NCBI GenBank assembly: GCA_934292725.1
Contig: CAKQXY010000001.1
Coordinates: 105,728 to 169,727, forward strand
Reading direction: 5' to 3'
DNA from: an uncultured Lachnospiraceae bacterium
Lineage (GTDB): Bacteria; Bacillota; Clostridia; Lachnospirales; Lachnospiraceae
Length of the DNA stretch: 64,000 nucleotides
The position numbers were made by a program, and so were the translations under genes. Every line of letters begins with the position of its first letter. The first letter of the stretch is position 1. Below are positions 1-64,000 of this stretch, one piece after another. The notes beneath the pieces are model-generated. The model made no database searches. It was not told the origin of the DNA and was given only the letters and a program-made list of their open reading frames with translations.

Positions 1-49
1 GAATGATACGATACGGGAAAAATTTGGTGAAACGTATATCCAGAAATTT

Positions 50-313
50 ATGGCAGCAGTTGAAAATGATGTGTATCTGAACTTGATCTTTTTTAACACT
101 CTGATTCAGCCAGAGCTAGATGGAATGAAGGAGCCTGATCGAGATAAGTGGCAGCAGTATCAAAATCTTTTTAAAGAATATTGGGAATACAAGGTGGATA
201 AAGATATTCCAAATATAAGTGAAGTTGAAATGCGTGAAATAGCAGATACTTCCTGGAATGAATTACAAAATATCATAGAAAAGGCAAAATACTTTTTAGA
301 GAAAGGAATTTAG
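50..313 (+). CDS. Hypothetical protein; the reading frame is open back to base 2 and there is no RBS before the ATG at 50, so this is probably the C-terminal end of a gene that starts upstream of the window
   Basis: ORF track, plus a manual check that no stop occurs in frame between 2 and 50. Confidence 0.3.
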   Translation: MAAVENDVYLNLIFFNTLIQPELDGMKEPDRDKWQQYQNLFKEYWEYKVDKDIPNISEVEMREIADTSWNELQNIIEKAKYFLEKGI

Positions 314-318
314 TGAAC

Positions 319-1440
319 ATGAAACGTTTTTTTTCAATTGCAGCAACAGCGCTGATAAATGCATCACTTATTGGAACTATGAATGTTTATGCAGATAACG
401 TATCAATTGATACAGCAAAGGAACATCTGAAAGCCGTATGGACAGAATATGCAGAAGCAATGAATGAACTTTATGACAGCGAAGAATGGGCATATTCTTA
501 TATAAAAGAGTTTCTGGAGGAGAATAGCTGGGATGCGCTTATTCGTGCAAGAATTGCCTGCCGACTTGCAGCATCAAATATCAGAGATCTCGAATTGACA
601 GATAGCTTATCCGATGAAGAGTGTACGCTTCTGGCTAAAAATAATATTGACTATCAAGCTCTTCTGGTAGAAGCAGAGGATTTTGAAAACACCAGGGATG
701 ACGGAAGTAAAATCCTTTCCGATGCTCTTTTTATCAAGCTTGTCGAAGATGTATGGTATCAGGATTATCTGGATGTATTGGGTGAGAAAATTGCCCTCAA
801 TGAAGAAAACCTTGAAATCTATCGTCAATATCTGGATGCAGAAATGCAATATTGTTTGGTTATAACAGACGATCCGAATCGCCCTCAAAAAAGTGCTGAA
901 GAATTGGAAAAAAAGTCCAATTCACTTCTTGACGAGTTTGATGCAATTTCGTCTGAATTAAAAAATTTAAAAGCGAAGGAGAATGCAATTTCTGATTTGG
1001 TTTTAGAAAAACTAATGGACGATGATAGTGATAGCATACAATGGTTTTTGGAAAATGCATCAAACATAGAAGATACTCCAGAATTGCTTCCTTTACCAGT
1101 GTGGTATTTGGCAGAAGACTATAAATATGCATTTTTTGTTCTGAAGGATGACGCTACAATGAACTATCTGGAATATGGTGACGATCTGAAAGAAGAGATG
1201 ACAAAGGGAAAATATGGTATTTATATGCAGGGTGATCCGATTGACGCAGATGAAATAGACGAGTATATCACGCTTATTGACGACATGGTACAAGCTTCAA
1301 CACAAGAGGATGATATATGGTTAATTGTTACGGATACCTACTCGATGCAGATTGATCTGACAGAAGATGCATTAACCATCATAATTGCTGGATCCGACAT
1401 ACCATTTTCACCACTTTATTTTTTGACACAACAGGAATGA
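319..1440 (+). CDS. Secreted or lipoprotein-like acidic protein of unknown function (paralog 1). The ORF-track start at 313 is GTG; the likely true start is the ATG at 319 (MKRFF...), preceded by AAAGGAA
   Basis: N-terminal signal peptide (MKRFFSIAATALINASLIGTMNVYA); acidic, repetitive body; a paralog lies immediately downstream. Confidence 0.6.
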   Translation: MKRFFSIAATALINASLIGTMNVYADNVSIDTAKEHLKAVWTEYAEAMNELYDSEEWAYSYIKEFLEENSWDALIRARIACRLAASNIRDLELTDSLSDEECTLLAKNNIDYQALLVEAEDFENTRDDGSKILSDALFIKLVEDVWYQDYLDVLGEKIALNEENLEIYRQYLDAEMQYCLVITDDPNRPQKSAEELEKKSNSLLDEFDAISSELKNLKAKENAISDLVLEKLMDDDSDSIQWFLENASNIEDTPELLPLPVWYLAEDYKYAFFVLKDDATMNYLEYGDDLKEEMTKGKYGIYMQGDPIDADEIDEYITLIDDMVQASTQEDDIWLIVTDTYSMQIDLTEDALTIIIAGSDIPFSPLYFLTQQE

Positions 1441-1468
1441 ATTCGTGACAGGAAGGATATTCGATGAT

Positions 1469-2571
1469 ATGAAACGATTTTTAACTACTTTGGCCATTGG
1501 GATAACGGTAGCACTCATCGGGACTATGAATAGTTACGCCGCAAATGATGTATCAATTGACACGGCAAAGGAACATCTGAAAGCAGAACAGACAGAATAC
1601 GTAGCAGCAATGAATTGTTCGATAGTGAAGATTGGGCATTTTCTTATATAAGAGAATTTTTGGAAGAAAAAAGTTGGGATTCTCTTATACGGGCACGAAT
1701 TGCTTGTCAACTTGCAGCATCACATATCCAAGATATTGAAGTGATAGATAGTTTATCGGATGAAGAATGTACATTGTTGGCCAAAAATAACATTGACTAT
1801 CAATCAATTCCGTTAGCTATAGAACTCTTTGAATCTTTTCGAGATGGTGAACTTACATCTTTTGATGTTTTATTTAATAGTCTTATTGCAACAATTGACT
1901 ATCAGGATGAGCTAGATTTATTAGCTGAACATGTTGACTTGCATGAGGAAGTCAATAATCGAAATCGTTATTTTAATGATATAGACAGTCAATATTGTTT
2001 GGCTATAATAGATGATCCAAATAAACCACAAAAAAGTGCTGAAGAATTGGAGATAGAACTTAATTCTGCTATGGATAAGATAGAGGAAATTTCGCCTAAG
2101 TTAAGCAAAATAGAAGCAAAGTATGCGGCAACCACAGAGCTATTTTCTGAAAAAATGGAGGAAGGAGATTTACAGTGGTTTCGGGATAATGCTGTGAATA
2201 TAGAGGGAGTACCGAAATTACTTTCTTACCCAGAATGGTTTGCTCCAGAGGATTTTGAATACATATTTTATACTCGACAAGAAGATGGTTCAATGAATCG
2301 CTTTGAATATGGCGATGATCTGGAAAAAGAAATGTCTACTGGAGATTATTATGTCTTTATACAAGGGGAACCAATTGATGCAAAAGAAATAGATGATTAT
2401 GTTACATCACTTAAGAAGTTTGTAATAGCCACAACGAGAAAAGATGATACCTGGGTAATTATACAGGATACCTATTCGTTGCGTATTGACTTGACAGAGG
2501 ACGATATGTCTATACTTATTCAGGGAACAGACATTCCTTTTTCCTTACTCTTTTTTTTAACACTTAGGTGA
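1469..2571 (+). pseudogene. Paralog 2 of the secreted protein, with its reading frame broken at about 1610-1650. The signal-peptide N-terminus is in one frame (1445..1651) and the body is in another (1615..2571)
   Basis: Aligned against paralog 1, a net 4-nt deletion occurs after ...AAMN. Both halves are clearly homologous to 319..1440. Confidence 0.55.
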
Positions 2572-2817
2572 GTTAATCCAAGACCGGCATCGGTAGAAGA
2601 CAAAAAGGCATTCCATTTACTTGCATGAGCAGTGGAATGCCTTTTTTGTTTATTGAGACCGAGCGTTTTATAAAGTATATCAGCGATGATCATAAGGGCA
2701 AAGAGGAATCTTAAGAATCCACATAACATCCAACCTCGGAAACAAGTTTCAAATAATTTTATGGCATATGCTATTCTTCAGGTATAAAATAAAACACCAC
2801 AAAAAGGAGAAAAAAGT

Positions 2818-3498
2818 TTGAGAAAAAAGTCAACTAAATTTACCGCTACCGTGTTGTTTATAATCATCGCAATAATCGTCTTACTATTTGCAATAGGATT
2901 TTATCTCGAAAAGAGTGATGAAAAACACAATGAGAAAGTTATCTTGGGAGTACAACAAACTATTATAAGCGATAATGTTACATTAATAGAAGCAATTCAC
3001 GCATTCTTCGGAAATGATGGTTCATGGTTTCTGGTAGGTTGCAGTGAAGATGGAAATGAACTTGTGGATCTTAAGGTGAATAATGGACAGCATTATCTGA
3101 GTGCAAGATTTGAATGGCTTGGAAAAGATTCAATAGGCGGAAATTGCGCACAAACAATAACGTTTCTGTATGATTATTCTGAAGTAACCGCGCAGGAATA
3201 TAATCAAATTCTTGATAAAATGGTACAAGCTGCCAAAAATAAAGGACAACAGAAGGGCTATAGTAATATTTCTTCAAACTATACATCAAATAACAATTCA
3301 AGTGTATGCCAAGGCTGCAATGGAACAGGAAGATCTGATCTTAAGTGCAGTTACTGTAGTGGAACAGGAGTCGATCCTACTTACGAAACAGTTCGAAAAA
3401 ATCCAGTTTTACGACCATTCATGAGTGAGGAATGTCCTTCATGTGAAGGAACTGGATACCGAAGCTGTCCTTTATGCGTTGGAACAGGAAGACAATAA
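2818..3498 (+). CDS. Single-pass membrane protein whose C-terminus carries DnaJ-type CxxCxGxG zinc-finger repeats. Starts with TTG after an AGGAG RBS
   Basis: N-terminal K/R-rich stretch followed by a TM helix; four CxxCxGxG repeats (CQGCNGTG, CSYCSGTG, CPSCEGTG, CPLCVGTG). Confidence 0.55.
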   Translation: MRKKSTKFTATVLFIIIAIIVLLFAIGFYLEKSDEKHNEKVILGVQQTIISDNVTLIEAIHAFFGNDGSWFLVGCSEDGNELVDLKVNNGQHYLSARFEWLGKDSIGGNCAQTITFLYDYSEVTAQEYNQILDKMVQAAKNKGQQKGYSNISSNYTSNNNSSVCQGCNGTGRSDLKCSYCSGTGVDPTYETVRKNPVLRPFMSEECPSCEGTGYRSCPLCVGTGRQ

Positions 3499-3620
3499 GC
3501 AAACAACATCAGTTCACTCATTTGAGGACTTTTGGGATACTAATATAATGAAAGGGTAACTTACATAATGCCAACTCGGAAACAAATTAGAACGTATAAT
3601 AGAAAGGCAAAAAATAAATT

Positions 3621-4298
3621 ATGGGACTGTTAAAATCTTTATTTAATAAAAGAAACAATAATCTGGAAAATCAAATATTAAATCTTCCCGATGCAGAAAT
3701 TTCTAAGCTTCCGAAGTATTTAATATATCCTCAAAATCTGGATTCAAAAGCAAAAGCTATCTCCAATCAAAAATGCGGTTACCAGCTTATGCTGGATAAC
3801 GAACTTGCAAATACGACACCTGAAGTAAAAAAAAATCAGCCAGCTTTTGATTGTAACGAAACTCACATTTATTGGAAAACGAATCTTCCATACTTTGTTA
3901 GTGTTACTACAATGAAAACACCCAGTGTAAAAACATCGAATCTGAAAGGATGGGTAGAATCTCAGGATAAGATGGGACAAATGTTTGGTTCTATGATTTC
4001 GTTTCTCAATCTTCCATCTAAAATGAAGTTTGGCGAATATACATGCGTCCAAATGATCTATTTAGGGCAATCAGAAACTTATAATAAGCTTCATAGCTTC
4101 GAAGAGACTCATGTATATTGTCATATTTTTTTTCTTGGAAATCAATTATATAAGAAGTTTATTTTATGTGCAAAACGTGGAATAACGTCTTGGAAAGTTG
4201 AGTGTACGATTCCAACAGAGCCAAATGCAGTACCAACGCAAAATATAGAATTACCAGGAATGATTTTTGGCTCTTTTTTTAAGGCAATGAACAAGTGA
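3621..4298 (+). CDS. Hypothetical protein
   Basis: 225-aa ORF with no recognisable motifs; a terminator follows it. Confidence 0.4.
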   Translation: MGLLKSLFNKRNNNLENQILNLPDAEISKLPKYLIYPQNLDSKAKAISNQKCGYQLMLDNELANTTPEVKKNQPAFDCNETHIYWKTNLPYFVSVTTMKTPSVKTSNLKGWVESQDKMGQMFGSMISFLNLPSKMKFGEYTCVQMIYLGQSETYNKLHSFEETHVYCHIFFLGNQLYKKFILCAKRGITSWKVECTIPTEPNAVPTQNIELPGMIFGSFFKAMNK

Positions 4299-4383
4299 TA
4301 CTTCTACAGAAAGACAGACCTGCGATATTCGATTATTTGAAGTTTCAGGAGCATTTTGCCCTCAGATACCAACAAGTTCGCTA

Positions 4384-4413
4384 ATCGGCAGGATTATTCT
4401 TGCCGATTTTTTC
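4384..4413 (+). terminator. Rho-independent terminator: atcggcagg-attatt-cttgccgat followed by a T-run
   Basis: GC-rich stem followed by TTTTTT, seen directly in the sequence. Confidence 0.6.
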
Positions 4414-4445
4414 ATGGTTCAGAAGAAAAAAACGTTACTGTTCAT

Positions 4446-4617
4446 GGATAAGCCAATATTGCGGAAAAGCCCGAAGGTGAATGGATTTCACGAGACGGAC
4501 ACTTGAAGCAGGTCTTTCAAAGTAATGTATAATAAAAAAGAACATAAAAGGAGCCTGCGGAGTTTGGTCCGTCGACGAAACCATTGAACCGAAGGGCTTG
4601 TGTTGTATGACGCATGA
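4446..4617. repeat. Copy A of a ~170-bp conserved element (the second copy is at 20988-21168). Its 133-nt core is closed by AAGCCC...GGGCTT, and a T8 run follows at 4618-4626
   Basis: Manual alignment of the two intergenic regions gives about 88% identity with the closing helix conserved. Confidence 0.6.
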
Positions 4618-4641
4618 TTTTTTTTACTTATCAGAATTAAC

Positions 4642-5703
4642 TTAATCTCTAAGCTTTACTGCATTTCTTGCACCGCGTCGTCTATCATCTTCAAGAGCAG
4701 CGTAGTGCTTTTTTGTTGTATTTACATCGTTATGTCCAAGAACATCTGCCACCAAATAAATATCGCCAGTTTCGCGATATAAATTTGTTCCGTAGGTACT
4801 GCGCAGCTTATGAGGTGTGATGTGTTTGACTGTCGTAACAGTTTGGGCGTATTTTTTTACTAGCTTTTCAACAGCTCTTACACTGATTCGTTTTTTTTGA
4901 AGTGATAAAAACAAAGCTTCCTCATGACCAGCTACAGCATCTGTTTTTTTGCGTTCTTCAATGTATGAAAGAAGAGCGCTTTCAACTTCATCTCCAAAAT
5001 AAACAACAACCTCCTTACCGCCTTTTCTATGAATGCGAATACCATCATTTTTAAAATCAACATCATCAATATTTAGTCCTACGCATTCCGATACGCGGAT
5101 GCCTGTTCCAAGCATTAGTGTAAGAAGCGCTATATCACGCAATTTTGTCCTGTCATGGAAACGTTGTTCTCGCTCAGATAGTTTATCACCACTTTCTGCC
5201 TGATCGAGCAGCAATGCCACCTCATCGATATCTAGCCTTGTAATTGCCTTATCATGTACCTTTGGCATAGTTACAAGATCAACAGGGTTATACGTAATAT
5301 CTTCATGCTGAATAAAATATCGATAGAAAGAGCGAAGAGAAGCAAGCTTTCGTTTTAATCCTAGTTCATGGTTTGTTTTTGTATTATTGCTTCCTTCATT
5401 TTTAGGATCCGTATATGCCTGCAGATACTCAAGATATTCCTCAATATCAGTGGGACGAAGCTTCTCCAAATCATCTAATGTAATATCACGAATTTCTTTT
5501 TGGGCAAAGATAGGATTATTTTCATGCAAATATGAAAAAAACACATTTAAATCATATGCATAAGCAATTCGAGTGCGCGATTCTGTATGAGGCTGGATAC
5601 CACGAAAATAATCCTTTGCATATGGTGGAAGAGTACTGATTAGCATTCGCAGGCGGTATGTATTATCAATATCAATCTGCTCACTATATGAATTAACTCC
5701 CAT
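4642..5703 (-). CDS. Tyrosine site-specific recombinase, XerC/XerD-like. Its start lies immediately after the ttcA stop, so it is co-transcribed with ttcA
   Basis: C-terminal catalytic region carries the R...HxxR...Y signature (HKLRSTYGT...LGHNDVNTTKKHY); its 5' end directly abuts the ttcA stop. Confidence 0.7.
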   Translation of the reverse strand: MGVNSYSEQIDIDNTYRLRMLISTLPPYAKDYFRGIQPHTESRTRIAYAYDLNVFFSYLHENNPIFAQKEIRDITLDDLEKLRPTDIEEYLEYLQAYTDPKNEGSNNTKTNHELGLKRKLASLRSFYRYFIQHEDITYNPVDLVTMPKVHDKAITRLDIDEVALLLDQAESGDKLSEREQRFHDRTKLRDIALLTLMLGTGIRVSECVGLNIDDVDFKNDGIRIHRKGGKEVVVYFGDEVESALLSYIEERKKTDAVAGHEEALFLSLQKKRISVRAVEKLVKKYAQTVTTVKHITPHKLRSTYGTNLYRETGDIYLVADVLGHNDVNTTKKHYAALEDDRRRGARNAVKLRD

Positions 5704-6531
5704 TTACAATTCACCTCCTGCCTGATCTGCCTTTGCAGAATTTCTTGTTTTTTCCTGCATTTTGCTGTTTTTGATCAGCTGTTTTACATCCATATGCGTG
5801 CGTGCAGCTGTCCAGTCATCAATATTGCCATTTTCAATAGCATGAAAAAAGCGATCTTTGGCATCTGGGTAGATGGAGGTTAATTGTTTCATAAGTGGCT
5901 CCATATCACTTCTTGCAGAATGACCATCGCGCGGACATAGGTTTTTAATAACAGGAAGCTGATATTGCTGTGCGAAGTTTTTAATTTCACCTTCACTTAC
6001 ATAAATAAGTGGACGAATTACAGTAATTTGACTATCATCATATGCAGTATATGGTGATACGGCATAAAAACGCCCCTCAAACAGCATAGACATCATCATT
6101 GTATATATAATATCTTCCTTATGGTGACCAAGAGCCAGCTTAGTACAGCCAAGTTCCAATGCTTTTGAAATCAGTGCACCACGACGAAGATTTGCACAAA
6201 AAGAGCAAGATCCATTTGGGTTTTCAGGATGAAAGACAATATCTTTTATTTGCGTATTACAAATGAAAAATGGAACGTCAAGTTCATCACAAAGCCTCTG
6301 AACAGGCGTAAAATCCATTCCAAAGCCAATATCAATAGTAATTGCACAAATGGTAAAAGAAGCGGGATAGAAGCGTTTGAGACCTGCTAGCGCATATAAT
6401 AATGCCAGACTATCTTTTCCACCAGAGACTGCCACTGCAATTTTATCTCCATCTTCAATTAAATTGTATTCATCTGCTACCTGACGTACATAGCGGTATA
6501 ATTTTTGTAATTTCATAACTATATGTCTCAC
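5704..6531 (-). CDS. ttcA: tRNA 2-thiocytidine(32) synthetase TtcA-like PP-loop ATPase
   Basis: SGGKDS PP-loop motif (VAVSGGKDSLAL) plus Cys motifs (CSFCANLRRG, CPRDG); 275 aa. Confidence 0.7.
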   Translation of the reverse strand: MRHIVMKLQKLYRYVRQVADEYNLIEDGDKIAVAVSGGKDSLALLYALAGLKRFYPASFTICAITIDIGFGMDFTPVQRLCDELDVPFFICNTQIKDIVFHPENPNGSCSFCANLRRGALISKALELGCTKLALGHHKEDIIYTMMMSMLFEGRFYAVSPYTAYDDSQITVIRPLIYVSEGEIKNFAQQYQLPVIKNLCPRDGHSARSDMEPLMKQLTSIYPDAKDRFFHAIENGNIDDWTAARTHMDVKQLIKNSKMQEKTRNSAKADQAGGEL

Positions 6532-6701
6532 CTTTCATAGATTCCATACGATGATTTTATCACAAAAAGAGATGAGCGTAAAGAAATTTACCGTTGCCGC
6601 GCTTTTTGTTTTGTGGTAGACTATACACTTGTGAAAGATTGACGTATAAAAATGACAATCTACGACAATGCAAGTCTTAATAAAGGAGAAAATTAAAGAT
6701 T

Positions 6702-7718
6702 ATGCTTAACAAAATAGCAAAACGGGTAATATTGCTTTTATGTACAATTACTGTTGTTGGAGTTTTATCTGGCTGCGCTGAAACAATTCTTTCTCAAAAT
6801 GGTCCAACCGCAATTTTTGTCGCAGGAAAACTAGATTCTGATAATACATTTTCCAAATCTGCGAATTGGCTGGAGAATGTTTTTTCCAAGTTTGAAAATC
6901 TAGCAAAACATGGAGCAGAAGAGAAGTCACAAACGCTTGCGATTCCGGATCAGTATCAAGTACTCTTAATTGGAAGTGATAGACGTGATGGTTCCTGGAA
7001 TGGAAATTCTGACGTAATGATTTTAGCTTCATTAAATCGAAACAAGAAGACAATTTCTTTCATTTCATTTATGCGTGATACTGGTGTAAATGTTCCAAAT
7101 GTTGGGTATGGAAAACTTAATTGTTCTTTTGCCAAAGGCGGAGCTGAATTGTTACAAAGCACACTTGAATCAAATTTTCAAATCTCGATTGATAATTACA
7201 TTGCAACTGATTTTGTCAGCATGGCCGATATAATTGATTTGTTCGGGGGCGTTGATCTTGATATAACAGATGCAGAGATTCCGGTAATCAATAGTTATAT
7301 CAATGAAATGGCAACATTGAGAGGATTTGATCCGTCAGAATATCAGCTTTCAGCAGCTGGAACATTACATTTAAATGGTTTGCAGGCAGTTGGATATATG
7401 CGCGATCGTTATGTAGGAAGCAACGATTTTCAGAGAACCGAACGCCAGAGAATTGTTTTGCAAAAACTTCTTGAAAAGCTTAAAACCATGAATGCATTAG
7501 AAATATTGAAATTAGGTTCATCAATGACAAACTTGTCAATTCAGCATAATTTTACAGCTGAACAAATTGCTGGATTGGCCGCGCTTGCTTTGGAATGTAG
7601 AAATTATACAGTGGTAATGGATCGTATTCCTTATGACGGATTATATACTTCAAATGGAGAAAATCTGGATCCTATATGGCCAGAAACCATTGAAAAACTG
7701 CATGCGACAATTTATTAA
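6702..7718 (+). CDS. LCP family (LytR-CpsA-Psr) cell-envelope phosphotransferase or attenuator
   Basis: Lipoprotein-type signal sequence (LSGC) and the LCP core LLIGSDRRD...SDVMIL...MRDT...GGVDLDITD. Confidence 0.75.
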   Translation: MLNKIAKRVILLLCTITVVGVLSGCAETILSQNGPTAIFVAGKLDSDNTFSKSANWLENVFSKFENLAKHGAEEKSQTLAIPDQYQVLLIGSDRRDGSWNGNSDVMILASLNRNKKTISFISFMRDTGVNVPNVGYGKLNCSFAKGGAELLQSTLESNFQISIDNYIATDFVSMADIIDLFGGVDLDITDAEIPVINSYINEMATLRGFDPSEYQLSAAGTLHLNGLQAVGYMRDRYVGSNDFQRTERQRIVLQKLLEKLKTMNALEILKLGSSMTNLSIQHNFTAEQIAGLAALALECRNYTVVMDRIPYDGLYTSNGENLDPIWPETIEKLHATIY

Positions 7719-7726
7719 AACAACGA

Positions 7727-7770
7727 GTAAAATGATGGTAGGTTTAGACCATCATTTTACTTCCAGGTAT
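7727..7770 (+). terminator. Candidate terminator after the LCP gene: gtaaaatgatgg...ccatcattttac
   Basis: 12-bp inverted repeat just downstream of the stop codon; the T-run is weak. Confidence 0.4.
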
Positions 7771-7889
7771 ATTTATTCGTTAAACTAGGGTTTCGCGAAC
7801 AAATATATCTCTCTTATTATTAGCGATACCCCCCATTTGTATATTCCAGATCAAGTAGCTGATATGCAAAATGTTTGACTTTACTTCAG

Positions 7890-7917
7890 CGAACACATTT
7901 TCGCAAACTTTTGTTTG
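7890..7917 (+). promoter_or_regulatory. Two adjacent LexA (Cheo/SOS-box-like) operators, CGAACACATTTTCG and CAAACTTTTGTTTG, overlapping the lexA promoter region
   Basis: GAAC-N4-GTTC-type palindromes read from the sequence just upstream of the lexA -35 region (TTTGCA, 18-bp spacer, TATACT at 7914-7943). Confidence 0.55.
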
Positions 7918-8013
7918 CATTTTCTCCGATTTTATGCTATACTACTTTCAAGTATAAATCAATGCTTATCAATATATGATTAATAACTTAGCTTGAAAAA
8001 GGAGGACTTATTT

Positions 8014-8640
8014 ATGACATATGGAAAAATCACAAATAAGCAGCGTGAAGTACTAGAATATTTAAAACAACAGGTTCTGCAGAAAGGTTATCCGCCGTCT
8101 GTACGTGAAATCTGTGATGCTGTCGGATTAAAATCTACTTCTTCCGTTCATGCACATCTTGAATCACTTGAAAGAAATGGTTACATCCGCAAGGATCCAA
8201 CAAAACCTAGAGCAATTGAAATTGTTGATGATGGCTTTAATCTTGTCCGCACGGAAACTGTATATATTCCTGAGGTTGGAAAGGTTGCTGCCGGACAGCC
8301 TATTCTTGCAATTGAAAATATTGATGCTTATTTGCCATTCCCGGCATATATGATTCCGCAGGGAAAGGATGTTTTTGTCCTGACTGTTAAGGGTGACAGT
8401 ATGGTTGAAGCAGGTATTTTTGATGGTGATAAGCTTGTTGTCGCTAAGCAAAACACCGCACAGAATGGTGAAATTGTCGTTGCACTTGTAGATGATTCTG
8501 CTACTGTTAAAACTTTTTATAAAGAAGATGGTCATTATCGTCTGCAGCCTCAAAACAGCTCCATGGAACCTATTATCGTTGATAATGTTGAGATCATTGG
8601 AAAGGTAATCAGCCTGTTCCGTCCAAAGATTGTTTCTTAA
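8014..8640 (+). CDS. lexA: LexA repressor. The ORF-track TTG at 7993 covers the AAAGGAGG RBS, so the real start is the ATG at 8014
   Basis: MTYGKITNKQREVLEYL... winged HTH; Ala-Gly cleavage site (VAAGQP); Ser/Lys dyad region (GDSM...K). Confidence 0.9.
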   Translation: MTYGKITNKQREVLEYLKQQVLQKGYPPSVREICDAVGLKSTSSVHAHLESLERNGYIRKDPTKPRAIEIVDDGFNLVRTETVYIPEVGKVAAGQPILAIENIDAYLPFPAYMIPQGKDVFVLTVKGDSMVEAGIFDGDKLVVAKQNTAQNGEIVVALVDDSATVKTFYKEDGHYRLQPQNSSMEPIIVDNVEIIGKVISLFRPKIVS

Positions 8641-8645
8641 AAGTT

Positions 8646-8693
8646 AAAAAGACCGTATCCTTAGAGACTTTTCTCCAAAGATACGGTCTTTTT
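8646..8693. terminator. Bidirectional rho-independent terminator between the convergent genes lexA and rsfS
   Basis: aaaaagaccgtatc...gatacggtcttttt, with an A-run on one side and a T-run on the other. Confidence 0.65.
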
Positions 8694-8703
8694 GTGCTGT
8701 AAA

Positions 8704-9069
8704 TTATAAAGCGGCTTCTTTAATGCCAAGCTGTTCCTTTGACACTGAGATTGCATCTCTCCAAAGACGCTCAAGATCATAGAATAAACGATCTTCCTTA
8801 TTGAATATATGAACAATAATATCGCCAAAGTCAAGCAGTACCCAGCCAGATTCTGACTTTCCCTCAACACGGCAGTGATTGCCATTTTTCATCATCTGCT
8901 CTTCTACATTATCAGCAATTGCCTGCAGCTGATTGTTATTCTCAGCATCTGCAATCACAAAATAATCTGCCATAACAGAAATACCGCTGATATCAAGAAC
9001 ACTGATTCGGCTTCCTTTTTTATCCTCAATTGCATTGTAAATCAATGCTGCCTTTTGCTTTACTTCCAT
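8704..9069 (-). CDS. rsfS: Ribosome silencing factor RsfS (Iojap)
   Basis: 121 aa with conserved RsfS sequence (VLDISGISVMADYFVIA...WVLLDFGDIIVHIF). Confidence 0.85.
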   Translation of the reverse strand: MEVKQKAALIYNAIEDKKGSRISVLDISGISVMADYFVIADAENNNQLQAIADNVEEQMMKNGNHCRVEGKSESGWVLLDFGDIIVHIFNKEDRLFYDLERLWRDAISVSKEQLGIKEAAL

Positions 9070-9072
9070 AAG

Positions 9073-9684
9073 TCAGTTCCTTTCTGTTTCATTTTCTACG
9101 TCTTTTTCACCGCACAGCGCACGATAATAATCACAGGACTTTTTTGTCAGACTGTCAATCGGAACCTTTTTTGCCTTCAGATAACGAAGTGTCTGATCCA
9201 TAATCTCGTAGACAGTGCGATCAATATCAATAAATGCCATTTGGCGCAGTTTTGACAAGTTTGACGCTTTATTTCTTCTTGGCTCAATATAGTCAGCGAC
9301 AAAAACAATCTTCTCAAGAAGACTCATTGCAGGACGTCCTGTAGTGTGATTTTCAATAGCATTTAAAATATCCTGATCTTTAATCCTATAATGGTCAGCA
9401 GCAATAAAAGCGCCTAGTTTTGCATGAAGAAGAGACGGGTTTTGCTCCTGTGCCTTTGTGATCGGAATATTGTTGCGCTTGCATTTATCAAGCTTAATAT
9501 CATCCGGAATACATTTTGCACAGTCATGAAGAAGACCCGCTAATTCTGCCTTGTGAAGATCTTCTCCATAACGCATTGCAAGACAAACAGATGTGTATGC
9601 AACACCAATTGTGTGCTCAAAACGGTCTTCATCCATCTTCTTTTTCAAGCGTCTTCGGATGTAAAGAATTTCATCATTAACCAT
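9073..9684 (-). CDS. yqeK: HD-domain hydrolase YqeK (bis(5'-nucleosyl)-tetraphosphatase family)
   Basis: HD motif (RFEHTIGVA...LLHDCAK); sits in the conserved yqeK-rsfS pair. Confidence 0.8.
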   Translation of the reverse strand: MVNDEILYIRRRLKKKMDEDRFEHTIGVAYTSVCLAMRYGEDLHKAELAGLLHDCAKCIPDDIKLDKCKRNNIPITKAQEQNPSLLHAKLGAFIAADHYRIKDQDILNAIENHTTGRPAMSLLEKIVFVADYIEPRRNKASNLSKLRQMAFIDIDRTVYEIMDQTLRYLKAKKVPIDSLTKKSCDYYRALCGEKDVENETERN

Positions 9685-9910
9685 AAAATGGATCCTCCCG
9701 TATATTATGATGTTTGGGTCAAAAGGTATTTTGCCCCAAACTGATATCCACGAATTGCTCCGTTGCTATGCAACTTTCGCAATTCTAAAAACATTCGGAT
9801 TCTCTGATTTTAGTAAGAAACAGCTCACCCGCGCCTATCATGCGCAAAACCGCCCTATCGGGCTTAATCGCTGCTTTGCAGCTGTTTTGCTTATGCGTCG
9901 GCGCTCCTTT

Positions 9911-9968
9911 CTAGCACAATATTCAGAAAAAACATGCAAGCATGTTTTATTCTGAATGACTGTGCTAG
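9911..9968. other. Long imperfect hairpin with ~25-bp arms (ctagcacaatattcagaaaaaacatgc / gcatgttttattctgaatgactgtgctag) inside a 400-bp non-coding spacer, at the position where nadD normally lies
   Basis: Inverted repeat read from the sequence; no ORF of 60 aa or more on the operon strand between yhbY and yqeK. Confidence 0.5.
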
Positions 9969-10083
9969 AATGAGCTGTTAAATCAAATCGCTGCATCCTC
10001 ATGTTTTTGCGGGTCCCAAGCTCAAAAACCTAATCGTGCAAGCACGAACGGCTTTTGGAGCTTTTGACCCTGGTATCATATTA

Positions 10084-10380
10084 TTATTTTGGAAGAACGA
10101 TCTTTCTCTTCTTCTCTTCTTTTGCCGGGCGATACAGCACGATCATCTTTCCGATTACCTGTACAACTTCTGCACGTGTACGCTCTGCTAATACCTCAGC
10201 AATAGAGGAACCATCATCAAAACAATTCTTCAATACATGAATCTTAATCAGTTCACGTGCTTCTAACGCTTCGTCTACTGATCTGGTAATTTCTGGTGTC
10301 AGGCTTGACTTTCCAATCTGAAGGATCGCAGACTGATCCATAGCCAGACTCTTTAAATATGCTCTCTGCTTACTTGTCAT
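10084..10380 (-). CDS. yhbY: YhbY/CRS1-type RNA-binding protein (CRM domain)
   Basis: 98 aa; MTSKQRAYLKSLA...IQIGK...; lies downstream of obg as in other Firmicutes. Confidence 0.8.
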   Translation of the reverse strand: MTSKQRAYLKSLAMDQSAILQIGKSSLTPEITRSVDEALEARELIKIHVLKNCFDDGSSIAEVLAERTRAEVVQVIGKMIVLYRPAKEEKKRKIVLPK

Positions 10381-10398
10381 TTAAAGTCTCCTTTTTCT

Positions 10399-11688
10399 TT
10401 ACTCATGATAATAATCAAAGTGCTGACCATACATCTTAACAGTATCGCCATCTTCGATTCCAAGATCCTCAAGCTCCTTTAAGATTCCTGTCTCCTTTAA
10501 GAAGCGCTGGAAGAAAGTAAAGCCCTTCTCGGAATCTAAGTTTGTATAGCCAAGCATCTTTTCAATACGAGGTCCTTCAACGGTAAATACATGTGCATCT
10601 GTTTTTTCTACTGTATAAGGAAGATTGCTTCCAAGATCGTATTCCGGAACATATTCCTTTTCATAAACAGTCGGTTCTGGATCCATTGTAGACAGAAGCT
10701 GCCATACATGGTATAAAAGCTCCTTTAAGCCCTGATTTGAAGCTGCTGAAACCGGAAATACCTTTAAGCCTTCTGGTTCAAAAGTATTCTTTAAACGCTC
10801 AATAGGATCTTCCTCGCCCTCTTCTGTCTGAATAACATCAACCTTATTGGCAGCAATGACAGCTGGTTTCTTTAACAGCTCTGGATCATATGATGCCAAT
10901 TCCTTTTGAATGGTGCGGATATCTTCAACTGGATCGCGGCCTTCTGTGGAGGCTGCATCTACCACATGAATGAGTACTTTTGTACGCTGAATATGCTTTA
11001 AGAACTGGAAACCAAGGCCAATTCCTTCAGAAGCACCCTCAATAAGACCAGGAATATCAGCAAGTGCAAAACCATTTGTGCCCTCAAGGTCTACAATTCC
11101 TACATACGGATCAAGCGTAGTAAAATGATAATTTGCAATCTTTGGCTTTGCATTTGTTACCATTGATAAAATGGTAGATTTTCCAACATTTGGATATCCA
11201 ACAAGTCCAACATCTGCGATAACCTTTAACTCTAAGCGAACCCAAAGCTCCATGGCTGGCTGACCTGGCTTTGCAAACTTAGGAACCTGCATGGTAGGTG
11301 TTGCAAAATGCATATTTCCGGCACCGCCTCTTCCGCCTTTTAGGATTACTTCACGCATATTTTTTCCAGACATATCGGCAATAATCTTTCCGCTTGCCTC
11401 GTCACGGATAATTGTTCCTTCTGGAACCTTTACAATCAAATCCTGTCCGTCTGCACCATGAGAGCGGCGTTTCTTTCCGTCTTCTCCAGACTGCGCAATA
11501 TATTTGCGTACATGACGAAAGTCATTTAATGTATTCAGACCCTTATCTACTTCAAAAATAACGTCTCCGCCTCTTCCGCCGTCGCCGCCATCAGGACCGC
11601 CGGCAGCAACAAAAAGCTCACGACGAAAGCTTACATGTCCATCGCCACCCTTACCGGATTTAATGAATATTCTGGCACTATCTATCAT
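10399..11688 (-). CDS. obg: GTPase Obg/CgtA
   Basis: Glycine-rich Obg fold at the N-terminus (SGKGGDGHVSFRRE, GGRGGDV); G-domain motifs (GYPNVGKST, DIPG); C-terminal OCT domain. Confidence 0.95.
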   Translation of the reverse strand: MIDSARIFIKSGKGGDGHVSFRRELFVAAGGPDGGDGGRGGDVIFEVDKGLNTLNDFRHVRKYIAQSGEDGKKRRSHGADGQDLIVKVPEGTIIRDEASGKIIADMSGKNMREVILKGGRGGAGNMHFATPTMQVPKFAKPGQPAMELWVRLELKVIADVGLVGYPNVGKSTILSMVTNAKPKIANYHFTTLDPYVGIVDLEGTNGFALADIPGLIEGASEGIGLGFQFLKHIQRTKVLIHVVDAASTEGRDPVEDIRTIQKELASYDPELLKKPAVIAANKVDVIQTEEGEEDPIERLKNTFEPEGLKVFPVSAASNQGLKELLYHVWQLLSTMDPEPTVYEKEYVPEYDLGSNLPYTVEKTDAHVFTVEGPRIEKMLGYTNLDSEKGFTFFQRFLKETGILKELEDLGIEDGDTVKMYGQHFDYYHE

Positions 11689-11770
11689 AAATACGTTACC
11701 AATGCCTTTCTTTTGATTTTCTTTTTATATATTGTTGCTTTTTTTCTTGTTTTTATCTACATTACCCAAA

Positions 11771-11799
11771 AGAGACCGTTGCGAACGGCAACGGTCTCT
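11771..11799 (-). terminator. Perfect 12-bp-stem hairpin (agagaccgttgc-gaacg-gcaacggtctct) between rpmA and obg; a possible intra-operon attenuator or partial terminator
   Basis: Inverted repeat read from the sequence; the U-run on the minus strand is weak (TTTGGG). Confidence 0.4.
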
Positions 11800-11820
11800 C
11801 CTCGTTTCATACTATTAATC

Positions 11821-12105
11821 TTACTCAGCCTTTGGATAAACAGAAACCTGCTTCTTATCCTTGCCCTTTCTCTCGAAACGGACAACTCCATCAACCTTCG
11901 CAAATAAAGTATCGTCTCCGCCGATACCTACATTGTTACCTGGATGGATATGGGTTCCACGCTGTCTGTAAAGAATGTTTCCAGCTAAAACGAACTGTCC
12001 ATCTGCTCTCTTTGCACCAAGTCTCTTGGACTCGGAATCACGGCCGTTCTTTGTAGAACCAACACCCTTCTTATGTGCAAATAACTGAAGATTCATCTTG
12101 AACAT
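11821..12105 (-). CDS. rpmA: 50S ribosomal protein L27 with the N-terminal propeptide ([13 protein letters not shown]) that Prp removes
   Basis: Canonical L27 sequence [15 protein letters not shown]...; F-A cleavage motif. Confidence 0.95.
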
Positions 12106-12108
12106 GAT

Positions 12109-12438
12109 TTACACCTCCCTGAATCGGATTTTAATATACTTCTTACCATACTCCTCGGCAATACTTGTCAAACCAAGTACCATCGAGTCCAACAATAGTC
12201 TGGAATCCTTCCCGACACCATGAGGAAACGAAACAGTAAGACTGCCAGTTTTCTCATCTATCTCACCGGAGAATGTATCATCCGTAAATTGCTCAATAGA
12301 ATTTACGGTATTTTGCGCTAAAACGGAAACCGCTGCACAAATGATATCCTGCCCGTGCTCTGCATAGCCGGCATGTCCTTTTATAGAAAAACCAACATAC
12401 GCTTTGGAAGCATCCCGGATAATCTCTACCTGAATCAT
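12109..12438 (-). CDS. prp: Ribosomal-processing cysteine protease Prp (YsxB)
   Basis: 109-aa ORF between rplU and rpmA; conserved GHAG...H...C motifs. Confidence 0.85.
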   Translation of the reverse strand: MIQVEIIRDASKAYVGFSIKGHAGYAEHGQDIICAAVSVLAQNTVNSIEQFTDDTFSGEIDEKTGSLTVSFPHGVGKDSRLLLDSMVLGLTSIAEEYGKKYIKIRFREV

Positions 12439-12441
12439 TGA

Positions 12442-12750
12442 TTAAGCGTTGATCTTCTCAATCTTTAACTCAGTATAGGACTGTCTGTGACCATTCTTCT
12501 TGTGATAGCCGGTCTTTCTCTTGTACTTGTATACAATAACCTTCTTAGCACGGCCCTCGCCCATAACAGTTGCGCTTACAGTTGCTCCAGCAACAGTCGG
12601 GGTACCAATGATCATCTCACCATTGTTTACAGCTAAAACCTGATCAAAGTTGTAGGTCTGTCCAGCTTCTACTCCAAGCTTCTCAACGCGAATGACATCG
12701 CCTTCTGCTACCTTGTACTGCTTGCCACCAGTTGCAATAATTGCGTACAT
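12442..12750 (-). CDS. rplU: 50S ribosomal protein L21
   Basis: [18 protein letters not shown]... canonical L21 sequence. Confidence 0.95.
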
Positions 12751-12838
12751 ATAGCACCTCCTAGATAATTACTCGCCAAGTACGGTGTCTGCTAAATTGC
12801 AGCGCTTAAACCTCATTGTGCGGCACACGAATAGTACT
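12751..12838 (-). ncRNA. Possible L21-operon leader RNA in the 5' UTR of rplU. This is inferred from position alone
   Basis: 88-bp structured-looking spacer between rng and rplU; Firmicutes rplU operons commonly carry a leader. Not verified. Confidence 0.2.
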
Positions 12839-14083
12839 TTAACATATCTTTAATTGTTTGTCAAGTGGCTCTCTTATTTTTTTTCGCGTAATTTCAACAA
12901 GACCGAGTGCTGTGATATCAACGATTCTTGTATGCACAGGATCTTTACGCGCAAGAAGAGAAAGTTCTTCCATCAGTGCCTCCTCAAGTGCATGATCAGT
13001 CATGTTAATAAAATCTACAAGAATCATACCAGACAAATTCCTGAGCCGCAGCTGATACAAAATCTCCTTTGCTGCTTCTAAATTAATACGGTAAAAATAA
13101 GAATCCTGATTTTCCTTTTTTCGTCCTGATGCAATTGCTTTTCCTGTATTAACATCTATTGCGACAAGTGCTTCTGTCTGCTCAATAATTAAGTAGGCGC
13201 CTGATGACAGATATACCTTACTTTTTAATGCCTTTTCAATAGTAGTATCCAAGTTGTAACATTTTCGCATAGGATATGAAGCATCCTGATAAAGCGAATA
13301 AGTTAATCCCTCACTTCCCTTACATTCATCCAAGGCATTTTTTACTTCGTTTAAAAGTTCTTCATTATCACATACAATTGATTCTAAGCCATTTAAAGAA
13401 GTATCACGGATGGCACTTATATAGGCTGGAAGCGGCTGCCACAGCAAGCTTCCACTACTGCGAAAAGCTGCTGTTGACAGTACTGTCTGAAGCTGTCTGC
13501 AGCAGACTGATATTTCATCTAATACAAGATCAGATGCTACCTCTGCAGCATTTGTGCGTACCATCACAGATAATGAAAAGCCTCTTTGACTTACAGCTTC
13601 AAAAAGCTGCTTTACTTCTTCAAGAGCCTCTGCCTCCTTAGAAATCTGTTCGCGAAATGCAGTATCTGTAATCTTCCTTGACAAAAGAATCTTTGTCTTT
13701 GGCTGTTTTCCTGCCGGCTCCATCATAACGACACAATATCGTCCTCCAATTTGAAGGGCTGAACCAGCACCAGGTTCCTTTGTCTTTAGCGCTTCCTTTG
13801 TCACCTGTACGACAATCTCATCGCCTTGTGTAATCATTCCCTCACGCTTACACGAAACGGCAACATGCAGCGGATTTTCTTTTAGTGAATAATAAAGCTT
13901 CTGATCACCTGCAGACAAAAATGCACCGCTAATGCTTGGCACTATATGATCAACCTTTGCCAAATAAATGCGTCCTAAAAATGCAGGTACACGCTCGTCC
14001 ACACTGCATTCTATAATACGCCCATCATCCCAGAGGGCCGTCAGCACACGGTCCCCCTGCATAGAAAGAAGTCGGCGGCTCAT
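12839..14083 (-). CDS. rng: Ribonuclease E/G family protein (RNase G-like)
   Basis: S1 domain followed by the RNase E/G catalytic core (ALVAIDVNTGK); lies upstream of rplU, as is conserved in Clostridia. Confidence 0.8.
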   Translation of the reverse strand: MSRRLLSMQGDRVLTALWDDGRIIECSVDERVPAFLGRIYLAKVDHIVPSISGAFLSAGDQKLYYSLKENPLHVAVSCKREGMITQGDEIVVQVTKEALKTKEPGAGSALQIGGRYCVVMMEPAGKQPKTKILLSRKITDTAFREQISKEAEALEEVKQLFEAVSQRGFSLSVMVRTNAAEVASDLVLDEISVCCRQLQTVLSTAAFRSSGSLLWQPLPAYISAIRDTSLNGLESIVCDNEELLNEVKNALDECKGSEGLTYSLYQDASYPMRKCYNLDTTIEKALKSKVYLSSGAYLIIEQTEALVAIDVNTGKAIASGRKKENQDSYFYRINLEAAKEILYQLRLRNLSGMILVDFINMTDHALEEALMEELSLLARKDPVHTRIVDITALGLVEITRKKIREPLDKQLKIC

Positions 14084-14922
14084 AATACGCTTCCCATCTC
14101 GCGAAGCGGCACAAAATGCGGTGCAACAATGCAGTCTGGTGCAGAGACTGCCGTATTAGTATAAGTCTCAAGACGGCAAATTGAAATGTCTCCAGGATTC
14201 CAGGAAAGGCCAGTCTGCTCATGATATGCCTTTAATACAAGTTCAGGCTTTAAATTATCTGTGCTTCCAGTTGATATCTGCAAAAAGATTGCCGGACCAT
14301 CTCCTGTCTCACTTTTTTCCTGTAAACAAAAATCATAAATCAGCGGACGAATATCCATTTCGCGTGTGCCTTTTTTTGTTTCCTTAATAATTACAATAGA
14401 TTCCTGCTGTAAAAACTCTTCAAAGCCTTTTAAATAATCAGCAGAGGTCATGCCAAACGTATCAAGTGGTGTGTGTTTCTCGCGAAACGTCAGGCAATAA
14501 TCGGCAGCTGCCACACAGCTCATTGCGTTTTTAGCGTCATCTGGCAATACACGATAGTCAATAATCTCCATTCCTGGAACCATAACCTCATTGAGACGTG
14601 TCAGCATTTCCTTAGAGGAACCGCTTGAATTAACCTCAAGATCAGCGTACTCACCGCAGCTTGTAATGCCTACACCAAGAGGTGCGGCGAAAGATAAAAT
14701 AGGATGCGGATTGTAACCCTGTGTATAAGCAAGGTCTACATCTGCACGGCGAAGCGCCTTCTGGAAATAACGCATTATATCAAGATGTCCGATATAGATC
14801 ATCTTTCCGTATTTAGCAAACTGAATTCTGATTTTCAAAGCAGACACCTCCTCCAAAACGCTTTGCTCCGCAGCCGGAACAGGACTGGCGGCAATTCGGT
14901 GTAATCTTCTCCTGCATTGCAC
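14080..14922 (-). CDS. Radical-SAM-associated protein of the TIGR03936/DUF2344 family. The annotated 5' end overlaps the upstream gene by about 110 nt, so the true start is probably internal (possibly GTG)
   Basis: The KIRIQFAKYGKMIYIGHLD motif is typical of DUF2344; the partner radical-SAM gene lies upstream. Confidence 0.65.
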   Translation of the reverse strand: MQCRRRLHRIAASPVPAAEQSVLEEVSALKIRIQFAKYGKMIYIGHLDIMRYFQKALRRADVDLAYTQGYNPHPILSFAAPLGVGITSCGEYADLEVNSSGSSKEMLTRLNEVMVPGMEIIDYRVLPDDAKNAMSCVAAADYCLTFREKHTPLDTFGMTSADYLKGFEEFLQQESIVIIKETKKGTREMDIRPLIYDFCLQEKSETGDGPAIFLQISTGSTDNLKPELVLKAYHEQTGLSWNPGDISICRLETYTNTAVSAPDCIVAPHFVPLREMGSVL

Positions 14923-16714
14923 GCTCCCATTCTCTCTTATAAAATGCTTTTGTCACGCCAGTATCAATGAAATCCCATGGGAATATCTCATCAAGACTGC
15001 GCTCTCTTGTATTATAAAAATCAATTGATAAGCCACATTTTTCAAAAGCAGCTGTCCAAATCTCATAGTGGAAGGTTTCTCCCCATGCATCATAAAGTGC
15101 ACCCATCTTATAGGCTGTTTCAATGGCATCAGCCACTTTTCTGTCGCCGCGTGCCAAAACACCCTCAAGAACTGTTACATATGCTTCATGCCAGTTGTAC
15201 TTGAGGCTCTTTTGGTTATGCTGCTGTTTCATTGTGTGATTTACAATTCTTGCGCGTCCCAAGTAATCCTCAGGCGAATACATTCTTGCCCACTGGAATG
15301 GCGTACACGGCTTTGGAACAAAGAAAGATGTACTCATGGTAATCTGACATTTTCCATTTCTTCTTTCCTTTGGGATCTCATAATAAGCCTCTGCCATGCG
15401 CTCTGCAAGCTCTGGTATTCCCTTCATATCCTCTTCTGTCTCAGTTGGCAGTCCAAGCATGAAATACAGCTTTACATGACTCCAACCACCCTCAAAGGCC
15501 TCTCTTGCACCCTGGAGGATCACCTCCTCAGTCAAGCCTTTGTTTATTACATCACGAAGACGCTGTGTACCTGCCTCTGGTGCAAAAGTAAGACTGCTTT
15601 TTTTGACATCCTGCACCTTACTCATAACATCAAGTGAAAACGCATCAATACGAAGTGACGGCAAAGAAATATTGATTTTTCGCTTGCTGCATTCTTCAAT
15701 TAAGAAATTGACAAGCTCCGGCAGCTTTGAGTAATCACTAGAGCTTAATGAGCTTAATGAAATCTCATCATAACCGGTATTATGAAGCATTGTAACTGCA
15801 AGCTGCTTAAGACGCTCCACATCACGCTCACGCACAGGACGGTAAACCATACCAGCCTGGCAGAAACGACAGCCTCTGATACAGCCTCGCTGAATCTCTA
15901 ACACAACACGGTCCTGCACAGCACGAATATGAGGCACAAGCGGTCTTTCCGGGTAGACTGCACCTGTCATATCGAGTACAATTTCCTTGCGCACTGTTTT
16001 TGGCACATCATCATAGATTGGTGTCATTGCATCAATAGTTCCATCTTCCTTGTAGGTGACATTATATAAAGAAGGTACATAAATGCCAGGGATTTTAGCT
16101 GCCGCATGTAAAAAGTCCTCTCTTGAGCCGCCTTCTGCGCGCCATTTTTTATAAAGATCAAGAAGTGCACGATACTGAGTCTCACCTTCGCCCATATAGA
16201 AAAGGTCAAAGAATGGAGCAATTGGTTCTGGATTATAAGTACATGGACCTCCTCCAATTACAAAAGGATCATTAATATCACGGTCAGCGCTTCTAAGTGC
16301 AATACCACTTAAATCCAAAATCTGCAGGATATTTGTGTAGCACATCTCATATTGAAGTGTGATTCCAAGAAAATCAAAACTCTTTACCGGTTCCTGCGAT
16401 TCTACAGCAAACAGTTTGATATCTTGTTCTCTCATCATTTTATCCAGATCAATCCACGGAGAATACACGCGGTCACAATATGTATCCTCAAAACGGTTAA
16501 ACATATCATATAGAATCTGGATTCCAAGATGAGACATACCAATCTCGTACACATCCGGAAAACACATACAGAAGGATACCTCTGCCTTTGATTTATCCTT
16601 ATTTGCCGCATTTACCTCATTTCCAAGATAACGGGCTGGCTGCTCTACCTTCATTAAAAGCTCATCGGACAGAGCCATCTTTACTGATGGCCTGCTAAAT
16701 TGCTTTGTTATCAT
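14813..16714 (-). CDS. B12-binding-domain radical SAM protein (TIGR03960 family)
   Basis: CxxxCxxC radical-SAM cluster motif (CIRGCRFCQAG); 633 aa; conserved pairing with the DUF2344 gene. Confidence 0.75.
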   Translation of the reverse strand: MITKQFSRPSVKMALSDELLMKVEQPARYLGNEVNAANKDKSKAEVSFCMCFPDVYEIGMSHLGIQILYDMFNRFEDTYCDRVYSPWIDLDKMMREQDIKLFAVESQEPVKSFDFLGITLQYEMCYTNILQILDLSGIALRSADRDINDPFVIGGGPCTYNPEPIAPFFDLFYMGEGETQYRALLDLYKKWRAEGGSREDFLHAAAKIPGIYVPSLYNVTYKEDGTIDAMTPIYDDVPKTVRKEIVLDMTGAVYPERPLVPHIRAVQDRVVLEIQRGCIRGCRFCQAGMVYRPVRERDVERLKQLAVTMLHNTGYDEISLSSLSSSDYSKLPELVNFLIEECSKRKINISLPSLRIDAFSLDVMSKVQDVKKSSLTFAPEAGTQRLRDVINKGLTEEVILQGAREAFEGGWSHVKLYFMLGLPTETEEDMKGIPELAERMAEAYYEIPKERRNGKCQITMSTSFFVPKPCTPFQWARMYSPEDYLGRARIVNHTMKQQHNQKSLKYNWHEAYVTVLEGVLARGDRKVADAIETAYKMGALYDAWGETFHYEIWTAAFEKCGLSIDFYNTRERSLDEIFPWDFIDTGVTKAFYKREWERAMQEKITPNCRQSCSGCGAKRFGGGVCFENQNSVC

Positions 16715-16783
16715 TCAAAATTCCTCACTTTAATCTTTTTGCTTTTCAGTAGTTCTTGTTTTTGAATATCAAATCTCTGAATG

Positions 16784-18037
16784 TCAGATTTCTTTAACTG
16801 CATACTTCTCAACAATTTTCTTTAAAATCTCAACACACAGCTCCATCTGCTCAATACATGCATATTCAAAGCGGCCATGATAATTAGCGCCTCCAGTGCA
16901 GAGGTTCGGACATGGAAGTCCCATAAAGGACAATCTTGCACCGTCTGTACCGCCGCGGATCGGAACGCTCTTAGCATTTAATCCAAGCTCTCTCATAGCT
17001 TCCTTTGCATACTCAACCAAATGCATATGAGGAAGAATCATCTCCTTCATGTTCTGATAGGAACCAGTACGCACTACCTTAAAAGATCCCTCTCCATATT
17101 TAAAATTCAGATATTCCGAAGCCTTATCAATCTCAGCTAACTTCTGGTCAAGCTTTCCGGCGTCATGATCACGTACAATGTAATGCATTGTTGTATGCTC
17201 TGAATCACCTTCGATACCGCCAAGATGATGAAAGCCCTCATAGCCATCTGTATATTCCGGATTATCAAATACTGTCAGCATCTGCTCAAATTCCATTGCC
17301 ATACGGATGGCATTTTTCATTTTGCCCTTTGCGCTGCCTGGATGGATGCCATATCCCTGCACTTCAACACGCAGATTTGCAGCATTAAAGTTTTCATATT
17401 CAATTTCACCGACAGAACCGCCATCTACTGTATAAGCAAAGTCAGCACCAAAGCCTGGCACGTCAAAATATTCAACACCATTTCCGACTTCCTCATCTGG
17501 TGTAAATGCGATGCAGATATCGCCGTGCTTTACTTCTGGATGTGCTAAAAAGAATGCTGCCATTGTCATGATCTCGGCAACACCGGCCTTGTCATCTGCG
17601 CCAAGAAGTGTTGTTCCATCTGTAGTAATAAGACTCTTTCCCTTTAATTCTGCAAGTGCCGGAAACTCATTTGGTCCCATAGAAAAGCCGCTTTCGCCAA
17701 GCTTTATTACACCACCGTCATAATTTTGTATTATCTGCGGCTTAATATCTTTTCCGCTTAATGCAGGTGAAGTATCCATATGGGCGATAAAACCGATTGC
17801 TGGAACCTTCTTATCTAAGTTAGACGGAATCTTTGCATACACATAGCAGTGATCGCTAAGACGTACATCAGAAGCTCCAATCTCCTCAAGCTCCTTTTTT
17901 AATACCTTTGCCAAGTCAAACTGCTTTTGAGTACTAGGCACTTCGCTGCTTTCATCCTTTGACTGTGTATCGTAGGAAACATAGCAAAGCAAACGCTTTA
18001 CTATTTCAGAATTCATAACATTTGTTGTTTCAGACAT
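16784..18037 (-). CDS. pepT: Peptidase T (tripeptide aminopeptidase, M20B). The start is assigned to MSETTNV, which follows a GGAGGT RBS
   Basis: M20 metal-binding motifs ([24 protein letters not shown]); N-terminal segment YVSYDTQS typical of PepT. Confidence 0.85.
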
Positions 18038-18073
18038 TTTGTTACCTCCACTATTTAATATCATCTTTCAGTA

Positions 18074-18418
18074 TTATACCTGTTTTTTGTCTGGAGAGCA
18101 ACCAATATTATTTTGGAACTGCTGATAAAAGGGATCGTCTGAAAAAAACATATTTATCTGAGTTACATTTTTTTCAGATGACCCTTCACAGTCAAAAAAA
18201 ATAGAAAGCGATGGAAGCGTATTAGAAACTGTATTGTCTATGCAGCGATTTAAAAGCTGCTCTGTCTTTTGTTTTGTCCAGCCAATGCCGCGCTGAATTG
18301 GATAGGGATTAATTTTCCATAAAATATAGGCTGAGCAGGCAAGTGCCAAAAACCAAAGTATTGTTGTGACCATTTTCTCTTTTCTTCTTGGATGAAAGCT
18401 TCTATACATTTCTAACAT
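18074..18418 (-). CDS. Hypothetical small membrane-anchored protein
   Basis: One N-terminal TM helix; no recognisable motifs. Confidence 0.4.
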   Translation of the reverse strand: MLEMYRSFHPRRKEKMVTTILWFLALACSAYILWKINPYPIQRGIGWTKQKTEQLLNRCIDNTVSNTLPSLSIFFDCEGSSEKNVTQINMFFSDDPFYQQFQNNIGCSPDKKQV

Positions 18419-18475
18419 CCTTTCCTATTTTCTGACTTATTCTATGCATCAGCTAGTTTTATTTATTACAGCGTT

Positions 18476-19381
18476 TTATCGTTTACATATTACCTGTGAC
18501 AATGACGCTGCAAGCAGGCTGCCCATCTTATCTAATTCTTCATCAAGATTTTTAGGCATCACAAAGAGGTTCCCCAGCTCTGGTGCAAACACTTCTGATA
18601 TAAGCTGATAATATTCTTCCTGATCAAGCATAGCAATGCTTCCAAGAACTGTTTCATTATATCCTATATGCTTTAGAGAATCCATTGCATCCGATACAAT
18701 TGCTGCAGCACTTACAACTGTAGGAATCCCAATGGCAATCACAGGAATCTTCATGTTTTCCTTAGTTATACCTTTTCTTGCATTTCCGACACCAGATCCC
18801 GGACGAATCCCTGTATCGGTAAGCTGAACTGTTGTACCAAGCCGAAATGCACTTCTTGCTGCAAGCGCATCAATAGTTATGATGCAGTCTGGAGAAGTTT
18901 GCTGTACAATGCCCTGTATGATTTCACTGCTTTCCATTCCAGTCTGCGCAAATACACCGGGAACGATCATTGAAGTATATGAAGCCATTCCAGACTGAGC
19001 CATTTTCTCAATTGTTAATGGTCCGAGTGCATCTGCTGTCATGTTGGCGTTTCCAAGACCAACAATCAAAAAAGAATGAGCCGATGATGGAAGCAGCTTG
19101 TTTATATAGGATGCAAGAAGCTTTGTATCAGGAAGCTTTGTTATAGAATGCCCTTTATCTGCAGACTCAAGTGTCATGTAATTTCCTATGGGCCGCCCCA
19201 TGCGTTTTGCTCCATCTGCTGTTTTGATTTGTATTTTTGTAACGCGGATACATTTATCATCTTCTTTGTATTGTTCTAGTACAACGCCTGGAATCTCACC
19301 TTGCCTGCCGCTGCATTCTTCCTGAATTTCAACAGCGAGATCAGTATACATCATTGTTTTGTTGTCTTTTACATTGATCAT
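18476..19381 (-). CDS. gpr: Germination protease (GPR endopeptidase)
   Basis: N-terminal YTDLAVE motif; adjacent to rpsT and holA, as in the B. subtilis gpr-rpsT-holA-comEC neighbourhood. Confidence 0.8.
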   Translation of the reverse strand: MINVKDNKTMMYTDLAVEIQEECSGRQGEIPGVVLEQYKEDDKCIRVTKIQIKTADGAKRMGRPIGNYMTLESADKGHSITKLPDTKLLASYINKLLPSSAHSFLIVGLGNANMTADALGPLTIEKMAQSGMASYTSMIVPGVFAQTGMESSEIIQGIVQQTSPDCIITIDALAARSAFRLGTTVQLTDTGIRPGSGVGNARKGITKENMKIPVIAIGIPTVVSAAAIVSDAMDSLKHIGYNETVLGSIAMLDQEEYYQLISEVFAPELGNLFVMPKNLDEELDKMGSLLAASLSQVICKR

Positions 19382-19514
19382 CTTTTTACCTTTCTTAGTT
19401 AAAATGGTTTATGAAATCGTTCAAAGTTTTACATGTAAAACTTTATTAAACATTCCTACTTGTTTTACATGTAAAACTTTTTTGTATTTTTTGCATTTTT
19501 TTTGAAAATATGTA

Positions 19515-19543
19515 TTGACAGATCAATGTTTTTAGGCTATGAT
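19515..19543 (+). promoter_or_regulatory. SigA-type promoter for rpsT: TTGACA, 17-bp spacer, TATGAT
   Basis: Consensus hexamers with a 17-bp spacer, read from the sequence; a ~90-nt leader follows. Confidence 0.6.
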
Positions 19544-19636
19544 ACCACTTGTGTTGAAACGGTGTTTTCGAGTGATACACAGTATCGTTTTCAAACTATA
19601 AAAAGATTAAAAAACAAGAAATTTTGGAGGTGCCCC

Positions 19637-19900
19637 ATGGCAAATATTAAGTCCGCAAAGAAGAGAGTTTTAGTTAGTCAGGCAAAGGCAGATAGAAACA
19701 AGTCTGCTCGTTCTAAGGTAAAGACCTACATCAAGAAGGTAGAGAGCGCTGTTGCTGCAGGTGATAAGGCTGCTGCTCAGGCTGCAGTTGTTGAGGCTGA
19801 GTCCGTAATGAGAAAGGCTGCATCCAAGGGTGTTTATCATGATAACACTGTATCCAGAAAGATCAGCCGTATGAACAAGGCTGTTAACGCTATGAACTAA
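19637..19900 (+). CDS. rpsT: 30S ribosomal protein S20. The ORF-track start at 19502 is too far upstream; the real start is the ATG at 19637, after a GGAGG RBS
   Basis: MANIKSAKKRVLVSQAKADRNKS... canonical S20 sequence. Confidence 0.95.
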   Translation: MANIKSAKKRVLVSQAKADRNKSARSKVKTYIKKVESAVAAGDKAAAQAAVVEAESVMRKAASKGVYHDNTVSRKISRMNKAVNAMN

Positions 19901-19920
19901 TTTGTGTCTTGTACACATAA

Positions 19921-19953
19921 AAAGCTGTCTGCTTCATGCAGGCAGCTTTTTTT
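19921..19953 (+). terminator. Rho-independent terminator after rpsT (aaagctgtctgc-ttcat-gcaggcagcttttttt)
   Basis: Stem-loop followed by T7, read from the sequence. Confidence 0.8.
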
Positions 19954-19958
19954 AATAG

Positions 19959-20948
19959 TCAGGCATGATACTCACGATTTGCAATTGATAATAAAACCAT
20001 CTCAACTGCAATACGCTCGTTCATATTTCCTCTTTTTACAGCTTCCTCAAGTTCAACACAGCGCTCAACGCAGCTTGTCAGCTGATCAATGGTGAATTGT
20101 CTTGCCTGGCCAAGCAATTTGTTAACTACAAATGGGCGAACCTTTAAAGCAGCTGCAATTTGATCCTTATTCTGGCGTCCGACTTCCATCTCCTTTACAC
20201 ATAAAAGCTGATTCATCTGACGTGCAATCAGAAATAAAATACGCATTCCTGGTTCTTTCAATGCTAATAGATCAGCATATAATTCAAGTGCAGACTGTGT
20301 CTTTCCCTCTGCTACGGCCTGTGTCATATCAAAGATTCTATTTTCAATCTGTTCCGTACAGACAAAATCAACATCTTCTTTTGTGATGCCTTCTTTTCCC
20401 ATACAAAAAGAAGCTAATTTTTCCATCTCATTTCTGATGTTTTCCATGTCATCACCTGTTTTTTCAAGAAATGAATCAAGTGCAGATTGTGTGATTTTTA
20501 ATCCGTAGCGACCAAATCCCTTTAAAATCCACTGTATACGCTGCTGCATTGAAGGATGCGTCATCTCTGCGCAATAGCCACATTCCTTTACAGTCTTATA
20601 CATTCTGCTTCGCTTATCTACTTCCTGTTCAACAAAAAGGACATGGCAGCTGTCTGGAATTGATTTAACAAGATTACTCCACTGCTCATCACTGCTTTTA
20701 AATAATCCTGTATCCTCCAGCAGCACCAAACGTCTGTCTGCAAAAAACGGCATTGTCATTACCGCATTTTCCACTTCCTGTACAGGCAGACCTTTCCCGG
20801 TATATTGATTCAAATTCATAGTATCATCGCCGATGATTGCTTTTTTTAACTGATTCTTATACATCTGAACCAGATATCGTTCCTCGCCATATAAAAGATA
20901 TACGCGCTCAAACTGATTGGCACGAATATCCTGCCTGAGTTTTTCCAT
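19959..20948 (-). CDS. holA: DNA polymerase III delta subunit. The start is assigned to MEKLRQ, which follows an AGGAG RBS
   Basis: Position relative to comEC/rpsT/gpr; clamp-loader delta N-terminal pattern (VYLLYGEE..L). Confidence 0.75.
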   Translation of the reverse strand: MEKLRQDIRANQFERVYLLYGEERYLVQMYKNQLKKAIIGDDTMNLNQYTGKGLPVQEVENAVMTMPFFADRRLVLLEDTGLFKSSDEQWSNLVKSIPDSCHVLFVEQEVDKRSRMYKTVKECGYCAEMTHPSMQQRIQWILKGFGRYGLKITQSALDSFLEKTGDDMENIRNEMEKLASFCMGKEGITKEDVDFVCTEQIENRIFDMTQAVAEGKTQSALELYADLLALKEPGMRILFLIARQMNQLLCVKEMEVGRQNKDQIAAALKVRPFVVNKLLGQARQFTIDQLTSCVERCVELEEAVKRGNMNERIAVEMVLLSIANREYHA

Positions 20949-20987
20949 AAAGACTCCTAATAATATTTTTGTATCGTTACAGTTCAC

Positions 20988-21168
20988 GGACAAGCCAATA
21001 TTTACAGCAAAGCCCGAAGGTGAATGGCTTTCACGAGGCGGACACTTGAAGCAGGTCTTTCAAAGTAATGTATAATAAGAAGTAACATAACAGGAACCTG
21101 CGGAATTTGGTCCGACGACGAAACCATTACACCGAAGGGCTTTCGTAACATGACGCGTGAACAGTATT
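20988..21168. repeat. Copy B of the ~170-bp conserved element (copy A is at 4446-4617). The core 21010-21142 is closed by AAGCCC...GGGCTT
   Basis: About 88% identical to copy A over about 170 bp and in the same orientation; lies in the holA / kinase divergent intergenic region. Confidence 0.6.
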
Positions 21169-21277
21169 ATTCTATCATTCTTTTTGCTGTCAATCAAGCA
21201 AATGGTGTTTACTTTACATCGGCAAGGAATTATAATCTTCTTGTAACAGTAAAGAAAAATGTAAGGAGATTTACCAA

Positions 21278-22234
21278 ATGCAATCATCAATGCAAAAAAT
21301 TTTATTGATCGGCAGTACATGTGTCGATGTAATCATTGAAATTGATCATCTTCCTAAAACAGCAGAGGATATTCAGCCAAAGCGCCAGACACTCGCACTT
21401 GGCGGCTGTGCCTATAACGCAGCTAATATTGTACGCCAGTCAGGTGTCCCGTATCTGTTTGTGGCACCTATTGGAACTGGTGTATATGGCGATTATATAA
21501 GAAAGTCGTTTCAGACACGTAAACTTCCTATTCATGTGAATGTAGATGCTGAAAATGGCTGCTGCTACTGTCTTGTCGATGCAAACGGAGAACGCACATT
21601 TTTATCGGTGCATGGTGCAGAATATACCTTTAATCATGAGTGGATGGAAAATATTGACATTTCACAGATTTCTATGATCTATGTATGCGGCCTTGAAATT
21701 GAGGAGCCAACAGGTGATGATCTAATTTCCTGGCTTGAACAGCACCGCGGTCCGCAGCTTTTCTTTGCGCCAGGTCCACGTATTCGTCAGATCGGTGAAA
21801 AGAAAATGAAGCGCCTATATAATCTAAATCCTATTCTTCATATAAACGATGAGGAAGCATTTGAGCTAAGCAGCTTAACAGTCTCTGATTTCAAATGTAA
21901 AGAAGATGAATTTAGCGCTGTATCTCTTTTAGAGGCTGCAAAGATTCTTCAAAATGCAACATCTAATACTGTAATTATCACAAAAGGTAAGGATGGCTCC
22001 TGCTGTCTGGAGACAGGAAAAGATAATTTAACAGAGGTTGCTGGCATAAAGACAACTGTTGCAGATACAATTGGTGCCGGAGACAGTCATATTGGTCAGA
22101 TCATGGCCAGCCGCGCAAATGGCTGCTCCTGGGCAGAGGCACTCTCACAGGCGAATAAGGTTTCTGCTCATGTTGTTGCTAAAAATGGTGCCGGACTGAC
22201 AGACAGCGAATATCAAGACTGTTTTGCCAGATAA
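21278..22234 (+). CDS. PfkB-family carbohydrate kinase (ribokinase-like)
   Basis: N-terminal GG/NT motif (ALGGCAYNAA) and C-terminal anion-hole motif (DTIGAGDSH). Confidence 0.75.
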   Translation: MQSSMQKILLIGSTCVDVIIEIDHLPKTAEDIQPKRQTLALGGCAYNAANIVRQSGVPYLFVAPIGTGVYGDYIRKSFQTRKLPIHVNVDAENGCCYCLVDANGERTFLSVHGAEYTFNHEWMENIDISQISMIYVCGLEIEEPTGDDLISWLEQHRGPQLFFAPGPRIRQIGEKKMKRLYNLNPILHINDEEAFELSSLTVSDFKCKEDEFSAVSLLEAAKILQNATSNTVIITKGKDGSCCLETGKDNLTEVAGIKTTVADTIGAGDSHIGQIMASRANGCSWAEALSQANKVSAHVVAKNGAGLTDSEYQDCFAR

Positions 22235-24654
22235 GTTTCTACTTCCACACGATAACCGTCAGTTTGTATTATGATTGCACCGCAGTCTTTTGTAATCAAA
22301 ACTGACGGTATTTTTGCCTCTTCTAAGCGTTTTAAAAGCTGTTTTCCAGGATGACCATACCTATTATTTTCACTGCAGGAAATCACGGCAAGCTGCGGTG
22401 TTGTCTGCTGCAAAAATGATTTAGTTGTTGAATAATCAGAGCCGTGATGTGCGACTTTTAAGACTGTTACCGGCTTTAAGCTGACAAGATCATCCTCGCA
22501 GTCACCTGGAAGATCTCCTGTAAAAAGCATAGAAAAATCACGATAATTAAGTCGCCACACTAGTGACGATTCATTTGAGTCATCTGATTTTTCATTTTTT
22601 GACGGCCACAGCACTTCAAAAGACAAATCTGGCAGCGTTTTTAATGAAAAAACAGCTCCTTTTGAAATCCACTTAACGGGAATCTGCTTCTTTTTTGCTG
22701 CTGTTAACAGCTGTTCAAACTGCTTTTCTGCTGACTGGCTCTGCGGCAGCATAAGCGTTCCTATCCGATCTGCGTCATTTTCAATCAATCCTATGATTCC
22801 ACTAATATGATCACTGTCTGCATGCGATACAAAGACATAGTCAATCCGGCGAATGCCTTTTGAGTTTAAAAAAGGTTCTAATACATACGTATCAAGCATA
22901 GATTTGCTTGTGCTTCCGCCATCCGAAAGAATTGTCGTATGATCTGGCAGCATTAAAAAAATACCATCTCCCTGACCTACATCAAGTACAGTGATTTCCA
23001 ATTTGTTTGTATGATCTGCATGTAAAAAAACGCAGCCAAATATATAGCAGCCTAGGGAAAGAAAAACAGCAGCGAGCTGACAGCGTCGTCTGTCTTTTTT
23101 TCGCTTTTCTTTATCATCATCTGTCTGTTCTCTTTTTCGTTTCTCATAAAAAAGCCTAGTTCCCATGCCTGTTACGAATAACAGTGTAACATATAATACA
23201 ATTCGCCATACAGCTGGTCTTCCAGTATACTGTGCTGATTCCGGAAGGCTTTTTGAAAGTTTGCAAAGCACAGTGTAAAAATAAATGACAAGATGGCCTG
23301 CTTTTAAGCATACAGTGCCAAAAGCCGGTGCAAATAAAGAAAGTACAAGTGCCACGGCCGGTGATACAAGCAATATTCCAGCAAGCGGTATGACAAGCTG
23401 ATTTAATAAAATTGCATAAAGAGGATATTGGAAGTAATGATATAACAGCACAGGAAGCATTGCAATAGAAAGTCCCATAACACTGCAGAAGCGATTGATC
23501 CTTATAGTTATTTTGTCAGAAGAAGGCATTAAAATTTTTTTAAATATATCTCCAACAAGGCTTATTCCAAGTACTGCGCCAAATGACAGCTGCATAGAAG
23601 CCTGAAAAATAGCAAGCGGCTGAAAAATAAGAAGGCAGAGGGCTGCTGCTGCCGCTGCCGTAGGCATATCATAAATGCGGCCTTTTTGACGCCCGATCAT
23701 TAAAATAAGATACATAACACAAGCACGAATCGTCGAAACTGCATTTCCAGTAAAGGCAGAATAAAAAAGAACAATAATGCTTCCAGCCATACCAGAAATG
23801 GCAAATGATCCTGTCAATTTCATAAGCAAACCGCATGCAGCTAGTCCAACTACTGATATATGAAGTCCTGATACAGAAAGAATATGAGCTATTCCCTGAT
23901 CTTTAAAAAGTTCTTTCTGTTCTTTGTCTAATTCACTTTTGTCGCCCAAAAGCACGGCACAGTAAATGCCATAATCAGCAGTATTGCCTTCTAAAAGCCG
24001 TGAGAGTCTCATCTTTATGGCGTCTTTTAACTGCCACAGACACTCCGCAATTGGATCATATCGGCTTTCTTTTTGTGTCCACGTCTCACCACTCAGGCAA
24101 AAATCATATCCTAAGCTGTGATAATAGCTTCTTGAATCAAATTCGCCTGGATTTGAAGCCTGTGAAAATAATGATAATTTTCCAGAAACAGCAATTTTAC
24201 TTCCGGCAAGCGGACGCTTTTGATTGGAATGAGTTGATATAGGCACTTGCACAATAACACCCTCCCCTGCTGCCTTTTTATTAATAGAGGCATTTTTTAA
24301 GTAAATCCAAAGCTTCGATTTTTCCTCTACCTTTGTCACGCTACCTTCGACAAGCACATCATCCAATGTATTTTCTTTTGAGTACTGCATTGATAAAAGT
24401 GTATCATAAATATGACTATGCGCATTTGCGCTAAAGCAGCAGACTGCCCCCGTAAAAAAAGAAAAAGCGCAGATACACAAAAAGAAAGGCATTTTTTTAA
24501 AAAAGACATTTTTGCATACAATTTGTATCAGCATAAAAATAAGCGCCAGCATCAAAATGCCGGCGCTTAAAATGATTGCTATTTTCAAGCTCTTTATACA
24601 AAGAAGTTCTCCTGCAAGAAAAAAACATATAAGAACAAGGAATGGTCGTTTCAA
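22213..24654 (-). CDS. comEC: DNA-internalisation competence protein ComEC/Rec2
   Basis: Polytopic membrane competence domain followed by a C-terminal metallo-beta-lactamase domain (HADSDHISG); conserved position next to holA. Confidence 0.85.
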   Translation of the reverse strand: MKRPFLVLICFFLAGELLCIKSLKIAIILSAGILMLALIFMLIQIVCKNVFFKKMPFFLCICAFSFFTGAVCCFSANAHSHIYDTLLSMQYSKENTLDDVLVEGSVTKVEEKSKLWIYLKNASINKKAAGEGVIVQVPISTHSNQKRPLAGSKIAVSGKLSLFSQASNPGEFDSRSYYHSLGYDFCLSGETWTQKESRYDPIAECLWQLKDAIKMRLSRLLEGNTADYGIYCAVLLGDKSELDKEQKELFKDQGIAHILSVSGLHISVVGLAACGLLMKLTGSFAISGMAGSIIVLFYSAFTGNAVSTIRACVMYLILMIGRQKGRIYDMPTAAAAAALCLLIFQPLAIFQASMQLSFGAVLGISLVGDIFKKILMPSSDKITIRINRFCSVMGLSIAMLPVLLYHYFQYPLYAILLNQLVIPLAGILLVSPAVALVLSLFAPAFGTVCLKAGHLVIYFYTVLCKLSKSLPESAQYTGRPAVWRIVLYVTLLFVTGMGTRLFYEKRKREQTDDDKEKRKKDRRRCQLAAVFLSLGCYIFGCVFLHADHTNKLEITVLDVGQGDGIFLMLPDHTTILSDGGSTSKSMLDTYVLEPFLNSKGIRRIDYVFVSHADSDHISGIIGLIENDADRIGTLMLPQSQSAEKQFEQLLTAAKKKQIPVKWISKGAVFSLKTLPDLSFEVLWPSKNEKSDDSNESSLVWRLNYRDFSMLFTGDLPGDCEDDLVSLKPVTVLKVAHHGSDYSTTKSFLQQTTPQLAVISCSENNRYGHPGKQLLKRLEEAKIPSVLITKDCGAIIIQTDGYRVEVETYLAKQS

Positions 24655-25568
24655 TAGTTTAAATTCCTTTCTAGTGGACTGCTCAGTGATATATCGCGAA
24701 ATACGATATTGCTGTCGCCATCCACCATGATCTGAACACGCTGGACATCTGGCAGTTCCGTCAATGAATTTACAATCGAATATACAATCAAATTACCATC
24801 AATAGAAAGCGCATCCGTCAGAAATGACGAATCGAAATTGACGTAACAGATTTTGTCTTTAACGCTTATACTGATCACCTGCAGATTAGCAGGCAGAGTT
24901 GGATAATATTCTTCTCCAAAAGGTCCCTGAATCAGACGGTTGATTACATCCTTTTCAATAGAATAGGAACTCTCATATACGACATTTTGAGTCTTTTTTA
25001 CAAGAGCATCCCCTTTTTCATTTGCATAGTATAAAGTAAGTGTTGTCTTTTTCTGACTGCTCAGTCCGTTTCCTATAATATCCACATAATCGGAAGCTGT
25101 CTGAGCACCAAGAGGTGCAAAGGAGCTGTTTGTCAGTGGCTTTTCGTCTACAAAAAATGTTACCGATTCCACACCTTCAACCTGGCAGAAAGTTCGCACT
25201 ATGCCTGCCCTAAATAACAGCTCTGACACAGTATCCATATTTTGATAGGAGCTGTCAAAATAAAGCTCCAGGCTACTGTTTTCTACTGAAAAACGCACAA
25301 GCTTTAAATCAGACGGAACAAGACTTATACGCTCTTTTTCAGAATCGCTTTTAATCAGCTTTGCCCACAGTTCATTTATGACTGTTTCCTGATCTGTACC
25401 TGTCGGTTTATAATAATAGGAACTAATGCCGTTTTCTGATAAAGCTCTGTAATAAATACGTATTCCATCTGTTGTTACAGTTTTTTTATCGCATCCAGCT
25501 GCCATACATAAAAGCAAAAGAAAAAGCACCAGATTTAATTTTTTCTTCATATTCTGTTTCCTTTCCAT
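24651..25568 (-). CDS. Lipoprotein, possibly GerMN-domain-containing, translationally coupled to comEC (ATGA overlap)
   Basis: Lipobox LLLCMAAGC; beta-rich periplasmic body. The GerMN assignment is tentative. Confidence 0.45.
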   Translation of the reverse strand: MERKQNMKKKLNLVLFLLLLCMAAGCDKKTVTTDGIRIYYRALSENGISSYYYKPTGTDQETVINELWAKLIKSDSEKERISLVPSDLKLVRFSVENSSLELYFDSSYQNMDTVSELLFRAGIVRTFCQVEGVESVTFFVDEKPLTNSSFAPLGAQTASDYVDIIGNGLSSQKKTTLTLYYANEKGDALVKKTQNVVYESSYSIEKDVINRLIQGPFGEEYYPTLPANLQVISISVKDKICYVNFDSSFLTDALSIDGNLIVYSIVNSLTELPDVQRVQIMVDGDSNIVFRDISLSSPLERNLNY

Positions 25569-25577
25569 TTACTCAAT

Positions 25578-27023
25578 TTACTCAATATATTTAAGCGGTA
25601 TTCGAACAAGAAAAGTTGTTCCCTCTCCTGGCGTACTATTTAGCTTAATACCACCATGATGCAGCTGCAATACATTTTTTGTGATGGCAAGACCAAGACC
25701 TGTTCCGCCTGTCTCACGTGAACGCGCCTTGTCTACGCGATAAAAACGCTCATAAATTCTTGCCTGTGCATCCTTTGGAATGCCAACACCTGAATCAGAT
25801 ACCTTAATATAAAAATATTTATGATCAGCATTCACAGATACTCGTACCCATCCGCCGTCATTGTTGTACTTTACACCATTCTCCACAAGATTTGTTACAG
25901 CAAGACTAAGCTTTGTCTCATCGACCTCTGCCGTTACAGGACGAAAGCTTTCGAAAATGATTTCAATTGAACGTGTCTTTGCGATTGGACGCACACGCTT
26001 TAAAATCTGTTCGACAAGATTATTAATATTAACCGAGCTGATATTAAGCTCAGTTGCATTTTTATCCATACGAACAAGTGTAAGCAAATCATTGATGATT
26101 TTTGTCTCTCTGTCAATCTCATCTGAAATATCCTGCATAAACTCGCGATAAATATCAACAGGCACATTGTCACCTGAAATCAACGAATCAGCTAACACAC
26201 GCATTGATGTTATAGGCGTTTTTAATTCATGAGAGACATTAGAAACAAATTCTTGTCGCGACTGGTCAATTGCACGCAGGCGCTCCAATACCTGATTAAA
26301 TGTATTAATGATCTCTTTCGTTTCATTATAGCCGCCTTCTGTCGAAAATGTAACATCGAGATTTCCATCAAGCACCTGATTAAGTGTTGTGACAAGATTT
26401 TTCCATGGTGTTGAGCTAGTCCAAGCAAAAATAAAGCTAAGTGCGAACAAAATCATAGAGCCTGTGATTTCAATTAAAAGGACCTGCCGATTCATGGAAT
26501 TTATCATTTTGGCAATCCAAGCACCAGACGCACTAAGAAGTAGCACTCCTGTAATACTATCATCACCATCTGTGAGCATAGTTCTTGTCCGAAGCGGCAC
26601 GGCCAGCTCCAGATACTCTGTTTTTTGTGAATAATGTTCATACGGACGACTGCTGAATGTATCAATGATCTGCTCAGAAATGCAGTATTTATTTTGCGTT
26701 ACACCGTATGTATCAAATAAAATACGGTAAGAGCTGTCTACAAGAAGGAGACGTCCACCGCAGTATTCCGCAAGGAAATTTAATTCCTGTGTCATCTCAT
26801 CATCTACTACTTCCGCCAGAGAATTTCCGCTCATTTGTCCTGCTACAGTCTGACATGTATAACGCAGCTCCGAAAGCTTCTGATCAATAATAGAACTTCG
26901 ATAGGAACGCTTAATCATCTCAGAGCCTGCAAGAAGCGGAAGCAGTCCCATAATCATGAGAAGAAAAAATATACGAAAGCGAAAGCTTCCCCAGAAAAAA
27001 TTATGATCCCGTTTTGCTATCAT
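25578..27023 (-). CDS. Two-component sensor histidine kinase (TM helices, HAMP, HisKA, HATPase_c)
   Basis: H-box SHELKTP; N, G1 and G2 boxes (NLVENGVKY, DSGVGI, GGTGLGL). Confidence 0.85.
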   Translation of the reverse strand: MIAKRDHNFFWGSFRFRIFFLLMIMGLLPLLAGSEMIKRSYRSSIIDQKLSELRYTCQTVAGQMSGNSLAEVVDDEMTQELNFLAEYCGGRLLLVDSSYRILFDTYGVTQNKYCISEQIIDTFSSRPYEHYSQKTEYLELAVPLRTRTMLTDGDDSITGVLLLSASGAWIAKMINSMNRQVLLIEITGSMILFALSFIFAWTSSTPWKNLVTTLNQVLDGNLDVTFSTEGGYNETKEIINTFNQVLERLRAIDQSRQEFVSNVSHELKTPITSMRVLADSLISGDNVPVDIYREFMQDISDEIDRETKIINDLLTLVRMDKNATELNISSVNINNLVEQILKRVRPIAKTRSIEIIFESFRPVTAEVDETKLSLAVTNLVENGVKYNNDGGWVRVSVNADHKYFYIKVSDSGVGIPKDAQARIYERFYRVDKARSRETGGTGLGLAITKNVLQLHHGGIKLNSTPGEGTTFLVRIPLKYIE

Positions 27024-27718
27024 GCCTTATAGTAATATCCCACTCCCCATTTTGTAAATACATATTTCGGTTCACTTGGATTACGCTCAATCTTCTCACG
27101 CAGCCTTCTGATATGTACATCAACAGTACGCACATCACCAGGATATTCATATCCCCAAACAAGGTTTAACAGTTCTTCACGACTATAGACCTTATTTGGA
27201 TTAAGTACTAAAATTTTAAGAAGATCAAATTCTCTTGAAGTTACATTAATCTCACTGCCTAAAATAAACAGACGGCGGCCCTGAACATCAAGACGCAGAT
27301 CACCAGTGACAATATCCGTACTATTTACCGGTGGCTGCGGCGGATGAATCATAGTATTGCTGCTTCTTCGCATAATGGCTTTGATTCGTGCTTTAACTTC
27401 AAGAATATTAAATGGCTTTGTAACATAATCATCGGCACCATATTCAAGACCGAGGATCTTATCCATATCGTCTCCCTTTGCTGTCAGCATAATAATAGGC
27501 ATATTGGAAAACTCACGGATTGCCTGACATACCTGAAAACCATCAAGCTTTGGCAGCATTACGTCAAGAAGAACCACATCATATTCTGTGTTTCTTGCCA
27601 TCTCGACTGCCTGCTCTCCGTCATAGGCGCAGTCTACTTCCATCTGATCCTGAAGCAGACTGAACCGGATGCCCTTTACTATAATCTTTTCATCGTCTAC
27701 CACTAATATCTTTGCCAC
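27020..27718 (-). CDS. OmpR-family response regulator
   Basis: Receiver domain (VVDDE...D...LLDVMLP...K) followed by a winged-helix trans_reg_C domain. Confidence 0.9.
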   Translation of the reverse strand: MAKILVVDDEKIIVKGIRFSLLQDQMEVDCAYDGEQAVEMARNTEYDVVLLDVMLPKLDGFQVCQAIREFSNMPIIMLTAKGDDMDKILGLEYGADDYVTKPFNILEVKARIKAIMRRSSNTMIHPPQPPVNSTDIVTGDLRLDVQGRRLFILGSEINVTSREFDLLKILVLNPNKVYSREELLNLVWGYEYPGDVRTVDVHIRRLREKIERNPSEPKYVFTKWGVGYYYKA

Positions 27719-27745
27719 CTTCGAGCCACTCCTGTTCTGTCTTAC

Positions 27746-28444
27746 CTAAAAAACTGTAATCATGCCCTTGATTTTCTCAAAGGCTGCTTCTTTTATCCCC
27801 GGTACATTTTTAATTTCCTCAATAGAAGAAAACGGACCATTACTGTTTCGATATGTCACAATTGCCGCAGCTTTAACCTGACCAATACCAGGAAGCTGCA
27901 TCAGATCTGATTCAGATGCCTGGTTTATATTAAGTAAGCCATCTGATAATGCAGAAGAAACTGCTGCAGAAGATATGACATTTTGTGTCTCATTTTCAAT
28001 CTGGTCGATTGATTCTGAAATATTTGGAATATAAATCTGTTCCGAATCTACAAGAATCCGGGCGAGATTTACTGCCTCTGCCCGAGCGTTTGCAGTCAGG
28101 CCGCCTGCTTCTTCTACTGCCTGATAAAGACGTGATCCTGCCTGCAGTACATAGACACCAGGATTACAAACTTCGCCGCACAGATAAACAGCAATCGTCT
28201 CGACTGCTGCTTGTGTTGTTTCATGTAAACTGGATTCAGGCAAATGCCCTGTCTGTGCTTCTTCCTGCGAAAATTGTGTATCCTCTTTGGAATCGTCCAT
28301 CTTTTGTATCTGTGTTGTCTGATAAAAGACAAGCTTTTCTTCTTTTTTTGTGCATGCCAAGATTGCAGACACAAAAAACAGAAAAAGAAAAAACAGCATC
28401 CACTGATGTGTCTTTTTCATCCTATCCCGCCTTTCGGCAGGCAT
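27746..28444 (-). CDS. comEA: Competence protein ComEA (membrane-anchored HhH DNA-binding protein). An alternative start lies at 28420
   Basis: N-terminal TM helix plus tandem C-terminal helix-hairpin-helix motifs (LPGIGQVKAAAIVTYR, IKNVPGIKEAAFEKIK). Confidence 0.8.
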   Translation of the reverse strand: MPAERRDRMKKTHQWMLFFLFLFFVSAILACTKKEEKLVFYQTTQIQKMDDSKEDTQFSQEEAQTGHLPESSLHETTQAAVETIAVYLCGEVCNPGVYVLQAGSRLYQAVEEAGGLTANARAEAVNLARILVDSEQIYIPNISESIDQIENETQNVISSAAVSSALSDGLLNINQASESDLMQLPGIGQVKAAAIVTYRNSNGPFSSIEEIKNVPGIKEAAFEKIKGMITVF

Positions 28445-28534
28445 ACTGCTGCACCGATACTATCATTCTACAAAAATATGCGTCAGTATGCAAGGGGCTT
28501 TTGCAATTTTCTGAAAAACTTTCGCTGTTACTGT

Positions 28535-28972
28535 TCAAGCTTTCTCCCATCGAAAAAGAACGATCCCCGCAATTGCTATCAAAAGTCCAAGGATTTTTCT
28601 CCATGAAAATGATGCCTGACTGCTGCCAAATAAGCCAAACAGCTCTATTAGATATGCAACTGCCACCTGCGAAGTTACAATAATAATGACTGCCTGAGCT
28701 GGTCCTAGTGATCCCATGCTCTGAACAACTGTTATTGTGATAAAGGCTCCTAAAATACCGCCGGTAAGAAGATACCACGGGCGAACTTCTGCAAGAAGTG
28801 CCACATTTTCACGTCCTGTACAAAGCCAAGCAATAACGCACACGAAAAATGCTGTTAACTGGACAAAGCCTGTGGATACCCACAGGCTTGTTTGCTTTGT
28901 CACTTCTGTATTAAATACTCCCTGAATACTCATCAGTGCCCCTGAAATAAGAGCAAGAATGATACCCCACAT
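28535..28972 (-). CDS. Small DMT/EamA-like membrane protein
   Basis: 145 aa with 4-5 predicted TM helices. Confidence 0.45.
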   Translation of the reverse strand: MWGIILALISGALMSIQGVFNTEVTKQTSLWVSTGFVQLTAFFVCVIAWLCTGRENVALLAEVRPWYLLTGGILGAFITITVVQSMGSLGPAQAVIIIVTSQVAVAYLIELFGLFGSSQASFSWRKILGLLIAIAGIVLFRWEKA

Positions 28973-29056
28973 AATACCTCACTTTCCATCGGATACACTT
29001 TCCAATTGATTTTGCTGCTTAATAAGAGTGTATCCGTGAAAGGGAAAATCATGCAT

Positions 29057-30238
29057 TTACTGGAGGCATTTTTTTAATTTTGCAATCATCTCATCAACAT
29101 GCTTTTTTTCAATAACAAGCGGCGGAACAAAACGAATTACGTTTCCTGATGCAGAAATAATAATTAATCCCTCTTTTTGAGCCTTTTTGATCACATCGCC
29201 CACAGGAATTGTAAGCTCAATTCCCTGCATAAGTCCAATACCGCGGTGATCCTTAATACAGTCAAATTCAGCAGTTAACTGCTCTAACTGCTCATACAAA
29301 TATGCACCCACTTCTTTTACATGCGCAGTCAGGTTCAATTTTTCAAACTGATCCATAACTGCATTAGCAGCTGCACACACAAGCGGATTTCCGCCATATG
29401 TAGAACCGTGATCGCCAGGTACAAGTGCTGCACATTCTTCACGGCATAAAAATGCACCGATTGGAAGACCATTTCCAAGAGCCTTTGCTACACAGACAAC
29501 ATCTGGCACGATATCATATCCCTGGTAGCAGAACATATTTCCGGTACGTCCCATTCCACACTGGATTTCGTCGCAGACAAGTAAAATATCATGCTCATCG
29601 CAGAGGGCACGAAGACCCTGCATAAATTCCTTTGATGCCGGATAAATTCCGCCTTCTCCCTGAAGTGCTTCTAAGATAATACCGCAGGTACGGTCTGTGA
29701 TAAGTGATTTTACACTTTCAAGGTTATTGTACTCAGCAAAACGAACACCACCAATAAGCGGCTTAAATGGTGCCTGATAAGCATCATTTCCTGTTACTGA
29801 AAGAGCTCCCATACTTCTTCCATGGAATGAATGCTTCATGGCAATAATTTCATGATCAGTGCGTCCATCTTTATTATAAGCATATTTACGAACAAGCTTG
29901 ATAGCTCCTTCAATTGCCTCAGTTCCACTATTGGTAAAGAATACACGATCCATTCCTGTCAGCTGTGTGATTTTTTTTGCTGCCTTGGCCGCTGGCTCAT
30001 TGTAAAACAGATTAGAGGTATGTACAAGCTTATCAACCTGCTCTTTAACTGCTGTTTTGTATGCCTCATTACTGTAGCCTAGTGCAAATACGGCAATTCC
30101 TGCTGCAAAATCAAGATATTTTTTCTGATCAGTATCATACAGATAAACATCCTCGCCATGATCAAGAACGATTGGAAAGCGATTGTAGGTATGAAGCAGA
30201 CTGCTTTCTGCTGTCTGAATAATTGTCTGTGTTTCCAT
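29057..30238 (-). CDS. argD: Acetylornithine aminotransferase (class III PLP aminotransferase)
   Basis: Class III aminotransferase motifs (DEIQCGMGRTG, with the PLP-lysine region); operon with argB and argJ. Confidence 0.85.
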   Translation of the reverse strand: METQTIIQTAESSLLHTYNRFPIVLDHGEDVYLYDTDQKKYLDFAAGIAVFALGYSNEAYKTAVKEQVDKLVHTSNLFYNEPAAKAAKKITQLTGMDRVFFTNSGTEAIEGAIKLVRKYAYNKDGRTDHEIIAMKHSFHGRSMGALSVTGNDAYQAPFKPLIGGVRFAEYNNLESVKSLITDRTCGIILEALQGEGGIYPASKEFMQGLRALCDEHDILLVCDEIQCGMGRTGNMFCYQGYDIVPDVVCVAKALGNGLPIGAFLCREECAALVPGDHGSTYGGNPLVCAAANAVMDQFEKLNLTAHVKEVGAYLYEQLEQLTAEFDCIKDHRGIGLMQGIELTIPVGDVIKKAQKEGLIIISASGNVIRFVPPLVIEKKHVDEMIAKLKKCLQ

Positions 30239-30265
30239 AATTAAAGTGCCTTTCTGTGAAATAAA

Positions 30266-31168
30266 TTACTTTTCGTCAGGTGTGTAAAAATGGTCATCGC
30301 CTGCCTTTAAAATAGCAGTACCAATGCCCTTATTTGTAAAGATCTCAAGAAGCAGGCAATGAGCAATTCTACCATCCATGATATGAACTCTTGATACACC
30401 ATTTAATACAGCATCAAGACAATTTTGAAGTTTTGGCAGCATACCGCCTCCAATATTGCCGCTGTTTAACAACTCTTCCATATGATCAGTTGTCAGCTCG
30501 GAGATTAATGTATCCTTATCCTTTGGATCTGCATAAACACCTTCAACATCTGTTAAAAATGCAAGCTTTTCAGCCTTAACAGCACGTGCAATTGCACAAG
30601 CTGCATCATCTGCATTGATGTTATAGCTTTGACAGTTATCATCAAATCCGATTGGGCAAATGATCGGCAGAAAGTCTTTTTCAAGAAGATCAAATAAAAT
30701 CTTTGGATTTACTTCTTTAATATCACCCACAAAACCGATATCCTGTCCATTAGACAGCTTCTTATCACAGCAAAGCAGCTGACCATCCTTGCCAGAAATG
30801 CCGACAGCCTTTACTCCAAGCTCATTTACCATGGAGACGAGACTTTTATTAACCTTATTCAATACCATCTCTGCAATTTCCATCGTATCAGCATCAGTTA
30901 CGCGAAGTCCATTTACAAAGCGCGGCTCCATGCCAACCTTAGATACCCAGCGGCTGATTTCCTTGCCTCCTCCATGTACAATGATCGGCTTAAAACCAAC
31001 CAGCTTTAACAAAACAACATCTTTAATGACGTTTCGCTTTAACTCCTCATCTGCCATTGCGCTTCCGCCATACTTTACTACAATAATCTTTCTGTTGAAT
31101 CTCTGTATATAAGGCAGTGCCTCAATCAAGGTAGCGGCCTTTTCCATAATTTTGCTGTCTAATTCCAT
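30266..31168 (-). CDS. argB: Acetylglutamate kinase
   Basis: [11 protein letters not shown] amino-acid-kinase N-terminal motif; 300 aa. Confidence 0.9.
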
Positions 31169-31216
31169 TTTGTATTCTCCTCTTTTTTATGGGTAGTCGT
31201 TGTTACAAGCTGTTTA

Positions 31217-32446
31217 TCAGCTGCGGTAATCACCGTTGATCTTTACATATTCATAAGTCAGATCACAGCCAAATGCTGTTGCTGTCTCATTTCCTTCTTT
31301 AATATCCATTTTTGCAATTACTTCTTCTTCGGAAAGAATCTTTGTTGCAGTTTCTTCACTGTAATCTGTTGCAATTCCGTTCTCTACGATCTTAATAGTA
31401 CCTGCCTTGCTCTCTAACCAGATATCAACCACTTCAGGATCAAACTGTGCACCTGAGTAGCCCATTGCGCAGAGGATACGTCCCCAGTTTGCATCATGAC
31501 CGAATACAGCTGCTTTTGTCAGACTAGAACATACAACAGACTTTGCGATTGTTCGTGCCTGATTTTTGTCCTTTGCGCCAATTACAGTTGCCTCAAACAG
31601 ACATGTACAGCCCTCTCCGTCTCCAGCAATTTTCTTTGACAGCTCAAGCATAATAAAATGAAGAGCCTCGCAGAAAGTTTTGTAGTCTTCACCTTCCTCT
31701 GTGATTGGTGTATTTTCTGCCTGTCCATTTGCCATCACAAGTACAGTATCATTTGTAGAAGTATCACCGTCAACAGAAATCATATTGAATGTATCAACTA
31801 CATCTTCACTTAATGCTTTTTGAAGCAGCTCATGGGAAATTGCCGCATCTGTTGTTACAAAGCAAAGCATAGTGCACATATTAGGATGAATCATTCCAGA
31901 ACCCTTGCACATACCGGCAACTGTAACCTGCTTGCCGCCTAATTCCAATGTGCATGCAACCTCTTTGCTCTTAGTGTCAGTTGTCATAATTGCCTCAGCT
32001 GCAAGCTTGGCGTCTTCTCTGCTGCTTCCAAGTACCTTAGAAAGAGCTGTTACACCAGACTTGATCTTATCAATAGGAAGCTGTTTGCCAATTACACCTG
32101 TTGATGCGACAAGAACTGCTGTCTTAGGAATATTTAAAGCTGCTGCTGCCTCTGCTGCTGTATCTGCACAATAGCCAAGTCCCTCTGCACCTGTACATGC
32201 ATTTGCAATACCACTGTTTACAACAACTGCCTGTACATAAGGAGATGTTGTTACAATTTCCTTATCCCACTTTACAGGTGCTGCCTTTACAAGATTTGTG
32301 GTAAATACACCAGCTGCTGCACATGGTGTGCTGCTGAAAACCATTGCCATATCTTTTTTGGTCTGATTCTTAATGCCGGCATTTAATCCGGATGCCAAAA
32401 AACCTTTTGGAGCTGTTACGCCTCCATTTATCTTTGTAATTGCCAT
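31217..32446 (-). CDS. argJ: Bifunctional ornithine acetyltransferase / N-acetylglutamate synthase ArgJ. The start is assigned to MAITKINGG
   Basis: Autoproteolytic ATML site (CTMLCFVTTDA); ~410 aa. Confidence 0.9.
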   Translation of the reverse strand: MAITKINGGVTAPKGFLASGLNAGIKNQTKKDMAMVFSSTPCAAAGVFTTNLVKAAPVKWDKEIVTTSPYVQAVVVNSGIANACTGAEGLGYCADTAAEAAAALNIPKTAVLVASTGVIGKQLPIDKIKSGVTALSKVLGSSREDAKLAAEAIMTTDTKSKEVACTLELGGKQVTVAGMCKGSGMIHPNMCTMLCFVTTDAAISHELLQKALSEDVVDTFNMISVDGDTSTNDTVLVMANGQAENTPITEEGEDYKTFCEALHFIMLELSKKIAGDGEGCTCLFEATVIGAKDKNQARTIAKSVVCSSLTKAAVFGHDANWGRILCAMGYSGAQFDPEVVDIWLESKAGTIKIVENGIATDYSEETATKILSEEEVIAKMDIKEGNETATAFGCDLTYEYVKINGDYRS

Positions 32447-32577
32447 TTTTTGTATCCTTTCTTTGGTTTTGTAATTTCTATGCCAAGTATAACACACTTT
32501 GAGGTCAAATCAAGTATAATCCACTATTTTACTTTACTATGGTAAAATAGTCATGTATTATGTTTTTATACACAGCA

Positions 32578-32645
32578 TTTGAATATATACACTGTGTTAT
32601 CGGCTAATATTCAGTATTATACGCATATATTTGCATTTATGCAAG
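32578..32645. promoter_or_regulatory. Candidate ArgR/AhrC ARG boxes in the argJ / argG divergent promoter region (tttgaatatatacact; aatattcagtattat; tttgcatttatgcaag)
   Basis: TGAAT/ATTCA-type half-sites and a TGCAT-N4-TGCAA motif that resemble B. subtilis AhrC operators; assigned by eye only. Confidence 0.35.
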
Positions 32646-32783
32646 AGCTTTTTTGATTTTTTTTGTTTTTCCTATTGCATTTCAAAAAGTAATGTTGTAT
32701 AGTGGTGTACAGAAAACAAACAACGCATATCGTTTTGATATGGTTTTCAACAAAAAAGTGAAGAAAACAGAGGAGATACTATT

Positions 32784-34010
32784 ATGAAAGAAAAAGTTGT
32801 TTTAGCATATTCTGGTGGTCTTGATACTACTGCTGTTATTCCGTGGCTGAAGGAAAATTATGATTATGATGTTGTATGCTGCTGTGTCAATGTAGGACAG
32901 GGCAACGAGATTGATGGTCTTCAGGAGCGTGCAAAGCTCTCTGGTGCTGAGAAGCTTTACATTTTAGATGTAGTAGATGAGTTTTGCGATGAGTATGTTG
33001 CTCCATGTGTTCAGGCAAATGCTACATATGAGAATGAATATCTGTTAGGTACTTCTATGGCACGTCCGCTGATTGCAAAGAAGCTTGTTGAGATTGCAAG
33101 AAAAGAGGGAGCTGTTGCTGTATGTCATGGTGCTACAGGAAAGGGAAATGATCAGGTTCGTTTTGAGCTGGCATTTAAGGCACTTGCTCCTGATTTAAAG
33201 ATCATCGCTCCTTGGAGATGCAATGAAACCTGGAATATGAAATCACGTGAAGATGAGATCGAATATTGCAAGAAGCATGGCATTAATCTCCCATTCTCCT
33301 CTGTTGATAACAGCTATAGCCGTGACCGCAATCTGTGGCACATCAGCCATGAAGGTCTGGAGTTAGAGGATCCGTCTCAGGCACCAAATTATGATCATCT
33401 GCTTGTTCTTGGAGTATCTCCTGAGAAGGCACCAGATGTTGCTACTGAAATTTCTATTTCTTTTGAAAAGGGTATTCCGGTTGCATTAAATGGAAAAGAA
33501 ATGAAGTATTCTGAGATCGTTACTGAATTAAATAAGATTGGCGGTGCAAACGGAATCGGAATCGTTGATATTGTCGAAAACCGTGTTGTTGGTATGAAGT
33601 CTCGTGGTGTTTATGAAACACCTGGCGGAACTATCCTTATGGCAGCTCATAAGCAGCTTGAGGAACTGATTCTTGACCGTGATTCCATGGCATTCAAGAA
33701 GACTGTTGACAACCGTTTTGCAGATATTGTTTACGAGGGCAAGTGGTTTACACCTTTATGTGATTCTCTTCGCGCTTACATCAAGGCTAGCCAGGAATAT
33801 GTAACTGGTACTACTAATCTTAAGCTGTATAAGGGCAATATCATCAAGCAGGGAACTACTTCTCCATACAGCCTGTACAATGAAAGCATTGCTTCCTTTG
33901 CTACAGGAGATATGTATGATCATCATGACGCAGAGGGCTTCATTAACCTGTTCGGTCTTTCCTTAAAGGTTCGTGCAATGAAGCTGGCAGAGGCTGAGAA
34001 GAAGAAATAA
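32784..34010 (+). CDS. argG: Argininosuccinate synthase
   Basis: N-terminal PP-loop AYSGGLDTT; 408 aa. Confidence 0.95.
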   Translation: MKEKVVLAYSGGLDTTAVIPWLKENYDYDVVCCCVNVGQGNEIDGLQERAKLSGAEKLYILDVVDEFCDEYVAPCVQANATYENEYLLGTSMARPLIAKKLVEIARKEGAVAVCHGATGKGNDQVRFELAFKALAPDLKIIAPWRCNETWNMKSREDEIEYCKKHGINLPFSSVDNSYSRDRNLWHISHEGLELEDPSQAPNYDHLLVLGVSPEKAPDVATEISISFEKGIPVALNGKEMKYSEIVTELNKIGGANGIGIVDIVENRVVGMKSRGVYETPGGTILMAAHKQLEELILDRDSMAFKKTVDNRFADIVYEGKWFTPLCDSLRAYIKASQEYVTGTTNLKLYKGNIIKQGTTSPYSLYNESIASFATGDMYDHHDAEGFINLFGLSLKVRAMKLAEAEKKK

Positions 34011-34015
34011 TTATT

Positions 34016-35083
34016 ATGTCATTGCTTCAATATGTAAAAGACATTATTTATAAAGCAAAGGGCTTTGATAAAGTAAGGATTCCACAGGCATATGACAGCT
34101 TTGGAATCCTTATGCCGGAAGCTTCATCAAGTGCACAGGGTATTCGCCCATTTCCACTTCCAGAGGATGAGCATTTATTTGCTCTCCTCTGGAATATTCA
34201 TGATGGCCATTTATTGTCGGCTACATTTCTTCCGACGCCTTACCCATTTTGTTATGAAAGAAGTTTCCTGTCTGGAACACGCACACAGCTGCACTCTCAC
34301 GAATATCTTGAATTTTTCTATGTTTTGGAAGGCGAATATCACCAGAAAATTCTGGAAACAGAATATATTTTTCATCCTGGTGAATTTTGTCTGATTGATA
34401 AAAATTGTCTGCATCAGGAAATTTTAGATGAAAATGAGTGCACGATTGTATTCTTTGGTATTACAAATGCAATGTTTACAAGCATCAGTGGTTATCATAC
34501 CGCGCCAGAAGATATTGCATCTTTTCTTCATATGGCACTATTGGAGCAAAAAGCATTACAGCAATTTTTAACCTTCCGGCCGCGTGAAACACATGTAATT
34601 CAAGATATGGAAGATACGCTGCGTTCTGTATTATACGAGCTTTCACGTCATGACATTGCAACACCGATCATTTGCAGTGGACTTATGACACGCGTTTTTC
34701 AGATGTTAGGTTCCCAATATGAATTTTCACTTTCTAAAAAGCAGCGTCAACGTATGAATGTTATTCTTTTTAATCAGCTTACTGATTTTATGAAGCTTCA
34801 CTTAAATCATATCTCAATTCAGATGCTGACACAGGAATTTCATTTTTATGAAGATTATTTTAATCGTCTTCTAAAGACTCAAACAGGAATGACATATATA
34901 GAATATTTGCAGATGCTTCGTTTAGAACGTGCAGAGCTGCTGCTTACCGAGACAAATAATACTATTGAACAGATTGCTGAAGAGGTCGGATACCATAACA
35001 AGGGATATTTTTACCGTATATTCATAGAGCGAAACAATTGTACGCCAGCTCAGTACAGAAAAAAAAGACAGGAAAGACTATAA
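34016..35083 (+). CDS. AraC/XylS-family transcriptional regulator (N-terminal cupin sensor, C-terminal HTH)
   Basis: C-terminal AraC HTH signature (IEQIAEEVGYHNKGYFYRIF); starts 5 nt after the argG stop. Confidence 0.8.
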   Translation: MSLLQYVKDIIYKAKGFDKVRIPQAYDSFGILMPEASSSAQGIRPFPLPEDEHLFALLWNIHDGHLLSATFLPTPYPFCYERSFLSGTRTQLHSHEYLEFFYVLEGEYHQKILETEYIFHPGEFCLIDKNCLHQEILDENECTIVFFGITNAMFTSISGYHTAPEDIASFLHMALLEQKALQQFLTFRPRETHVIQDMEDTLRSVLYELSRHDIATPIICSGLMTRVFQMLGSQYEFSLSKKQRQRMNVILFNQLTDFMKLHLNHISIQMLTQEFHFYEDYFNRLLKTQTGMTYIEYLQMLRLERAELLLTETNNTIEQIAEEVGYHNKGYFYRIFIERNNCTPAQYRKKRQERL

Positions 35084-35168
35084 TACTTCCCTGTCTCTTT
35101 TTATTTGATTTATAATCGCAGTCGTAATTATTCAGAGCCGCACCTCGATTCCACTACGCTCTGAATAA

Positions 35169-37544
35169 TTACAAATTCCACTTCCAGTCGCGAATCTCTG
35201 GCATATCAATACCATACTCATGGATATACTGCTTATGCTCTACTAACTTATCATTCATCTTCTGAATCAGATAAGCCCCACGATTTCCTAACTGCGGCAG
35301 ATTCTGGATTGCATTCTTTACCAGATGGAAACGGTCGATCTCATTCTGAACACGCATATCAAATGGTGTTGTGATGGTACCCTCTTCTTTGTAGCCGTAA
35401 ACATGGATGTTGCGGTTTGTTCTGGTATAGGTTAACTCATGAATCAGTGTATGATAACCATGGAATGCGAAGATAATCGGCTTGTCCTTTGTGAACAAAG
35501 CATCATAATCAGCGTCGCTCAAGCCGTGTGGATGCTCAGTTGCCGGCTCTAACTTCATAAGATCGACAACATTGATAACACGAATCTTGATTTCCGGAAT
35601 TGCCTCTCTTAAGATCGTAACAGCTGCTAATGTCTCAAGTGTTGGTGTATCACCGCAGCAAGCCATAACGATATCCGGCTCAGAGCCCTGATCATTGCTT
35701 GCCCACTCCCAGATACCTATACCCTGTGTGCAGTGCTTTACAGCCTGCTCCATGGTCAGCCACTGCTGTCTTGGATGCTTGGATGTTACAAGTACGTTTA
35801 CGTAATCACGGCTTCTGATGCAGTGATCGAAGCAGGATAACAGACAGTTTGTATCCGGCGGCAGATAAAGACGAACAACATCTGCTTTCTTATTTGCGAT
35901 ATGATCTAAGAAGCCTGGATCCTGATGAGTAAATCCATTGTGATCCTGCTGCCATACATTAGAGGAAAGGATCAGATTCAAAGATGCAATAGACTGTCTC
36001 CATGGCAGCTGATTGCAAACCTTTAACCACTTTGCATGCTGAGCACACATGGAATCTACAACACGAATAAATGCCTCATAGCTTGCAAAGAAACCATGAC
36101 GTCCTGTTAACAGATAACCCTCAAGCCATCCCTCACACATATGCTCACTTAACATAGAGTCCATAACACGGCCGTCTGCTGCCAAGAATTCATCGGAATC
36201 ATACTTCTCATCATTCCAGTCACGGTTGGTTACTTCAAATACCTTGCCGAGACGGTTAGACATTGTCTCATCTGGTCCAAAGATACGGAAGTTCTTGGAA
36301 TCCTCGTTTAACTTAAAGATATCTCTTACAAATCCTCCAAGCTCGATCATATCCTGTGCCTCAACAGCACCTGGCTTTGGCACATCAATACCATACTTAC
36401 GGAAATCTGGAAGACGAAGATCTCTAAGAAGCTTTCCACCATTTGCATGTGGGTTAGAACCGATTCTTCTGTCACCCTTTGGTGCCAATTCTCTTAATTC
36501 CGGAATCAGTCTGCCATTTTCATCAAACAGTTCTTCTGGATGATAGCTCTTTAACCAGTCATTTAACATCTGGAGATGCTCTGGCTGATCCATCATGATC
36601 GGAACCTGATGAGCACGGAAGGAACCTTCGATCTGCTTTCCGTCTACTACCTTCGGTCCAGTCCATCCCTTTGGTGTACGAAGAACGATCATTGGCCACT
36701 TATGTCTGGTAGTATCATTGTTCTCACGGGCATTCTTCTGAATAGCCTTGATCTCATCCATCGCCTGATCCAGTGCATCTGCCATCTTTCTGTGCATTTC
36801 CATAGGATCACTGCCTTCTACGAAGTATGGCTTCCAGCCACATCCGTCGAAGAAGTGCTCTACTTCCTCATGGGTGTTACGGGCGAAGATAGTAGGATTG
36901 CTGATCTTATATCCATTCAGATGAAGGATCGGAAGAACGGCACCATCATTGATTGGGTTTAAGAATTTGTTGCACTGCCATGATGTTGCAAGAGGACCTG
37001 TCTCAGCCTCTCCATCACCAACGATACATGCAGCAATAAGATCTGGGTTATCAAATACAGCACCAAATGCATGTGCCATGGAATAACCAAGCTCACCACC
37101 CTCGTTGATGGAACCTGGTGTTTCAGGAGCGACATGACTGGAGATACCACCTGGGAATGAGAACTGCTTGCACAGCTTCTTTAATCCGTCCATATCCTCA
37201 CCGATATTTGGATAAACTTCGCTGTAAGTACCCTCCAGATATGTATTTGCTACAAAGAAATTTCCACCATGTCCAGGACCAGAAATCAAAATCATATCCT
37301 GATCATACTTCTTAATGACACGATTTAAATGAACATAAACAAAGTTCTGTCCAGGAACAGTTCCCCAGTGTCCTACGATCTTTTTCTTTACATGCTCCAT
37401 TGTCAGCGGCTCACGTAACAGTGGGTTATCAAGCAGATACAGCTGAGCAGCACCCAGATAGTTGGCAGCACGCCAATATGCATTCATTTTTTCCAGGTAC
37501 TCATCGCTTACTGGCTGACTATTTGCAATATTTGTCTCTACCAT
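35169..37544 (-). CDS. xfp: Xylulose-5-phosphate / fructose-6-phosphate phosphoketolase. The start is assigned to MVETNIA, after an AGGAGGA RBS
   Basis: About 790 aa; N-terminal YWRAANYL...[10 protein letters not shown] and thiamine-PP motifs characteristic of XFP. Confidence 0.9.
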
Positions 37545-37687
37545 GTGGTATATCCTCCTATTATAAAATTTCAAAGTCTTTAGTTGTTTGACACACTAAG
37601 CTTATCAGTCAGTATATTACACAACAAAACAAATCAAAACAAGTTCCAATTCCTGCTAATTTCACATAAAGTTACCTATTCCGACAA

Positions 37688-38551
37688 TTATTTATATTCT
37701 TTTTCCTGAGTGAACCCGCGGCCGCGCACTTCTGTTACACGGCTGATGATTAAAAATGCACTGCTGTCAATGCTGTGGACAAGTTTTCTGACACGTCCCA
37801 CCTCACGGCTGGACACTACACTTAAGACAAGCTCTGTGTCTTCTCTCATATAGCCAGTTTGTCCATTTAAAATGGTGACGCCTCTGTCGATTTCCTGTAA
37901 AATTTCCTGACGGATCCTCTCATGCTCATGACTGATTACCTTAATCTCAACCTTTTCTGTTCCTATCATAAGACATTTATCCAGAACAATCGTATAAATC
38001 AAAATTAGTAAAATTCCGTATAATACCTCTTCTCCTGTACATGAAAATGCCTGTAAAATTAAAATCATAAAATCAAACATGTACATTGTTACAGATACTG
38101 GCAGACGAAACAGCTTGTTCAATACAAGAGGAGGAATGTCCATGCCACCTGTTGAAGCGCCTGTACGAATAACAATTCCAATTGCAGCTCCGATACATAA
38201 TCCGCCAAATACTGTACAAAGAACGGGATCAGTTGTTATGACAAAGCCGTTTGACAAGCGCTGTATCATCTCAAGCGCAATCGGATATACAAAGGTAGAC
38301 AAAATGGTTGTCGCGGCAAATTTTCGGCCAAGTACGAAGAGGCCAAGAAAGAACATCACTGCATTAAAGCAGAGGACGAAGGTAGAAATGGGAACACCAA
38401 ACAAATGCTGAATAAAAAGTGCTATTCCTGTTGTTCCTCCTGTGATTAGTCCGCCTGGAAGAATAAAAAAGGCGACACCGCAGGCATAAATGATGTTTCC
38501 GCCAATCACGATCACAATATCGCGAAGCAGAGGAAAGATTTTTTTGAACAT
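37688..38551 (-). CDS. YitT-family membrane protein (DUF161/DUF2179)
   Basis: N-terminal pattern IVIGGNIIYACGVAFFILPGGLITGGTTGIAL typical of YitT. Confidence 0.75.
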   Translation of the reverse strand: MFKKIFPLLRDIVIVIGGNIIYACGVAFFILPGGLITGGTTGIALFIQHLFGVPISTFVLCFNAVMFFLGLFVLGRKFAATTILSTFVYPIALEMIQRLSNGFVITTDPVLCTVFGGLCIGAAIGIVIRTGASTGGMDIPPLVLNKLFRLPVSVTMYMFDFMILILQAFSCTGEEVLYGILLILIYTIVLDKCLMIGTEKVEIKVISHEHERIRQEILQEIDRGVTILNGQTGYMREDTELVLSVVSSREVGRVRKLVHSIDSSAFLIISRVTEVRGRGFTQEKEYK

Positions 38552-38683
38552 ATGCTGCTCCTTTCTGAATTTTGATCAAAAAAAATGGCTGCCAGAGAAA
38601 TTTTCCCTGACAGCCGTGGATCGAGGCTACTCGCCTAATACTTAAAAAGTATAACAAAAACCGCATTAAATATCAAGCTCTTT

Positions 38684-39472
38684 CTAAAATTCTTCAAGTG
38701 TTTTAAATGAATATCCCATCTCTTCCCATTTTGTCAAAAGCTCATCAAGAATTTCACCATTTGTCTTTGAGGTATTATGCAGCAGCACAATTGCACCAGG
38801 ATGGATTCTTGGAATTAGTTTGGAGAATGCTTCATCATGTGTTGGCTGATTGTCAGCATTCCAGTCCACATAGGCAAGACTCCAGAAAAATGTTTTATAA
38901 CCTAATTCTTGTGCCATTTTTAAATTTTGTGTACTGTATTTTCCCTGTGGTGGACGATAATACCATGCCATTTCCTGCCCTGTTATCTTTTTATACAGAC
39001 TGCGTACATCATCAAGTTCTTTTTTAAAGCTTTCCATGGTTGATATAGAGGACATATCAGGATGGTGATATGTATGATTTCCTACTGTATGGCCTTCTTG
39101 CACCATACGATTCACCAGATCAGGTGCAGACTCCAAAAAATGACCTACTACAAAAAAAGTTGCCTTTGCATTATGTTTTTTTAACGCGTCCAGTATGGCA
39201 CCAGTGTTTCCATTTTCATAACCACAGTCAAATGTTAAATAAATTGTTTTTTCATCTGCATTTCCAATATAAAAAGCATTGTATTCTGCAAGCTCCTTAG
39301 CAGAGGCATTTCCTGTTGGCTGCGCACCTGATTCACCAAAGCCAAGTCCCCAGTTTTCTGAATATGACACGGCAGCAGCCGTTTCCTGTAAATATCCTGC
39401 CCCACGACCCATTAAAAAAACAGTACAAAAAAGGGCAATGATTGTAAGTCCATGTTTGATTTTTTTGTTCAA
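38684..39472 (-). CDS. Polysaccharide deacetylase family protein (NodB homology domain), secreted
   Basis: Signal peptide; NodB motifs TFDCGY(DD-like), H..H, and the RPP-type motif. Confidence 0.75.
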   Translation of the reverse strand: MNKKIKHGLTIIALFCTVFLMGRGAGYLQETAAAVSYSENWGLGFGESGAQPTGNASAKELAEYNAFYIGNADEKTIYLTFDCGYENGNTGAILDALKKHNAKATFFVVGHFLESAPDLVNRMVQEGHTVGNHTYHHPDMSSISTMESFKKELDDVRSLYKKITGQEMAWYYRPPQGKYSTQNLKMAQELGYKTFFWSLAYVDWNADNQPTHDEAFSKLIPRIHPGAIVLLHNTSKTNGEILDELLTKWEEMGYSFKTLEEF

Positions 39473-39665
39473 GCCTTACTTCCTTATTATATGAATCTGA
39501 TTGCTAACACTCTATTCTGTAGGATTACTTTTTATGTGCAGCACTTTTTGTCAATGCTTGACTTTATATTTTTCTGCTCTTATAATGGAGTTTGTGGCAA
39601 TACAAAAACAAGCATACGCGGGAATTATTGAAAAAAAAGAAGGCGTTGCGGAAAAGAGGGAAAAA

Positions 39666-40925
39666 ATGGCCTTGTTTACAGAAAATTATCAGGAAGAAAT
39701 GATGCAGATCCTTAAGGATATGGCTCATGTACGTATCAGTGGCACAAAAGAGGAAGCAGATTGTGCAGTTTATCTGCAGGAATGCTGCAAAAAAATGGGA
39801 TTTGAAGCTCGTCTGGAGGCATTTCAGGTTGAAATGTGTGATATCCATGAAGCAGTACTGACTGTTGATGGCAAAGAGATTCCTTGCAAGGGATATCGCT
39901 GTGCTGGAAGCGGTACTGTTGAAGCGCCATTTTATTATATGCCAAATACTGATGCCTGCTCACTTGCTCAGTGTAAAGGAAAGATTGTTATGCTCGATGG
40001 CGGCGTTGGCTACTGGGGCTATCGCGATTTAATTGAAAATGGCGCTGTTGGCATTATTACATATGATGGAAATGCAAACTATGCAGATGAAGATATTGAT
40101 CTTCGTGAGCTCAGAAGCTTTGTACGTGAAGGAAGTGACAACAAAAAAATTCCTTGTGTCAATATCAATGCAAAGTCTGCAATCAAGCTTGTAAATCAGA
40201 ATGCAGCTAATGCAAAGATTGTTTTAAATCAGGATGAGTGGATGGGTGATTCTCATAATGTAATTTTAGATCTTCCTGGTGAAACAGATGAGATGATCGT
40301 TTTGAGTGCACATTATGACTCTACCCCACTGTCACAGGGTGTATACGACAATATGTCTGGAAGTGTTGGCCTTCTTGGTATTGCGGACTATTTCAGACAG
40401 CATCCACATCGCTATAGCCTTCGCTTCGTATGGTGCGGCAGTGAGGAAAGAGGTCTTCTTGGTTCTAAGGCATATGTTGCAGCTCATGAGGAAGACTTAA
40501 AGAAGACTGTTTTAAATATCAATCTTGATATGATCGGCTGTATCATGGGTAAGTTTATTGCCTGCTGTACTTCCGAAGAAAAGCTTGTTCACTATATTGA
40601 ATACCTTGCTTCTGAGACAGGTTTTGGAATGGCTGCAAGACAGGGCGTTTACTCTAGTGACTCTACTCCATTCGCTGATAAGGGTATTCCTGCTGTTTCT
40701 TTTGCACGTATTGCGTCTGGAAATACAGCTACCATCCACAATCGCTATGACACAATGGATGTCATGAAGGCAGAGCATATGGCAAAGGATGTTGCTTTTA
40801 TCACAGCATTTACTGAGCATATGGCATGTGCAAAGCATTGTCCTGTTTCAAAGGAAATTCCAGAAAATATGAAAGAAAAGCTGGATATTTATCTGAACAG
40901 AAAGCGCGATAATACAGCTCACTAA
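39666..40925 (+). CDS. M28-family peptidase with a PA domain. The start is assigned to MALFTENYQ, after an AAAGAGGGA RBS; the ORF-track start at 39501 is probably too long
   Basis: M28 zinc-ligand motifs (HYDSTP, D..SG, EE, H). Confidence 0.7.
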   Translation: MALFTENYQEEMMQILKDMAHVRISGTKEEADCAVYLQECCKKMGFEARLEAFQVEMCDIHEAVLTVDGKEIPCKGYRCAGSGTVEAPFYYMPNTDACSLAQCKGKIVMLDGGVGYWGYRDLIENGAVGIITYDGNANYADEDIDLRELRSFVREGSDNKKIPCVNINAKSAIKLVNQNAANAKIVLNQDEWMGDSHNVILDLPGETDEMIVLSAHYDSTPLSQGVYDNMSGSVGLLGIADYFRQHPHRYSLRFVWCGSEERGLLGSKAYVAAHEEDLKKTVLNINLDMIGCIMGKFIACCTSEEKLVHYIEYLASETGFGMAARQGVYSSDSTPFADKGIPAVSFARIASGNTATIHNRYDTMDVMKAEHMAKDVAFITAFTEHMACAKHCPVSKEIPENMKEKLDIYLNRKRDNTAH

Positions 40926-41019
40926 ATAAAATCTTATATTAAAACATGAAATAAAATAACTAATGCAGAGGGCTGTTTTGGTGTTTGTATGTATGAGCAT
41001 CAAAACAGCCTTTTATTTT

Positions 41020-41598
41020 TTATAAAAGATCAATATGTCCTGCCAGTGCATCCTCTAATTCCTTACTTGAAATACCGATATAGCGCTGCGTAATAGCTGC
41101 AGAACTGTGCTGCAAAAGCTGCTGTACAAGAATGATATTATAATTATTGTTTACATAAATTTCCGTTGCAAAAAACTTACGAAAACTGTGAGTACCAATG
41201 TTTGGATATCCAAGTTCAGATGTCACTTTTGCAAGGTATTTTTGTATAGTACGTTCAGTAATCGGGAAAACAATCTGATCTGTTTTTATGTCGTGATCAA
41301 TACAGTATACTCTCAGATACTGGTATATCGGTTGTGGGACTGTAAATACACGCTTCTTCTGCGTTTTTTCCTCTGTAATATCAAGGCGATATCGTCCACC
41401 ATCCAACACAATATCCTGCAGTCTAAGCTTTAGAATATCTCCAATTCTAAGTCCAAGATTTGCTTCTAGGACAAGCGCTGTTGCAATCCTATCATTTGCC
41501 CTAAAAGTCTTGCCTCCTTTTCTCATCGCTTCAATCAAGTTTTCATATTGCTCCTTGGTTAGAGCAAGTGATTTCTTATTTGCCATTCTGTAATACAT
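41020..41598 (-). CDS. Small tyrosine recombinase (192 aa) consisting of the catalytic core only, a size typical of FimB/FimE and other invertase-type recombinases
   Basis: R (GLRIGD), HxxR (HSFRK) and H...Y (HSSAAITQRYI) catalytic residues; no N-terminal SAM-like domain. Confidence 0.75.
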   Translation of the reverse strand: MYYRMANKKSLALTKEQYENLIEAMRKGGKTFRANDRIATALVLEANLGLRIGDILKLRLQDIVLDGGRYRLDITEEKTQKKRVFTVPQPIYQYLRVYCIDHDIKTDQIVFPITERTIQKYLAKVTSELGYPNIGTHSFRKFFATEIYVNNNYNIILVQQLLQHSSAAITQRYIGISSKELEDALAGHIDLL

Positions 41599-41744
41599 CT
41601 CCTATTTTCTAATAAAATTCTTATTCTGTTTAAAGTACTTTTTAGTATAAAAGTTCGTATAACAGTAAAATATAGTTCGTTTATTTGTTAACACGACTAT
41701 TATATCCCATTTTCCATCTAAAATCAAGCTAATTCCGCACAAAA

Positions 41745-41772
41745 AGTACGTATAATATTCATTATACGTACT
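41745..41772. promoter_or_regulatory. Perfect 12-4-12 palindrome AGTACGTATAAT-attc-ATTATACGTACT in the AT-rich intergenic region upstream of the RHH/coiled-coil gene; it also contains TATAAT boxes on both strands
   Basis: Read directly from the sequence. Other GTAC-centred palindromes lie nearby (AAAGTACTTT at 41632-41641; TACTTTACAAAGTA at about 41797-41810). Confidence 0.5.
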
Positions 41773-41860
41773 CTATTTAAATATAAATGTAAACGTGTAC
41801 TTTACAAAGTAAACATTCTGTATTACAATAGAAATATAGATTAAAAACAGGAGGCTTATC

Positions 41861-42805
41861 ATGACTGGAATTAAATCATTTCGTATCTCTGATGAGACAA
41901 AGGAACGCTTAGAATTACTATCAGCTTCAATCGGAGGCAATAAGGATCGTGTATTTAATACACTGATGGATACCTATTCGCTTGAACAGGAAAAGGCGAC
42001 AGTGGCTGCATCTGATCAAGAAAAAAATGTGGAAACATTCGAGCAGTATGCAAATACACTTGTTCGTCTTTATTTGGAGGCCTTACGTGCCGTATCATCA
42101 TCTGATGATCGAATCCGTGGAGAATTTCATAATCAGCTTGAAGAAAATGCCAAGACAATAAAAGAACTTAGAAACCAGCGTGATCGCATGGTAAATGAAC
42201 TTACACTTGAAAAGACAAATGCACAAAAAGAAGCTGCCGAATTTCAGGCTAAAAATAAAGAATTGACAGCTGCAATAGAACGGTTGGAAAAGTCACTGGC
42301 TGCTGCTAACGAACAGGTTGATGCAAAGCAGGCAATGAATGAGGTACTGCTTTCTCAGGTAAAGCAGACTGAAAAAGAGAAAGAAGATTATAACCAGATG
42401 GCAGCAAGCTTCCATGAGCTTGAAAAGCAACTGGAAGATGAAAAGACTTCTGCCAGAAAAGAAAAACAAGCATTTGAAGAAGAATTACGCAAAGCTATTT
42501 CTGAAAAAGAGAAAGCTGCTTATGAGGCTGAGTTATTAAAAAAAGAAGAAATACATAAAGCAAAAGAAACAATCCGAAAGGAAAAAGATGAAGAAATTGC
42601 TGCCCTGCAAAAGCAGCTCTTTGATATGCAGACCAGACAGCTTTCTGATAAGACTGCACTTCAGGAAGCTAAAACCGCACTGCTGTCTCTTCGCTTAGAA
42701 TTATCACAAGCACATCAAAAAGAACTTAATGAAGTGCGTATAGAAAAAGATAAGAAAATTGAGGCACTGCAAAATGAACTGTTAAAGGCTTTTGATAAAA
42801 AATAA
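41861..42805 (+). CDS. Ribbon-helix-helix-like N-terminal DNA-binding domain fused to a ~270-aa charged coiled coil
   Basis: N-terminal IKSFRISDETKERLELLSASIGGNKDRVFNTLM fits an RHH (CopG/Arc) beta-alpha-alpha pattern; the remainder is E/K/Q/A-rich heptad-like sequence. Confidence 0.55.
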   Translation: MTGIKSFRISDETKERLELLSASIGGNKDRVFNTLMDTYSLEQEKATVAASDQEKNVETFEQYANTLVRLYLEALRAVSSSDDRIRGEFHNQLEENAKTIKELRNQRDRMVNELTLEKTNAQKEAAEFQAKNKELTAAIERLEKSLAAANEQVDAKQAMNEVLLSQVKQTEKEKEDYNQMAASFHELEKQLEDEKTSARKEKQAFEEELRKAISEKEKAAYEAELLKKEEIHKAKETIRKEKDEEIAALQKQLFDMQTRQLSDKTALQEAKTALLSLRLELSQAHQKELNEVRIEKDKKIEALQNELLKAFDKK

Positions 42806-42928
42806 AGAACACAATATTTGTAATTGACATTAGAATATAGTTGTCTATAATAAAGTTGAATTTACTATTCAAAATGCATAAAAAATAATTTTATGCTTAT
42901 CTGGATAATTACAAGTTGGAGGCTTATT

Positions 42929-43834
42929 ATGAGTACACATGAAGATTTTGAAGATTGCCCACTGCAGAATATAATTCGAGATGGTGGCATGATGAACATC
43001 TTTCGCACGATTGGATGCATTGGAGACAGTCTTGCGAGCGGTGAATTTGAATATTGGGATAATGGTCAAAAAGGCTACTGGGACTTTTATGAATACTCCT
43101 GGGGCAAACAAATTGAGCGCATCACTGGGATTTCAGTAACAAACTTTTCGCGTGGTGGTATGACTGCTTTTCATATGTATCAGGAAGCAGACAAGCAGGA
43201 CGGACCAAATGCAGATATTGCACACTTATTTGACCCATTTAATTTAAAACAGGGTTATATCATCGCACTCGGCGTAAATGATTTAAAAGGTAAAAATAAC
43301 TTAAATGATCTGTACGAGGGAAATGTCGGTTCGGCAAAAACAGACATCTGCCTTGAAGATTACAATAAGAATGCAAATACGTTTGTTGGCTGGTACGCAA
43401 AGATTATCCAGCGTATCCAGAAGATGCAGCCTCACACCAAATTTTTCTTGGTAACAATGCCAGATGAAGGTACTGGAAACTGGAAAGAGGAATCACACGC
43501 AAAGGCACTTCATGAAATCGCTGATTATTTGAAAAATTGTTATGTAATTGACTTGTATCATGATGCTCCAAAATATGATGAAGAATTTCGCAGTAAATAT
43601 TTCTGCGGTCATATGAATGCAATGGGCTATTTATTAACTGCTCATTATTTCATGACATATATTGACTGGATCATCCGCCACAATGTACATGATTTTCGTT
43701 TTGTCCAGTTTATCGGAAGCGATAAAATTCCGTTTGCTCTTGGTAAAGAAGCTGCTGAAAAACAACAGCAAGAAAATGATAAAAAGAATGCTGCAAAAGA
43801 AAAAGTTCTTGTGAGTGGTATGTCTAACGACTAA
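42929..43834 (+). CDS. SGNH/GDSL-family hydrolase. The start is assigned to MSTHEDF, after a GGAGG RBS
   Basis: GDS(L) motif near the N-terminus (GCIGDSLASGE); SGNH blocks (GVNDL, the DxxH region). Confidence 0.65.
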   Translation: MSTHEDFEDCPLQNIIRDGGMMNIFRTIGCIGDSLASGEFEYWDNGQKGYWDFYEYSWGKQIERITGISVTNFSRGGMTAFHMYQEADKQDGPNADIAHLFDPFNLKQGYIIALGVNDLKGKNNLNDLYEGNVGSAKTDICLEDYNKNANTFVGWYAKIIQRIQKMQPHTKFFLVTMPDEGTGNWKEESHAKALHEIADYLKNCYVIDLYHDAPKYDEEFRSKYFCGHMNAMGYLLTAHYFMTYIDWIIRHNVHDFRFVQFIGSDKIPFALGKEAAEKQQQENDKKNAAKEKVLVSGMSND

Positions 43835-43991
43835 TTTTGTATAAACGAAAAAGAGGAGAAATATGTGTTGTTTCTCCTCTTCTATTTTTTTGCTTTTTGG
43901 TGTGTTAAAAATGTTGTTTTGAAGGAGAAGTTCTGGGTGGAAAATTTTATTCTATTTAAGTTATGCTACTTTTATGTTATTTTTACAAAAA

Positions 43992-44035
43992 AATAAGCTG
44001 CGACATCTTATAATAATTCGATGTCACAGCTTATT
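43992..44035 (-). terminator. Strong hairpin with a 16-bp stem and one mismatch (aataagctgcgacatc...gatgtcacagcttatt) followed on the minus strand by a T7 run; a likely terminator about 260 nt downstream of the DIP1984-like gene
   Basis: Inverted repeat and adjacent A-run on the plus strand (equal to a T-run on the minus strand), read from the sequence. Confidence 0.55.
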
Positions 44036-44297
44036 ATCACAAAAATTAGATTCGATAAAGCCCCTCTCCCGCCCTCGCTGTGTGTTAATATCTGGTAGTA
44101 ACGATAAAGAATTTCTATGCGCATGTAACGATGCTGGAGATTACAATGATTTTATACTGCTCTCCCTCACATGTTTTTCCTCTCTATTTTCTATATGTTT
44201 TTGCTGCTTTGTACTCTGCAGCTGAGCTGATATTCACTCACACAGTTACCGCTATCTTATCTTATTTTTTGCTGTTTCTAATTACCTTACAATCTTT

Positions 44298-44756
44298 TCA
44301 TTCCTCTATCAGATCTGCTGTCCAGTTTGCTGCCTGAATTCGATTATCCAATATTCGATAGTCGCGACTCAAGGCATCTACCTTTTTTTGCAGTGCCTTC
44401 ACATCAACTGCTGATAATTGGCGAATTTCATCGCCGCGTGATCTAAAGCACAGATTACTTGCAATTGAAATTGTATTTTGAAAACTTGCAATACGCAATT
44501 TCAAAACATCACGCTTTGCAAGCAGATCTGACAGCAATTCACCGTCTGATACAACTGCCATATTTGTTTTATTAATTACGATAATCAACTTTTCCAGCTG
44601 ATTCAGGCATTCATCAAGTTCCTTTAAAAGCTGTTCTGGATCTTCTACTGGCAAAACTCCTTCCTGCATCAATGCATTGCTCGTAATACGAGAACGAAGC
44701 TGCTCAATTTTTTTATTTAAATCTGCTCTTTCCTGTAATGCTTCTGCAAGCTTCAT
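44298..44756 (-). CDS. DIP1984-family protein (conserved hypothetical, about 150 aa, helical)
   Basis: The MKLAEALQERADLNKKIEQLRSRI... start and the ...ISAVDV...L...NWT.DL C-terminal pattern match this family from memory. Confidence 0.55.
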   Translation of the reverse strand: MKLAEALQERADLNKKIEQLRSRITSNALMQEGVLPVEDPEQLLKELDECLNQLEKLIIVINKTNMAVVSDGELLSDLLAKRDVLKLRIASFQNTISIASNLCFRSRGDEIRQLSAVDVKALQKKVDALSRDYRILDNRIQAANWTADLIEE

Positions 44757-44870
44757 GTCTTTCTCCTCTCTTATACGCTATCCTATTATGGTAGTATTTT
44801 TCTTGTTTTATAAGTTATGCTACTTTTGTGTTATATTGTTTGTTATGATATCTTTTTGGAGCCAATTTTA

Positions 44871-45890
44871 TTAGCGCTGCAAGTTTATATCATTTGATTT
44901 CATAACACGAATAATATCTTCTTCTGTTACAATATTAAAATCATGTTGAATCATCAGCTTCAATACACTGGCTGCAATTGAAAAATCAATCGTATACTGT
45001 GGATTTTCTTTCTTTTTCAGCATATGAATCAATGCTGCTGCAAATGCATCTCCTGCTCCTACCGCTTCTAAACTATGTACACGATGTACTGGCGTCTCAT
45101 AAAACTGATCACCGATCAGATAAATGGCCATCCAATCTCCATCTTCAACTGTATGCATACTGCGAAGCACACTTGCTACTGCTTTGCAATTTGGAAACTG
45201 TCTTCTAATTTCCTGCATTCCCTCTCGATATGTATCAATTTGTTCAATTCCTCTTGACATATCTCCATCAAATGCATGAATTCCAAGAGAAGCTTCAAAA
45301 TCTTCATCATTTGCAATGCAAAGTGTTACATATGGCATAAGTTCTCGCATAACGCGCTGTGCTGTATTTTTATCCCACATCTTAGCACGATAATTTAAAT
45401 CACAGACTACCTCGATTCCCTTTCTTTTGCAGCAGCGAAGTGCATTCAAAACTGTTTCCTTGACGCTCTCACTGACTGCCGGCGTTACTCCAGAGAAAAA
45501 GAAAATATCAGTATCTTCCAGAATTTGATCCCAGTCATATTCGTCTGGCTTTGAACAGGCAAATGCACTGTCAGCGCGGTCATACACCACATTTGTAGGA
45601 CGAATATTATTTCCCTTTTCAAAATAGTAAATGCCAAGACGTTTTCCGCCCCTTAAAATATGAGTGGTATCCGTTCCATAACGGCGAAGCTCATTTAATG
45701 CCGCCTGACCAACTGGATTATCGGGAAGCTTCGTAACCAATGCTGCTTCTTCTTTTAACATGGCAAGTCCCGCTGCCACATTTGCCTCTGCCCCACCATA
45801 ACTTGCTTCAAAATTCTGTGCCTGCACAATACGAAGATATTCAGGTGTCTTAAGGCGCAGCATGATTTCTCCAAACGTTACCGCTTTCAT
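44871..45890 (-). CDS. PfkB-family sugar kinase (2-dehydro-3-deoxygluconokinase-like)
   Basis: MKAVTFGEIMLRL...GGAEANVA N-terminal pattern typical of KdgK; C-terminal GAGDAF motif. Confidence 0.7.
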   Translation of the reverse strand: MKAVTFGEIMLRLKTPEYLRIVQAQNFEASYGGAEANVAAGLAMLKEEAALVTKLPDNPVGQAALNELRRYGTDTTHILRGGKRLGIYYFEKGNNIRPTNVVYDRADSAFACSKPDEYDWDQILEDTDIFFFSGVTPAVSESVKETVLNALRCCKRKGIEVVCDLNYRAKMWDKNTAQRVMRELMPYVTLCIANDEDFEASLGIHAFDGDMSRGIEQIDTYREGMQEIRRQFPNCKAVASVLRSMHTVEDGDWMAIYLIGDQFYETPVHRVHSLEAVGAGDAFAAALIHMLKKKENPQYTIDFSIAASVLKLMIQHDFNIVTEEDIIRVMKSNDINLQR

Positions 45891-45948
45891 TATAAAATCT
45901 CCTTCTAATCTTCATTTTGTATAAGTATACCACCTATCTGATTGTTTT

Positions 45949-48069
45949 TCAACACAAGAAAAATTGCTTTAACACTTTCTTCTCATGTATCTCTGCATTC
46001 TTATACCGCAGCTTTACAAATTTGATTACCATTTCTGGTGCATCTGCAAAATAATTTCGCACCTCTAACTCATGCAAAACCAAAACAATTGGATTTCTCG
46101 CCAAATTTATAAGATCCATATATGTGCTTGGACTTTTTTCTTTTCTAAAAATTTCGTAGATCAGAAAGCTCTCTGCTTCCGAATCTGGGATTGCTATGCC
46201 ATCACGCAAGTTCCTGCGTACTTCTTCTTGCTTTGTCTCTGTCCAACTACTCTGCTCATCCCCCATCAAGGTATTCAGTTCTTCCAACTCCTGCCGTGTC
46301 TTTTGAGGTATCTTCAAAATGTAGAAATAGCCGTATGTGCCATCAATTTCTTTTGACGTCAGTATTTCTGAATCAAGCATCTCTGTTACCATGTCTGAAA
46401 CCTCATCTGCACTGTATAAGCTGTAGAATCCATGCCCACGTGATTCAAGAACATTGGCATTTAAGGTCACTTTGGTACCGCGCATTAACTGCACCACTGC
46501 ATTTTGTGTAATATAATCTTCATTTTTGGAAACACACTCAAAAATATCGCGTGCAAGATAAGAATCCAGATACAAATGATACTGCTTTTTAAGCTCATTT
46601 TTCCGTTCTTCTTTGGTGGCTGCTGCCAATATCTTAATCTGTTTCACATTCCTTTGCAGTGTCTTTTTCCACTCGGGAACAGATTGCTGATAAGGGGCAG
46701 TCTCATACAGATAGGAAAATGCTGGAATACCATTCATATGGAAGGTAAGCTTTGTATCCCCATCTAAGATTCCCACATTCTTTGATTTGCATTTAATGCG
46801 TCCCAATCCGGAAAATGCTTCAATGGCATGTTGTCTGCAGCGTTCACGGAGCTTAGTATTCTTTAATAACTGGTACTTTTTAAATTGTTCCGATGCCGTA
46901 TACTTCGAACCCTTTCCGTTAACCGTAATGCTGCCGGCTTCATTTGCAAAAATTACTTTCTGCTGCCCAATATACAGTTTTCCATCAACAGCCTTCTCCA
47001 TTCCTTCACTAAAGCCATCCAGCCATGAAATAGCCCAGCTGTTGTATTCCTTTACCTTGTCCTCCAACTCACGCTTGTATGATACTTGACTTGTGGATGG
47101 TACTAATGGAATGCCTTCTTCTACTTCCTGTTCCAGTTTTATTACAAACTTTTTTAGTTTTGCTTTAATCGCAGCATCCCAATCGACGTGAATCAAATCC
47201 CATATACTATCGTTCTGCTCTGTAATCGTTAGATATGATTTTATCCATGTCGGATTTTGGAAAAAAGATGCAATGGACTTGTCGGAAAAAGTATCACAAA
47301 TAAACTTCATTCCTAGGTGTGAGACTGTGATATCTACTCTTTTGTCTTCATATTTGTTGCAATGCAAGGTTCCCTCAAATTTGGCATTGTTCCTGCACAG
47401 CTGGCTTAAATACGAATTCACGCATTCCTGCCCCTTTCTTTCAATCTCTTCCCAGTGATCTTGAATCAAGTCTTTCATTTTTTGGCGCTGCCTGGCTGCT
47501 TGCTCTTTGCGGATGTCTTCAATTATTTCATCAGTCAGCTCTAAAAGATAAGACTGTACTTCATCTATGTCCGTACACAATCCCAATCGTGTACAATCTA
47601 TCTTCCTTTCTAACACAGCCGGTAGTTCATCTGCATTCAACCATATATTATAAATTTCTTTTTTCTTTCCAATATTTTCAACATCCAATTGGAATTTCCA
47701 ATCCGGTTTACCTAATTTTTGGCGAATATGCTCCCGAAGCTGTGGCAAGATCTGTGCTTCGACCTCAGAAGCAGAAAGCCATTGTCTCCATTTGTTTCTC
47801 TGTGCGTAATCCTTCTGCAACAATACTGATTCCAAAAGATCTTGTTTCGTCAAGATCGTCTGCACCTGCAAAGCCCACAAAAGCTTTACATTTCCAGCTT
47901 TTGAGATGCCGGCCTCTGCTTTTTTGTTGTGCTCAATAAATTCTGGCATCTGTGTGATTGTCTGGTACAGTGACGGATATTTTTTTGCAAATGATTCGTC
48001 TACATTGATCCATTTTTCTGGCGTTCTCATATTGCTTTTCTGGCGATCTGCCATCCTGCAGACCGCCAT
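45949..48069 (-). CDS. Large (706-aa) uncharacterised protein, the last gene of the MoxR-vWA operon; a candidate VMAP-like effector component
   Basis: No recognisable catalytic motifs; mostly helical with a C-terminal globular region; operonic with the AAA+ and vWA genes (30-nt intergenic gap). Confidence 0.4.
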   Translation of the reverse strand: MAVCRMADRQKSNMRTPEKWINVDESFAKKYPSLYQTITQMPEFIEHNKKAEAGISKAGNVKLLWALQVQTILTKQDLLESVLLQKDYAQRNKWRQWLSASEVEAQILPQLREHIRQKLGKPDWKFQLDVENIGKKKEIYNIWLNADELPAVLERKIDCTRLGLCTDIDEVQSYLLELTDEIIEDIRKEQAARQRQKMKDLIQDHWEEIERKGQECVNSYLSQLCRNNAKFEGTLHCNKYEDKRVDITVSHLGMKFICDTFSDKSIASFFQNPTWIKSYLTITEQNDSIWDLIHVDWDAAIKAKLKKFVIKLEQEVEEGIPLVPSTSQVSYKRELEDKVKEYNSWAISWLDGFSEGMEKAVDGKLYIGQQKVIFANEAGSITVNGKGSKYTASEQFKKYQLLKNTKLRERCRQHAIEAFSGLGRIKCKSKNVGILDGDTKLTFHMNGIPAFSYLYETAPYQQSVPEWKKTLQRNVKQIKILAAATKEERKNELKKQYHLYLDSYLARDIFECVSKNEDYITQNAVVQLMRGTKVTLNANVLESRGHGFYSLYSADEVSDMVTEMLDSEILTSKEIDGTYGYFYILKIPQKTRQELEELNTLMGDEQSSWTETKQEEVRRNLRDGIAIPDSEAESFLIYEIFRKEKSPSTYMDLINLARNPIVLVLHELEVRNYFADAPEMVIKFVKLRYKNAEIHEKKVLKQFFLC

Positions 48070-48098
48070 CCTCCTTTCTTCTCTTATTGACCAGGCAA

Positions 48099-49736
48099 TT
48101 ACTTCATTTCAGAAAGAAAGCCTAACAACTGTCGGATATTCCTTATCTCATACATTGCTGCATAGTGTCCATATACAGAGGCAATGGAATCGCCCTGATC
48201 CCACTTTTTACGATCATCCGTATTTAACCAATACGCACATTTCGCCTTTCGGCAGATGTTTTTTATATAATCCACTCCTGCATCGTTTTTGTTGTTTCTT
48301 GCATCACCGATAAAGATGATCATGCTATCCTTGCTTATGCGGTTGCGGTACTCTTTCCACATACTCCGCAGTGGGCGCTCATAGTTGGAATACTGCCCGC
48401 TGCGCGGAATCATCGTAAGAATCTGTTTTGCAGCATTATCAACATCTTCCGTATCGTACACCCTGGATATATCATACAGAGAATTGACAAAGGCAAATGC
48501 ACTGCATCCTCGTGGAAAGACCTCTTTCAAAAGCCCTATGAAGGTGAGCATCATCTCCGAAGCATCCTTGCAGGAACCGGACACGTCCAAAATGAGAACC
48601 AGATCGGCCTTGCTGCGCCGTGGCTGCTTGTATATAAGGTTGATGGGCTGTCCACAGGTGCGAATAGACTCTCGCATTGTCTCCTCCAGATTCAGAGACA
48701 ATCGCCTTTTGCTGTTAATATTTCTGGTCATACGCGTCTTAAATGCCAGAAGATTCTGGCGCAGGTATTCGCGCATTTGATTTTTTTCTGCTTCTGTCAG
48801 CTTTTTAAACGGCTTCTCGCTAAGTCTCACAAACTCTGCATTCATTGTTTGTATGCTTCCGCCGCCGATGAAATCTGCACGATGGATCACGGAAGACGGC
48901 TTAATCGTTAGCGAATCGTTGGAACTATCCATGCCTCTTTTCATTTGTTCAAAGGCACGATCCAGTTCTCTGCACGTGTCCTCATAGCGTCGCTGTTCAT
49001 CCTTCATTTGACGCTGCAGCTTTTTGATTTGCTGGTCCGTTTCTTCTTGTGCCTGACTGATTGCAGACTCCAACTCAGCCTTATTCTTTTGCCTTTTTGT
49101 GATAGCAGAACTTAGTTCCTTACTGATATCCATCATTGCGTCTGCCTGTTCCAAATCTCCATCGTATAGACTTTTTTCTGCCTGCTTCATCAATGTCTGA
49201 TATAAGCAATCAGCCTGTTTCTCATCCCATGACAGCTCACCTAAAAGCAATTTTTTAGCTTGCTCGATCTGCTTTTGCGACTTTGTTTTTGTTTCCGACA
49301 ATTTCTTTAATTGTGTCTGTGCTTTTCGGCTTACCTTTGGTTTCGGCTCGTTCTCCTGTGCTTTTTGCATTACATCCTTTCGAATCTGCTCTTTTTGTTT
49401 TTTCAAATTCTCCAGCTGTTTTTGAGCGTCAGACACAAATAAGTCCAGTTCTTTTCGTTTCTCCTGCTTCTCTTTTTCCTTTTGTTTCTCCCTTTGCGGG
49501 ATTGTTTTTTTGATCAGAAACTCTCGAAACAACTCTTTCATCTTTGCTACCTGCTCGCCTGTCTTTGCCAGGCAGACAGAAAGTGCGGCCAACATTTCAT
49601 CTTCCTCTGTGATATCCATACCGGCTGCTTCCACTGATCTTAGCAGATGTGCAAGTGCACTCTCGGGAACCACAAATTTATGATCTTGAAGAAAAACCGC
49701 AAATTCCGAAAGAAAATCAAGAATATCTTTTTGCAT
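48099..49736 (-). CDS. vWA-domain protein (CoxE-like MIDAS DxSGS) with a long lysine-rich coiled-coil N-terminal region. Its GGAGGAG RBS overlaps the stop of the upstream AAA+ gene, so the two are translationally coupled
   Basis: MIDAS motif LVLILDVSGSC...; downstream MIIFIGDARNN; coiled-coil region rich in K, E and Q. Confidence 0.7.
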   Translation of the reverse strand: MQKDILDFLSEFAVFLQDHKFVVPESALAHLLRSVEAAGMDITEEDEMLAALSVCLAKTGEQVAKMKELFREFLIKKTIPQREKQKEKEKQEKRKELDLFVSDAQKQLENLKKQKEQIRKDVMQKAQENEPKPKVSRKAQTQLKKLSETKTKSQKQIEQAKKLLLGELSWDEKQADCLYQTLMKQAEKSLYDGDLEQADAMMDISKELSSAITKRQKNKAELESAISQAQEETDQQIKKLQRQMKDEQRRYEDTCRELDRAFEQMKRGMDSSNDSLTIKPSSVIHRADFIGGGSIQTMNAEFVRLSEKPFKKLTEAEKNQMREYLRQNLLAFKTRMTRNINSKRRLSLNLEETMRESIRTCGQPINLIYKQPRRSKADLVLILDVSGSCKDASEMMLTFIGLLKEVFPRGCSAFAFVNSLYDISRVYDTEDVDNAAKQILTMIPRSGQYSNYERPLRSMWKEYRNRISKDSMIIFIGDARNNKNDAGVDYIKNICRKAKCAYWLNTDDRKKWDQGDSIASVYGHYAAMYEIRNIRQLLGFLSEMK

Positions 49737-49748
49737 TGCACTCCTCCA

Positions 49749-50624
49749 TTAGAACAGTTTTGCATTTTCCATAGTCTGACGGTCTTCCTTGTTTTTCGCA
49801 ATCATACAGAGAGAAGCTTTAAGCGTTTCTTCCTCAATTTCATCACTATTCAACGTAGACAGATATTTTGCCCATTCACTCAATTCTGAAATGGAAGGCT
49901 GCTGTTTTAATGGCAGAGAACGAATCTGTTTTGCACAACTTGCTACCGATTCTGCAATTTTCGTGTCAATGCTGCTCTGCATTTGAAGGATTTCTTTCAA
50001 CTCTTCGGCTGTCTTTTGCTTAATGTAAAGATAGTTGCAACGACGTTTCAATGCCTGCGACAGATCCCTGTAGCGGTTAGATGTGAGAAATACGATTGGA
50101 CGCATCTCTTCTGGACAGGTCACGGTACCATACTGCGGAATGGAAATGCTGAAATTCTCCAATACCTCCAACAGCGTGTATTCAATCTCCTCTGATGCTT
50201 TTTCCACTTCGTCTAACAAAAGGACATAGCGTTTCTTTCCGCTAATTGCCTTTAAGATTGGGCGTTCAATTAAAAAGTCACGTCCATAAAAATTGATTTT
50301 GCCTGCCGCATCCAGCGATTCCTGCAAGTCTTTTCCTGCAAGTGATTCCTTAATCGTTCCCTGGATCGCCTGAATCGTCAGAAGCTGCTTCTGGTAGTCA
50401 TAGTCGTACAGAATCTTATCATAAGACAAACCATCGTAGAACTGAACACGCAGAAGCTCCAAATCAAGCATCTTCGCCGTAGCATACGCAAGTGACGTTT
50501 TTCCGACGCCTGGATCACCTTCTACGAGAAGCGGAACCCCGTTTATCGCGCTCATTACAGCAAAATTAATGTACGAATTTGAGAGATACCCATTGTCTCT
50601 AAGCTTATTTCCAATTTCTAACAT
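49749..50624 (-). CDS. MoxR-family AAA+ ATPase (AAA_5-like). The start is assigned to MLEIGNK, after a GGAGGGG RBS
   Basis: Walker A (GDPGVGKT), Walker B (LLLDEVEKA), sensor-1 (TSN) and arginine-finger region. Confidence 0.8.
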   Translation of the reverse strand: MLEIGNKLRDNGYLSNSYINFAVMSAINGVPLLVEGDPGVGKTSLAYATAKMLDLELLRVQFYDGLSYDKILYDYDYQKQLLTIQAIQGTIKESLAGKDLQESLDAAGKINFYGRDFLIERPILKAISGKKRYVLLLDEVEKASEEIEYTLLEVLENFSISIPQYGTVTCPEEMRPIVFLTSNRYRDLSQALKRRCNYLYIKQKTAEELKEILQMQSSIDTKIAESVASCAKQIRSLPLKQQPSISELSEWAKYLSTLNSDEIEEETLKASLCMIAKNKEDRQTMENAKLF

Positions 50625-50821
50625 TGCATTCCCCTCCATTTCATGTAATATTGTATATTTACGTATATTATAGTATACATATCACTATATTTCAAGCCCC
50701 AAAATGAATTTTTGAGGAGATTTAGAAATGCATTAAAAATTAGTCACTTTATTTTATACTTTTTCGTCAATATCTGTATCAGTTAAAGCAATTTCTGAAT
50801 CGCAACTTTTCTTTATACTCA

Positions 50822-51751
50822 CTATAATTCTTGTTGGCACTTAAGATTATATTCACTTGGGTTGCATCCAATATATGCCTGAAAAGCTTTCGCAAATCGA
50901 CTTGCGTTGCTAAAGCCAGTCATTTCTGCAATTTGCGTAATTGAATATTGACGACTCTGTACGAATGAAAGACTCTGTGTCACTCGATATTCACACAAAT
51001 ACTGGGTAATGGTTTTTCCAGTCATTTTCTTAAAAATGCGGCAGCTTGCTTCTCTGGAAAGATGCACTTGATTGGCCAGTTCCTGCAAGGAAATAATCTG
51101 ATCAAAATGAGTATGAAGAAAATCAAGCATTTTTTCTAGTCTCACCAAATCTGTTGTATTTTCTTGCGATAGCTTTGTGCATGTCATACCTGTTTCGTGC
51201 CTTGAAAGAATTTCTGCGAACACCTCGCAGAGAAGACCTTTTATACGCAGCTCATAACAAAAGGGTTGTTCATAAAAAAGTCTGTCTGTATTCGCAAGAA
51301 GCGCCAAAACTTGTGCTCCCCAAGACTTTGTATTATCAATCATAATACATGCAGTATTATGATCATGCTGAAATGCTCTAAAACAATTCTTTTCAATATC
51401 GCTTCCGATTGTTCCATAGAGAAAATCTGGCCGAACAATCACGGTATGATACCTCACACGTTTTTCATCAGCTGAGCTGCAGCTGTGCGGAACATTGCTG
51501 TTGATAAGAATTGCCTGACCAGGATGAATTTCGCAACGGTTTTGATAAATCTGATAAACTGCGCGTCCTTCAATCGGGATACCAATTTCAAACTCGCCAT
51601 GCCAGTGAACAGGAACATGCTTTCCTTCAAAAGCCCAAAGATCATCATGATTTACTGTTACTGGAAATCCTTGTGTTCCATGATCCGCAATTTCTCTTTG
51701 TGTGCTGTCGATTTGAATTTTTCTGAATTTGGTATTCATATCCATTATCAC
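50822..51751 (-). CDS. AraC-family transcriptional regulator (cupin plus HTH)
   Basis: C-terminal AraC HTH (ITQIAEMTGFSNASRFAKAF). Confidence 0.8.
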   Translation of the reverse strand: MIMDMNTKFRKIQIDSTQREIADHGTQGFPVTVNHDDLWAFEGKHVPVHWHGEFEIGIPIEGRAVYQIYQNRCEIHPGQAILINSNVPHSCSSADEKRVRYHTVIVRPDFLYGTIGSDIEKNCFRAFQHDHNTACIMIDNTKSWGAQVLALLANTDRLFYEQPFCYELRIKGLLCEVFAEILSRHETGMTCTKLSQENTTDLVRLEKMLDFLHTHFDQIISLQELANQVHLSREASCRIFKKMTGKTITQYLCEYRVTQSLSFVQSRQYSITQIAEMTGFSNASRFAKAFQAYIGCNPSEYNLKCQQEL

Positions 51752-51921
51752 TTGCCTCCTGTGATGAGCTTACTTGTCATTTTGTTTTACCGTTTTTACG
51801 ATTTTGCCATAGCTTAATTATACGGTTATTGCAATTTTCAGACAAGACATTTTTACATTACATTTTTCAGAGGCAATTTTAATAAATCTTATTCTAACTT
51901 AATTAAACTGGAGGAATTTTT

Positions 51922-53274
51922 ATGCGTACTTCAAAAGAAATGGATCTGACAATAGGAAATCCATTTACTTCACTGCTGCGTTTTTGCATTCCATTGATTC
52001 TGGGCAATCTGTTTCAGCTTTTTTATACGCTTGCAGATTCTGTAATCGTTGGGAAAACACTTGGTGCCAATGCGCTTGCTGCTGTTGGCTCCACAAGCAT
52101 AATTGTTTATTTTGTCCTATGCTTCATAACTGGATTTACAAACGGATTTGGAATATGCCTTGGGCAGCGTTTCGGTGCAAAGGATGTAAATGGTATGAAA
52201 AAGAGCATTGCAGTCTCCACGATTCTTTGCATTGTATTTACAATTGTCCTGACTGTTCTTTGTGCCGCTCTTTCCCACCAGATTCTTATCTGGATGCAGA
52301 TTCCTTCTGATATTTCAGAAGATGCATGGACTTACATGTTTATCGTTCTGCTCGGCACTGGTGCCACAGTATTTTACAACATGATTTCAAATATTCTGCG
52401 TGCGCTTGGCGACAGCAAAACACCTCTCTATTTTCTGGTACTTTCATCACTCCTAAATGTAGTTCTCGACATCGTATTCATAGTACCACTTAACATGGGT
52501 GTTGCCGGAGCAGCATGGGCTACCGTTCTTTCTCAGCTTCTCTCAGCTTTTCTTTGTCTGATTGTTGGCCGCAAAGCATATCCTGTTTTGCACCTGAAGC
52601 GTGAAGATTTTTATGATTTAAAGGACGCAGCCATTTCCCATTTAAAAATTGGTTTCCCAATGGGTTTTCAGATGTCAGTTATGTGTATTGGTCAGCTTGC
52701 CATGCAGGCTGTTGTCAACTCTATGGGAACTGATGCAGTTGCTGGATATACAGCAGCTACCAAAGCAGATCAAGTCTCTGTACTAATTAATAATGCCATG
52801 ATTGCTGCTATTTCAAGCTATACAGCTCAAAACTTCGGTGCTGGAAAATTTGACCGCATCAAAAGTGGAGTTCGCGCCTGTCTGATTCAAACAGAAGCTA
52901 TCAATCTTATTATGTGCGCTGGAATCCTTTTGCTTCGCCATCCAATTGTGCGTCTGTTTCTTACAAACCCGACAGCCGAAATCTACCGTTATTCCGATCA
53001 TTATCTAAATGGTGTGGCTCCTTTTTATTTTCTTCTTGGGCTGCTTGCTGTATATCGTACCGCTGTACAAAGTATGCAAAACAGTACGGCACCATTTGCA
53101 GCATGTATGATTGAACTTGTAATGCGTCTTGCCGCCACAATTTGTCTTTCTGCTATTATCGGTTATACTGCAGTCTGCATCGCCAGTCCAATGGCATGGG
53201 CAGGAGCATGTGCTCTTTTGATTCCTACTTATTATAAAATGATGCATAGACTGTCTAAACCACAAACAAAATAA
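51922..53274 (+). CDS. MATE-family efflux transporter
   Basis: 12-TM protein with a MATE-type N-terminus (LLRFCIPLILGNLFQLFYTLADSVIVGK). Confidence 0.8.
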   Translation: MRTSKEMDLTIGNPFTSLLRFCIPLILGNLFQLFYTLADSVIVGKTLGANALAAVGSTSIIVYFVLCFITGFTNGFGICLGQRFGAKDVNGMKKSIAVSTILCIVFTIVLTVLCAALSHQILIWMQIPSDISEDAWTYMFIVLLGTGATVFYNMISNILRALGDSKTPLYFLVLSSLLNVVLDIVFIVPLNMGVAGAAWATVLSQLLSAFLCLIVGRKAYPVLHLKREDFYDLKDAAISHLKIGFPMGFQMSVMCIGQLAMQAVVNSMGTDAVAGYTAATKADQVSVLINNAMIAAISSYTAQNFGAGKFDRIKSGVRACLIQTEAINLIMCAGILLLRHPIVRLFLTNPTAEIYRYSDHYLNGVAPFYFLLGLLAVYRTAVQSMQNSTAPFAACMIELVMRLAATICLSAIIGYTAVCIASPMAWAGACALLIPTYYKMMHRLSKPQTK

Positions 53275-53359
53275 TTTTCTGCATTATAATGCCGCTAATC
53301 CAAAGCTTCTTCAGCTTAGATTAACGGCACTTTTTGTTTTACTTATTGTCATTATGATT

Positions 53360-54430
53360 TTATATAGTTTTTTCTTCTCGATACTTCATTACCGCATGCC
53401 AGTCATCACGTCCCAGAAAATGTGTACCTGAGCGAAGGAAAAATGAAATATTTCCTTCATCATATAAGGTATCTGGCAATATTTCATCTGGGCAAATCAG
53501 TCCTTTCTGTCCTAATATTTCAAAAGCTGGACTGGCAGCAAGTCCGCTTAGTACCTCAGAATGCGCATCTGCCCAGAGATCACGCGTAGCTCCTGTCAGG
53601 CAAACATAGCGAGGTGCAATAAGTGCAATTAAAAAATGCATGTCAAATGGCAAATCATTTGCATCACGATCATCACGAAATAAATTCGGACAAAACCAGT
53701 AACGTGTATATTCACGTGACAGGTCACGAAAACTTTCTGCCTGACTGCCGCGGTAAAGACTTCCTGAATTTCCAGCCACGGCAAGAGAAAAGCGCTCATC
53801 CATCGCAGCACACCATAGGGCAGTCAATGCCAGACGTGAATGGCCTATTACTGCAATGCGGGCATGATCAAGCTGTGCTACAGTCTGTAAATAATCCATT
53901 ACTTTGCTTGCTCCAAATGCCCAAACTGCAATCTTACCCCAACGATCTTTCTTAATCCAATCTTTTTCAAAGCGGCTTACTCCTAAAAAACTCTCCTTAC
54001 TGTCATCTGGATCAATGTCCTGATAGCAAACGTGCACAATTGCATATCCGTTATCTATTATTTCTTCACCCAAGCCCCCAGCCACAAGTTCATTAAACTG
54101 CAGATGAAGAAATGCAGGTATCTTTTCCTTTACTGACTTTGGCAAAATCAATTTAAATAGAAACTCGTATGCGTCATTATTATTTGCCAACTGAACTTTT
54201 ATTGTTTTTTCAATTGCCTTTCCACCATATGCATCTTCATCCTCACCCACACATTCAAATGCAGATTTGATATTTTCTGGTGTTACTCCCATATATTCAT
54301 GACACAATAATTTTTTAATTTCTTCCCGACGAAGCTTCCAATCCTCATAGTTTGTTACCGCATCGCCATTCTCCAAACGCATCAGCTTTGGAAGGTGTCT
54401 GTTTTCAATTTCTTCTTGTAGTTTGTTCAT
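53360..54430 (-). CDS. Alpha/beta-hydrolase-fold protein (putative esterase). The start is assigned to MNKLQEE, after a GGAAGGA RBS; coordinates are accurate to about 1 nt
   Basis: GxSxG-like nucleophile elbow (VIGHSRLAL); overall alpha/beta hydrolase pattern. Confidence 0.5.
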   Translation of the reverse strand: MNKLQEEIENRHLPKLMRLENGDAVTNYEDWKLRREEIKKLLCHEYMGVTPENIKSAFECVGEDEDAYGGKAIEKTIKVQLANNNDAYEFLFKLILPKSVKEKIPAFLHLQFNELVAGGLGEEIIDNGYAIVHVCYQDIDPDDSKESFLGVSRFEKDWIKKDRWGKIAVWAFGASKVMDYLQTVAQLDHARIAVIGHSRLALTALWCAAMDERFSLAVAGNSGSLYRGSQAESFRDLSREYTRYWFCPNLFRDDRDANDLPFDMHFLIALIAPRYVCLTGATRDLWADAHSEVLSGLAASPAFEILGQKGLICPDEILPDTLYDEGNISFFLRSGTHFLGRDDWHAVMKYREEKTI

Positions 54431-54470
54431 TTTGCTTTTCCTTCCTTTCATTTTTCTATATTTTATGATT

Positions 54471-57400
54471 TTAATTTGTTTCAATTTTTATATAGCTGCC
54501 AGGACCGTCTGCTCCCATTGTCTTTGTGACAAGAATCTTTTTGTTAATAGAATCCTTTAGCTCTGCCACATGTGAAATGATACCTACCATACGATTTCCC
54601 TCTGCCAGATTTGCAAGTGCCTTTAATGCCTGCGAAAGTGCTGCCTCATCTAATGATCCAAATCCCTCATCTACAAACATCGTATCAATCTGAATGCCGC
54701 CTGCTCTTGACTGTATCTCATCTGAAAGACCAAGTGCAAGAGACAAAGCTGCCTGAAAGCTCTCGCCGCCTGAAAGTGTCCGTACACTTCGCTCACTTCC
54801 ATTGTAATGATCCACAACATTTAAATCAAGTCCTGCTTTTTCTTTTTTATTTTCGGCCTCCTCACGACGCTTTAACTCATACTGTCCCTGACTCATCGTC
54901 ATTAAACGCACATTTGCACGGCGCAGTATGCGCTCGAAATAAGCCATCTGCACATATGTTTCAAGCTCAATTTTAGGCTTTCCTGTAACCTGACCGTTTG
55001 CTGTATTTGAGAGTTCACGCACCCAAACATATTTTTTCTCTGTTTCCTGCATTACTGTCTGGTGCTTCTTAACGCCAAGAAGTACAGCACGATTCTTCTC
55101 ATTCTCGGCAAACCAAGTCCGACATTCCTGTGAAGTTTTCTCCTTTTTAAGTGACAATTCCTCCTGTTCTTTTTTTATCAGTTCTTCCTCTGGCATTGTA
55201 CCGCCATTGTCTTCTAGCATCGAAAGAATCTGCTTTTTTCCCTCCTCTATACTGTTTCTTAAACTTTGCTCATCTGCCCTCAGGCTGTTTGCCTCTTTTT
55301 GTGCTGCCTGATATGCCTGCTCAATTTGCTGCTGCTCGCACCCGATTCGTTCCATTTGTTCTTGCAGGCATAAACAAAGTTCTTGTGCGCTTTGGCCATC
55401 CCACTGCGTATTCTGTGCCTGCAGCGAATCATATTTTTGTCTCAGACTGTTTTCTCGTTCCTGATTTGCAGCTCTCTCCTCTGCAATTAAAATCGCTAGT
55501 TGCTGAAATGCCTCATCTGCTTTTTCTTTTTTTGTCTGTTCCTGCAAAAGTGCTTTTTGCATCCGATCCTTATTTTCCACCTCTGCCTTAAGCCTATTTA
55601 CCTGCTCTTTTTTCTCCTCATACAATTTGGCAATTGCAAAATCACTTTCTACCTCTTTCTGAAGCTTTTCAATTTGAAGCTTTGTAATATCAAGCTTTCC
55701 TAGCATACCATCAAGGTTTGTCCTTTGCTCCTGCTCTTTTTGCAGCAAATTTTCTTTGCTTTTTTTAAGCTCATCTTCTTTTTCTTTTAATGATCTTGCA
55801 TATACAATCATCTTGCTCGCCTGCAAAAGTGCCTCCTTTGCCTGCTGCAATTGTTTTGTCAAAAATGCTTCCTTTTCTGTCTCATTTTTATCAGCTGCAA
55901 TCTGATCAAGCGACTTTTTCATGTTCGCTGCCTTAGCGGTCAGCACTGCATAATTTTCTTTTTCCTTTTGAAACTGACTGACAGCAAGCTGTTGTTGTTC
56001 CTTGGCTTTTACAAGTTCTGTTTTCACACAATGATACGTCGAGCTTTGTTGTTCTAAGCTTGTCTGTTGTGTCAAAAGCTGCTCTTTTTTTTGGCACAGC
56101 TGTTTAAAGCTTCTCTTTAACACTTCTTCTGCCTGATCACATGTATTAATTGCTTCAAATATTACTTCTTCACTCTTAAGCCACTTTGTAATTTCATCAA
56201 ACATATTCTGACGCAGCTTTTGAAGCTGAGCGTAACTTGCTTGTGCCGCGGCACTTGCCTTTTCTGCTTTTCTTTGTGCTTCATCTGTTTTCTTTTGCAT
56301 TTCATCAAGTTCTTCACGGCTCACTGTCTGTAAATTCTTTGCTGCCAGAACAGGATGATGCACAGAACCGCACACTGGACAAGGCTTGCCCTCTTCAAGT
56401 CCTTCGGCTAAAATTCCTGCCTGCGCATTCAGATAACATGTCCATGCCTGCTTCCACTCTGACTGGCAGCTTTCATATGACGCTATATAAATTTTACACT
56501 TTTTTTGAAGCTCTGTATGTATACGCTCCTGCTCTTTTTCTTCTTTCAGCTGTTTTTCAAATTTAGTAAGTTCCTCAAGGCGATAGTCATTCTCCTTTAT
56601 CTGTGCTTTTTTCTGTTCCAAAAGTACATCGCAGTCTTTAAGTTCTTCACAAAGCTGCTCTTTTTTCTGTATCATCTCATTAAGCTTATCAAGCTGCTCT
56701 TTTTGCTGAATGATTGACTGCTCCTTCTTTTTTTGACAGTCGCATGTACTTTTATACTCTGCATAGCTTGTCTGATACTGATCAAGCTGATGCTTTCTAT
56801 CCTCTACCAGACTTTGACAGCGCTGTTCCTCTCTTCCTGCTTCAGACAGCTTTTCTATCTCAATTTCACAAGCCTTTATCTGTTCTTCTTGCTGTTTTCT
56901 CTGATCAAAGACAGACTGAATAGACTGCTTCAATTCACAAATTGTTTCTTCCGCTTCTAATTTTTGCTTTTGAATCTCTTCCCACTCATTTTTTTGCTTT
57001 TCAATCTGCTTCATTTGCAAAAGCGCCTGAGAATATGCCACCTCACAATCCTTTAATAGTTCTAGCTGACGATTCATTTCTTCTATATACTGTGTCTGCT
57101 TTTTTCTTTCCTCAGACTGTCTGCATTGTTTTTCTTCTTTCTCCTTAAGCTCATTTTTTACTTGTATAAGCTGTTTTTCTTCTGATTGAAATGCCTCGCA
57201 CAACTGCTTATCCTGCTGCAGACGATGTTTTTTTGCTTCTAACTCTTTTTGTCTTGGCTGTTTGTTAACCTGCTCATTAAAAAACTCCTGTGCCTTTATT
57301 ACCTTTGGCAGCAAAGTTTCTAATCGTTTTTCTTTTTCCTTGACACTCTCACAAGTTTCTTTATACCGCTGAAGCTTTTCTTCATAAACGGCAAGTGTAC

Positions 57401-58217
57401 GCTGTTTGCATGAAAGTTCTTCCTCCTCTTTTTTGAGCATCTGATACTTTTCTTCCCCTGCTGACAAAAATCCTTCAATTAACTCAATTGCCCGAAGTGT
57501 CTGACCGTCAAATCCATTTTTCTTTAATACGTTCCATTCAGGCTCTTCAATAGCACCATTAGGGCAGACTGCCATGCTTAGTTCCTGACTAATGCCTTTT
57601 CGCAGATCCTCATATGCTTCTTTTTGTCGGCTAAGTTCTGCCTTAAGAGCATCCTGAAGCTGCTGAAATTTTTCTGTATGAAATATTCGTCTAAAAATTT
57701 CTTTTCTAGTCGCCGTGTCAGCAAAAAGAAGCTTTTGAAAATCTCCCTGGGCAATCATAACAATCTGCGTAAATTGGCGATAATCCAGGCCTAAAATTTC
57801 GGTTACAGCTTTTGTGACATCCTTAGACTTTGACACAATCGGTCTGCTCGAATCTGACAAATATTCAAGCTCTGCCTCTGCCTTTTGAAGTGTCAAGCCT
57901 GTTCCTCTTCCCTTAGGTCGCTGATACTCTGGATTTCTTTTTACGCGATACTTCTCTCCCCTATAGCAAAAGGTGAGCTCTACATATGTTTTTATCTCTG
58001 CTTTCGCATATTTGCTGCGAAACATCTGCGGATCACGCACTTCACCGCTGGCTTCTCCATATAGTGCAAATGTGATAGCATCAAAAATGCTTGTTTTTCC
58101 TGCTCCAGTATCTCCAGTAATCAGATAAAGTCCCTGCGTCCCCAGACGTTCAAAATCAATCGTTATCTCTCCTGCATATGGTCCAAACGCACTGACTGTT
58201 AACACTTGTGGTCTCAT
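54471..58217 (-). CDS. sbcC: SbcC/Rad50-like double-strand-break repair ATPase
   Basis: N-terminal Walker A (GDTGAGKTSIFDAITFALYG), very long coiled coil with a CPVCGS zinc hook, C-terminal signature and D-loop. Confidence 0.9.
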   Translation of the reverse strand: MRPQVLTVSAFGPYAGEITIDFERLGTQGLYLITGDTGAGKTSIFDAITFALYGEASGEVRDPQMFRSKYAKAEIKTYVELTFCYRGEKYRVKRNPEYQRPKGRGTGLTLQKAEAELEYLSDSSRPIVSKSKDVTKAVTEILGLDYRQFTQIVMIAQGDFQKLLFADTATRKEIFRRIFHTEKFQQLQDALKAELSRQKEAYEDLRKGISQELSMAVCPNGAIEEPEWNVLKKNGFDGQTLRAIELIEGFLSAGEEKYQMLKKEEEELSCKQRTLAVYEEKLQRYKETCESVKEKEKRLETLLPKVIKAQEFFNEQVNKQPRQKELEAKKHRLQQDKQLCEAFQSEEKQLIQVKNELKEKEEKQCRQSEERKKQTQYIEEMNRQLELLKDCEVAYSQALLQMKQIEKQKNEWEEIQKQKLEAEETICELKQSIQSVFDQRKQQEEQIKACEIEIEKLSEAGREEQRCQSLVEDRKHQLDQYQTSYAEYKSTCDCQKKKEQSIIQQKEQLDKLNEMIQKKEQLCEELKDCDVLLEQKKAQIKENDYRLEELTKFEKQLKEEKEQERIHTELQKKCKIYIASYESCQSEWKQAWTCYLNAQAGILAEGLEEGKPCPVCGSVHHPVLAAKNLQTVSREELDEMQKKTDEAQRKAEKASAAAQASYAQLQKLRQNMFDEITKWLKSEEVIFEAINTCDQAEEVLKRSFKQLCQKKEQLLTQQTSLEQQSSTYHCVKTELVKAKEQQQLAVSQFQKEKENYAVLTAKAANMKKSLDQIAADKNETEKEAFLTKQLQQAKEALLQASKMIVYARSLKEKEDELKKSKENLLQKEQEQRTNLDGMLGKLDITKLQIEKLQKEVESDFAIAKLYEEKKEQVNRLKAEVENKDRMQKALLQEQTKKEKADEAFQQLAILIAEERAANQERENSLRQKYDSLQAQNTQWDGQSAQELCLCLQEQMERIGCEQQQIEQAYQAAQKEANSLRADEQSLRNSIEEGKKQILSMLEDNGGTMPEEELIKKEQEELSLKKEKTSQECRTWFAENEKNRAVLLGVKKHQTVMQETEKKYVWVRELSNTANGQVTGKPKIELETYVQMAYFERILRRANVRLMTMSQGQYELKRREEAENKKEKAGLDLNVVDHYNGSERSVRTLSGGESFQAALSLALGLSDEIQSRAGGIQIDTMFVDEGFGSLDEAALSQALKALANLAEGNRMVGIISHVAELKDSINKKILVTKTMGADGPGSYIKIETN

Positions 58218-59347
58218 GATTTGTCCTCCTGTAATCGCATAAACAGTTCTGTTACAAATTGTTTTTGTTCTATACTCATCGGCTGATTGTTTTGCTTTTC
58301 GTAAAGTTCTTCAAACAGCTGCTTCTCACTCTTTTGCTTAATCTTACTGTCAAAATCTATTGTCTGCTGCGTTCTTGTTCTTAGATTATCATAAAAAAGA
58401 CCAAGAAGATTTGGATAGATAGTGCGAAGCTTCTGCATTCCATCTGGAATATCTTCCTCATCTGTCAACGTAATCTGCACATAGTCATCAGTAGCTGTCC
58501 CCTGATAAAATGTGCGCGCTGTCACTTCCATATAAGAGCCATGAATTGTCCTAAGATCATGCTTTGGAAGTAATGGAATTGTGCGAATAACAATATCACT
58601 CTTTTTTCCCATCTCGATAACAGTAACTGACTTTTCCTGTTCAGCCTCAGAAACTGAATATTTCAATAAAGTTCCGCAATAACGCACATTTTCTTTTATA
58701 TTCTGCGGACTATGAATATGACCAAGTGCCGTATAATCAAATGCTTCAAAGACAGATGCATCTATATTGTCAACTCCGCCAACAACAATATCTTCTGAAT
58801 CGCAGCGGCCTGCACCCGTAACAAATTGATGTGCCACCAAAATATTTCGATTTTTTGTATCAATATTCATGTTATTTACTGCCGCCAAAACTGCATCCTG
58901 ATATGACTCAATTTCCTCTTGTCCCAGTGCACGGCGCACAATAGACGGACGAACAAATGGCAAAAGATAAACTTGTGCTTCTCCAAATTCATCTGTCAAT
59001 GTAACCTTCTGTGTACTGCCATCATATACTGTAGACAAATACACGCCTGATTGCTTCATCAGCCCTGCACCAAACGCAATGCGCTCCATGGAATCATGAT
59101 TGCCACTGACAGCACATACCTTAATTTTTTGCGCTGCAAGTGCATTAAAAAACCAGTCTAACATCATAACAGCCTCAGTCGGTGGAATAGGTCTGTCATA
59201 AATATCTCCCGCCAAAAGGAGTGCATCTGCATGCTCTTCTACGCAAATTTTGACTACTTGCTCTAAAATATAACGCTGATCTTCCAGCATTGAAAATTCA
59301 TTGATCCGCTTTCCAAGATGCAGATCAGAAATATGTATCAATTTCAT
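58214..59347 (-). CDS. sbcD: SbcD/Mre11-like nuclease
   Basis: Calcineurin-like phosphoesterase motifs (MKLIHISDLHLG, GDIYD, GNHD); overlaps sbcC by 4 nt. Confidence 0.9.
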   Translation of the reverse strand: MKLIHISDLHLGKRINEFSMLEDQRYILEQVVKICVEEHADALLLAGDIYDRPIPPTEAVMMLDWFFNALAAQKIKVCAVSGNHDSMERIAFGAGLMKQSGVYLSTVYDGSTQKVTLTDEFGEAQVYLLPFVRPSIVRRALGQEEIESYQDAVLAAVNNMNIDTKNRNILVAHQFVTGAGRCDSEDIVVGGVDNIDASVFEAFDYTALGHIHSPQNIKENVRYCGTLLKYSVSEAEQEKSVTVIEMGKKSDIVIRTIPLLPKHDLRTIHGSYMEVTARTFYQGTATDDYVQITLTDEEDIPDGMQKLRTIYPNLLGLFYDNLRTRTQQTIDFDSKIKQKSEKQLFEELYEKQNNQPMSIEQKQFVTELFMRLQEDKS

Positions 59348-59446
59348 AGCTTCTCCTTTTGTTCTCTACTTGCAAAAAAACAGCACTAAAAGAAGTGGGC
59401 TTTGACCCTATCTTCTCTTTTGTACTGTTCTTGTAAAATATATGTT

Positions 59447-60964
59447 TTACTGTTTGTATTCTACCTCAAACGGAAGCTGATCAAGAATATCACGCTTCGC
59501 GTCAATACCAGGATACACTTCAATAAGTTTAAGTCCCTTAGGTGTCAGTCTAAATACACAGCGCTCTGTCACATACAAAACCTTCTGCCCATTTTCGATT
59601 GCACGCTTTGATGAAAAGCTTATGCTATTAACATGCTCTACAAATTTAGGAACTGATCCCTCTTTTTCAATAGTAATCTCACCACTTTTTTGTGATACAG
59701 TTAAGCCTTTTGCATTAAAGCTCATGCAGAATACAACAGTTGGTGTCTTTGCAGTTATATTGGCAAATCCACCAATACCAGCAAATGCACCCGGACCTCT
59801 GTGCGCATTAATATTTCCGTATTGATCAACCTCAAGTGCACCCATAAAGCATATATCCAAACCGCCATTGTCATAAAGATCAAACTGGTTTGCCATGTCG
59901 TAGACGGACGCAGCCCCGATCATCGCACCAAATGCCTCGCCGGAAACTGGAAAACCACCAATACCACCTGATTCAACAGTCAGTGTTACCATATCGAGCA
60001 TTCCGCTCTTTCTTGCATAACGTGAAACCATCTCCGGAATGCCAATTCCAATATTAACAATATCATCAACCCGAAGCTCTTTGGCAGCTCGTCTTCCAAT
60101 GATTTTTCCGATTGTATTATCTTTGAGCATCTTTTCTGATGCCTGATCAATCTTCTCACTCCATGTATGCCATTCCTCATATGGAATTTCAAAGCTTCCA
60201 GTCAGCGCTGTGTACGCTTCATTTCGCTCTTGTGGCTCTGCAACTACAATCGCATCTACCAGACAGCCCGGAATAATAGCATTTCGCGGTCGTGACGGTG
60301 TGTCTACCAGCCTATCTACCTGAACAATTACTTTTCCTCTGTTTGCCTTTACAGCCTGACAGATGGAAAGTGCATCGCCAGACATAAACATATCATCAAA
60401 AGTAATATTTCCCTTACGATCTGCCGCAGTTCCCTTTATCAGTGCAATTGTTATTTTCGGCAGCTTATAATAAAGGAACTCCTCGCCATCCACTTCTACA
60501 TGTTTTACAAGCGAATCGTCAATTGAAACTCGGTTGATTCCAGGTCCCTCAAGTCTCGGATCGACAAATATATCAAGACCAACCTTTGAAAGTGCACCTG
60601 GAAGTCCCCCTGCCTGTGCACGAATTGCATGAGAAATACAGCCAAGCGGCAAATTGTATGCCTCAAAGCGATCCTCCAACACAAGCTTTTTTGTGCTCAT
60701 CATAGCACCGAAATGACCACAAATCAGCCTGTCTACTGCCCCGTCACGAATGTATCCTTCGGCATTGTGTTCAGTATCCCACACGCCAAATCCTGCACTA
60801 GAAACAATTGTCAGATGGGTAGGTGACTGCATTTTCTGATAGCGGCGATAAAGTGCCTCATGCAGCTCCACTGGATTTTCAATTCCCACAAAGGAATTAA
60901 CACATATACAGTCTCCATCCCGAATCAAACGGATTGCTTCATCTGATGTCATAATCTCATACAT
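59447..60964 (-). CDS. Acyl-CoA:acetate / propionate CoA-transferase family protein
   Basis: About 505 aa with end-to-end similarity to the propionate CoA-transferase (Pct) family; glycine-rich motifs such as GGIGGF and GIGGFANIT. Confidence 0.7.
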   Translation of the reverse strand: MYEIMTSDEAIRLIRDGDCICVNSFVGIENPVELHEALYRRYQKMQSPTHLTIVSSAGFGVWDTEHNAEGYIRDGAVDRLICGHFGAMMSTKKLVLEDRFEAYNLPLGCISHAIRAQAGGLPGALSKVGLDIFVDPRLEGPGINRVSIDDSLVKHVEVDGEEFLYYKLPKITIALIKGTAADRKGNITFDDMFMSGDALSICQAVKANRGKVIVQVDRLVDTPSRPRNAIIPGCLVDAIVVAEPQERNEAYTALTGSFEIPYEEWHTWSEKIDQASEKMLKDNTIGKIIGRRAAKELRVDDIVNIGIGIPEMVSRYARKSGMLDMVTLTVESGGIGGFPVSGEAFGAMIGAASVYDMANQFDLYDNGGLDICFMGALEVDQYGNINAHRGPGAFAGIGGFANITAKTPTVVFCMSFNAKGLTVSQKSGEITIEKEGSVPKFVEHVNSISFSSKRAIENGQKVLYVTERCVFRLTPKGLKLIEVYPGIDAKRDILDQLPFEVEYKQ

Positions 60965-60967
60965 AGA

Positions 60968-61381
60968 TTAAGCCTGCCATTTAACCTTTGCTACGCACTT
61001 CTTTACGTGACAAGCTTCTTTTCCAGCACGCATCTGTGGCTTATGAGCAATGCTCGGAGGAAGTACTGCATAAGAACCAGTTGTCAGAATGGACTGACAC
61101 ATTTCTTCTGGCTCCTTCCAGAATGCAACATCACGCTTTTCATCATATTCCTCATCTGCCTCTAAACCAGTTCTGCTTACTGTATCGATCTCCTCCTCAC
61201 CGGAAATGATCCACTGAATATCTGCATAACGATTATGAGTCTCCAGACGGCAATTCTCTGCCGGCTTTGTCTCATACTCCTGAATCATAAAATAAAAATC
61301 ATCATTTACCTGATAGGTACCAACTTCAAGTGCTGCTAAATCCTGCTTTTTTAAGTAGCAAACTGCTTCTTCGATTGTCAT
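60968..61381 (-). CDS. YhcH/YjgK/YiaL-family protein (DUF386). The start is assigned to MTIEEA, after a GAAAGGAA RBS
   Basis: About 137 aa of beta-sandwich with conserved N..DIQ.I and H.KP residues. Confidence 0.6.
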   Translation of the reverse strand: MTIEEAVCYLKKQDLAALEVGTYQVNDDFYFMIQEYETKPAENCRLETHNRYADIQWIISGEEEIDTVSRTGLEADEEYDEKRDVAFWKEPEEMCQSILTTGSYAVLPPSIAHKPQMRAGKEACHVKKCVAKVKWQA

Positions 61382-61505
61382 TTCATATTCCTTTCTAAAA
61401 AGCGCCAGCCTAGGCACTTTCCTGAATGTATTTTATGTGACTTTTTTGCATCTTTCATGCTTTTCTAGCTTACTTAAAAATTATTTTTTTGTCAAGCATA
61501 CTATA

Positions 61506-62876
61506 TTATGTTCTTTTATAAGTACACTTTTGGGTCTTGTTCATCCACACAAAGAATCCTATATTTAAGGCAATTCCAAAAATCGTTGCCACTGGCGCTG
61601 CAAATCCAATGTTTGTAAGACTTGCATTTGGCTGAATACTCATGTAATATGCCAGTGGAAGGCGAACAAGTAATGTCTGGATCAGTCCCTGTGCCATTAC
61701 CCACATCGTCTGATCGTGTCCGTTAAAATAGCCAATCATGCTAAACAATATAGCGGTAACAATTGTCTCCAGTGCGAAACCTTTAAGATAATCATATCCT
61801 TTTTGTACAACATTGGCGTCTGTTGTAAATATTCCTGTTAAAAGATCTCCCTTAAAAAGAACAATGACAAACACAACTGCTCCAATCAAAACACCGACAC
61901 CTATTCCAGTAAACATTGTGCTTTTCGCTCTTTTTTCGTTTCCTGCTCCAACATTTTGTGATACAAATGATGCCATGGACTGCATTAAGGAGCTTGGAAT
62001 TAACATAGCAAAATTTACAATTTTACATGCAACGCCATATCCAGATGAGGCCTCTAATCCCAAACGATTGACAAATGCACAAAGTGCTAGGAATGAAATC
62101 TGAGTCAAACATTCCTGAAGTGCTAGTGGAAGACCAATTTTTAATGCACGCTTACACTGACTGTTAATTTTAAAATCAGCTTTTGTAATTTTAAATGGAA
62201 GCTTCTTTTTCATCAGCATCCATAGTGCAAACACAACACTTACAGCCTGTGCTGCTACAGTCGCAATCGCTGCACCTTCCGCATCCATACGAAAGCCTGC
62301 TACTAGTATTAAATCTCCTGCAATATTAATAACACATGCAACTGCAACAAATATCAATGGCGACTTACTGTCTCCAAGTCCTCTAAAAATAGCAGAAAGA
62401 ACATTATAGGCAACAATAAAGAAAATACCGCTTCCGCATATCTTTACATAAACAGATGTCAGACTTACTGCTTCCTCTGGTGCCTGCATCAATACGGCAA
62501 TAGGACGTGAAAACGCGATCATTATAACAAACAGCACTGCTGACATTACTGCAAATACAACTACAGAACCGCCAATCAGTGCACCAATTGACTGTGTCCT
62601 CTTCTCGCCAATATATCTGGCTATCAAAACAGTAATACCCATTGCGAACTGTGTTATCACAAACGTAACAAGATTTAATACCTGACTGCCAGTCGATACT
62701 GCTGAAAGACCAGATGTCGTTCCAAATCGTCCCACCACAAGAAGATCAACTGCGCCATATGCTGCCTGCAGCACAAGTGCACCAAGAATCGGAATCATAA
62801 ATGGAATTAATTTTCCAAGTATGCTTCCTTGCGTGAAATCTGCCTTATCATTTACTTTTTCTCTACTCAATGTCAA
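61506..62876 (-). CDS. MATE-family efflux transporter
   Basis: 12-TM protein with MATE topology; its start overlaps the end of the MarR gene. Confidence 0.8.
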   Translation of the reverse strand: MTLSREKVNDKADFTQGSILGKLIPFMIPILGALVLQAAYGAVDLLVVGRFGTTSGLSAVSTGSQVLNLVTFVITQFAMGITVLIARYIGEKRTQSIGALIGGSVVVFAVMSAVLFVIMIAFSRPIAVLMQAPEEAVSLTSVYVKICGSGIFFIVAYNVLSAIFRGLGDSKSPLIFVAVACVINIAGDLILVAGFRMDAEGAAIATVAAQAVSVVFALWMLMKKKLPFKITKADFKINSQCKRALKIGLPLALQECLTQISFLALCAFVNRLGLEASSGYGVACKIVNFAMLIPSSLMQSMASFVSQNVGAGNEKRAKSTMFTGIGVGVLIGAVVFVIVLFKGDLLTGIFTTDANVVQKGYDYLKGFALETIVTAILFSMIGYFNGHDQTMWVMAQGLIQTLLVRLPLAYYMSIQPNASLTNIGFAAPVATIFGIALNIGFFVWMNKTQKCTYKRT

Positions 62877-63312
62877 CTCTCCTTTCGCTCATGACCTGAT
62901 AAAATTTCTTTATTGTCTGAATCATACAATCTGCTTCCTCATCAGAAATAATGTCCAGATACGGAGCCAGTCTGCTGTAATAGTTTCTGTCGTACTTATC
63001 AGACAATTCTTCTCCACTTTTTGTAATCGCAATATACGTAACTCTCCCGTCTTCGTCTGAAGAAATCTTCTTGAGATATCCCTTCTCTTCCATAGCTTTT
63101 ACAGTCCTTGTGACACCCGGTCTTGGAAGATTTAACGCATCACTAATATCAGATACCTTCACATACTCTTTTGTTTTCTGCAGCGTATGAATAACATCAA
63201 GATATTGGATATATGCCGGACTAACACCATCTGGAAGCTTTGGAAGCAGTTCTCTGGTTCTTTTTGCCATATAGCAGGCATCAAGCATACGTTTTATTTT
63301 TTCAGAATCCAT
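62863..63312 (-). CDS. MarR-family transcriptional regulator, probably controlling the downstream MATE pump. The start is assigned to MDSEKIK, after a GGAGAAGG RBS
   Basis: Winged-helix MarR pattern (VSDISDALNLPRPGVTRTVKAMEEKGYL). Confidence 0.75.
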   Translation of the reverse strand: MDSEKIKRMLDACYMAKRTRELLPKLPDGVSPAYIQYLDVIHTLQKTKEYVKVSDISDALNLPRPGVTRTVKAMEEKGYLKKISSDEDGRVTYIAITKSGEELSDKYDRNYYSRLAPYLDIISDEEADCMIQTIKKFYQVMSERRVDIE

Positions 63313-63488
63313 GCCTTCTCCTTTCTTGTTTTGGCAGTCAATCATAGTAATCTTCTACATAATTACCATCGATAATCATTTTAGTTACCATTGGTAATTA
63401 TACAATAGTGTTTTTTCAGTGTCAAGCTGCTTTTTCATAATAAAAAACCAGGGGCAAATTGCTGCCCCCGGTCAAAAAAAGTACACGA

Positions 63489-64000
63489 TCAGTCATGTCT
63501 TTCTTCCATATTATCGTATGTTTCACAAAATCGTGCTGCAAAGGATGCTGGCTCATCTGCTGCATATAAATGAGACAGATCTCCAAAGGACTGCATACGA
63601 AAACTTGCAATACCTTCTCTTCTCTCCTCTGTGTACAATGTTGTCACAGAAGACGGTGCCGCTGCTGTCCCATGCCAAAGAACAACTGGTGATATTCCAA
63701 GCAAATGACCAAGCATCACGCACTCTACACCCAAATGGCAAAACAGCACAATCGTATCTCTGTTTGCATGCTCTGCACGATAATAGCCATTCTCTCTTGT
63801 ATATCCATGCTTTTTTAACAGCGAATCCAGACCATCATACACCCATGCTGATTCAGTATCTGCCTTTGCCTTTTTCATAAATGGTGTGTTCATCCACTGA
63901 TCCTTATCATAATATGCCGGCTCACTTGTCCAACGAGCAGGAAGCAAATCCCAGCAAACCTTATAAGTACCAGTATCCTCATCAATCGCCGGTGCCTCGA
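63489..64000 (-). CDS. Histidine-phosphatase (phosphoglycerate-mutase-like) family protein; partial, with its 5' end beyond the window
   Basis: Conserved C-terminal histidine-phosphatase region (FCHLGV...LGHLLGISP); the reading frame is open to the window edge. Confidence 0.5.
   Translation of the reverse strand, partial: EAPAIDEDTGTYKVCWDLLPARWTSEPAYYDKDQWMNTPFMKKAKADTESAWVYDGLDSLLKKHGYTRENGYYRAEHANRDTIVLFCHLGVECVMLGHLLGISPVVLWHGTAAAPSSVTTLYTEERREGIASFRMQSFGDLSHLYAADEPASFAARFCETYDNMEERHD

Follow-up and report, generated by a model that had tools for sequence, protein, structure and literature searches.

The window, the whole stretch of DNA analysed here, comprises 64,000 nucleotides of contig CAKQXY010000001.1 from an uncultured Lachnospiraceae bacterium (assembly GCA_934292725.1), and two of its intergenic spacers each hold a copy of the same short segment. 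Copy A lies between the convergent genes 3621-4298 (plus strand) and 4642-5703 (minus strand). Copy B lies between the divergent genes holA (minus strand, likely start ATG at 20948) and pfkB (plus strand, 21278). These contexts, and the presence of two similar segments in the same orientation, are as the original prediction had described them. When copy A was compared with the window by blastn, positions 4433-4617 matched 20975-21160 in plus/plus orientation with 87.1% identity over 186 bp (E ~1e-61), and copy B was the only further match, a count based on blastn with short words. The 133-nt core with its closing helix AAGCCC/GGGCTT was also found as predicted, at 4467-4599 and 21010-21142. 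The extent first given to the two segments was too short, since the full element is ~192 bp and its terminal inverted repeats lie outside those limits. The features of the two sites are listed below by window position.

4383-4412, plus strand: terminator-like hairpin and T-run of the upstream gene (3621-4298), also present in element-free strains
4434-4617, plus strand: copy A, with the right terminal inverted repeat cut after ...GCATGA (from alignments and sister contigs)
4434-4447, plus strand: left terminal inverted repeat of copy A, GTTACTGTTCATGG (from the alignment)
4467-4599, plus strand: hairpin core of copy A, 133 nt, closed by AAGCCC/GGGCTT (read from the sequence and the fold)
4618-4625, plus strand: T8 run, flanking DNA outside the element (from element-free and sister strains)
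20968-20975, no strand: presumed left target-site duplication of copy B, TTTGTATC (from flank comparison)
20976-21168, plus strand: copy B, full length, 193 bp (from alignments and empty alleles), with a right boundary uncertain by ~5 nt because of a short TTGTAT repeat in the target
20976-20989, plus strand: left terminal inverted repeat of copy B, GTTACAGTTCACGG (from the alignment)
21010-21142, plus strand: hairpin core of copy B, 133 nt (read from the sequence and the fold)
21155-21168, plus strand: right terminal inverted repeat of copy B, GCGTGAACAGTATT, compared with the consensus GCGTGAACTGTAAC (from the alignment)
21169-21176, no strand: presumed right target-site duplication of copy B, ATTCTATC (from flank comparison and empty alleles)

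The ends of the element were defined by aligning copies together with their flanks. Similarity among the copies ended exactly at the terminal inverted repeats, which are 13-14 bp long and read GTTACAGTTCAYGG ... CCRTGAACTGTAAC in most full copies; the inverted-repeat end sequence of the element is GTTACAGTTCAYG. Nearly the whole length is an imperfect palindrome, and the centre is almost invariant, also in copies that had not been chosen by their centre. The sole conserved open reading frame has 14 codons and no usable ribosome-binding-site spacing. At ~192 bp, the element is non-coding and well below the size of about 500 bp that limits a MITE.

The element is flanked by 8-bp direct repeats, that is, by target-site duplications. 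These were perfect at five sites (CTCTTGGT, TTTGTACC, TTCCAAAG, AATAATTA and CCTAGTTA) and matched at seven of eight positions at five additional sites. Among 27 independent sites, a duplication of at least six matching positions was present in 14, compared with 0.69 expected from permutations of the flanks, and none of the 27 reached this level at control offsets. The duplicated octamers are AT-rich and have no clear consensus. About 40% of the sites, copy A among them, show no recognisable duplication. For copy B, the partner of the duplication is ATTCTATC in the window (6/8 positions) and ATTGTATC in contig L115 (7/8).

Empty alleles were found for copy B. In three conspecific contigs (L117, L118 and L119; PfkB 97% identical), the holA-pfkB spacer is 137 bp long and holds no element, and the flanks are collinear. 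The filled allele is 192 bp longer than the empty one, whereas 201 bp would be expected of a clean insertion that duplicates 8 bp, so that one small extra indel must be assumed. Two independent assemblies that carry the exact window PfkB end inside copy B (L115:1-118 and L116:1-54), and the repeat fragments assemblies of this organism. Several other features of this spacer and its neighbours were recorded. The longest open reading frame called for holA, from a TTG at 20993, enters the element; the gene probably starts from the ATG at 20948, which has an AGGAG site. A promoter-like site on the minus strand, TTGACA-16-AATAAT, occupies window positions 21166-21193, immediately beyond the right end of copy B. 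Should this be the promoter of holA, the insertion may have added ~190 nt of antisense element to the holA leader. In the related contigs, holA was called as two frames of 85 and 243 aa (L117:1374-2363) and a ComEC-like gene was split into 262 and 557 aa (L118:3436-5878); both splits are possibly frameshifts or assembly errors in metagenome contigs.

Element-free and sister strains also clarified copy A and the T-run beside it. The left junction of copy A coincides with the start of the inverted repeat, as the element-free flank of contigs L123, L126 and L131 agrees with the window as far as the last base preceding GTTAC. At the right end, approximately the last 8 nt of the inverted repeat are missing. 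Contigs L128 and L130 carry the copy A insertion with an intact right end, ...CATGAACAGTAAC, followed directly by ATTCAAC with no T-run. The right junction in the window, L125 and L129 reads ...CATGA-TTTTTTTTACTTATC, and the TTTTTTTTACTTATC motif occurs in element-free strains too; in L123, L126 and L131, ...TTTTTTTTTACTTATC... stands at the place of the T8. Because element-free strains share the T-run and intact sister copies are without it, the T8 belongs to the flanking DNA, which was joined to a truncated element. The original prediction had taken the T8 directly after copy A as the own terminator of a plus-strand transcript. The run is where it was placed, but it belongs to the flank, is absent from sister alleles and other copies, and does not serve the element as a terminator of its own. 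Copy A has lost its right end since insertion and is probably immobile. No terminator-like site was found close to copy A other than that at 4383-4412, which is independent of the element.

The surroundings of copy A vary among strains. Contigs with an identical recombinase show three configurations downstream of it, two of which are element-free, and the copy A site is empty in L123-type and L124-type contigs. Window positions 4300-4641, downstream of the recombinase gene (4642-5703, minus strand), are a strain-variable hotspot beside a chromosomal tyrosine recombinase. The gene sets observed right after the stop codon of the 353-aa Phage_integrase-family protein (L123-L132) were of three kinds: one for a 225/220-aa protein, together with the MITE; one for a protein of 787 aa; and one for a 76-aa protein with an MCRA-like gene.

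The copy number and host range of the element were determined from its centre and its ends. One exact 22-mer from the centre had 23 matches in three species-representative genomes: 17 in Anthropogastromicrobium aceti H6_35, on many contigs, and three in each of two Lachnospiraceae metagenome-assembled genomes. In these loci BLAST revealed further copies, both full and partial, and the 22-mer and BLAST together gave at least 18 copies over many contigs in A. aceti H6_35. The terminal-repeat pattern matched at least 120 contigs, all from human-gut metagenomes. The plasmid collection contained no match to either this 192-bp family or the second, 166-bp family described below. In the phage collection, the only matches were unverified human-faecal scaffolds, among them four 'Bacteriophage sp.' records; they were rejected as phage carriers, being in reality pieces of bacterial chromosome.

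Several derivatives of the element were found. A second family of 166 bp, with identical terminal repeats, is nested in the right arm of a copy of the first (L018:6005-6192; also L168 and L230), and this composite is present at more than one locus. In L018, the left flank of the nested element is GAGTTTGA and the right flank GAAACTGG, and the expected direct duplication appears as an inverted repeat. L009 carries a chimera of the two families; this chimeric copy lies ~100 bp from an apparent minus-strand tRNA gene (L009:7500-7600, read by eye). Mini-derivatives of 51-139 bp (L192:5840-5890, L143:1880-1946, L162:1545-1618, L199:1182-1276, L025:5129-5209 and others) keep both terminal inverted repeats and have lost the top of the hairpin; some of their deletion junctions fall in short repeats at the hairpin base. 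Shortened copies of the left half occur in L004 and L010. We considered these as left ends of insertion sequences and rejected this, since the next genes are a response-regulator gene and plsX and no transposase is present. In L200:1317-1508 and L149:1218-1410, the right flank of the L246/L146 site is joined to differing left flanks, which suggests rearrangement by recombination between dispersed copies.

Taken together, both segments are, with high confidence, copies of one bacterial MITE, a non-autonomous DNA transposon. The family has terminal inverted repeats, target-site duplications, multicopy dispersal in a narrow clade of gut Lachnospiraceae, presence/absence polymorphism, and derivatives that are nested, chimeric or shortened by deletion, and all its copies are intergenic. 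A high copy number together with target-site duplications had been named beforehand as the observation that decides between a small RNA and a MITE, and this is what was found. The family is new but of a well-known kind. A full-text literature search for the repeat sequence returned only primers, a literature search for MITEs in Lachnospiraceae returned nothing relevant, and with no literature or database match the family appears undescribed.

The element is most likely moved by a DDE-type transposase that is encoded elsewhere and would act in trans. It would bind the terminal repeats and cut the target with an 8-bp stagger, after which the element would insert; such a staggered insertion would leave the 8-bp duplications. 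No transposase bounded by these terminal inverted repeats was found in the window, in the first 27 loci, in related loci totalling ~1 Mb or in viral contigs. A scan of the viral contigs with the 14-mer terminal repeat gave only chance matches in phage genes. Across 120 metagenome loci, pairs of terminal repeats at a distance of 0.3-5 kb enclosed ordinary genes and no transposase, and a generic search of metagenome loci for open reading frames flanked by inverted repeats found no transposase either.

We compared the element with the closest known systems. Insertion-sequence families that duplicate 8 bp include IS6, IS66/ISBst12, IS256, ISL3, IS1595 and the ISPepr1 group of IS4 (ISfinder summaries). 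An 8-bp duplication together with short terminal inverted repeats is as expected of a deletion derivative of such insertion sequences. The end of the element, GTTACAG..., is unlike the end signatures known for these families (GG, GTAA, Ga/g). As a candidate parent did not emerge either, no family was assigned. The Correia/NEMIS elements of Neisseria resemble the element in being ~100-190 bp long, with terminal inverted repeats, dozens or more of intergenic copies and a long hairpin over the whole element, and also in being often near gene starts and having length variants by internal deletion. Correia elements, however, duplicate the dinucleotide TA rather than 8 bp, have no sequence similarity to the Lachnospiraceae element and reside in Proteobacteria rather than Bacillota. 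Their effects through promoters, IHF sites and RNase III are documented. ERIC/IRU and the pneumococcal RUP and BOX elements are likewise imperfect palindromes of 100-200 bp in transcribed intergenic DNA that are polymorphic for presence among strains. They also differ in their ends and duplications, as ERIC and RUP duplicate TA and BOX is modular without inverted repeats, and none has sequence similarity to the Lachnospiraceae element. The partner of RUP is IS630-Spn1, whereas no partner was found for the element described here.

We next consider the hairpin. In the window, each strand of the element folds into one long imperfect hairpin (z ~-2.7 per strand), with an energy of -53.9 kcal/mol for the plus strand and -45 kcal/mol for the minus strand. 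The check for a common fold and compensatory changes that accompanied the original prediction showed that the hairpin is real and covaries. RNAalifold on 26 copies gave 42 pairs, nine of them with double compensatory changes. In a count over the same pairs, 98.8% of cells were paired, and the nine pairs changed on both sides compare with 2.0 +/- 0.9 in shuffles, none of 500 of which reached nine, a significance that these controls overstate because the copies are related to one another. Slid controls had far fewer changes on both sides than the real hairpin. In a second set of 30 copies, collected mostly by their ends and not by their centre, 12 of 51 pairs covaried, some of them inside the terminal repeats. 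Compensatory changes even inside the terminal inverted repeats are unexpected for passively decaying copies of a MITE, and this part of the evidence needs a further explanation.

One such explanation is that the hairpin of the MITE is also a selected, strand-specific RNA module in neighbouring mRNAs, either a processing or stability element or a mobile regulatory cassette, a role like those reported for Correia and ERIC elements. Besides the double changes in the two copy sets and the near-invariant centre, three observations would fit such a role. First, internal loops and bulges are kept across copies. Second, the plus strand is favoured: G-U pairs exceed A-C combinations on it (23 vs. 9 cells), and its fold is more stable by 3 kcal/mol in 23 of 30 copies. 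Finally, in the larger de-duplicated sample 16 insertions lie in divergent spacers compared with two in convergent ones. A preference of the element for AT-rich promoter DNA as its target, the length of the spacers or selection may each account for this excess. An orientation bias toward the downstream gene in tandem contexts, seen in the first 26 copies (10 vs. 3), was lost in the de-duplicated sample (8 vs. 6), and the overstated shuffle significance also weakens the case. An effect of the hairpin on neighbouring transcripts at the RNA level is possible, but selection of the hairpin as an RNA module is on balance unlikely.

The changes that have arisen since insertion point to a different origin of the covariation. 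Quasipalindrome mutation, a template switching within a DNA palindrome, yields 'compensatory' changes without selection. Two orthologous copies at the copy A insertion (L128:3070-3261 and L130:2417-2613) differ by a GAA to TTC block in the right arm of L130, which converts a GAA/GAA internal loop into a perfect complement. The L144 site has GA/TT at the same internal loop. The remaining differences between orthologous copies after insertion are single and uncompensated, which also speaks against selection for an RNA module. The clustered changes in L130 and L144 and the inverted duplication at the nested element suggest hairpin-templated mutation, which is not selective. Because such mutation itself yields compensatory pairs, the covariation does not prove an RNA function. 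These results suggest that the paired changes keep the hairpin and arise at least partly from hairpin-templated mutation of a DNA palindrome. The most variable pair was noted separately. Alignment columns 63 and 140 (window 4494/4573 and 21037/21116) take the forms C-G, A-U, G-C and U-A as well as a G/A mismatch, between invariant neighbours. The commonest form makes a CCGG site in both arms, and every variant destroys it; a link to methylation or restriction avoidance is possible.

A further reading holds that the hairpin is required as a single strand of plus polarity. It would then be either a mobile RNA module influencing how host transcripts are processed or how stable they are, or a fold-back intermediate of single-stranded DNA for an undescribed transposase that duplicates 8 bp, and the covariation into the terminal inverted repeats would reflect selection and not templated repair. 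We consider this quite improbable.

The MITE reading also has to be weighed against one in which the two segments encode members of an unannotated family of small RNAs, each segment being a gene with a plus-strand promoter and a terminator of its own. A stable hairpin and the T8 after copy A would fit such genes, as would a TTGAAG...TATAAT-like pair in the apical region. These apical hexamers, TTGRAG and TATAAT/TATGAT/TTTGAT, are located within the loop of the hairpin. A spacer of 19 nt separates them, and because of its length the pair was not called by the promoter scan, which found no canonical promoter in either copy. The -10-like hexamer is itself variable, and a transcript started from this pair would comprise the right arm only, so the covarying hairpin could not form in it. 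A terminator of its own was not found in all copies; the T-run occurs only at copy A and is part of the flank. Furthermore, the gene neighbourhoods of the copies are unrelated, and the duplications and inverted repeats indicate that the copies arrived by transposition. The whole window had no Rfam match at gathering thresholds, both copies had only chance sub-threshold matches (E at least 0.4) when searched at E up to 10, so that no known family was identified, and an ARAGORN scan for tRNA and tmRNA found none. Small-RNA genes of this kind are thus very improbable. The original prediction had left a small-RNA family and a MITE-like element side by side. The MITE has stood, with at least 18 copies in one genome, 8-bp duplications, terminal inverted repeats and an empty site. 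The self-terminated plus-strand small RNA has not, given a T8 that is flank, no promoter and no Rfam match.

The length of the hairpin, the compensatory changes found in each of its arms and the templated changes, which are evidence for DNA hairpin formation in vivo, could also bring to mind a REP/REPIN-type repeat that is mobilised in single-stranded form by a transposase of the RAYT (IS200/IS605-like) kind. REPINs are, like the element, a short mobile DNA family within a genome whose long hairpin has co-changing arms. They are tied to a RAYT gene, and to our knowledge REP and REPIN elements have neither target-site duplications nor classical terminal inverted repeats. The Lachnospiraceae element has both, with no RAYT gene in view and no adjacent or recurrent Y1-transposase gene in the loci examined, and this origin is hardly credible. 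Weakest of all, the reading of the copies as attL and attR of a 16.5-kb integrated element using the adjacent tyrosine recombinase (4642-5703), to which the direct repeats 16.5 kb apart and the Phage_integrase-family gene adjoining copy A could be fitted, is refuted by gene content and copy distribution: the interval holds core genes (lexA-, obg-, rplU-, rpsT-, holA- and gpr-like, and also PepT-like, from translations with which Pfam labels on orthologous contigs agree), either copy is absent independently in conspecific strains, and the repeat is present at dozens of unrelated sites.

The MITE family thus has consequences for a common human-gut clade of Lachnospiraceae. It breaks metagenome assemblies of these bacteria, creates strain-level differences in promoter regions, such as the holA leader and the spacer before pfkB, and can mediate rearrangements, as the recombinant flanks indicate. 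It should be masked or annotated, lest it be mistaken for a small RNA or a riboswitch. In addition, the family offers a clean natural data set on hairpin-templated (quasipalindrome) mutation. The most interesting by-product of this work is the direct evidence for hairpin-templated mutation that mimics RNA covariation, which carries the warning that covariation alone, in palindromic mobile DNA, does not demonstrate that an RNA is functional.

Follow-up and report, generated by a model that had tools for sequence, protein, structure and literature searches.

The 64,000-nucleotide stretch of Lachnospiraceae DNA analysed here (hereinafter, the window) carries the gene for a minimal tyrosine recombinase next to a site of roughly 120 bp (41649 to 41772) that lies 63 to 186 bp upstream of the recombinase ATG. 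The best reading of this locus is a dimer or cointegrate resolution module with autoregulation that is vertically inherited in the chromosome. We put at roughly 0.55 the probability that it came from a plasmid, phage, or ICE as a self-contained site-specific resolution module and now resides in the chromosome. The features referred to below are the following (positions in the window, with strand where it applies).

40967 to 41014: terminator-like hairpin separating the recombinase gene from the M28 peptidase gene, which converges on it
41020 to 41586, minus strand: tyrosine recombinase gene, catalytic domain only, 188 aa (PF00589, homologue length, invariant catalytic residues, fold model)
41589 to 41597: first copy (TGTAATACA) of a 9-bp quasi-palindrome, TGTAWTACA, between the recombinase RBS and ATG (repeat family D20)
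41649 to 41663, plus strand: DR1, accessory half-site AAAAGTTCGTATAAC with core GTTCGTA at 41653 to 41659, a block invariant in six species
41671 to 41686, plus strand: DR2, accessory half-site TATAGTTCGTTTATTT with core GTTCGTT at 41675 to 41681
41699 to 41727, minus strand: putative recombinase promoter, TTGATT-17-TATAAT, flanked by DR2 and the core (consensus match; putative transcription start)
41745 to 41772: core site IR1-IR2, AGTACGTATAAT / ATTC / ATTATACGTACT, presumed crossover site
41787 to 41829, plus strand: promoter/operator-like block of the coiled-coil gene, ATGTAAAC..TACTTTACAAAGTAAACAT plus TTTACA-17-TACAAT (promoter match; invariant in the clade)
41819 to 41827: second TGTAWTACA copy (TGTATTACA), overlapping the -10 of the coiled-coil gene
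41861 to 42805, plus strand: gene for a 314-aa protein with a conserved N-terminal domain of ~95 aa (possible RHH) and a long single-helix coiled coil (alignment, model)

A tyrosine recombinase reduced to its catalytic domain

The recombinase is a catalytic-domain-only tyrosine recombinase. Phage_integrase (PF00589) was the only match in a Pfam search of ORF 41020-41598 on the minus strand (E 3e-23, residues 13 to 175), and R47, K74, H133xxR136, H160, and Y169 were invariant in an alignment of 14 homologues. The catalytic domains of XerH and XerA were the best folds for the structural model (pLDDT, 87) and covered it entirely. The preliminary description of this DNA had recognized a catalytic-core-only recombinase, as borne out by these data, but its length of 192 aa needs correcting. 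Translation almost certainly starts at the second ATG, 41586 (MANKK..., 188 aa), and not at 41598, because nearly all homologues are 188 aa long and most conspecific contigs have GTG in place of the upstream ATG.

Scores against the curated invertase and Xer models were below the cutoffs. The NCBIfam invertase models NF007370 and NF007371 gave 12.4 and 11.7 bits against cutoffs of 221 and 222. The best Xer model was XerA_Arch, with 79 bits versus a cutoff of 220, and the XerC, XerD, and XerS models gave 45 to 55 bits (cutoffs, 267 to 335).

The gene is single-copy and vertically inherited within its chromosomal clade. Its neighbours in the window encode an M28 peptidase, a deacetylase, a GDSL lipase, and other housekeeping functions. 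Since the divergence of the recombinase tracks that of the flanking housekeeping genes and its sites are footprinted across six species, the module is maintained.

A core palindrome and two tandem half-sites in an AT-rich intergenic region

The intergenic region (41599 to 41860) is 262 bp long and has a GC content of 24.8%, compared to 39.7% for the window, and only 0.07% of 262-bp windows are as AT rich. This agrees with the AT-rich region of about 260 bp noted earlier upstream of the divergent gene. The region holds four GTAC tetranucleotides against 0.67 expected (Poisson P about 0.005). A perfect, GTAC-centred palindrome of 28 bp with TATAAT on both strands had also been reported here. The inverted repeat exists, with TATAAT on both strands within its arms, but it is neither perfect nor centred on GTAC: two 12-nt arms (AGTACGTATAAT) flank a nonpalindromic ATTC, and GTAC sits in each arm. 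The 28 bp can equally be read as a dif-like 11-6-11 core, AGTACGTATAA / TATTCA / TTATACGTACT. Only 1 of 1,000 dinucleotide shuffles of the intergenic sequence attained arms of 12 nt, and the entire window has just four hairpins that combine arms of ≥11 nt with loops of ≤8 nt.

DR1 and DR2 are tandem half-sites in the same orientation, 22 bp apart and 71 bp from the core. A regex census of the window returned 41745 as the sole core, and a search for a second one with up to 6 mismatches in 20 arm positions gave nothing above shuffle expectation. A look through the genome for inverted repeats matching the GTAC-containing sites had been suggested; within the 64 kb, there is a single full core.

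Both hexamers of the recombinase promoter, -35 and -10, are invariant in six species, as are both TGTAWTACA copies. The 10-bp palindrome AAAGTACTTT at 41632 to 41641 is not conserved among conspecifics (GCAC in L001 to L010). TATAAT boxes in the palindrome arms were considered as promoters and rejected, as they occur in the half-site only in some clades, others having GTTCGTAAAAT or GTCGTATTTG, and the promoter scan favoured other sites. No RNA elements or tRNA attachment sites were found at the locus. The promoter lies between the core and the DRs, and DR2 spans about +6 to +17 of the putative recombinase transcript, i.e., just past its predicted start; occupancy of the site should therefore repress the recombinase gene.

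The site layout follows the recombinase across Clostridia

The IR1-IR2 plus DR1-DR2 layout is conserved upstream of recombinase family members in Lachnospiraceae, Oscillospiraceae, Clostridium plasmids, and viral or ICE-like contigs. In the scored set of 63 loci from 60+ species, 163 half-site matches fell within the 200 nt before the ATG, versus about 3 per 100 nt elsewhere. A strict IR+DR test was passed by 29 of the 63 loci, and at least one part of the layout was present in 45. About a third of the family loci had no sites under the patterns used, a point that counts against the resolution reading.

The geometry is fixed, with the IR cores 19 nt apart, the DRs 22 nt apart, and about 53 or about 72 nt from IR to DR. 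IR and DR covary within a locus (GTTCGTA, GTACGTA, TGTCGTA, GCGTATA, or TTTCGTA). Both core arms also covary between species (GTACGTA/TACGTAC versus GTTCGTA/TACGAAC), the central 4 nt varying freely, and homologous loci can have identical 12-nt arms around different centres. In one complete plasmid of 89 kb there are exactly two cores, both accompanied by a DR pair and an adjacent recombinase gene; the arms of the two cores are identical, and the cores differ exactly in the central 6 bp, which fits the 11-6-11 reading. The layout thus tracks the recombinase from locus to locus, which strengthens the earlier association of the palindrome with the neighbouring recombinase, and the palindrome is very probably the DNA target of that enzyme.

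These data also bear on whether the site is an operator and nothing else, bound at IR and DR by the recombinase or another factor for control of the divergent promoters alone, with recombination by the chromosomal copy lost. The position of the recombinase promoter between IR and DR, with DR2 immediately downstream of the putative start, is what such an operator would look like, and so is a single chromosomal copy with no partner site in the window at a locus that has been stable over speciation. We nevertheless consider this unlikely: the catalytic residues, including the Tyr nucleophile, are all conserved in the chromosomal clade, the site geometry is kept across the family even though the position of the promoter relative to the sites is not, and symmetric arms under constraint with a freely varying centre are the hallmark of a crossover site. 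The orientation of the DRs relative to the gene varies by clade, which the resolution model neither predicts nor explains and which counts against it.

Relatives reside mostly on mobile elements

The family is patchy, with 78 loci found among 185,579 species genomes under the patterns used, mostly on mobile elements. Clostridium estertheticum plasmids and the Butyrivibrio proteoclasticus megaplasmid carry relatives at about 60 to 67% identity, those of C. estertheticum having ParA and toxin-antitoxin genes as neighbours. About 23 viral contigs also encode family members, and further ones adjoin ParA or follow an FtsK/SpoIIIE gene; Rep and conjugation genes are likewise among the neighbours of relatives. 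Bacillus thuringiensis plasmid matches were examined as TnpI candidates and discarded as other small recombinases in phage-plasmid or IS contexts. Our literature search found no relevant description of a small plasmid resolvase of such type in Clostridia; the module type is known, and the single-domain enzyme family itself is undescribed.

The occurrence of family members on plasmids, viral contigs, and ICE-like regions would also suit an integration/excision module, in which the core is the attachment site for a circular element (a plasmid, phage-plasmid, or cassette) bearing the same site. So would the presence of the same arms in other elements and the variable gene content after the recombinase in close relatives, where L017 has an extra 201-aa ORF and L019 lacks the M28 peptidase gene. 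The site itself, however, is intact and internal between two genes rather than split into hybrids at insertion borders, no second or hybrid site occurs in the window, and the structure is identical in all 30 assemblies. Moreover, elements with the same arms have different centres, which would block recombination with the site at this locus. Integration/excision is hence an improbable account of the module.

The intergenic segment has one orientation in the assemblies compared

The preliminary description had suggested an invertible promoter or phase-variation locus, i.e., that a FimB/FimE-type recombinase flips the intergenic segment and thereby toggles the coiled-coil gene or its own gene. 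There is some basis for this: FimB/FimE-type invertases are likewise single-catalytic-domain tyrosine recombinases of about 190 to 200 aa, promoters are present inside the region, and the region is bracketed by a 9-bp inverted pair, TGTAATACA/TGTATTACA. We looked for inversion in 10 conspecific contigs, 18 metagenome contigs, and 2 further assemblies, and we searched for a designed inverted junction between the TGTAWTACA repeats. All 30 assemblies (10 + 18 + 2, independent) were colinear with constant spacer polarity, assemblies reporting the majority orientation only; of the two orientations expected for a switch, one was seen. The inverted-junction pattern had 0 matches in the metagenome collection holding 18 canonical copies, and in sister species the TGTAATACA copies are direct, not inverted, repeats. 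The substrate of FimB/FimE-type invertases is a promoter segment between two inverted repeats, whereas here there is one full core in 64 kb and the DRs are tandem single half-sites, a layout that is that of a resolution site. The recombinase is also no member of the invertase profiles, at 12 bits versus a cutoff of about 221. Taken together, these data do not support an invertible segment, rare inversion aside, and we regard a phase switch as highly improbable. An analogy with RecV and Mpi was dropped since PMC5903667 provides no usable consensus; Mpi is a serine recombinase, and the target repeats of RecV differ between switches (PMC5903667).

Comparison with known recombination systems

The closest parallel in site layout is the TnpI/IRS system of Tn4430. 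Its IRS is 116 bp long and comprises a symmetric IR1-IR2 core (14 bp, with a 4-bp ATTA spacer) and tandem DR1-DR2 accessory motifs, the latter bound by extra copies of the same recombinase, TnpI, with no need for a host factor (PMC2847244). As in Tn4430, the recombinase gene lies directly beside a site of about 116 to 120 bp, the symmetric inverted core motifs are split by a 4-bp asymmetric spacer (here, 12 + ATTC + 12), and two tandem accessory motifs sharing the core recognition sequence lie on one side of the core. The motif sequences differ, and there is no Tn3-family transposase or transposon end at our locus. TnpI is also a larger, two-domain protein, unlike the single-domain enzyme of 188 aa studied here.

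Among solved structures and family profiles, the catalytic domain is closest to single-recombinase Xer systems (XerH/difH, XerS/difSL, and archaeal XerA/dif), which share the 28-bp, 11-6-11 core. XerS and XerH sites adjoin the recombinase gene. By analogy with XerS/difSL and XerH/difH, the module could be a chromosome dimer resolution system with a dif-like site next to its gene, a possibility to which the XerA and XerH matches in both sequence and fold, the ATAA/TTAT flanking the core centre, and the vertical inheritance of a single-copy gene in the clade lend some credit. Yet GC skew is negative to the left and right of 41.7 kb, with the cumulative skew falling monotonically, and most genes on either side are encoded on the minus strand; the locus is therefore not at a replichore junction. 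The lack of the N-terminal (core-binding) domain, scores far under the Xer cutoffs, accessory DRs, and a patchy distribution mostly on mobile elements further set it apart from those systems, making a role in chromosome dimer resolution very unlikely.

Cre/loxP of the phage-plasmid P1 also relies on one recombinase, inverted arms, and a short asymmetric spacer, and the half-site here, ACTTCGTATA, resembles the lox arm, AGTTCGTATA. The role of Cre, plasmid-prophage dimer resolution, would be in keeping with the family members on viral contigs. Cre, however, is a two-domain protein of 343 aa that works without accessory sites, and its fold similarity to our recombinase is at superfamily level only, with 16 to 17% identity.

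A putative resolution mechanism

On the resolution reading, the 188-aa Xer-like recombinase would recognize the site directly upstream of its own gene and cut and exchange strands at the core, i.e., at the two inverted half-sites around the short asymmetric centre. By analogy with TnpI/IRS, four protomers may load per site; directly repeated sites on a replicon dimer or cointegrate would then synapse via the DR-bound protomers, and the core-bound protomers would turn the dimer into monomers. Directionality would come from the asymmetric centre and the DRs, and site occupancy may at the same time repress the recombinase gene.

In favour of this mechanism count the clustered, geometrically fixed, and covarying half-sites, their likeness to the Tn4430 IRS, the plasmid, ParA, and viral contexts of relatives, the intact catalytic residues, and the maintenance of the module across species. 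Against it counts the absence of an N-terminal core-binding domain, with which TnpI, Cre, and Xer proteins clamp DNA. No Tn3-type transposase, replication gene, or partition gene was found nearby in the window, which also counts against it. Furthermore, dimer resolution is not an obvious task for a lone copy in the chromosome that lies away from the terminus; the module there may accordingly do something else, or nothing apart from autoregulation.

A broader proposal can be advanced only tentatively: the recombinases may constitute an undescribed, widespread Clostridia family of minimal enzymes (188 aa, catalytic domain only) that carry out accessory-site-controlled resolution on a 28-bp dif-like core, with extra protomers on the two tandem half-sites replacing the core-binding domain or host factors. 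Identical arms with different 4- to 6-bp centres would make for orthogonal sites, and in one Lachnospiraceae chromosome clade the module would have been domesticated together with a coiled-coil DNA-binding partner. If the mechanism holds, few self-sufficient site-specific recombination systems would be smaller than these, Cre being roughly twice their size. The short defined site and the apparently spacer-coded orthogonal natural variants would be of interest for compact genome-engineering tools, and the system is relevant to how an enzyme with nothing but a catalytic domain recognizes its site and imposes directionality. For annotation, IR1-IR2 plus DR1-DR2 provides a cis-signature for a family labelled only "tyrosine-type recombinase/integrase." The locus is also a warning that a small recombinase beside an AT-rich palindrome is not always a phase-variation switch.

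The divergent coiled-coil gene

The palindrome had alternatively been proposed as an autoregulated operator for the product of the divergent gene. The data do not support this, because the IR+DR layout follows the recombinase in the 63 loci and the coiled-coil gene accompanies it in only 10. The promoter/operator-like block at 41787 to 41829 is a better candidate operator for the coiled-coil protein. In the resolution model, the latter would be a DNA-binding protein of the mobile-element maintenance type, separate from the module and with an operator to itself, travelling with the recombinase in a subset of elements.

As to the protein itself, an RHH-like head on a long coiled coil had been suggested. 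The coiled coil was recovered in the structural model as one helix of roughly 230 residues (pLDDT above 90), but the RHH head is without sequence support, with no match in Pfam, NCBIfam, PHROGs, or the PDB (phmmer), nor with a 10-sequence profile. The monomer model of the N-terminus (extended/unstructured at residues 1 to 10, helix at 11 to 24, a GGN turn, and a helix from 28; pLDDT 45 to 69) is compatible with such a head, and an RHH fold is plausible. One of 10 family members gave a weak RepB-RCR_reg match (E 0.037).

The N-terminal domain is common to 212 representative clusters. The family occurs in plasmid and ICE contexts, often beside a small recombinase; the gene thus belongs to a mobile-element-associated family, consistent with the plasmid- or phage-derived type anticipated for it. 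KfrA-like plasmid proteins, at about 300 aa, combine a small DNA-binding head at the N terminus with a tail that forms a long, alpha-helical coiled coil. Although the protein encoded here matches neither KfrA_N nor any other Pfam family and its head is possibly RHH rather than helix-turn-helix, we take it to resemble them in size, head-and-tail architecture, mobile-element maintenance context, and the operator-like repeat at its own promoter.

Recombinase gene and upstream region

The recombinase gene and the divergent gene for a coiled-coil protein are separated by an intergenic region with the following features (window positions).

41020-41598, minus strand: recombinase ORF, with PF00589 as its sole domain (E = 3e-23, residues 13-175)
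41589-41597: first copy of the 9-bp quasi-palindrome TGTAWTACA, TGTAATACA, between the recombinase ribosome-binding site and ATG
41653-41659: core of DR1, first tandem accessory half-site
41675-41681: core of DR2, second tandem accessory half-site
41745-41772: IR1-IR2 inverted repeat, 12-nt arms (AGTACGTATAAT) flanking non-palindromic ATTC
41787-41816: repeat block ATGTAAAC-N-TACTTTACAAAGTAAACAT, overlapping the -35 of the coiled-coil gene and conserved in the clade; candidate operator for the coiled-coil protein
41819-41827: second copy of TGTAWTACA, TGTATTACA, overlapping the coiled-coil gene's -10
41861-42805, plus strand: coiled-coil gene, 314-aa product with no Pfam family

Homologues of the recombinase number in the thousands, nearly all 188 aa long with a MANK start, and the window's upstream ATG is GTG in most conspecific contigs, indicating that the gene proper almost certainly spans 41020-41586. 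The catalytic residues (R47, K74, H133-x-x-R136, H160, and Y169) were invariant in a 14-sequence alignment. Over its full length, the AlphaFold model (pLDDT 87, pTM 0.82) was matched by catalytic domains (XerH, XerA, Tn1549 Int, IntI4, and Cre), and comparison with the solved recombinase structures showed the core-binding domain to be absent. With PF00589 as the only domain, the preliminary description of a catalytic-domain-only enzyme was thus borne out. A profile search did not place the protein in the curated FimB/FimE-type invertase models, and no description of its family was found in the searchable literature or curated profile libraries.

The AT-rich region of about 260 bp noted previously is also real: 41599-41860 comprises 262 bp at 24.8% GC, with just 0.07% of windows of that size being equally AT rich. 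The 28-bp palindrome reported within it exists as an inverted repeat but is not perfect, its ATTC center being non-palindromic. Arms of 12 nt were reached in 1/1000 dinucleotide shuffles of the intergenic region and the 64 kb contain just four hairpins of this kind; the repeat is far from a chance occurrence. DR1, DR2, and IR1-IR2 together take up 120 bp. The window's remaining long, perfect inverted repeats lie at 19423-19444 (a perfect 22-bp palindrome, AAAGTTTTACATGTAAAACTTT), 7726-7761, and 11771-11799, the last two being hairpins with arms of 12-14 nt that are probably terminators.

The site layout travels with the recombinase

The family set comprised 78 loci from species-representative genomes of Lachnospiraceae, Oscillospiraceae, Christensenellaceae, and Clostridium, with relatives at 50-96% identity. 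By k-mer counting, AAGTTCGTAT far outnumbered every other word within 600 nt upstream of the recombinase genes, with no comparable word downstream. Core mapping across family loci placed the 7-mer cores of the inverted pair 19 nt apart (start to start) and the tandem copies 22 nt apart, approximately 53 nt beyond the inverted pair (approximately 72 nt in the window's clade), in the order inverted pair, tandem pair, ribosome-binding site, and ATG. Across 63 loci, 163 half-site matches fell within 200 nt before the ATG, versus approximately 3 per 100 nt elsewhere; the IR+DR arrangement was found under a strict test in 29 of these loci and at least one part of it in 45. The coiled-coil gene was present in just 10 of 67 clustered family loci. 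The layout therefore travels with the recombinase and not with the coiled-coil gene, which argues against the earlier proposal that the palindrome is an operator of the coiled-coil protein; the conserved promoter block at 41787-41829 is a likelier candidate for that role.

The DR pair lies at -46 and -24 from the ATG in both Lachnospiraceae-type and Oscillospiraceae-type loci, in opposite orientation (e.g., L047 versus L050, among the fetched loci L015-L083), a difference for which the resolution model gives no explanation.

Comparison with Tn4430

[quoted passage not shown] Its tandem accessory motifs, DR1 and DR2, bind extra copies of the same tyrosine recombinase, TnpI; they are not needed for catalysis, impose the synapsis of directly repeated sites, i.e., resolution selectivity, and also fix the order of strand exchange (PMC2847244). 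The window's site agrees with it in components and in size, whereas its enzyme is without the N-terminal domain and no Tn3-type transposase was found at the locus. We give somewhat better than even odds (roughly 55%) to the locus being a resolution module of the TnpI/IRS type, Xer-related, in which a minimal recombinase is combined with accessory sites of its own and probably regulates itself; in this reading a plasmid or phage-plasmid was its source, and a Lachnospiraceae chromosome now carries it as a fixed copy. The type of resolution-site module is known.

Conservation of arms and variability of centers

Half-site variants differ by lineage (GTTCGTA, GTACGTA, TGTCGTA, GCGTATA, TTTCGTA, and GTTCGC), with IR and DR copies co-varying in each locus. 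In a six-species alignment of the window's chromosomal context, invariant blocks fall exactly at the IR, DR1, DR2, and the promoter hexamers; the arms compensate (GTACGTA/TACGTAC in the window versus GTTCGTA/TACGAAC in the sister species) and the center is variable (GAAT, AGAT, GGAT). Family-wide, the arms are symmetric and constrained, and at least 16 versions of the central 4 nt occur. When the metagenome collection was scanned for the window's 12-nt arms, whatever the spacer, 25 contigs matched, 18 of them representing the window's locus; five encode recombinases 60-65% identical and carry the same arms and their own DR pair, with centers (GTAT, ATAC, AGTT) differing from the window's. The 89-kb complete plasmid pCF011-89 has exactly two cores, each with a DR pair adjoining a recombinase gene, the 11-nt arms being identical and the 6-bp centers different (CGGTAC versus GTGGGA). 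From the co-variation, the symmetric arms, and the free center, we infer that the recombinase reads these sites and that they are functional. Arms that are symmetric and constrained, with a free center between them, look like a strand-exchange site, and the window's core can be read in the 11-6-11 format of dif sites.

The pCF011-89 cores lie at 35452-35479 and 38275-38302, in two facing modules separated by 2.6 kb, one with a truncated recombinase gene (142 aa). Exact copies of the window's 12-nt arms also occur in contig L096 (10727-10754, spacer GTAG), 204 bp upstream of a gene (9687-10523) for a 278-aa two-domain XerC/D-like recombinase just 27% identical to the window's enzyme; beside it lie a 385-aa ORF and five iteron-like repeats, TCCGTAACGG. 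In L116 (2504-2531, spacer AAAC) the arms have phage-like surroundings, with a Bro-N/ANT antirepressor gene on one side and a gp3-like packaging gene on the other, on a 3.8-kb contig piece with no recombinase.

No call for an invertible switch

The locus had been put forward as a possible invertible promoter or phase-variation switch. TGTAATACA and TGTATTACA do form an inverted pair bracketing the intergenic region, the sole one; the corresponding inversion junction was absent from the metagenome collection in a junction search, and the two copies are direct repeats in the sister species. A second core site was not found in the window. Over 40900-43000, all ten conspecific contigs, eighteen metagenome contigs, and two reference genomes are colinear, and spacer polarity matches contig orientation in every assembly, assemblies representing the majority state, in which rare inversion is invisible. 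Together with the lack of a match to the invertase models, these data speak against a switch: nothing in the window sequence calls for inversion, which would at most be rare. The preliminary description was thus largely right as a sequence observation and not in its switch interpretation. Both TGTAWTACA copies are invariant in six species and may be a shared operator coupling the recombinase and coiled-coil genes.

Genomic setting of the window's copy and its relatives

The window's recombinase copy, from Anthropogastromicrobium aceti or a close relative, is chromosomal and old. It is flanked by housekeeping genes (phosphoketolase, YitT, polysaccharide deacetylase, M28 peptidase, GDSL lipase, PfkB, SbcCD, and ArgG), and the recombinase/coiled-coil pair has the same context in several related species, where recombinase identity (90-93%) tracks that of the neighbors (82-94%) and the coiled-coil protein evolves faster (74-78%). 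GC skew is negative on both sides of the locus, and the site is therefore not at the terminus; no tRNA or Rfam elements were found nearby.

GC content is 36-38% at 38000-46000, around the pair, versus approximately 40-41% on either side, a local dip consistent with a foreign origin of the pair. Within window positions 1-10000, GC skew, positive at first, becomes negative near 6-8 kb, and genes are mostly on the minus strand after approximately 9 kb, a pattern that may be local or reflect replichore structure. A three-gene cluster at 45949-50639 (minus strand) encodes a 706-aa protein whose sole match, to RQC, is sub-threshold, a 545-aa VWA (CoxE-like) protein, and a 296-aa AAA_5 (MoxR-like) ATPase.

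The contexts in which relatives occur are indicative of replicon maintenance on mobile elements. Relatives approximately 60% identical reside on 190- to 344-kb Clostridium estertheticum plasmids, adjoining ParA and Phd/YoeB genes and carrying the same IR+DR site, and a 67% relative lies on the 361-kb replicon CP001812 of Butyrivibrio proteoclasticus. Further loci contain ParA plus a small partner protein, SprT-like, amidoligase, or glutamine-amidotransferase genes, or additional integrases. In IMG/VR, approximately 23 viral contigs carry relatives at at least 50% identity, many with the site. On several viral or ICE-like contigs (L148, L149, L151, L152), the recombinase gene directly follows an FtsK/SpoIIIE-family gene (2698-3984 and 3992-4579 in L148), with no IR+DR site between the two. 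Remoter single-domain recombinases occur in 332 plasmid records from Gram-positive bacteria.

The coiled-coil protein

The predicted structure is a single helix of approximately 230 residues behind a short N-terminal domain. In the alignment, conservation covers the first ~95 residues (K-SFRI-x-ET...GGN...F-x-x-LM...ETFE-Y...), followed by variable coiled coil. As to the RHH head proposed for this protein, the strand-helix-turn-helix pattern of the model is compatible with it, but profile and sequence searches gave no support. The protein may resemble KfrA-type plasmid proteins.

A search of the full database with residues 1-100 returned 212 representative clusters, nearly all with members of 250-340 aa and the domain N-terminal. 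In the contexts examined, members adjoin a 183-aa recombinase, lie two genes away from a 196-aa recombinase and a restriction-modification pair, occur in a neighborhood of coupling protein, relaxase, and DUF932, or stand beside RepA_N. At locus L066 (6379-8872), the coiled-coil gene has the recombinase on one side and a PIF1-like helicase plus ParA on the other, the helicase gene following directly, and in one family representative, P0369, the N-terminal domain is fused to a PIF1-like helicase (residues 475-566 of 732).
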